Below, in pieces: positions 1-64,000 of a stretch of 64,000 bases of DNA. Location of the stretch: assembly GCF_964204645.1 (NCBI RefSeq), contig NC_134028.1, forward strand, positions 25,478,345-25,542,344. Reading direction: 5' to 3'. This DNA comes from Tubulanus polymorphus. Taxonomy: Eukaryota > Animalia > Nemertea. A model generated the notes under the pieces. It was given only the letters and a program-made list of their open reading frames with translations, did no database searches and had not been told where the DNA came from. Position 1 is the first letter of the stretch, and each line of letters starts with the position of its first letter. A program made the translations under genes and the position numbers.

Positions 1-27
1 GAATGGTTTCAAGAAAACTAAATTTAC

Positions 28-2754
28 CGTAAATTCACGGTGAAGTTTTGCCTGTTTCTCCCGGGCCAGTTGCAGATCGGTCATACAATAATCCCAACCG
101 CAGAAAACTGTATTTGCATATTTAAAGTACGTGTCACCTTCGACGATGAACATACTCTTAAATCCTGAACCAGTTCTATAAGAGATAGATGATAATCAAC
201 AAAACAATCGGATCCCCAGATCTGAATAAAATATGATTCAGTAATCGCTTATTTTAAACTTACGCTATAACGAGTAGAAGTAAGCTGACTAGATAATAAG
301 CCCCAGTTGCCAGCAGATACGCGAGAGGCATGTTATAGACCGTAACGTGACCCTGTTTTATAGTTTGGTCGATGTAGGTTTTATTGAAGTAATAACCGTA
401 AAACAAAATCGTTCTTTCCAACCAACCCTAAAAGACAGAAGCATTCACGTATTAAATCTTCGCTTTTCAGGGAAAATTGCATTAGGTCTTTTTACTGAAA
501 AATGGTCTCTACAGAGAGTCTGAAACATGAATGAGAAATGTATCAAATCTGGTTGAAACTCTGACTCCAGCTCTGCAGTTCCGCGTTAAGATTTGCCTGC
601 TGTGAACTAATTCTAACCCGCAACTGATTCCAGGTTTTGTTTCTCACAATTTTTGATCAATGAATTTCGTTTTCAATCTTTTGAATTCGTACGAAGTGGG
701 CTTTATCTAATCCTATTATCTATTCTCCACGTTTTGCTCCGCGCTGTTCTTCTAATTGTTCTTACCGTCCCTTTCAAAAGATCCAATACTTTATCGAATG
801 TAGTTGAAACTTGCGTCTTGTTGTTGATGAAATCTTCGTATTTCTTCGAACAGACGACCGACTGTTCGACGAACGAGATGTTCTCAGTGTTGTAATCGGT
901 AAGCGCACTCGCCGTCGCGGAGTCGTTCCAAACCGCCGAAATCGACGTCAGATTATCGCCGGTGCTAAGACGGACGGCTTCGCGGAAATTGTGCGGTTTT
1001 AAAATGAGTTGCGGAATCAGAACGACGGCGATCATTATGACGGAGATGTAAATATTCAGAAAAAACAGCCATTTCAGGAATCGGAAGAACGAACCGACAC
1101 CCATCCCGAATCCACCTGGAAATGTTTAAAATCATCATTATTTAACATTAATAATTTTCTGACGACTTATCTTATTTAAGAGACTTGAAACGTGGGATTT
1201 TAAATCATGGGCTTAACCAAAATGTAATTCTCAGGTGATAACACAACTGAAGGCTGTAGTCAAATGAAACACTCTAATCTGTGTACACTGTACATGATCG
1301 AAGAAGTCCCACAATTCGAATTTTTTATGAAATAATTTATCAAAACGAAACTACATCATTTCGGCTGTTGACTAACAGCCATCATCAGGTGGAATCAGAT
1401 ATTAATCAACAGCTGAAACGTTGTGGTTTCGCTTTAATCAATTATTTCATATAAATTCGAATTGTGGGACCTCTTCAATTAACAACTGAAGGTTATCTTG
1501 CAAAAATGAAAATACTTCTGCCCTCTAGGTATCCGGTACCTTCAATGGCTTTAAATGAACTATTCCATACTTTCAGTTTGTACATAGCATCTTTTGCATC
1601 GCGTTTAAAATTCTGCCATTTCTGAAGAATAGAAAGACAACCTGTACAATCTAAATCACTTCACTAACTGATGAGGATTAGTTTTTGTTGATCTGATGCT
1701 TACCACTCGATTCCTATGTTTCACACCAGCAACACCTTTCAGTTTCTTCATCGGGGCATTCTGTATTTGCATCCTTTACATAACAATGACATCATTAAAT
1801 TTTAGAGTCCGAAATGTTGAGTCTTTCATATTTGATTTTGATTCTTCAGATAATTTTAGACAAATACATGCAAATCTGATTGATCGTTTAATCAAACCTC
1901 AATTCTCGTTTGATCGTTAAAGATGTCGCCATATCTTTAACGGCTTGTTCTTGATTCCACTGTTCATCTTCGTCTACTTCATCGTCGACTAAATCCGTTT
2001 CATCTCGCTGCTCTTCGACATCCGCTCCGAACGCCGTCTCCATCTCGATGCTCTCTCCTCCTCCGTCGATCGTCGACTGTCGACTCGCGCTGCGGATCGT
2101 CGCGTAAATTGACTCACTGGCGCGTCGGCGTTTAGTCGTACGACGCCGACGTACCGTCGCGCCCGCTCGTTGGATGTTTCCGCCACGCTGAAGTAACTCG
2201 CCATCGTCATCGAATCCGAACCCATGACTCGGTAATAATGCCAGTAAATCTTGCTGATTCGTGATTTGACCTAAAGTAACCGCGTTACGATCGTGCAGCG
2301 CGGCATTTCTTTCTGAAGAAGAATACCAATTATTGAATTACAGATAGTTCTTCACTGTATCTTAATACAGATCTCGGGCTTTCCTCAAAGACTATCCCTG
2401 TTGTTGGTTTGTTTGATTCTACCTCAATGAATTGGCCGACTACTAAGACGTTTCTCCATGGTTCCTACAGGACCATCGATATGAAATTTGAGGGGCTTTT
2501 GAGGGTATGATCACCAAATTTGAGGGTCATTTTTCAAAGTATAGTTGCCAGCCCGCACACCCCTCATCATCATAAATTGCCGTGTATTTCAAGAAGGCTT
2601 TTCAGACCACCACACTTACTTGTCACTGCTTTTTTATTTTTCACCATCATAATCCGATACTCTCAGGAAAAGCTATCAATTTTGTGTGTGGCCACTCTTC
2701 GTCTTTCAACAAACATATCAAATACCTACCTAATGTAATTCTTTTGTTGGCCAT
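28..2754 (-). CDS. Transmembrane channel-like (TMC family, TMC7-like) gene, 5' part; continues beyond window start. Exons ~2730-2754, 1898-2270, 1704-1773, 1540-1621, 766-1115, 264-427, 28-175
   Basis: The spliced translation contains TMC hallmarks: KVWNSSFKAIEGGFGMGVGSFFRFLKWLFFLN, GTGWLERTILFYGYY, YNMPLAYL and NTVFCGWDYC. GT-AG introns; phases checked for the 5' exons. The first exon (MANKRITLG) is inferred from phase only. Confidence 0.88.
1300..1478. mobile_element. Palindromic intronic element (~75-bp arms) with a minus-strand hammerhead-like core; probable Penelope-like retroelement remnant
   Basis: Arms gtcccacaattcgaattt...cggctgttgactaa and ttaatcaacagctgaaacg...aaattcgaattgtgggac are inverted. 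The minus strand reads CCAC-CTGATGA-T-GGCTGTT-agtc-AACAGCC-GAAA. Confidence 0.6.
1804..1880 (+). repeat. Dispersed ~77-bp repeat, near-identical copy at ~45582-45658
   Basis: agagtccgaaatgttgagtctttcatatttgattttga(t/c)tcttcagataattttagacaaatacatgcaaatctgatt occurs in a TMC intron and in a WDFY3 intron. Confidence 0.85.
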
Positions 2755-2968
2755 TGTGAGTGACAGTAGTTATCATTCCAGTAATCAGGTAATAGTCATC
2801 AAAACAAAAATGAAACAACAGGAAGTTATTCACAGCGACCTTCAGTTTGACAGATCGCGCGGCGCAGCCGTCCATTATTCCCATATGTCCCGTTCTATTT
2901 TTAGACGAAGCCGTCCGTTTTTCTGTCATGTCCCTCCACGCGCGGCGGTTCCGATCGCCTGAGTAATT
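2755..2968. promoter_or_regulatory. Compact bidirectional promoter/5' UTR region between the TMC (-) and endonuclease IV (+) start codons
   Basis: The two inferred ATGs are ~215 bp apart in divergent orientation. The region is locally CpG-rich and has an ETS-like CAGGAAGT at ~2819. Confidence 0.55.
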
Positions 2969-5900
2969 ATGGAGATTACTAGGAGAGTGACCAGAACTCG
3001 CGCATCTGAACGACTTAAATTGATCCAGAACGCTGAAGATAGTAATGCTAACACTGATGATGCATCTACTGAGCTAGAAAAGGAGAGAACTGACGTCACG
3101 GTGGTGAAAATGTCAACAATAACGAAGAAGACGAGAAGCCGGAAAATAAAGGAGCCTCCTCCTCTAGCTCCTGTGGAACAGGGAGATGACGTGCCAAAGC
3201 TGGAAGTAAAATCTGTGCCTGAAAAACCTGAGGAATCACAGCCACAAGTTATGTCGAGGCGGAAGGAGAAAAAACCTCAGACTGAAGAAATGGGTGAATC
3301 CTGCTTAGACTTACTGCAGGATGAATATACTACTCTTACTATCGACGTAGTGAATAAACCCGTCACTCGTCAGCCAAGAAAGAGGAGAGGAAAGGAGCCA
3401 GCTACAGTAGTGGAACCTGGTGAGGAAGTTACTGAGGAATCCGGTGAAATAACAAAACCTAAGAAAGCCAAGAAAAAAGAGAAAGTAACCAAAAAGGGAG
3501 ATAAAGAAAAAGAGAACCAGCCTGAAAAACAGATTGAGGAACTTATAGAGGAACAACAAAATGAAAGTGAAAAACTGATTGAGGAAAAGGGAGAGATACT
3601 GATGAATTCCAACTTTGGTAACATGAAGATCACTGATGAATCTGTGGACTTGCAGGATGAATCTACCAGTGTAGTGGATAAACCAGTCACTCGTCAACTG
3701 AGAAAAAAGAAAGGAAAGGAGCCAGCTACAGTAGTGGAAACTGATGAGGAGGAAATTACAATACCTAAGAAAACCAAGAAAAAAGATAAAGTTACCAAAA
3801 AGCAAAGTGAAGAAAAAAAGATCCAGCCTGAAAAACTGGTTGAGGAACAGAGTGAAAAACTGATAGAGGAACAACAGAATGAAGAGAGTGAAAAACTGAT
3901 AAATTCAAACTTTGGTGATAAAAAGATTGAAATAATGACTGATGAATCCAAGGACTTGCAGGATGATTCTACCAGTGCGGTGGATAAACCACCAGTTACT
4001 CGTCAACCAAGGAACAGGAAAGGAAAGGAGCCAAAAATATTAGAACCCGATGAAGAGGAAATAGCTGAGGAATCTGGTGAAATCACAAAACCTAAGAAAA
4101 CCAAGAAGAAAGAGAAAGTTACCAAAAAGCAAAGTGAAGGGAAAAAGAACCAGTCCAAAAAACTGATAGAGGAACAAAGTGAAAAACTCATAGAGGAACA
4201 ACAAACTGAAGAGAGTGGAAAACTGATGAATTCAAACTGCATTGATATAAAGATTGAATCCATGGACTTGCAGGGTGAATCTACAAGTATAGTAAATAAA
4301 CCGGTCACTCGTCAACCAAGAAAAAGGAATTTAGGAAAGGAGCCAGCAGTAGTAGAACCTGATGAGCAGGAAATAACCGAGGAATCCGATGAAATGTCAA
4401 AACATATAAAAACCAAGAAAATAGAGAAATTCACCAAAAAGGGAACCAAAGAAAGAAGGAACCAGCCTGAAAAACAGATTATGATTGAGGAACTGAGTGA
4501 GAAACTGCTGGAAGAACAACAGGATGGACAGAGTGAAAAACCGATAAATTCAAACTGCGGTGATATAAAGATTGAAATAATGACTGATGAATCCATGGAC
4601 TTGCAGGATGATTCTACCAGTGTGGTGGATAGACCACCAGTCACTCGTCAACCAAGGAAAAGGAAAGGAAAGGAGCCAACTATGGCAGTAGAATCTGACG
4701 AAGAAATAACTGAGGAGCCTGGTGAAATCACTAAACCAATGAAAACAGAGAAAATTACCAAAAAGGGAAGTAAAGAAAGAGATAATCTGCCTGAAAAATT
4801 GATGGAACAGAGTGAAAAAGTGATTGAGGAACAGAGTGAAGAACTGATGGCTACAGGCTGCACTGATGTAAAGATTGTAACAAGAAGTGATATGTTTATT
4901 GGAGCCCATGTTTCTGCTTCTAGTTAGTAAACCGTTTGTCTGTAGTGCTTGTTGCATTGATTTCTCATTTCTTTCATCAGTCGTTGTCTCTTACAGAAAG
5001 TATAGTAAACGCAGTAGAAAATGCTGCAACAATTGGAGCCCGAGCATTTGCACTATTCCTCAGATCGCAGAGAAGATGGTTGGCAAAACCTTTAGATCCG
5101 AAAGTAGCCGAGAAGTTTAAAATCGCTTGTCAGGTAAAATCACAGGGGTGAATCTAGAAAATTTGGAAGGCAGGGACCCAGAAGAAAAGAAAGGGCATTT
5201 TCAGATAAAGCAGCCATGTCATAACTGTCCCTCAGTACATTGGTTATTTTTGAAGAAGCATATGCATATATGCAGTATATACAAAGAAAAATTATGCAAT
5301 TCCTGTGCGGATGAGTTTCAAAATTGCATGCATGTATTTTGACATTACATTGTATTCGAAGATTAGAAAAGACGCCCCTGAATCAACTTGGGTATCAGTA
5401 TTTTTCCCATCCCCCGACTCAATTTTTACTCTTTATACATTACCGTGCATAATTCTAAGTGCCCTATGATTGCTCAATTGTTATGATGATAATTCCAGGA
5501 ACACGGTTATAAGCCTTCATTTATCCTTCCACACGGTCCGTACATATTGAACTGCGGCGCTCCTAATGAGGAAATACTAGCGAAGAGTCGAACTTTATTA
5601 TTGGAAGAATTAGAGCGATGTGAAATGTTGGGTTTAACGCTCTATAATTTACATCCTGGTAATAGATCATTCAATGAGAAGTTGAGGATCGAGCCATACA
5701 TGACTTTTGAATGTTAATCAAACTCATTTGTTTATTGATAGGATCGTCGTGTGGTGAGATCAGTACAGAAGAATGTATTAATAAAATAGCAAGCAGTATT
5801 AATTTAGCATTGGAGAAAACGTCTACAGTTACAGTAGGCGAGTAGGAAATACTGACTTATTACTACACAAGGGTGGATTTAGGATTTTTCCAAGGATCAA

Positions 5901-7006
5901 ATGGGCGCCACTTATGATTTGACAAATTTGGCAATGTAAGGGCTACAAGGACAAAAATTGGTGTGGAATTCTGGTGGCCTTCCACAGAAAAATTAGGATA
6001 AAATTGGCTTTTCTGGCCCTCATCATGACCCATTTCGATTAATTTTTTGTCCTTTTAATGTCCTTTTAGATTAAAAAGAACTTTCCAGATCATTTATGGA
6101 ACTTTGAAGGGAGTGGACTATAGTCGCCTAAATTTGCCCTTGCTAGATTACCGGTCGGTACTTCGTCAACTTTTCTCAATGTTTTCAGTATTAGAGAATA
6201 TGAGCTGTCAGGGTAATACAATAGGAGGGCGATTTACTGAACTGAAACAAATAATTGATAGAATCACTGATAAATCGCGTATTGGTGTTTGTCTCGATAC
6301 TTGCCATGCAATGGCAGCAGGTAAGAGGTCGCGTTAGTACATGTAATTGTTATTTTTAACCGTTTACATCGAAAATGCCTTGAAATGATTGTTTCTTATT
6401 GAAGGATACGATCTCAGTCAAGAATCTGGATTCAAACAGATGATGCATGACTTCGAGACAACTGTCGGGTTCAAATATTTGAAAGCGCTGCATCTTAACG
6501 ATTCTGTGGGCAAGTGAATTAAAACTAATAGATAGACTTGAGAGAAATTGGCGGAATTTGGTCCTGTTATGGCTAAAAAAAATTGATACCTTGTTTCTCC
6601 GCTCTGCTGAGCTTAAATGTTGACCTGGCCGGCCTACCCTATACATTACCTTTTTTAAAATCGTGATCAATTTTACCATAACAGACCCGGCCGCTATAGA
6701 AATGAACTGTTTATAAATTTTATCATATTTTACAAAAATGACCCGGCCGCTACGGAGAAACAAGGTATCATTTTTGTTTAGCCTATACCTAATGTTGTCT
6801 GATACGTTTATTTTGTCTGTTCAGGTATTTGCGGTTGTCACAGAGATCTACATGAAAATATCGGTCGTGGTAAAATCGGATTGAAAGGATTTGAACGAGT
6901 TGTCAACGATCACACATTCACAAATATTCCGATGATTTTAGAAACTCCGGCGAACGTTGATGATATTACGGAAATTAAAAAACTTTACAACCTCATCAAA
7001 GAATAG
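2969..7006 (+). CDS. apn1: Endonuclease IV (Nfo/Apn1-family AP endonuclease), ~921 aa, with long K/E-rich repetitive N-terminus. Exons 2969-4922, 4997-5133, 5499-5658, 5742-5837, 6189-6320, 6405-6509, 6825-7006
   Basis: The spliced C-terminus has the Nfo motifs FIGAHVSA, AFALFLRSQRRW, ILPHGPYILN, LYNLHPG, VLENMSCQG, GVCLDTCH, LHLNDS, DLHENIG and PMILETP. Exon lengths sum to 2766 nt in frame. Confidence 0.93.
3308..4860 (+). repeat. Five ~310-340-bp coding tandem repeats (~105 aa) in exon 1 of the AP endonuclease
   Basis: The motif DLQD(E/D)STSVVD(K/R)PVTRQPRKRKGKEP recurs at ~3308, 3647, 3953, 4265 and 4598. Confidence 0.9.
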
Positions 7007-7324
7007 ACTATTGTTTTTGATGCTGGGTCTCGATGTATTCACTATGTTTTGGATTACTTGTATATACACACACACCTTTGGAAGATTTTTTCATAAATAA
7101 ATGTACATTTTTCATAATTTAATGTTTCCTCATTTCACTCGCGTAAATTGTGAATCATATAGTTAGTGGAGGGTCTGGTCGCAGAGGCGGATTCAGAGGG
7201 TGCTGGGGATCTTGTACAAGCAACTGCGGGCCCACAACTGGGGTAAGTGCCCCCTGGTCCTACGGCCATGCAATTCACAATTCATATTTTAACGCGGGCT
7301 TCACTTTAGTTTATAGAAAAAACA

Positions 7325-7643
7325 CCAGGGAGTTTAGCGGCAGCACCGTACGGTCCCCTAGTGGAATTTCTGTGAACTAATGTAATACCTGGGTAGTTTA
7401 AATAGACACAAGTAAGCTTATTCAACTTCGACCTGCTCTGTACCTTCAATCTTAATTAGAATTGAACGTGATTATGTATCTGGATTTAGAGACGAGTCGA
7501 GTAAATCGGCCGTAATTATATTAGTTCGCAAAACCTCCGCTTGGAGACCGTACAGTGCTGCCACCAAACTGGGTTGGTACAGTGGTTAGAGGGTGTACTA
7601 CGCTCGTACGCTCGAGCTTGCGTGTTCGAATCCCAAACTCCCA
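7325..7643. mobile_element. MITE-like element with ~65-bp imperfect TIRs, present in every array unit (uninterrupted form at ~8350-8603)
   Basis: Left arm ccagggagtttagcggcagcaccgtacggtcccctagcgga..gaactaatgtaat is the reverse complement of attatattagttcgc..tccgcttggggaccgtacagtgctgccaccaaactccctgg. Confidence 0.75.
7571..7631 (+). mobile_element. tRNA-derived (SINE-head-like) insert with Pol III A and B boxes; also at ~9537-9594 and ~10553-10610
   Basis: A box TGGTACAGTGG, B box GTTCGAATCC and a D-arm-like GTAC..GTAC. It is flanked by a ccaaact direct repeat and is absent from units 2 and 5. Confidence 0.6.
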
Positions 7644-10600
7644 GGGCCGATTCTTTTATCAGTGTCGATTCTGTACACGGATACGAAACGTATATCTAAA
7701 TTAGAACCTAGCACACTTCTTATCCTCTTCAATTAGCATTTATCCCAAAAAGCCCAATATGATACACATGATAGTTAAGATATCCAACAAATAACGTCCT
7801 CAGAGATCTCGTGAGTAATCTGCAGACCTCCTGACAAGTGAAAACCAAGAGAAATTGATCCCAACAAATAAAAAACAAACATTCATATTCTAGTAGGATT
7901 AATACATGTATTCAGCCAAAAAATTCAACAAAATAAATATATTCCAAAACAATATGTGCTTTTATTTTTAGGGGCCTAGACAAAGTGCCCCTCCCCCGTT
8001 CCTACGGCCCTGTGTGTGAATGAGCTGCTCACTCTTGGTGGACACTTGGCCAATGCAGGGTCAGTACAGCTGTGACTGGGATCATTTGTGTAGCATCTAT
8101 CCGTCAACTGTAGTATTACCACGTGTAAATTAGACCTTCCACATAAATAGCCAGGCCCCCTCTGTAGACCTGTTGACATTAGCCTTAGTGCTATTGCACT
8201 GTTTTCGCTGCTTTCGAAAAACTCATTAAAAAGATTTCTTTATGTAGGCCAAATATTGGACATTGGGGTAAGTGCCCCCTGGTCCTACGGCCATGCTATT
8301 CACAATTCATATTTTAACGCGGGCTTCACTTTAGTTTATAGAAAAAACACCAGGGAGCTTAGCGGCAGCACCGTACGGTCCCCTAGCGGAATTTCTGTGA
8401 ACTAATGTAATACCTGGGTAGTTTAAATAGACACAAGTAAGCTTATTCAACTTCACCCTGATCTGTAACCTTCATATCTTAATTAGAATTGATCATGACT
8501 ATGTATCTGGATTTAGAGACGAGTCGAGTAACTCGGCCGTAATTATATTAGTTCGCAAAACCTCCGCTTGGGGACCGTACAGTGCTGCCACCAAACTCCC
8601 TGGGCCGGTCGATTCTGTACCGATACGAAACGTATATCAAAATTCGACCCTAGCACACTTCTTATCCTCTTCAATTAGCATTTACCCCAAAAAGCCCAAT
8701 ATGATACAAATAATAGTAAAGATATCCAACAAATAACGTCCTCAGAGATCTCGTGAGTAATCTGCAGACCTCCTGACAAGTGAAAACCAAGAGAAATTGA
8801 TCCCGACAAATAAAAAATAAAAATTCATATTCTAGTGGGAATAATACATGTATTCAGCCCAAAAATTCAACAAAATAAATATATTCCAAAACAATATGTG
8901 CTTTTATATTTAGGGGCCTAGACAAAGTGCCCCTCGCCCGTTCCTACGGCCCTGTGTGTGAATGTGCTGCTCACTCTTGGTGGACACTGGGCCAATGCAG
9001 GGTCAGTACAGCTGTGACTGGGATCATTTGTGTAGCATCTATCCGTCAACTGCAGTATTACCACGTGTAAATTCGACCTTCCACATAAATAGCCAGGCCC
9101 CCTCTGTAGACCTGTTGACATTAGCCTTAGTGCTATTGCACTGTTTTCGCTGCTTTCGAAAAACTCATTAAAAAGATTTCTTTAGGTAGGCCAAATATTG
9201 GACATTGGGGTAAGTGCCCCTGGTCCTACGGCCATGCTATTCACAATTCATATTTTAACGCGGGCTTCACTTTAGTTTATAGAAAAAACACCAGGGAGTT
9301 TAGCGGCAGCACCGTACGGTCCCCTAGTGGAATTTCTGTGAACTAATGTAATCCCTGGGTAGTTTAAATAGACACAAGTAAGCTTATTCAACTTCGACCT
9401 GCTCTGTACCTTCAATCTTAATTAGAATTGAACGTGATTATGTATCTGGATTTAGAGACGAGTCGAGTAAATCGGCCGTAATTATATTAGTTCGCAAAAC
9501 CTCCGCTTGGGGACCGTACAGTGCTGCCACCAAACTGGGTTGGTACAGTGGTTAGAGTACTACGCTCGTACGCTCGAGCTTGCGTGTTCGAATCCCAAAC
9601 TCCCAGGGCCGATTCTTTTATCAGTGTCGATTCTGTACACGGATACGAAACGTATATCTAATTTAGAACCTAGCACACTTCTTATCCTCTTCAATTAGCC
9701 CAAAAAGCCCAATATGATACACATAATAGTAAAGATATCCAACAAATAACGTCCTCAGAGATCTCGTGAGTAATCTGCAGACCTCCTGACAAGTGAAAAC
9801 CAAGAGAAATTGATCCCGACAAATAAAAAACAAACATTCATATTCTAGTGGGATTAATACATGTATTCAGCCCAAAAATTCAACAAAATAAATATATTCC
9901 AAAACAATATGTGCTTTTATCTTTAGGGGCCTAGACAAAGTGCCCCTCTCCCGTTCCTACGGCCCTGTGTGTGAATGTGCTGCTCACTCTTGGTGGACAC
10001 TTGGCTAATGCAGGGTCAGTACAGCTGTGACTGGGATCATTTGTGTAGCATCTATCCGTCAACTGCAGTATTACCACGTGTAAATTTGACCTTCCACATA
10101 AATAGCCAGGCCCCCTCTGTAGACCTGTTGACATTAGCCTTAGTGCTATTGCACTGTTTTCGCTGCTTTCGAAAAAATCATTAAAAAGATTTCTTTAGGT
10201 AGGCCAAATATTGGACATTGGGGTAAGTGCCCCCTGGTCCTACGGCCATGCAATTCACAATTCATATTTTAACGCGGGCTTCACTTTAGTTTATAGAAAA
10301 AACACCAGGGAGTTTAGCGGCAGCACCGTACGGTCCCCTAGCGGAATTTCTGTGAACTAATGTAATACCTGGGTAGTTTAAATAGACACAAGTAAGCTTA
10401 TTCAACTTCACCCTGCTCTGTAACCTTCATATCTTATTTAGAATTGAACATGACTATGTATCTGGATTTCGAGACGAGTCGAGTAACTCGGCCGTAATTA
10501 TATTAGTTCGCAAAACCTCCGCTTGGGGACCGTACAGTGCTGCCACCAAACTACGTTGGTACAGTGGTTAGAGTACTACGCTCGTACGCTCGAGCTTGCG

Positions 10601-12557
10601 TGTTCGAATCCCAAACTCCCAGGGCCGATTCTTTTATCAGTGTCGATTCTGTACACGGATACGAAACGTATATCTAAATTCGAACCTAGCACACTTCTTA
10701 TCCTCTTCAATTAGCATTTACCCCAAAAAGCCCGAAATTATACACATGATAGAACAAGATATCCAACAAATAACGCCCTCAGAGATCTTGTGAGTAATCT
10801 GCAGACCTCCTGACAAGTGAAAACCAAGAGAAATTGATCCCGACAGATAAAAAACAAACATTCATATTCTAGTGGGATTAATACATGTATTCAGCCCAAA
10901 AATTCAACAAAATGAATATATTCCAAAACAATGTGCTTTTATTTTTAGGGGCCTAGACAAAGTGCCCCTCCCCCGTTCCTACGGCCCTGTGTGTGAAGGT
11001 GCTGCTCACTCTTGGTGGACACTTGGCCAATGCAGGGTCAGTACAGCTGTGACTGGGATCATTTGTGTAGCATCTATCCGTCAACTGTAGTATTACCACG
11101 TGTAAATTCGACCTTCCACATAAATAGCCAGGCCCCCTCTGTAGACCTGTTGACATTAGCCTTAGTGCTATTGCACTGTTTTCGCTGCTTTCGAAAAACT
11201 CATTAAAAAGATTTCTTTAGGTAGGCCAAATATTGGACATTGGTGTAAGTGCCCCCTGGTCCCATGCTATTCACAATTCATATTTTAACGCGGGCTTCAC
11301 TTTAGTTTATAGAAAAAACACCAGGGAGTTTAGCGGCAGCACCGTACGGTCCCCTAGCGGAATTTCTGTGAACTAACGTAATATACCTGGGTAGTTTAAA
11401 TAGACACAAGTAAGCTTATTCAACTTCACCCTGCTCTGTAACCTTCAATCTTATTTAGAATTGAACATGACTATGTATCTGGATTTCGAGACGAGTCGAG
11501 TAACTCGGCCATAATTATATTAGTTCACAAAACCTCCGCTTGGGGACCGTACAGTGCTGCCACCAAACTCCCTGGGCCGGTCGATTCTGTACACGGATAC
11601 GAAACGTATATCTAAATTCGAACCTAGCACACTTCTTATCCTCTTCAATTAGCATTTACCCCAAAAAGCCCGAAATTATACACATGATAGTTAACATATC
11701 CAGCAAATAACGTCCTCAGAGATCTCGTGAGTAATCTGCAGACCTCCTGACAAGTGAAAACCAAGAGAAATTGATCCCGACAAATAAAAAACAAACATTC
11801 ATATTCTAGTGGGATTAATACATGTATTCAGCCCAAAAATTCAACAAAATAAATATATTCCAAAACAATATGTGCTTTTATTTTTAGGGGCCTAGACAAA
11901 GCTTTGTATGGCTGACAGTTGGTGGTTTCATACCAGATACAATTCACTGTGTTTATACTACATCGATTATTATATGTTCTATAGATGAATGAAGATGACA
12001 TGATGTTTAAATACGATTATGAAACTCTTATATGAATAGATGGTGCACACATCTTATCATAGAGTGTTCGGAAATTAGATCTCGTAATCAATCTCTGGAA
12101 AACAATCACTTCAGCTGTGCCACATCAGCTTCATAAACTCCATTATCAATTTCGAGATCCAATCGCCATCAGAAAATACATTTTCCGATTTTTTTTTCAA
12201 TATAATAGATCATGACTGATGATTTAACCACTATGATATGGATATAATTTTTTTTCGGATTTTTCTATTTCTTTTATGATTTTTTTGGGGGGGTTTACTG
12301 TATACATAATTGTGCAACCTGCCCGGAAAAGAAACCGCACCATATTAAAAATATATGAATCATGAATCCGACCTAAGATTCTCATATCGAAATGCTACAC
12401 TAAGAATCTTCTGCCGATTCAATTTTCATTCATTAATCGATTAAATAATTAAAATCCAAACCCGGTTCCCCGATTAAATAGAATTAGACAAATTGGAAAA
12501 GAGACAGGCGGCCGCAATTTCGTTATTTACAAAATTAAACTAAAACAAAAACCAAGC

Positions 12558-14015
12558 TTAAATGATACCCTTTGCTTTCTGTACTTCGTGAATTAGATCT
12601 TTTAAGTATTGAATCTCACGTGTTAACTGATCGACCTGTTCGGTCAACTCCTCGTTACGACCGGTCAACTCTTGGTACTCGACGTCGATCAATTCGGCCT
12701 CCGATTTCTTCTTAACGCGGTACCGAGTCGCCGCGTTCTTATTTTGAAGTTTCTTGCGCTGTTTTTTATCGACCGGCGACGCCTTGCCGGTTTTCGTCGT
12801 CGCCGATTTCAATTTCGGCACGACGACTTTGACGTCGCCCGGACGACAGTATGGCGTGATTCTACGTTTATTCGACGGAGTAGGAATTGCGGGAATAAAA
12901 TCGGGATCATTCGAATCGTCGGAATAAGAACTGAACGACGGAGAAGGCGGATCAGTTAACACTTGGATTACAACAGGTTCCGGATCCACACGGATTAGAG
13001 GAACATCGGTGATAACAACTGAATTGATAGCTGTAAAATCGTGAGACTCCTCAGGAGCACTAGGATTCAGGAGCAGCTCTTCGGGTTCGGATATACCAGG
13101 ATTCAGAAGCTCCTCAGGAGTGCCATGATTCTGGAAAAGCTCCTCACTTGTACCCGGATTTAAAAGAAGCTCCTCAGGAGTGCCAGGACTCAGGAGCAGC
13201 TCCTCGGGTGATGAAGGAGCGTAACTGAAGACCGTCTCATCCGGTGACAGCGGAGAAAAACTATCGTTCCATCCAGAACTGCACGGACTCAACGGTGGTA
13301 ACAAACTCGAATCAGCTGAATCATAACTTGAACACGTGTCCGATAGGAAATCCTGCTCGGCAATCGTCTGCATTAACTCCCGGGCGACTTTCTCGAAGTC
13401 GCCACCTGCTGGCGAACCGGCGAGTAACGGTAGAATACCATCGACCGGTAGAGAGTTAATGAACGATAGCTGTTCATCGATCGTCGACTCGGCGATCGCG
13501 AGTTCCGGGTCGAGCTGTTCATCTTCGGCGCTGTCGTAATGCTGTACGTCGGCGAGTGAATCGAACAAACTCAAATCGAACTGCTGTTCCAGCCAATCGG
13601 TATCAGTTAATCCTGAAAATACATTATGCACATGACAAGTCACGGCACTATCCTAAACCTACTACATTTTTCATTTGGATTAAATGACTAGTTATTTCTG
13701 ATTTCACCATTCGAAGATATTCAATTTAATAATTAAATATATTAAGTATTCCCCTTATCTGTAAGAACCTTGTCTTTTGCTTAAACTAAAAATTTGACTT
13801 TTGCTTAAAATTTCATATTACTGTCTGCAAACTGTGGTTTAGTTTAAATACATACCGGCATCACGAGGATCACTGGTCATTAAATCATCGCTGGCTGGAA
13901 CTTTCTGACCAGTGATCGATGGGATGGCCTTCAGAGCATCTTCATGATGAGGGTCCCATTTAAGCGAGGTTTGGGGCAGAGCCCCGGCTAATAAATTCTC
14001 TACGTATAAACTCAT
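12558..14015 (-). CDS. ATF4: ATF4/ATF5-family bZIP transcription factor, ~404 aa. Coding exons 13856-14015 and 12558-13612
   Basis: C-terminal bZIP DKKQRKKLQNKNAATRYRVKKK...LTREIQYLKDLIHEV and N-terminal DWLEQQFDL motif. The phase-1 intron joins MSLYVENLL...PRDAG to LTDTDW. Confidence 0.9.
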
Positions 14016-14357
14016 TTCCCTTATTCAAGGTGAACGTTGGAGGCGCAAAGGCAACGGCATTTTGTAAGGTGCTGAAAGAGAACAAAGACATCATAACTTT
14101 AGAATCGCGCTGAAAGCTAAGATTTTGAAATAAATTTTAATTGAATTGAACTTCGATGTTTTCGTTAAATCGCGAGATAGGTCAACTTCAAATTGGTGAT
14201 TTTAGACAAATCTAAGGTATAACACCGGATAAATTTACTACGATTACTTACTCCATGGTGCAAGGCATAGCTCTGCACAGTTTGCTGGTGCAAACAATCA
14301 CTAAAGAATCATCTTGACGCGTTTAAGTTGATAAATCTGGATTCTTTTTCGTTTCAT
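13960..14357 (-). promoter_or_regulatory. ATF4 5' leader with uORFs: 3-codon uORF (14301-14312), spliced overlapping uORF (14268 to 13960, 42 aa), short in-frame uORF (14025-14060)
   Basis: The short uORF is ATG ATT CTT TAG. The long one, ATG CCT TGC ACC ATG GA|gtaagt...tttcag|C ACC TTA..., reads out of frame across the main ATG to a TAA at 13960-13962. Confidence 0.75.
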
Positions 14358-15030
14358 GGAGATTGAGGAAGTGAAAGAACTTGGGCGCAGCACATCTGTA
14401 TTTGTCCGCGTCGAAATCGTTAAACCCTGTTTAATTCGTTAATAGACCATTTCTAGAAATGACTTCAAGTACGATTCATCTTGATATGTTTAGCATATAT
14501 ATTCTAGAAGTTCCCAAAACTGTAAAAGTGTTTTGCCTCGTAAACATATGTTTAAGGATTTTTTCTTGAAGCTGTAGGATACGGTGATTCGGCTCAAAAC
14601 TGATTGCATCATCACAGATGGCAGCACTGAACGGTGCTTCCAATTCCCCACAGATGGCAGCACGAGCTGGTCACTCGGACTACATTCAATTCGGGATAAA
14701 TCCGGGCTATAGGCAAAACTCAATAACGACTATCGATTAAGCCGGATCCGACCCCCAGATCTATGCAGTACTCACTAAATTAATTTTTTTGTGTTACGTC
14801 CTAATTGATTTTCAATCTAGTAACAAGTAATTAATAAAAATGCCTCATTGACTAAAATCATCCATGGTCGAACGTCTTAAGTACTGATCACCGATAAATT
14901 AGGAAACAACAAACAATTGATGGAAATAAATCAATTTATTTCATCACTCGACATTGTCTACTTTTCGATAAATAATTGATTGGTTGTAGATAGTTTCTAG
15001 AGCATCAATACCATCACGATTCCTTAGTCG

Positions 15031-18164
<3,134 letters not shown>

Positions 18165-19632
18165 CTTGCGGTATAAAAGTGACAACTGACCGATAGATGG
18201 CGACTGAAGCGAGAACGTGGAGAACCTCGGTTTCCAGCGTCCGAGCTTTGAATTGAATTTAATATGGTAGGTACCATAATTTCAATTCAAATAGCTATTT
18301 ATTGTACGATAGTATGAGTTCCCGGCGGTCAATGAACGCGGCGTGGCATAATGAGTGTGGTCGATTCAAATCACCAGCCAGTTTTATCCAAGACGCGACC
18401 CGGGTAAATGGCAAATCATAGCCGCCAGTTACCACCATTAAATCTCTATTCTCGAGTCTCGGCATCAGTTCCAACAAAAAAGCCGCCCGGCACACTCGGA
18501 ACCCGGGGATCGAGACGGGTTGAATACGGATCAGAGTTTTTTTTCCTGATTTCTTGTTTTATTAATGTCTAACGTTCTACGGTACTGTGCTTTTGAGTCC
18601 TAGCTAGAATTTGGAAGCAAAACTACTGCGATTGTGATCTCAATAGGCCGAAACGTTGAATCTTAACTACTAGCGGGCCAGGAAACACTTCGGACTTTAT
18701 TTCTCATTCAGAGATTTTGGACAGAGTCATCAATGGTTAATTTGGACCAGAAGATCGGGCCGGAATTTTCAAATCGTATTAATTAACTTATAATGTTGGG
18801 ATTCGGGTGCTGATTGTATTTCTCAGTACGCGCTTGCGATTAATCCACCACTTCAGCTGCAAATCGATTTGTGTTTGACACCAGTACTTGTGTTATTGGA
18901 GTCTCTGATATCGACTGTCAACATCACGTGTCACCTTAGCTCGTCAACAGACAGCGGAACTGATCCGTTTCATAATCAACTTATTGATGAATTCTTTGTG
19001 AGATATTAATAGGATGCAACCTCACCAAAACAGACTAAACGCGTGCGAATGACAGATTCAACTTATTGCCTATAATCAAGTGTTAATCGGGTAAAATCAC
19101 GTCAAACCATTCAGATATCAGGTTTCACGTATATTCTCGCGCATCCAGGGAGGTTCAATCACTGATAGGAACTTCTTCTGTAAGCGCCAAAAGTGCCTTC
19201 TATTCTGCAAAACATTAACTGAGTCAGTATATATGAATCATAATGGTACGTGCTTTGTTGATATGTTTGGATGATGCTGTTTGAATATCCGTTTGAAAGA
19301 TGCTGTACAAAAATATTTTAATTGAGTTTCATGACAATATTATACTCCCATCTGTTCTGGAAAGCAAAACCTGTATCTGAAAATTCGGCATTAGGGTGTA
19401 GAAGCGCATTGGACACACAATCCCAATACCCGACTGGTCACATACCGCGCGCTATGTGTGTAGGTCAATTCAAACAATTCTGTAAATTTGACCGCCGATC
19501 ACGCATCTATATCTAAAATACTTCGATTTCCGATTTCAAAATCAAGCCCTGTTTCGCTGCCGGCAGGAGTAGTGATGGGTTTATAAGGGACACCAAATCA
19601 AAACGAATAGAAAAAACACCTGGCAAGTCGTT

Positions 19633-19670
19633 GGTCTAGTGGCTTGTGTAAATCCATGTTCGGATCTTCA
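19633..19670 (+). mobile_element. tRNA-derived SINE-like remnant
   Basis: A-box TGGTCTAGTGG followed by a degenerate B-box GTTCGGATC; no cloverleaf. Confidence 0.3.
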
Positions 19671-20311
19671 GTGCGATCTTAAGTCTTTGGTAACATTATT
19701 AAGGTGTTGCGCGTATCATTGTTTTCTAGATAATTTTAAGGACTTTGGAGTAAGTTAGTTTGTCCAGACATGCCCTCCCCAAATATAACTAAAGTATCCA
19801 TTCAATAATTATTTTGAAGCAGTATTACATTTCCTCCCGTAAAAACGCGATCCTCGGAATTTCGGAATGAAATGCAATATAAACGACTCCTGTGATTTGA
19901 CATTTCCTTTGATACTCCGACAACAGTTCTCGATGAGATGGTATAGATATGCTCGAGTAGCAAAGAAAAAGAATAAGAATCATAAATGCAACAGTTAAAT
20001 TCTTGTTATCTATTAGTTTATTTACACTTAAATTCATACACCAGAATCTATAAATTACATCATCATGGAATATTTACACTATGACTAGCCATTAACTCAT
20101 CCCTACCCTTTCATGTCTGAGATTGAACCCTTACAACCCCTCTAGAAACTGAGCTTACCGCTGCTTTTCGACTACGAATCTATAGTGAAGACTGAACTAT
20201 ATTTATCTAGAATGGTGTTTATACTATCCAGGGACCAAGTACCATACAGGCCAATTTTAACGAATTAAGATCTTGAAACTATACACAACTGGGCCCAAAA
20301 CTACAGTTTAT

Positions 20312-23300
20312 TCATTTACTACTTGTGGTTACATGGTGCGATGATGCAGTTAACCCTGACAAAACTGTTCCGAAGCTCGACGACGTTAAGCCCACCTGAA
20401 GCGGGGTAGGTGGCAGTGAGGATGGGGCAGATGATGTTAATAAGTACGGTCGGAATGGAGCGGCTGATAGAGCCAAAATTCCAGAATTATTAGAAAGTCT
20501 TGCTCCGTGTAGAACAGGTGTTGGCATCTGCGGAGATGGTTTAATAACGTCCTTAGGGTCGGTTTGTGTGCTGCTACCTGGCGCACGAGAATGTACTAAA
20601 TTATAGGGTCCCGGTCTTTGGACATTGCGAGAATGGCGTAAAACGAATCCCGACCGTTCCGATGCCGTAGTTCTGGCCACTGTATCCCGGAATGCTGCAC
20701 CGCTCGACACTGAGCTATCAGGTTTGAATCTAGTTTGTAAATAGGTCAAGATGCGCACCGATCTGGAATCGTCTGCGACAACTCCTTCGACGTCAGTCAT
20801 GTAACGCAATATTTCTCGCATACAATCGCTATATCCACATTGGTAATGATGCATAAAATCTGCCCAGATATCAGCCGCAAACCATTCTCCTATATCGAAG
20901 AAATAACCAACATTTTATTAGAATAAGAAATCTTTTCTTTACGTGTTTCGAATACTTTTCATTCATCAACTATAAATCTTACCGTTTTCAAAGCGACAAC
21001 CGATTTCTGTATTTTGAATCGCCCTCAAATATTCAACAGTCATTTCCAGAATTTCTGCTTTTTCCAATTTTCCCGAAGACTAGAAATAAAAATTACGTAC
21101 ATTTCAGCTTGAAAATTGAGAACCTATTTAAATAGATTCGATTTAGTAGGCACGACAAATTCTTTAGAAATCGTCAGTATTTTTCTTTTCAAATCGTCAG
21201 TGACACGACTTTAAGCGCACTTCCAAGGAGAACCCAGCACCCTGGATCATGTATGTATAGCATTACGTTTTAAGAAATATTTATCGTGGCAATTTGGATG
21301 AAGAGTGAGGCACGTGTTCGGTTAGGACATAATTATGTTTCGTCACGATATTTCTTTCAGAAACAATCGACTAAAGACAATAGAGAAAGCAAGCTGTGGC
21401 GATACTAGGCTTTTCATGACAGACGTACATTCAATAACACCCCGAGCTGTTCTATGATATAAGTCGTCGTTAAAGCGAACGCCTTTCGCGGATGCGGGCC
21501 CAAAATAGCGTGTAAAAAGTCTGATTTGATTTAACACGTCCACAAAAGCCGTGTCTGCTTAAATGATTGACTTTGAATGGCGTCTCACGCCACATGTTGC
21601 GTCGTGTATATACGATACAACAAACCGCGATGATTGTTGCGCATGAATTGTTTGTTGAAGATACAACAGCCGGTGAAGTGACAATGGAAGATGCTGCCTT
21701 ATAATCTTTACTGTAAATCTCAGCCCCTAAAGCAAAGTTTCGACAAGCTGTGTATGGTAAATACGTAGGTGAATCTAGACGGTTAGATACACAGATTGAC
21801 ATGGATGTCTTCATGAAAATGCAAATACGTATTGAAACATTATACAGAACCATACGATTTACAAATATCTGAGATGTCATTGAGAGGAAACCCACAATAT
21901 AAATCTAAAAGATCTTCTATTGTTACTTTTCCTTACGTTTCGGGTGGAATACTACCACTCAACCTCAGGACTAAAACAATAGCAGTTGTTTAGATTTTTA
22001 TAGCGGATTTTCGCTCAAGTTTTCCCGGATCTCAACACAAGAAACAAATATGTAATGTTTTGTGTTTGGGCTAAGACATGTTGATGGCATTATTCTTATT
22101 GTAAAATCTTCGGAGTTCGTGTTGTCAAGTATTGGTATCAACCTCTCATAAATCGTTCGTACGTTATCTCACCAATGAGAGAAAAAAACCTCATTGGGCG
22201 GATAACATTCGGACCCACTTATTCTCTGAAGCAACTTTAATAATGGATAAAAAACAATGGCTACTCTATACAAAGAGATAGATTTCAAAGAGACTTTGAA
22301 ACGTGCTTCAGCGACGAACACCGGTACACTTGTTTCCGCCTAGTGATTGCCGGTCACGTGACTGGCAGACGTATCAGCACGTGACCGTAACGGCGGTTAC
22401 GCTGGCGCTGTAATCTGATCAACGTCATCAGACACAGGAGCTGCGTTTTTAAACACGTTAGGTAGCCACCCGGGGAACGCGCGTCGTGTATTGTTTCAAG
22501 GCGTGGGTCGTGAAGTTGCACCGCGGTTGCCTGTGGTCCCAATCAAACTGGGGAGCCAACTAATTCAAACATGGTTTGTGCGCAGAGGCAATGTACGATG
22601 GATTGACAGTAGACTGATTGATATAATTCTCAGTATCTAGAGTTAGGTATCAATTTCGGTTTCTAGCTGATGATGGGGGTTTAGTCAAAATTCCGAAACT
22701 ACTGTCTGAGGAATAGTTTAATCATCAGTGGGATTTTACTTATTAGTACGATGGATTCCGAATCCATAAGAATCTACTTAAAGCATATAAAAGATAGTTG
22801 TGCCGTATGATAAAATCAATGAAGAATGCTTACCTGTTTTGCGAATGCTGCGGGTACAGATTGACTTAATTCCGCTAAACAATTGTTTATGCGATCTCGC
22901 CGACGTTTTTCAATCAATTTATGTGACGTTTGTTCCTAAAAAAAACAACAAGATATGAAAATTCAAACGTTCGTTGATAGAAATATATTGTCGGAATATC
23001 GATGTAAACTTCCTGACATCGACAACTAAGTTGCGCGCGTGAAGGTATTCTCTACGGAAGTTGCCCAGGGTCCAGTTTCACGAACAAGTTTAAGCTCAAA
23101 ACGGTTAAGTTTGAATTGTTGTCCTCATTGAAAACATGAAGTAACTAATGGCAATTACACCAAAAATTTGAGTTTAACTTTCTTTGTGAAACTGGGCCCT
23201 GTTTGATAAATTTGAATTATAATTAGTTGTTTGCGGCGAACATCGTATTCTCAACGACTTCAATCTGATTGTGAAACCAGGATTACAATGTATAAACTCG

Positions 23301-23483
23301 TCACACTTAAAAACTTAAATAGGTGAAAAAAACTACAAGGATTTAGAATTGTACCGAATACCGAGTAACATTTAAGAAATAACACTTAAAGTGCTGTGTT
23401 CAAATTCGCTTAAATATATAAATGATTTAAATTAAACAGTTTAGTGCACTTACCATTTTGTCTTTTTTCCTTGAAGATGCCAT
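20312..23483 (-). CDS. HELT: HELT/Heslike-type bHLH-Orange transcription factor, ~268 aa. Exons 23454-23483, 22834-22935, 20983-21079, 20312-20889
   Basis: bHLH [49 protein letters not shown] and Orange domain YQCGYSDCMREILRYM. No WRPW/YRPW tail. Exons total 807 nt in frame. Confidence 0.85.
22660..22713 (+). ncRNA. Type I minimal hammerhead ribozyme-like motif in HELT intron 2
   Basis: tttctag-CTGATGA-t-GGGGGTTT-agtc-AAAATTCC-GAAAC-tact-GTC-tgaggaa. The catalytic core is complete; stems I and II are imperfect. Confidence 0.55.
23068..23200. mobile_element. Short MITE
   Basis: Terminal inverted repeats gggtccagtttcac / gtgaaactgggccc; related degenerate copy at ~58973-59092. Confidence 0.65.
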
Positions 23484-23763
23484 GTTTTGGAAAACTTCAT
23501 CCATATATAAGGTTTATAAGATCCTTCGCGGTTACGGCCGTAGATCAGAAGACGAGAGAAATCCGCTTTGCGGTCTTAACTCAACTATCGTCAGAAATTA
23601 AAATGTGGAAAGATCTCTCGACTGAAGTGATTTATATATTGATCGAATGTTTGAGATGGGAGGGATCAGTGTTTGGACAAAGAGAACACGTCGAGTGACA
23701 TTTGGATATGTGGCGCGTGTTCGAACGACGGCCGTTCGTCTGCGCATATGATGCCATCTTAGT

Positions 23764-24107
23764 CACGTGAGCGATTGGGCGCCGTCACGTGCGATGAAAC
23801 TAACAGCTCTTAGTGTCACGTGTGTCGTTAAAGGTGGTCCATTTACGAAGCGTCGCTCGTAATAAGACGCGTTGCCGCAAATTATTTTTTTACATTTTCC
23901 GATAGAATTTTCTCATTCTCTTGAAAAATTTTCTCCTCACGCGCATCTTAGTTCATTATTGAGAAGGTTCTCTGAGTTTCTTCTCAGTGATTGAAATCGG
24001 TCTCTTCTGGCTTCTGAACACGTGACAAACATAGAACGTGCTTCCTAAATTACTTTGACGTATAATTATATATCGCATTTGAATGGACAGCGAAAAAATA
24101 ACACGTG
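23764..24107. promoter_or_regulatory. Cluster of CACGTG E-boxes upstream of HELT
   Basis: CACGTG at 23764, 23786, 23817, 24019 and 24102, with more at 24456, 24989, 22355, 22378, 21311 and 18925. Confidence 0.65.
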
Positions 24108-26143
24108 AGATCTTATCAACTATACTTGCGTTTCTTTTTGTGGAATTTTTCTAAACCTCGCTACACAAACTTAATTATGTTCTACACGACTGCCCTAACG
24201 AGACTCAGCTTAACTCCCCCCCCCCCCCCCAAGTATCAGGTGCCGACGTCAGCTCGTTGGCAAAGTTGCATCAGGCGACCCCTTTGTTTTATATCAACTA
24301 GTATTTCTGTCTCCAGCGGCCTGGACGTAAGCCAACATCATTCATAATACACGAGATACAGCGCTCAGAACTCAGAACTCGGCAACCGGGTTTTGTGATA
24401 TTTCAGAATAAAATATAATTGATTTTGAGAAGGAAATGCATGACGTTGTAGCAGACACGTGCTATCGTCTGCAACACGCATGGTAACGCACACTGCGCAC
24501 ACCGCATGGCGCGTCATCACATCATCCAGCTCTTCCTCTCTTATCATCATTGATTTGATCGCATTAGATAATTAGATCCTATGACCCAAATATGCATGAG
24601 ACAATCGTTGCTTATGGCCATCTTCCCGGTGTCCGTGGCTGGAGTGCATTGTGCGTGAATCAGTGAGACTGTGATTAAATAAGAAATTTAGATTTATTGT
24701 GAATGTCTCCCAGACCAGGTTCTATATGCCCGTGAGGTTTGAGTTACAGTTGAATCAAATCCTGAAGGAAAAACTTGGAGCTAAATTAAACGCTTGGTTC
24801 TAAATCCACCGGCGGTCCACCTTCCGAAATTGAATGGAACATCATTAATCCATTCTGGCGGAATCGTTGTGTACAATTATCTAATCGTTTGTGCCATTCA
24901 GCAAATGTCTAATCAAATCGATCACCATCAGGGGTTGAAGAGGGGAAGGTTCATGGTATTAAAACTAGTTTTAAACAGGTTGATAAAGCACGTGGAAATT
25001 TGGACAGTATAGTAAATAGATACGATTGTAACCTTTTGTAGCGTAGGTGATGACAGGCGCGTTTAATTTTTTTTTTCAAATTTATCTCAATGGTCCTGAC
25101 AGAGCGGCACCATCTGGTAAAGGATGGGGAGGGGCATGATCCAAAGTTTTGCCAAACTATCTTTGGCCGTATATATTCCTCTTGTGCCAAGTGGGTGTTG
25201 TCATTCTTAATATGCATGAAGTGTTCCGTAAGCATACGTAATAGTCGCGGAACAACCTTTACATCAGGAGGACATCAAGCAGAGGCGTCAGTTATCTGTA
25301 AGTATCATTATAGGGCGTTCAGTCTAGCGTTGGAGTCACTTCCCAAGAGAAGTTAGCAAAGGCCGGAAAATCATTTTCAACCATATGATGTAACTACAAT
25401 CGACCGTCAGAATTTTCGAAGACTAAAACTCGAGATTTTTGCATGAGAAATGAGTTTTGTATTTTCACGATGAGAACATGATTTTTTCAACTTTTTTCGA
25501 TCAATATTTTCATTTCAAAAATTACACATAATCTTAACGAAGATGACAATCATTTTAAATACGAGGGTTACATATTATGGCAGATGATAAAGCATGCAAA
25601 AATGTTTTCACCCGGAAGCCATCTAGCGGAAATATACATCATTTTATACATGTACAACGATGTCGCCATATTAAAATTCACATTAAATAATCCAAGACAT
25701 GAAGACAGTGCATAGAAAGTGTTCATTAACAATCAACACAGACTTTCAGCAGATTTAAAAAATCGAATCAACGCATAGATGAAACTCGATCTTCAACAGC
25801 CTTTTGATACTTCATTATCAATTCACATTCAATAATAACGTGTACACGCATTAAAGCATCTTTAGTAAGCGCTTTGAATGTTCAACAACAAGGCTTAATT
25901 CACGTCTCATACATAGCGAGCACTAATAACAAATAAAACATTTTCATACAACCAATTCAATATCATTAATGAAACAAACGCATGATTAAACATTTCTATT
26001 CGATTAATATTCAACATAAAATATTTAGACATAGAATAAACATATACGGCTCTTTTAAAATTGAAATTTTCACTCAAAATGCCCATTGTTTCTCACAACG
26101 GATCAGATCTAGGAAATAAGTCTCTTCCCTTAAATTTACAACG

Positions 26144-29100
26144 TCAGTCGACGCATTTATCCACCTGATCTGTTCCGGATTGTGAAACTTTTCTAAGTAA
26201 CGTTATATCCGACATAGATAACGGACTCTCATCGCCCGATTCTGGAACCGAGCTACGGTGACCGGATGATGTTGTACTAGTAGTTGTTGTAGATGGCGCT
26301 TGCGTTGCTGGCTCCGCTTGTTCAGACGGTCCGAATCCCGGTTCCAACGATTCTTCAGGACTCCTCATCGACGGATACCCGAGTTCTGACGGTAGAGATA
26401 AACTACGATCTTGTTTGGTTCTGACCGACGGTTCTTCATCGCTGCACTCAATTCCTCGCTGTTCGACCACAGTTTGATGAGGATGTTGATAGGCGGCACC
26501 CGTTCGCGTTTGGTAACCGGTGTTTGGCGGTTGGGGTTGGTACCCAGTCGGCGGCTGGTGGTAGTTACCTGTGGGTTGTGAATGGTATGAGCCTGGTTGT
26601 TCAGGGTTAATGGAATGGAATGTTTGAGCCCGGGCGACTTGAGGATGGAACTGATGATGTTGTTGTTGAGCCGGTTCACTGACGCGTCGTACACTGGTGT
26701 TCATATCGTATTGTTTATAAGCCGTCTGCTGGTCTACGCTGTAACCATGATGACTAGCGTATTGATTACTAGCGACTTGTTGTGGCCCGTAACCGCCCGG
26801 GGCAGGCGGTCCGGTATATCTTTGGACACTAGCTGGTTGACTAGCTAGATGACCTTGTGTTGGTAAAGGTGTTGGTTGAGCGCAGTAGTTAGTTAAAGAC
26901 GGCCGCTCTTCACATCTCTCTAAACCTTGTAAACTCGATGTGCTCCCCGTTCTGACTGATAGATTCAACGACGCAATATTTGGAATATCTTTATGAGCCG
27001 ATGTTAGACATTCTTTCTTCGGAGGCAAACTCTCTTCTGCTGTTCCGGCTGAATACGGAGGGGGAGGTGGTTGAACCGGCTGAGGGCCGTAATTTACCGG
27101 GTAGAACTGGTATTGGCCACCGGGGGGAATCTGTGGCTGGTAGCTATACGGAAAGTTTTCATAAGGCATTCTCGCCGGAGGTGGACCAGGCGGGAACGTG
27201 CCTCTATCTGCGGGATTAACGTACGGAGGGTATCCGTATTGAAGAGGATACATCCCCGCACCGGGGTACTGCGACGTCCCGTACTCATGCACCATAGCAT
27301 TTTGATGATATTGCTGCTCATTTTGGAAACGCTGTATTTCAGATCTATTTTTCGCGGCGAGCACCGTCGCCACGCCATCCAGTAACTGTTTCGCCGCGGC
27401 CTTACATTTGACGAGCGCGTCGTACGCCTGACCGACGGTAAAATCGGCGTCTTGATCTAACGCCCATTCGATCACGGAATCAGTCGGACTTGAGTCCTGT
27501 TTCTTGACGAGGAAATCGCGAATATAGCTGATATAATCGGCCGGTATTCCTAACCCTTCGGCCCAATCTTCCCAGTTAGCAGCCGTGCCGGCACCGGTAG
27601 TACGATCCAATCTCATCTTTAACGAACGACGAGTATCTTTGTTGATCTCGCATAATTTCGCCGACCGGATTACAGCTACAGGAACACCCTTTATATCCTG
27701 AAACGAGACAGAAATATAGAAAATTTACTTGAAAGTTTATCAACGCCTTCAAAAATATCACAAATATTGCGTAATATCGTCGACAATACATAATACAATA
27801 TCAATCATGTGATAATATAAAGGATCAATGAAGTTATTTTGGATTTGAATATATCGATAATTGAAGAATTGAATTAGCCGGCAACCAGTCTAACACTGAT
27901 ATATCGATGATGTAGTATGTATGGTCTCAAAAAATCAATTGTTAAAATCTATCTAAAAAGAAATAAGAGTTATGAAGAAGTACACTTAATCACAAAATAA
28001 ACGCCTAAATTCACAATTGTTATTTTTAAACGCTTATATTGATGACATAGTGCACATTGACTCACACACAACATTACTCTTCATTTAGCTGTAGCATTTG
28101 CTTCAAAGTTTATCAGTCAATGCAGCAATTACTATCTGGACTATGAACTATGAACATTTCCTTTTATTTATAACAAAAAAAAAAAACAAGAGTCAATGGG
28201 ATATTATCTACCACTAGGTGATACCAGACAGGACGACTGATTATTGTGGACTAAATATCAGTTCTAAAAAAGGCTTTCATTCTAATATTCAGATAATGCT
28301 AGACCTAGAAGCTGCGTTCTTCAACACTTTCAAGAATAACTACTTTCTAGAAATTTGCTATTGATAATAAGATAGATTAAGCAGCAGGCATGAAAAAACC
28401 CTTAAACAGTAGACAGAAACAGGTGGGGGAATAATGGAAGAACTTCTGTTGTTGTTTCTAATGGAATTTAATAAAAATGTCCTTCTACGACTTGAAGTTA
28501 TTTTCAGAGCTCTTAGCGGAAGGCATTTATATGTATTACGTGCATTATATTCATTTAATTAACTGTTCGTGTTTACAATAGAAACATTTTATTTCTAATT
28601 CCAAGTATCGACTGGTATTAAGTGTATTAATCGCAAGAGAACGCGCCCCTGGGAGATCTGCATATCGAGAGCGAATCGCTTTTATTTTTTCGAGCTGCCG
28701 TCGATATCACATGAACGTTGAATCACATCATTTTCTACGACGAATCAATTCTGATTTCGATGAAAGTAAATAGAGATAGTTATAGGTCATTACAGTAGAG
28801 CAGCATACGCGGTCTGCGGTTACCCTGTCGCTTAATTAATTCCTCGTCGAAAGTTCCAGAGTAAAAATCTCTTCATAAAAACCCAACAACGCAAAGTGCC
28901 AGTAGTGTGGGTTTAACCTGATTGTGAGGGGTCAATATTAGTTCATTTTCTTGTTACAAAATATATGCAGCCTAAAGTGGATTTTCAAAAAGGCACTTGG
29001 TCAGAAAAGGGGGAAGGCTCTGGAGTCACCACTGGAATGCCAAAGCCTCTCTAATAACCAATTCCTGTAGGCTGTTAAGGTTTTAAAGTAATCTATAACT

Positions 29101-32100
29101 TATCACTGTTGACTCAATATATAATATATCAAATTTATAAATGCAGATAATCAGACATGACACTGATCTTTATAGTTCAAATAGTAGAACAGGAAAACGC
29201 TAAATGAACCGTCTGATATATAGATAAACGAAATATTCTAGATAGATATGATTATACTATGGTTCACGATGGCTGCAATAACATTCCGAGTCCTTGAACT
29301 CGTGCCGTAATTCAAAACATATTGCAATGGGAGATTGGCAAAAAATAAACATATTAAACAAATAACTACATCAGACAACTACATCAGACACGTCAATGTG
29401 TAACAGATGCGTCATTCATAATAATAACTCTCTCCAACGACTCTGTGGGTTTACAGTGGGTTTATATAGTCCACCATGACACTCAGCACTTACGAGTTTT
29501 ACATACCTTAATCATAGGTTTCATTGTGTCCGATGAGTGCGCGTTTTCTCCTGAAAATATGAATAATTTCCAAGCGTCAATGAATAATATTTAACCACGG
29601 AACTTCGACACTACTACGCACAGATATCACCACGAATGAAGGATTGTTTGCATAGCTATAGTATCAATAATATGAACTATTCACCACACCGCGCACTACA
29701 AGTCAACACTGCTCTACTGCTGGTGGTTTTTCCAAGAATGCCAGATCGGACCCTGCGGTTAGTCACAGCATGTTGTTTGGGAATTTCCCATGTGAGAATT
29801 ACGAAGGATTGTCAATACACCTTGGATTGTCAATGGGTTTTTCCCGTGATTTATAAAAAGGCTATTCAATAATGGTTGGATAGTGTAACATGTTGAAACG
29901 GTGGTGAAACGCTCATATTGTTGTTCCCTCCCATTTATTCCAATAGAAGCTGAATTATTTCCAACCTTGATCTAGATCTTAACAATATTTAGTAGGTCGA
30001 ACGAGAATATTTAAACGAAAACTCAATGCCAATCATAGACAGCCTGTTTCTAATTCTGATCACTTACCACTTAATTCATCTATCAAATCATCATCACCAT
30101 CATCCTCATTATTATTGCCATTTTCATCCTGTAAAATAAAACACAATGAAGCTTTAATCTCATGAACTTTTTGAATGTTACAACATGAAATCAAGCGGCT
30201 ACTAGCTCAAAGTTCTAGAAGTTTCATTCCGTTACAATCTTCCTTTGAACTTATACTACGCGTACCTATTGATTTTTGTTTTAACTGAAGGATGTCCTGT
30301 CGTGTACCAAAATATCTAGTTATAACCGAATGATGTCCCAAAATATCTAGTCTGGATTTGCGCAGAACTTTCCTACTTCACGAACAAGTCGAAACACTCA
30401 TATATATAGCTCAAAATACTTCTCTTTGTCAACATAAAACCAGTAAAAACACGACACCGGTTTATATCCGTTCAGTATAGGAATATATGTCAGCAAATCT
30501 ATTGTACGACGTACAACATTATCAGACATTCATAAAGCATCCTGTATCACAAACACTAACAGGGTCACAGCGACTCCAATAAACCTACGTAAAACAACCC
30601 TCATTAAAATTATTTATTAACACGCTCGCTCGCGTAAATGTACTATTTATGATAATGACTTCTCATTTCTTGCACATCATGTGATATTTTCAATCAATTC
30701 CTCGTTTGCGTAAATGAACAAAAATCGAGTGTATTAAACAGAATTACGAAGAAAATCGATGATTAGTTACGCAGAAGTTAACAACGAACAACGAAGATTT
30801 TTTCTTATTTCCGTGAACTGTGATGCGAAACGTATACAAGAAATACTTCCATCTGAGCAAAAATGATAAAGATAACATCGCTTTTAAAATACTAAAATAT
30901 CACGGTGCAGAGTGATATCTATATGGTAGGTATTCACCTATCAACCCTTCCAATACTACAATACATTCTATAAGACCTACGAGCAATTGTTTAGATAATT
31001 GCTCGTAGATAAGACAGACTGCTAGTAGAGCTAGGGCCCTATGCCGAAGAAAAGTAGTCTCTAACCAGGGGCAGATCCAGGGGGATTCCTGGATGTCTCG
31101 AATCCCTCTGAAAAAATTGTTTTCCTTTTAACTCGACTATTCCAAATCATTCTTAAATTTCATCGGTTAAAAGCAGGAAAATGCATCCGGAGGCTTCTAT
31201 TTTCTAGGCCCCCGTCCGGTCCAAAAACAATTTAGCAGCTACACAGCTGATTAACATTAACCTTGCAATCCACCCCCTCATGTTTAGTCCAGGATCCGCC
31301 TCTGCAACAAAACAACATCTATCCTAGTTAAAGAGGATTGGGCAAATTCCCCACCGCCAACTTACTGAAATAAATGGAAAGACTTCTAAATGATGAATAT
31401 CCTAACAACGAGGTCTGAAGTACAGCAGTAATGATTATAGGCTGTATGTATTAACGACCTTTGAGTTTAATTGACGTCATACATTGATAGACCACGTTAG
31501 ATTGACTTAGATATGATAGAATTCACAGCAACAATAATCAGAGAAAAACCTGCGGAAACCATTAATTGTATTCTAACACAGAACTTTTTGATTAATTACA
31601 CATGAATTTAGTAGAAGCATTTTGTAATGTATGAATTTGATATTTGATCTCCAGTAGACCATTGAGACCAACCACGTGGGATCTCGGGAACTTGGATGCC
31701 CCGTCGAGACTGGGTCCTTCACCTACTGAAGATGTCCGGTGGAGGCCACAAGTATAGCTATACACCTGTTTGTTGTATAGGTTTCCGGGATATTAGGGGC
31801 CATGTAGTTATTTTCAAGTATAAAAGCACCAGTTCGAGCAGATAATAATATAATATCATACAATTAAAAGGAATCAGAAAGAAAACTCATTGGAAAACAT
31901 TAACTCATTTTTGGAAATACGGAGCACAAGTTTATGAGCTTAGGTATCAGTTAAACATTTTTCACTTTCCTGGCAACTTGACATTTTTAGCCCCCTACAC
32001 CCTCCTCTTGGAACCACGCCAGCAATCGGCCAATTGAAGACGGTAAATTCTTACCAGATTTTCTTCTGTGTCGTTTCCGATGTTCAAATCACATCCATTT

Positions 32101-34035
32101 TCGATTACGGCGTCTAAACCTTTCACTTGACACTTCTCTCCGAGCGCCAACTTCACGCGACTTTCCTTACATGCCAGAGCTGCTTCGTACGAGTAACAGA
32201 TCGGATTATCCAACAAATCGAGGAATTTTAAACTCGCGAAATCGTCCTCATTAAATACGACTCGATCGATGAAATTCTCGGTGATGTAGAGATGAGTGAG
32301 GTTCGGGAGCGCGCGAACTTGACTCGGAATTTCTTTGAAGTTATTCCGACAGAGTCCGAGTTCTTGTAAATTCTCGAACTGACCGATGTTCGGCATGTGA
32401 GAAAAGTTATTCGTACACAACGACAGCAGCGTCGCGTCGCGTAAACCTTTCAAAACTTTCAGATAGAAATTCATCGTGTTTCGATCCTCGGGTTTCAGAT
32501 CGCCGAGCATCGCCGAATTGCACCACAGCTTCAAAACCTTTTTATCCGGCCATTGTTTTTTCTTTTCCAAATTATGCCCGTCTTTCATGAACTGCAGCGC
32601 CGCGCCGCGACTGTAACTCCACACGATCTCGTGGTTTTCGTTCGGTTGCAGATTGCAGAATTCGCGTACGCGCTCCTGCAGGAACTCTTCGAGGACATTC
32701 TCTTTGAATTCCATCGCCTCGCCGTAGTAGTCCATACGCAGCGTTTTCAGATTCTTCAACGAGCAAATAAACTGCGGGAACTCGTTCTCCGGTAAATCAT
32801 TTCCGGTGATATCGAGAAACTGTAAACTCTGTAATCGGCGAATGTGCAGCGGGATGTGATCGATTTTCGCGAAACTGATTTCGAGATGTTTCAGTTTTTT
32901 AAAACCGTGGAGATTATCGATGACATCCTCGGCGTCGATCTTATTTCCTTTCAACAATAACTTCTCGATATTGCGCAATCCGTGATTCCTATTCATCGGT
33001 AAACTGACTAAATTATTCGTCGATAGATCGAGAACTTTTAACGTTTCCGGCACGACCAGAGTCTTAATGTCATCATCGGAGAGATTGTTACTTTCGAGAA
33101 TTAGTTCTCGCAGTTGTTTGAAAGTTTTGAATTCGTGAAGACAGGAGTTCAATTTGTTGTTTTGACAGTTCAATGTTTTAACGATATTGCGGTCGATCGG
33201 GCGTCCGTTAGCGTCTTTCTTCACTAAACTACGCGCGTTTAATTTCCCGATATAAACGTCCTGAACTGATGTATTCATATCGGCCTTGTACCGTTTAACC
33301 ATCAACTTTCTGAAACAAAAATCATACACATTCATTCATGTCCCATTGAAATATGAATATAAATATTTAAGTCTGCTTATTTTCATCCGATCATTTTCAA
33401 TATGAGAAAAAGAAGACTTTTAGCAATCCTTCAATACAGTGTAAAATGGACATAAAAACAATGGTTTATTCTGCACTGCAGTTTCACTGGTCATATTGAG
33501 ACCAAATTGAGATGTGTTCAAAAGCTTGATCAAAAATATTGATCCCAGATAAAAATAGATAGACTTTAGCTATATTTTTTAGGGAAAACCTTATTTAGCC
33601 TATACTCAGTGACGGTGAAGAATGAGATTTTCCATTTCAAAATTTATTCATAGGTTTTTGATTTGGTTTAAAAGAATCAGAACAAAATCTGATGGATTTT
33701 GTTAACGTTAGTTGCCAAATCGTTGGTTGTAAGCATTTGTAATCAGCTGGGCTTAGGAGTGAATATACACCTACGACACGTACGATCGATTGATTGTGAT
33801 TGGATTAAAAACAGACCACACCTTTATGCCGGCATAAATTCTTAAATAAGATAAAATGACAGCTCAATACGAATAACTCACAATATACGATTATATCTTA
33901 CCGTAATAATGAAGTTGGTTTCTTTGTCTTGCGCTCATTTATTGAAGAATTATTGCGTTTTGAACGGCGATTTTTTACTTTCCATTCTCGTTCGGATTTG
34001 CCTTCATCGCGATGTAACGACAATTTCTGAGCCAT
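26144..34035 (-). CDS. LRR + death-domain protein with P/Q/Y-rich tail, ~1015 aa. Exons 33902-34035, 32055-33309, 30068-30128, 29507-29550, 26144-27697
   Basis: LxxLxLxxNxL repeats in exon 2. Exon 5 has the death-domain pattern RRSLKMRLD..NWEDWAEGLG..I..I..SPTDSVIEW..TVGQAYDAL. All four introns are GT-AG with matching phases (2,0,1,0), giving 3048 nt with no internal stop. The single-gene model is an inference; each domain-coding exon is individually well supported. Confidence 0.72.
29724..29845. promoter_or_regulatory. Intronic cluster of NF-kappaB-like sites in the LRR-DD gene
   Basis: GGGAATTTCCC (29779-29789), GGGTTTTTCCC (29835-29845) and TGGTTTTTCC (29724-29733). Confidence 0.55.
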
Positions 34036-34208
34036 CGTTTTGGCAGAATTTCCTTTAGACCCTTCCTTATTGAATTATCCGAAATTATATTCATTCTGAA
34101 AAATCTCTACGCTTTTACTTCACGCTTCATATCTTCTGAGTCAACAAACGACGATTATTCTAGCTTATCTAGTTTACGTCCAATAAGAGTAAAGACTAAA
34201 AAAGGTTT

Positions 34209-34270
34209 TTGACGCAATAGCATTCCTCCCCGGAATTCCTTTCCGGATTTCCCAATAATCCAATGAGTCA
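34209..34270. promoter_or_regulatory. Proximal promoter motifs of the LRR-DD gene: kappaB-like, AP-1 and C/EBP-ATF-like sites
   Basis: CGGAATTCC (~34231), GGATTTCCC (~34245-34253), TGAGTCA (34264-34270) and TTGACGCAAT (34209-34218), all ~175-235 bp upstream of the ATG. Confidence 0.5.
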
Positions 34271-35108
34271 TGTTAGACTGGTTGCTTATCCCATTCAGAC
34301 CGGTAACCAGTCTATAGTAAATATTCTGTGGCATGCGAGTAATGAATTAGTTCGCACATTCACCGCCAACAGTTACTAAGGCAGCACATGACGGTCATGA
34401 TCCGATAGATCCATGTCGAATGATTGCAGCACCAGTCTCTAAGCGCGTATTCCCACTGACCGGCATCGCGATGACGTACTTTCGAATGGAGGCTACCAGG
34501 CCATGGCGAGCGAGGACGCATTTATATTTCGTCAGTTTGATTCCACATCAGCACCTCTCTTGATATATTCCATTAAATCCTCACAAAAAAAAAACAACAG
34601 AAGAAATTGAACACACAACACGAAACATATATAATAAATCTTTAATATATTTTTGCATTCACAAGTTCCACGAGACATGAATAACGGTTAGAACAGAATG
34701 AAAGAGAGCGCTCTATACAATACATCATTGAGGTGCTGCTGATAGAGAAAAGAAAATTCAAAAAGAGGAAGACACTTTATCAGGAGAAAAGAGAATCTAC
34801 TAACTTTTCAGAAACAAATAAAACATACCCCTTTAAACTAATGTTAACAATTTCTATGATACACATTTAATGTTTAATCTTAAGCTTACAATCGAATAGT
34901 TCGTTTGATATCGGGCAAGATAGAATGCGATTTTCAATTACCTGATTTAAAGAGCCAATTAATAGAACATCGTCCAGTGAGATTGTTCCAAGTTATAAAC
35001 GAATTCAACACATTTATGATGGTATATATCATAGTCACAAAGAAAGATTTCCTACACCCCGTAAAACATTCACACACATACTCAAAGCTTACAAAGTCTT
35101 CCCAGGCA

Positions 35109-35244
35109 ACACGCAGCCTGTCAGCCGTGCTGTTGGTGACAGGCGACACGCAGCCTGTCAACCGTGCTGGTGGTGACAAGCGACACGCAGCCTGTCAGCC
35201 GTGCTGTTGGTGACAGGCGACACGCAGCCTGTCAGCGGTGCTGT
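35109..35244. repeat. 37-bp minisatellite, ~3.6 copies, each with an internal hairpin
   Basis: Unit acacgcagcctgtcagccgtgctgttggtgacaggcg, with internal inverted repeat gcctgtca/tgacaggc. Confidence 0.9.
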
Positions 35245-36504
35245 ATATTTAACAAATATATGCTATGTACACATTTTCCTGTACAAAATTAGTACATACA
35301 GACAGAAAACACAAAACATCAGTGTGAAAAATGACACTATTTCAGCAGCCAGTCTACACTTGACAACGCATAATGTCTACACTACTGGATTTGGTTTCAA
35401 AGCTTCCAACCGTTTCTACAAATAGCTGAAGAAACCAACATTTATTCTCCAAATGTTTTAATTACTATTTTACCAGTGCAAGTTTATTTCATACTGATGT
35501 AAAGGGCAGTGATCACAATTTGTAGGAATGTGCTACGTAAGAAATTCTCATTATTAATATCATTATCAAACCAGGTTGTTCTAAATTCTGCAGTGTAGAT
35601 GTCAGTATTGTCTAGTGTTAAACATGGCTATTTCGATCCTCCAGCTTCCGATACTCAAACCTCTGATGACAGTTTTGAACTTCCAAATATTACATATAAA
35701 TTGCACAGTAATTCATGAAATTTCTCGGTAATTCAATAGTTAAACGCCATGTTGAATTTCATCAAAAATACAATAACTATCAAATAATAATAATTATAAT
35801 CTTTTATGGACCAATCTTTTTCTTTTTGAAGTTAGAATGCGTTTTAAGAGAAAATGTAAAACTTTTCACCCATGAAAAAAGAAAATCAATTTTGACCATA
35901 ACAAAAGCGTAGCCACAGTTCAGGTAACGACAATCAGCATCGACAAAACTATCCGAAACTGCGGATCTATTCTCTCATCATTTAATTCTACATGTGGTTT
36001 TGATCTCTCGTTACAGATCAATATCATTTTTGAAACGTTTTTTGTTATAAGTCAGTAACGTACAACGTTTGTCTACAAGTCGCATGCAACGAAAACAAAA
36101 AAAAAAATATTCTACTAATGGTCAAAATGTATTTTATATACATGACGAACGAATGTAATGATAAGAATGATCTAGATTCGGAAATATAAATTATAAAGTT
36201 CAGTAGTAGTCGAACTTTTCAGACACTGCTTATAAACTATAACTAGTCATGCTAAAAATACAGCAGCAGTTGCTATGATTCTTGTCTGACGAATTGACGA
36301 GATTCATTTCGTTAAATCTTGTCATCTTTTGCCCGTGTAGTTGTTTAAGTACGTGGTACCTCATCCTGTAATCATTCCTGCGCTGGTAGCTACTTTGTTT
36401 CGCTTATCGCTATTTGAAGCATGACTAGGCTTTTTTCTCGGTCATTTGTTTTAAAACCTGCATTTATCAATTTTCATATATATATATATATTCGCTACAA
36501 AAGT

Positions 36505-39500
36505 TTATGCTGGTAAACTTAGCTTCTTGCCTTTCAGAACTGAAACGAAAAAAAAAAACAACAAATATTATAGCTTCCAATTACAACTACACTGTAGTGG
36601 CGGGGGGGGGGGCTGATAATAGTCTTAGTTCAGTATTATCCAGTCTAGACTACCTGATATCTCAAATTGCAGTAATTTTCACAAAAAATCTGCGTAATTT
36701 GCATCAAGGGACACAACCATGCAAATGTAGTCAAAACTCTGGTCAGTAAAAATGAACTCACTGATAACTCGTTACGGATGATTGTAGTATATTTACCTTT
36801 AGTTATATACAAATAGAAGAAATCGCAGTAGAGAATCGTCTGAACGCAGCCGGCTACGATCGCTATCAGGTCGAAGAATCCCTCGAAATAATATCGATAA
36901 ACCCAGTTCAAAATGTAGAGGGCTCGATAGGAGCCGAGCGCGAACAGGTAGTGACTGGTGATCGTTTCAGCTTCGCCGGTTTTACTGACCATAAACAACT
37001 GCGGTAAAATAGCCACCGATTCCAGATAGATCGAAAACGTCCACAGAATCTGAAACACAGCGTAAACATCACGATTAATACAATCCAATTTGCAATTGAA
37101 TGTGGCAATTGCCGATCCACCAGGTGGCGAAAGTGTGCATAAGGAACAAAATATTTTGCCGAAGTCCTGCATGATCATAATTTTGTACATAATTTAAATC
37201 TGTAAATTTTGTATTGTCCCTCTAATACTACCCTCGAGCCCATTACAGACCTGTAAATAAATGAATCAATTCACAATGAATCACAAAATCAAACTTTCTT
37301 TTGACACATGAGCCCGAACCAAGTCCGATTTAGAGATAGTCTGTACAACTACAAACTACACAAACATCTTTAATTCTGCTTAGATCGAAAGGAGTTTCAA
37401 ACACATGTAAAAGCATTTTCTGCTTTGAAGGAGTTTTTAAGGAGGAAACACAAGGAGTCGTAGGGACCCTGCCGAATAGCTGGTTGCATCATTAGCTTTA
37501 CCTCAAGTGGACTGAAATCATGGTTCACCAGCAGAGCTAAACCGGCGACTGGAACAACGAGGAATTCTACGCGGAAGGTATCGTGATTGCTGTCGTACGT
37601 CGCCTTGAACTTGGAATAGATCATAAACACGGTGGCCAGCGAACAGGCGATGAACACGCATTTCATGGACGTATTGTAAACCGACACAAAACTAGTGATC
37701 AGATCCAAATATCGCGTCAGGAAAACCATCGCGAACATGATCTGCGACTTTCCGGAGATACCTGAAATAATTCGAGCAAATCGATCAATAAATTACCAAA
37801 ACAAAATAGACTTGAACTCGCTTTTAAAGTTGTTATGGCTGGGAGACGGATGATCATTATGAAGACGACTTTAATACCCCCTATCGAAATGACGACTTAA
37901 CGTTCAGTTTACTGAATCAGAAGAACAAATTAGGACTTCAAAATATCGAGGACCGACTTTAAAAGTAATGTCATCATTAATCCGCTGATAATGGAATTAA
38001 CTGAATTTGACATCTTTTGAATTACAGGTAAACAAAGAACTCAGTTACGCAGTCAAGACATCGGATTTGAGGCTGTTTTGTTTCTGTATGAATATATGAT
38101 ATAAGATTTCAGACCGTTTTTGGAATATGACATCCGTGGATTGGAAAAAATAAACATTCAGATTAATTTCTTCATAATGATTGAATCAATGATATCAATT
38201 ATACGAAGAGTACATTAAGTAGCAGCGTCTGTAACACATGTAGGTCAATCAATAGGACGACACTCGGTAGAGATGCTGGTACTGTCAATAGACTGAATTA
38301 TCATATTCAATAAATATCGCATTATGAGGGACACGACTAATAAAATATTGTATTTAGACTCGCCGTTTTAATTGATAAATAGACGGTTGTAACATCTTGA
38401 GGAACCTGACAAAAACCGGAGCATGTGTCACACGTGGAAGTATGTACGTGGCTCTAAATGAATACCAGCTGCTAACACTAACTAACCATCTATCTATAGT
38501 CAACTACCGGTACCTGTGATCAGATACATACACTCTCATTCATAATCAATAGAATACTGGGCATAAAAATCTAATATTATAGAGGAGTGAATACGCAATT
38601 CGATACTAAATGAACCGGGCCCGATTTCAAAGACTAGTATCAAAGTTCCCCCCCTCCGGGTAAATCGTAAATGTGGGTCCAATTTCATAGACTTCAGGGT
38701 CCGATCTAAGCACTTGTCCGATTGCACGGGACAAGTATATTCTCATCAGGGCAACCTTTCTCTGAATGCAGCCCCTTTCAAATTCGAGAGCGTGTAGAAC
38801 ACTGATATAAAGTAATGACAAACCCTTGTAGGGCCTATTAAATTCTGATACATTTTTTGCTTCCAAATCTATGAAACTCAGCTATAGTCATAAATTGAGT
38901 AAAGAAGAGCTTTAGAACTACAACTAAGACTAGCTTAAAGGCCTAGCCCAACATAAATTTTTCGGTTTGTCGGTCTGAACGACAGGACAAATTTTCCAGT
39001 CCTGGTGTCTTGATGGATAAAGGGTGTTTCACCCTGACAGGTTCAAACCCATGCGTTCCAACTTCAGGTTTGCACAATCAGCTTTTGAATAAATTACTGC
39101 GTTACTCTCAGTCTTGGTTTGGCACAAATAACGCAAACTCGACACATTGGTGCAGGAAAGAGATGATGATCACACAGACATAGAACAACAAGAATTCAGA
39201 GAAAATAAGGGCATAACTAATATGACTGACTTCAATACTTAATTAAAAGCAAGATTATAGTAATCTTGGTTTATTTGAGACTTCGAGAGTAAGCTTTAAA
39301 AGCTCAACCCAAATATTGTGTATAAGCTACTTTTAAAGGTTTTAGCTCACAAACGTGACCCTGCACTGGTCTCCCACTTCACTAATTCTTATCGTCTTTT
39401 GATTTGAACAAAATATGCCCGCTGCCAGTGGTATTGGTGCAGTTACTAGTTACTACACAAGTCCTCCGGAGTCACTCAGCTCAGAAAATTAGCAGCTTTA

Positions 39501-39794
39501 ATCACAAATATGATAGTTCAAAAACCTTCCTATCATATCACTATGCGGTCAGGACAGTAATAGCACAGTTCACCCCGAAAACAATAAACATATACACACG
39601 AAACAAGCAATAAACTATTTTATTTTGATTGAGTTGGCCGACCGGCTTCATTATTTAGTGATTTTCAGTAATTTCTGCGGTATTTGAAGTAACAGTTTCC
39701 TACCTGCGCACGAACGGGTCTTCCATATTTTGATCAACAATATTACAATAGCGAGAAGATGAGAAAGATCGCCAACGAGCCGAAAAATGTTCAT
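36505..39794 (-). CDS. KDELR: ER lumen protein-retaining receptor (KDEL receptor), 212 aa. Exons 39704-39794, 37502-37761, 36797-37049, 36505-36539
   Basis: [65 protein letters not shown] and terminal KGKKLSLPA*; 639 nt in frame. Confidence 0.97.
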
Positions 39795-39945
39795 TTTGAC
39801 GCGAGTTCTGACAGCAATACTATTCCACGTTCCAATATGGCGGCCAGTCTACGTGGCCACCCACAATTCAATGGGTATAGGCGGAAGTAAACAAACGCAC
39901 GTGGCACCGGTTGTCAAATGGAATCGTGTTGATTGACTATTTCAG

Positions 39946-40010
39946 ATGGCTCAGGGTTAGGTACCTCAACACTTTGGAAGGTTCGAATCCGACACGATCC
40001 GCACTTTTTC
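39946..40010 (+). other. Pol III-like/tRNA-derived fragment upstream of KDELR, divergent
   Basis: A-box-like TGGCTCAGGGTTAG, B-box GGTTCGAATCC and a downstream T-run; no intact cloverleaf. Confidence 0.35.
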
Positions 40011-42283
40011 CGAAAAATGAGCGCAAAACTTAAATTTTGCTTGTAAAATAGACGCCATTAAGTTCAAGGTTATGATGATGGAAGCATACGACGCACCATC
40101 GCATCCAGAGGGCCAGCTTCATAGAGTTAACTCTTAAATCGATTTATCCATTTGGATTAATTTTATGAGTTAAGCTTTTTTTCTGACTGACTGGACCCTT
40201 ACATAAAGCGGACATATTGTCAGATTCAATCACTTTCTTTCAAGAATGAAATGAAACCAAAAACAACAAAAATTTTGAACATTTTAATTACATTTTATTG
40301 TATGGCCACACATAATAAATCATCAATATCTATTGATATCATGTAAGCATTCTTTGTTTAGTACACGTAATAATCTACTATGTGATTCGGTCATCATTCT
40401 TAGTGGTTGATCACATGTGCTGTATGTTTCCTAATGAACTTCCTGAACGAATACAATTCAAAAATACTCATTAAAAGCATCACATTAATTAATCTGCCCG
40501 CCACTATTCGAATGACCAAATACACAACTACTTTAAACTATAAACCAATCAACATTACATCAATCAGTAGCTTTTTTACATTTGTGCTCGGTTAATTCAC
40601 ACAGTTATCAGAGTTTTCAGTTCTACAAAGCTGAATTATCAATATTTACCCACGACAAACATTCCAATAAAGTTATTCCTGGTGATTGCTATAATCTAGC
40701 TTCGCGAAACTGGGCATGAAAACTTTGCCGAAGACAAATCATGCTTGCATGTGAACTATAGTCTCCATATATCACAATACGTCATGTAAACACATATTAT
40801 ATATTTCAATATCTAGGGAAAACAGAATGAAGCCGGCAGGAATAATGTAATAATATAGCTACGCTTGTCACTCACACAAATCTCTACTCATTCTCGTGCA
40901 AACATCGAGCTAAGAAGCCAACAACACACATGATAATTATTATACAACCATTTTAGCGAATATCCCGTGCATATTCCTTAAAACTAATCACCCTAATTAT
41001 ATTTACAAATAATACAGTTCGGCAATCCGTTCCTAAACTCGTTACAGAGAAAACTTTTACTTTTTTAACATAGTCTATTTCCCTGTGATGAACAATTACA
41101 AATATTTCTACTAAGTATTTGCCTAGCCACAGCGAGTAAGGTCGAGTCTACATTGTATTACGGTTACAATACATAAATGTAAATTGTAAGCTAGTGGTAC
41201 ATCGATATACATCGGCACAATCTAATTATATATACACTAAAGGTTTTTCCGTTTTAATGGTAATTTTGATGTTACACATATATTATCTACTCGCTATAAT
41301 TCACATCATTGAGTCTATTATCATATATCATACACAATTCATATGCAAATACTTATAATGCAATATCATATATATATATATATATTTATAATATATAATT
41401 TTCTATAATATGTACATAATCTATATAGACATATTCTATACATACGTTTATTTTTAATATTTGTATTTAATATTGTCATCACAGCTAAAATGAAAACTTT
41501 GAAGAGAGACAAGGACGTCACTTCAAATTGCGTGTTTCGAAGCCTATCCATCGAATGGCTTTTAAGTTACGTATCTATTTGACTAGTATTTGTTGATATC
41601 GTAAACATTGCAAAGCCTAAGGAAGCCTTTATCATACATTATCATTCTGCATATTATCGTTATTATCATCAAGGCTTATTCATAGTTATTGCTACAAAGC
41701 TTTTAATTCTACATAGAATATGATATATAACATCAATGGTTTTTAGTGCAAGTATCGCTGATAACCGACAGTTAGTATTCACATTGAAGCTGATTGCTGG
41801 TAGTTTCGGTTTGAGAACATAACATATCACAACTTCAATTGCCACTTACTAACTAACAAAAATCTTGAAAAAAATATATATCGTCTAAACTAAACCACAA
41901 CCGAATCCCAATAGATTGCGATTTAAAATGAAGCACCAATTTACTTTGAATACTTAATAAGAAAAAAAACAAGAAAATTCCATCTTTACAATAACTAGAA
42001 ACAACACAAAAATTGCGAAAAAAAAAACCATTGATTTGATTGCCCCGGTGAAGATTTTGTTGTTTTTGGGAAGAATTTACCATTTCAGAGTGGAATCCAA
42101 GTTCGAATTAACCTAACGCTAATGTTAATGAAGACGGTATATTTACTTGTTACTTTACAATTTGAACGAATAAAGGCTTTTCATAATCGCTTCACGCAAC
42201 GAATGAAAAGTTTCTTTTCAACAGATTCTGAAACATGTTGTTTGACTAGAGTACATATTACCGAAGTAGTTACCGATATTCTA

Positions 42284-42548
42284 ACACACGCAGACAGACG
42301 TAGACACACGCAGACAGACGTAGACACACGCAGACAGACGTAGACACACGCAGACAGACGTAGACACACGCAGACAGACGTAGACACACGCAGACAGACG
42401 TAGACACACGCAGACAGACGTAGACACGCAGACAGACGTAGACACACGCAGACAGATGTAGACACACGCAGACAGACGTAGACACAGGCAGACAGACGTA
42501 GACACACGTAGACACACGTAGACACACGCAGACACACGCAGACACAGA
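42284..42548. repeat. 20-bp minisatellite (~13 copies, degenerate at right end), just downstream of the WDFY3 stop
   Basis: Unit acacacgcagacagacgtag. Confidence 0.95.
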
Positions 42549-42686
42549 TTACGAAACCCGTGCATAGAATAATCTATTAATTCTCTGAGTAGTAGTAATA
42601 TATCTATATACATTCAATATAAGATTCTATCCATCGTGAATATGAATACTATTATACGCTGGCCCCCCCTACGCATTCCAATCTCA

Positions 42687-63805
<21,119 letters not shown>

Positions 63806-64000
63806 CAACATTGTTCCCATAGTTACATGAATTCAATGTTGAACTTCCCGAGTATTTCATGGGAGATTTTCAATTTTCCCAAATGTAAATGGGGCCTTCA
63901 TAAAAATTAGCAGATAACATCGGGGATGTCAACATTTTAGAGGTGACAGTTTAAATAAAGGTGAATTTCAAGAAATATTGTTTAAGATAGTTGCCCTTAG

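Follow-up and report, generated by a model that had tools for sequence, protein, structure and literature searches.

LOC141903727, a minus-strand gene in a stretch of 64,000 nucleotides of Tubulanus polymorphus DNA (the window), is supported as encoding LRRs, a divergent death-domain-like module and a tail with three clustered TRAF6-type motifs, in this order. The same order had been proposed in a preliminary description of the DNA, with which exon translation and sequence tests agree. The gene is real and spliced.

Gene structure and transcript evidence

The coding sequence consisted of five minus-strand exons (Table 1) with a total length of 3048 nt, which translate into 1015 aa plus stop without an internal stop, the product size expected beforehand. 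All four introns were of the GT..AG type and had the canonical donors quoted in the preliminary description.

Table 1. Features of LOC141903727 and their positions in the window.
Feature	Position	Strand	Description	Evidence
Coding exons	34035-33902, 33309-32055, 30128-30068, 29550-29507, 27697-26144	-		
Exon 1	33902..34140	-	5' leader from about 34140, ATG 34035, aa 1-45	Run X2 contig splicing to 33309
Exon 2	32055..33309	-	LRR region plus C-terminal cap (aa 45-463)	Pfam LRR_8 (E 4e-17), LRR_14, LRR_4
LRR block 1	32724..33182	-	aa 88-240, about 7 repeats of 23-25 aa	
LRR inter-block insert, ~95 aa	32436..32723	-	aa 241-336, with a single degenerate repeat (aa 303)	
LRR block 2	32163..32435	-	aa 337-427, 4 repeats	
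Micro-exon 3, 61 nt	30068..30128	-	Acidic linker, aa 464-484	Run X2 joints 30127/32054, 29549/30067
Micro-exon 4, 44 nt	29507..29550	-	Linker, aa 484-498	Run X2 joints 29549/30067, 27696/29506
Death-domain core (predicted)	27404..27631	-	aa 521-596, within a domain of about aa 505-606; start of exon 5	
Low-complexity tail	26147..27331	-	aa 621-1015 (395 aa)	Composition; no Pfam family
Three PxExx(aromatic/acidic) TRAF6-type motifs	26312..26392	-	aa 934, 945, 955	
3' UTR	25801..26143	-		Run X2 contig 25801-27124 reads past stop codon

Contigs of run X2 skipped all four predicted introns at GT-AG sites. A depth value of 520.3, with one contig apiece, was obtained for each of the joints 27696/29506, 29549/30067 and 30127/32054, and a value of 183.4 for joint 33309/33902. 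Depth at the intron-skipping joints was 0 in runs X1, X3 and X4, and long contigs of run X1 continued through the introns. The library type of run X2 is unrecorded; it behaves like RNA and was treated as such because its contigs skip the introns. At joint 32055/30128 the overlap on the LRR side amounted to 30 letters, one below the 31-letter bridging rule, and none of the contigs listed held the whole coding sequence. Depth of the run X2 contigs increased toward the 3' end (183, 520, 845); as contig depth is unable to rank gene parts, no shorter isoform is claimed.

Two ORFs had been described as joined in frame, with matching phases, by micro-exons of 61 and 44 nt. The frame is indeed kept, but joining exon 2 straight to exon 5, with both micro-exons left out, would preserve it as well (980 aa), so that phase matching alone is weak evidence. 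Since run X2 contigs span the joints, including the one leading from the LRR exon to 30128, micro-exon inclusion is settled. A run X2 contig crosses the stop codon as well; the main transcript therefore has no later coding exon for a TIR, SEFIR or kinase domain. Further, the leader in exon 1 contained two out-of-frame upstream ATGs (34130 and 34094). Twelve of the 23 coding differences listed were synonymous against 22-28% expected (displayed rows only), and the reading frame is, as judged from its sequence, under purifying selection. NF-kB-type sites were rejected as regulatory evidence, given three matches at two places (29779-29789 and 31080-31089, both intronic in LOC141903727) against 2.96 expected in the window.

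The joined model was identical, letter for letter, to RefSeq XP_074648086.1 ('uncharacterized LOC141903727', Tubulanus polymorphus), and the protein is thus not 'hidden' as had been stated. RefSeq isoform X1 stops at the same stop codon, and isoform X2 (XP_074648087.1) corresponds to the model starting at Met48. The RefSeq model does not count as independent support because its evidence may derive from the same runs. Its precomputed domains are LRRs only, with the death domain and the TRAF6-type motifs left unannotated.

Domain content and LRR region

The N-terminus was polybasic (net charge +11 over aa 1-47), contained NLS-like basic stretches and is missing from RefSeq isoform X2. No hydrophobic segment was detected in the protein (best 19-residue Kyte-Doolittle mean, 0.93). 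A Pfam search with the whole protein (E≤10) returned nine families, all of them LRR. The following were absent: (i) NACHT/NB-ARC or ROC-COR, according to Pfam families and a P-loop scan; (ii) a kinase or pseudokinase, according to Pfam and a DFG/HRD scan; (iii) TIR or SEFIR, and (iv) ZU5/UPA, both according to Pfam; (v) HFS and RHIM core motifs, according to the same motif scan. Pfam, hydropathy and motif scans hence agree with the earlier statement that TM, TIR, NACHT, kinase, ZU5 and ROC are all lacking. The AlphaFold2 single-sequence model of the 968-aa isoform was unusable (pLDDT 33.7).

Instead of the one solenoid of about 400 aa described previously, the LRR region comprised two blocks of about seven and four repeats around an insert of about 95 aa. 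When the insert (aa 236-340) was compared by BLASTP with the protein set of the analysis, the only matches were the gene's own records. The repeats matched the SHOC2/LRRD1/Leptospira type, a generic protein-binding class, and only about 75 aa separated the last LRR from the death domain.

The death-domain-like module

The module encoded at the start of exon 5 (aa 505-606) is very probably a divergent death domain, as judged by four sequence tests and with a score below the Pfam cut-off. Pfam Death (PF00531) reached 14.1 bits (E 0.051) over profile positions 2-75 of 86, against a gathering score of 22.6 bits, and pPIWI_RE_Y, a chance-level competitor family, ranked just above it (E 0.031). A HMMER check thus recovered the LRR families, while Death stayed under the threshold. 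In an Atlas search with the domain, 23 of 30 matches fell in a Death set, within a cluster carrying Death on 21% of its members. By phmmer the domain matched a protein with three death domains (E 3.8e-4 over 1.84e9 proteins); the best non-self match was a prokaryote-type TPR/STAND protein, scattered over six repeat stretches. A local profile of six Pfam-positive death domains, partly circular as its seeds were found using the LOC141903727 query, scored 30.0 bits against 9.9 for the best shuffle (2000 shuffles, 1671 reported) and -1.4 for the reversed sequence.

The PDB sequence search with the domain alone gave no match at E≤10, and a two-sequence profile gave two chance matches. AlphaFold2 in single-sequence mode predicted six helices at low confidence (pLDDT 43.8), and Foldseek with this model found no match at E≤0.001. 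When six human rows were compared by eye, the domain shared SPT..W..TVG..D.L..A..LL with IRAK4 and the RR.L...A.W..AE pattern with MyD88, and it looked nearer to these two than to PIDD1 or RIPK1. The MyD88/IRAK-like appearance noted before was therefore seen again, by eye, against the IRAK4 and MyD88 rows.

Tail and TRAF6-type motifs

The tail is, in order, Pro/Tyr/Gln/Gly-rich, Gln/Pro/Ser/His-rich and Ser/Glu/Thr-rich, and contains one PPxY motif at aa 710. The middle TRAF6-type motif overlaps a TRAF2/3-type SxEE at aa 944. The TRAF6 motif is of low complexity, with 5185 matches lying in the human proteome's disordered regions (bioRxiv 2022.05.08.491058). In tail shuffles at least one motif occurred with a probability of about 0.45 and at least three anywhere with P 0.02-0.03; three within 27 aa had P 2.4-3.6e-4 in global and local shuffles (post hoc test). 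A comparable cluster was present in none of the 72 other proteins compared. The TRAF6-type motifs named in the preliminary description hence stand as a cluster above chance (P about 3e-4), TRAF6 binding itself being a prediction.

Search for relatives

A death-domain search among longer proteins yielded one of 949 candidates, LOC141903727 itself. The search for LRR plus death domain (relatives of at least 558 aa) returned 69 of 7991 proteins scored, 68 of which were generic LRR proteins with 22-38% identity and no Death in their listed domains. Two of 7990 were returned by a profile search, and none of the 73 pattern matches in a metagenome scan was confirmed. A relative combining LRR, death domain and TRAF6-motif tail was not found in the protein, profile or metagenome searches, and neither was an orthologous tail in the searches for relatives. 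A diverged X5 contig does show that there is an orthologue among the transcriptomes of other Tubulanus or nemertean species. The literature search, outside which most subscription papers lay, produced nothing on LOC141903727 or on any LRR-DD-TRAF6-motif protein; those papers include the surveys of immune genes in the genomes of amphioxus and sea urchin. The modules are all known; a protein that combines them with a tail of clustered TRAF6 motifs and lacks any enzyme or TIR was not found elsewhere.

Proposed function and alternative readings

Domain order and analogy with the engineered protein CHARMS suggest, with a chance slightly short of even, that LOC141903727 is a cytosolic one-chain death-domain scaffold recruiting TRAF6, with the LRR region as its likely input gate. 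At rest, the LRR arm, on its 35-aa acidic micro-exon linker, would hold the death domain from assembling. Assembly would be nucleated by an LRR ligand, for which a host or microbial protein is likelier than a small microbial molecule, or by docking on death domains of MyD88, IRAK or CIKS. Many PxExxZ motifs would thereby be crowded and provide the avidity that TRAF6 requires, and TRAF6 ubiquitin chains would turn on NF-kB/AP-1. As guesses, the Gln/Pro/Tyr-rich spacer may aid condensation, and the basic N-terminus, found in isoform X1 only, may target membranes or the nucleus. MyD88, IRAK and NF-kB are present in another nemertean, Lineus ruber (PMC9835746).

Direct microbial sensing by the protein is rather unlikely; cytosolic-type LRR-only scallop proteins do bind microbial molecules (review PMC5877582). 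Similarly doubtful is a natural single-chain signalosome that would unite an LRR sensor, ligand-driven death-domain polymerisation and direct TRAF6 recruitment, dispense with NACHT ATPase, TIR adaptor and IRAK kinase, and have originated by exon shuffling. Shuffling was proposed because phase 0 is where both the LRR exon and the death-domain exon meet.

Unlikely, too, is a modulator whose death domain joins Toll or IL-17 complexes below a membrane receptor, as an amplifier or an IRAK-M-like decoy sequestering TRAF6, its LRR being a plain SHOC2-like protein-binding scaffold. It would fit the generic LRR class and the lack of a receptor-coupling TIR/SEFIR and of a kinase, and the PPxY could bring in NEDD4-type ligases. 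Inhibitory death-domain partners do exist, since in amphioxus CIKS1/MyD88 signalling is damped by Pelle and by IRAK4 and inhibited by CIKS2, which has no death domain (PMC11087794). Three motifs would, however, speak for activation, provided that motif dose acts as in CHARMS. The present evidence fits a modulator and the TRAF6-recruiting scaffold alike.

An LRRD1-like, non-immune structural scaffold (e.g. of cilia or sperm), in which the death domain would serve for packing and the TRAF-like motifs would be incidental, is distinctly unlikely. LRRD1 is an axonemal protein and lies in the central apparatus of sperm, in its C1b projection. The human protein, of 860 aa, has LRRs at 187-742 and then a death domain at 777-857, and TM, ZU5, NACHT, ROC and kinase are absent as in LOC141903727; a chain of this order is consequently not undescribed, contrary to what had been suggested with no mention of LRRD1. 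LRRD1 accounted for the top two Atlas clusters of the whole protein (0.91) and was among the top solved-structure matches of the LRR exon. The shared Atlas features (151 and 144), however, were below the 170 typical of same-family matches, and similarity to mouse LRRD1 was generic (E 1.4e-14), ranking under two Leptospira LRR proteins; a Fasciola LRR-death-domain protein showed LRRD1 similarity at E 8.8e-81. LRRD1 has a long unbroken LRR array (about aa 150-745) rather than about 11 repeats in two blocks, its death-domain row lacks SPT..W..TVG (by eye), and it ends at the death domain, whereas LOC141903727 adds 395 aa with the motif cluster, which a structural role leaves unexplained. By sequence comparison LOC141903727 is not an LRRD1 orthologue.

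PIDD1 (LRDD) is likewise cytosolic with N-terminal LRRs and a death domain, and a stress or cell-death scaffold recruiting a RAIDD/FADD-type caspase adaptor instead of TRAF6 is conceivable but improbable. PIDD1 has the order LRRs, ZU5-ZU5-UPA, death domain, the last being C-terminal (position read from human rows). LOC141903727 lacks ZU5-ZU5-UPA and HFS motifs, leaves only the short stretch between last LRR and death domain, carries that domain internally, and resembles IRAK4/MyD88 more than PIDD1/RIPK1 by eye. The NLS-like stretches would suit a PIDD1-like role, as would the presence of FADD and Dredd in L. ruber (PMC9835746).

That the module is another or decayed helical bundle, the protein then being an LRR orphan whose tail is disordered, is highly improbable: the sub-threshold Pfam score, the higher-ranking pPIWI_RE_Y, the TPR/STAND match and the unusable model would allow it, but the four sequence tests favour Death, the order of the predicted helices agrees with a six-helix domain (at low confidence) and the TPR match is spread over repeats.

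Comparison with known signalling systems

According to PMC9573974, amphioxus has LRR-DEATH-kinase proteins, invertebrate chains in which the death domain likewise directly follows the LRRs; a kinase stands there in place of the disordered tail of LOC141903727. Ancestral CIKS/Act1 (TRAF3IP2) consists of Death, a TRAF-binding middle region and SEFIR; in amphioxus, MyD88, Pelle and IRAK4 are binding partners of CIKS1 (PMC11087794). LOC141903727 resembles this T1 type in that a long region, with putative TRAF-binding sites, follows the death domain, but no SEFIR comes after the tail and LRRs precede the death domain. In IRAK, Pelle and Tube the death domain is N-terminal and accompanied by a kinase or pseudokinase; here it is internal and there is no kinase.

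CHARMS and IRAK1 likewise combine a death domain with a C-terminal tail that bears three PxExxZ motifs, the motifs being 10-11 aa apart in LOC141903727 and spread over about 160 aa in IRAK1. CHARMS (MyD88 plus three IRAK1 motifs) substitutes for MyD88, IRAK4 and IRAK1, requires both death domain and motifs, gives an output that scales with motif number, and shows that these parts suffice for TRAF6/NF-kB activation without a kinase (bioRxiv 2024.05.08.593169). Because this nearly identical synthetic design suffices to signal in mouse cells, the question raised by LOC141903727, namely whether an LRR alone can gate death-domain assembly and TRAF6 recruitment in an NLR-like manner without NACHT, is testable in an existing assay. 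If so, the gene would stand for a receptor of minimal design, and this in a phylum with barely described intracellular immune receptors; if not, it would be a lineage-restricted adaptor, overlooked by automated annotation because its death domain falls under the Pfam threshold. Compared with the Myddosome components and CHARMS, LOC141903727 has neither kinase nor TIR, and the LRR region replaces the receptor-coupling TIR; by this analogy it would likely be a natural one-piece version of the three-protein immune signalling complex of other animals.

Gene structure and transcript support

The five exons of the gene (see table) form a joined coding sequence of 3048 nt for 1015 amino acids without internal stop, and all four introns are of the GT..AG type. 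It had been proposed that two ORFs are joined in frame by micro-exons of 61 and 44 nt with canonical donors, giving about 1015 residues. The quoted donors are present, and contigs of the public sequencing run X2 skip the introns at all four predicted places, including junctions 32055/30128, 30068/29550 and 29507/27697. Each of the three inner joints is covered by one contig at an identical depth of 520.3, so that all three appear to lie on a single contig running from the LRR exon via both micro-exons to the death domain (DD) exon. The LRR-side overlap of this contig is 30 letters, versus 31 required for a bridge, and no single contig among those listed spans the whole coding sequence. Four runs were compared with the window; contigs of X1, X3 and X4 contained none of the splice joints, and the library of X2 is not on record. 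Public contigs settle the exon chain including both micro-exons. Among the nine candidates listed for the 4.4-kb gap as pyrimidine-tract acceptor/donor pairs, the best sites are those of the two micro-exons. The phases do match as described, but this proves little by itself because exon 2 also joins exon 5 directly in frame (980 aa); inclusion of one micro-exon alone leads to a truncated protein (523 or 472 aa).

The protein is identical letter for letter to RefSeq XP_074648086.1 ('uncharacterized protein LOC141903727 isoform X1') of the ribbon worm Tubulanus polymorphus, a model that may rest on the same RNA as the contigs and is not independent evidence. The gene is thus not 'hidden', though its public annotation recognises LRRs only. 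RefSeq isoform X2 begins at Met48. Two out-of-frame ATGs are located in the transcribed leader (34130 and 34094, minus strand), which has a 7-codon uORF and a 39-codon uORF overlapping the main ATG at 34035; these ATGs could lower initiation at Met1 to the benefit of Met48. In DNA-like runs, dispersed intronic repeats at about 27810-28040, 30980-31180, 31880-31990 and 33400-33480 stand out through very high contig depths and numerous loose ends.

Features of the gene, its protein and the surrounding window
Feature	Position	Strand	Remarks
Exon 1	34035-33902	-	joined ORF
Exon 2	33309-32055	-	joined ORF
Exon 3 (micro-exon)	30128-30068	-	joined ORF
Exon 4 (micro-exon)	29550-29507	-	joined ORF
Exon 5	27697-26144	-	joined ORF
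Basic N-terminus	aa 1-47		net +11
LRR block 1	aa 88-240		~7 repeats
Insert between LRR blocks			~95 aa; no match in other proteins compared
LRR block 2, then cap	aa 337-427		4 repeats
Acidic linker from micro-exons			35 aa, net -10
Helical domain (putative DD)	about aa 505-606
Low-complexity tail			395 residues, C-terminal to helical domain
PxExx[FYWHDE] motifs	aa 934, 945, 955		tail
Glu/Lys-rich ORF, 654 aa	2963-4927	+	five ~103-112-aa repeat units, no Pfam family
Hairy-Orange bHLH gene	20312-23500	-
KDEL receptor	36645-37792	-	Pfam

Domain organisation

The LRRs were recovered, but not as the single solenoid of about 400 residues first described, being split by the insert. All nine Pfam families matched over the whole protein are LRR families, and the 1015 residues contain no hydrophobic segment and no P-loop, kinase, HFS or RHIM motif, in agreement with a chain said to be without TM helix, TIR, NACHT, kinase, ZU5 or ROC. 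As the X2 contig continues past the stop codon, no TIR, SEFIR or kinase exon follows downstream.

Pfam Death aligned to the helical domain (positions 2-75 of 86) but stayed under its cut-off (14.1 versus 22.6 bits); an unrelated Pfam family scored similarly. A PDB sequence search with the domain gave no match, and structure models of protein or domain were unusable, which was counted against the DD call. That the protein has no working DD is a reading we consider very unlikely. In Atlas, a look-alike search, 23 of 30 matches belonged to a Death set; the best of them scored 0.92 with 190 shared features, and 21% of the members of that cluster carry Death. An unindexed phmmer search of 1.84 billion proteins returned three matches; apart from the protein itself these were a TPR/STAND protein rich in repeats and a protein with three death domains (E 3.8e-4). 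A profile of six such DDs scored the region at 30.0 bits versus at best 9.9 among 2000 shuffles, a partly circular comparison. By eye, an SPT..W..TVG..D.L pattern is common to the domain and IRAK4, and the pattern of the first two helices to the domain and MyD88 (rows of the PMC8564539 supplement). A death fold is very probable from sequence, and its proposed MyD88/IRAK/Tube type is putative. The nearest DD relatives found, P0075 and P0077, have a disordered N-terminus and three tandem DDs.

The proposed TRAF6-motif tail was borne out by three putative motifs within 27 residues, an arrangement seen in 2.4-3.6 of 10,000 global or local tail shuffles in this after-the-fact test. Three motifs anywhere occurred in 2-3 of 100 shuffles, and about 45 of 100 contained at least one. 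One further match lies inside the LRR insert. None of 72 other proteins compared had a comparable cluster, a weak control as most are folded LRR proteins. Motifs of the PxExx type are common, with 5185 matches reported in disordered human sequence (bioRxiv 2022.05.08.491058).

Variation and relatives

Among the listed rows (40 of 109 and 40 of 98, coding and non-coding), 12 of 23 coding differences are synonymous versus 22-28% expected (P 0.001-0.013), the synonymous share being 8 of 12 for LRR plus DD and 4 of 10 for the tail; no listed difference alters the three motifs. In run X5, from another study under the same species label, a 1490-nt contig aligned at 32113-32735. It runs colinear with exon 2, both having an offset of 601 nt, but is elsewhere too strongly diverged to align. 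When translated by hand, the two loose ends stay in frame and are similar to the protein encoded in the window. The LRR half therefore has a diverged relative, either in a cryptic sibling species or as a paralogue.

The DD search matched one of 949 candidates, the protein itself; LRR plus DD matched 69 of 7991, the other 68 being generic LRR proteins; a profile search matched two of 7990, and a metagenome search found no relative. No orthologue with the full LRR-DD-tail architecture was found in these searches, which is weak evidence of absence because all were word- and length-limited.

Genomic neighbourhood

The window contains neither an immune gene cluster nor a second LRR-DD gene copy. 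Exact NF-kB-consensus matches occur only in introns of this gene (29779-29789 and 31080-31089); they were rejected as evidence since their count equals chance. The minus-strand neighbours are ordinary genes; besides the two in the table they are presumably an ATF4-like bZIP factor (12558-13652), a class III-like alcohol dehydrogenase (15147-17876) and a WDFY3-like BEACH/WD40 gene (43762-63188). ORF pieces at 703-2337 (minus strand), which we take to resemble a TMC (transmembrane channel-like) gene, had no corresponding Pfam match. The anchor motif of the 654-aa ORF recurs at aa 133, 241, 344, 447 and 559. Tandem repeats at 42181-42613 and 51748-52161 give rise to spurious repetitive ORFs.

Possible function and comparison with known systems

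We tentatively favour a one-chain scaffold. The LRR region would gate DD assembly, assembly would concentrate three putative TRAF6 motifs per chain, and TRAF6 binding by these may switch on NF-kB/AP-1. There is a modest chance that the protein is a natural LRR sensor-signalosome lacking NACHT and TIR. A downstream amplifier or decoy whose LRRs sense nothing is rather doubtful.

The preliminary description considered PIDD1 and NLRs but overlooked LRRD1, in which LRRs likewise precede a DD (human LRRs at 187-742, PMC9573974; DD at 777-857 of 860, PMC8564539 supplement). With the whole protein, LRRD1 is the top Atlas look-alike (score 0.91), although the 151 features shared are below the usual same-family count; in the sperm central apparatus LRRD1 lies within the C1b projection (bioRxiv 2024.08.06.606614). 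The ribbon-worm protein has many fewer repeats, carries a long tail, and matches mouse LRRD1 at E 1.4e-14, where a Fasciola protein called LRRD1 reaches 8.8e-81. It is not an LRRD1 orthologue, and an LRRD1-like non-immune scaffold is unlikely. A PIDD1-like death scaffold is improbable. The protein belongs to none of LRRD1, PIDD1, NLR, ROCO, IRAK, MyD88 and CIKS, as it fails on a defining feature of each.

No paper on the gene or on an LRR-DD-TRAF6-motif design was found in the literature covered, most subscription papers lying outside it, and passages of PMC11874512 and PMC8662601 do not mention this architecture. What had been called a candidate undescribed sensor-adaptor combines three parts; these parts, the LRR-DD order and the gene model are already known, and one lineage only is in evidence. 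Amphioxus has LRR-DEATH-kinase proteins (PMC9573974). Binding of microbial molecules is reported for LRR-only proteins of scallops (review PMC5877582). MyD88, IRAK, FADD and NF-kB are present in Lineus ruber (PMC9835746). Ancestral CIKS combines a DD, a TRAF-binding middle and SEFIR, and in amphioxus binds to MyD88, Pelle and IRAK4 (PMC11087794). By analogy, the scaffold may work like a fused IRAK1/CIKS-type adaptor. Its best functional model would be CHARMS, an engineered fusion of MyD88 with three motifs from IRAK1. This fusion takes the place of MyD88, IRAK4 and IRAK1, requires both DD and motifs, and gives output that scales with motif number (bioRxiv 2024.05.08.593169). Because this similar design is already sufficient in cells, the proposal is cheap to test.
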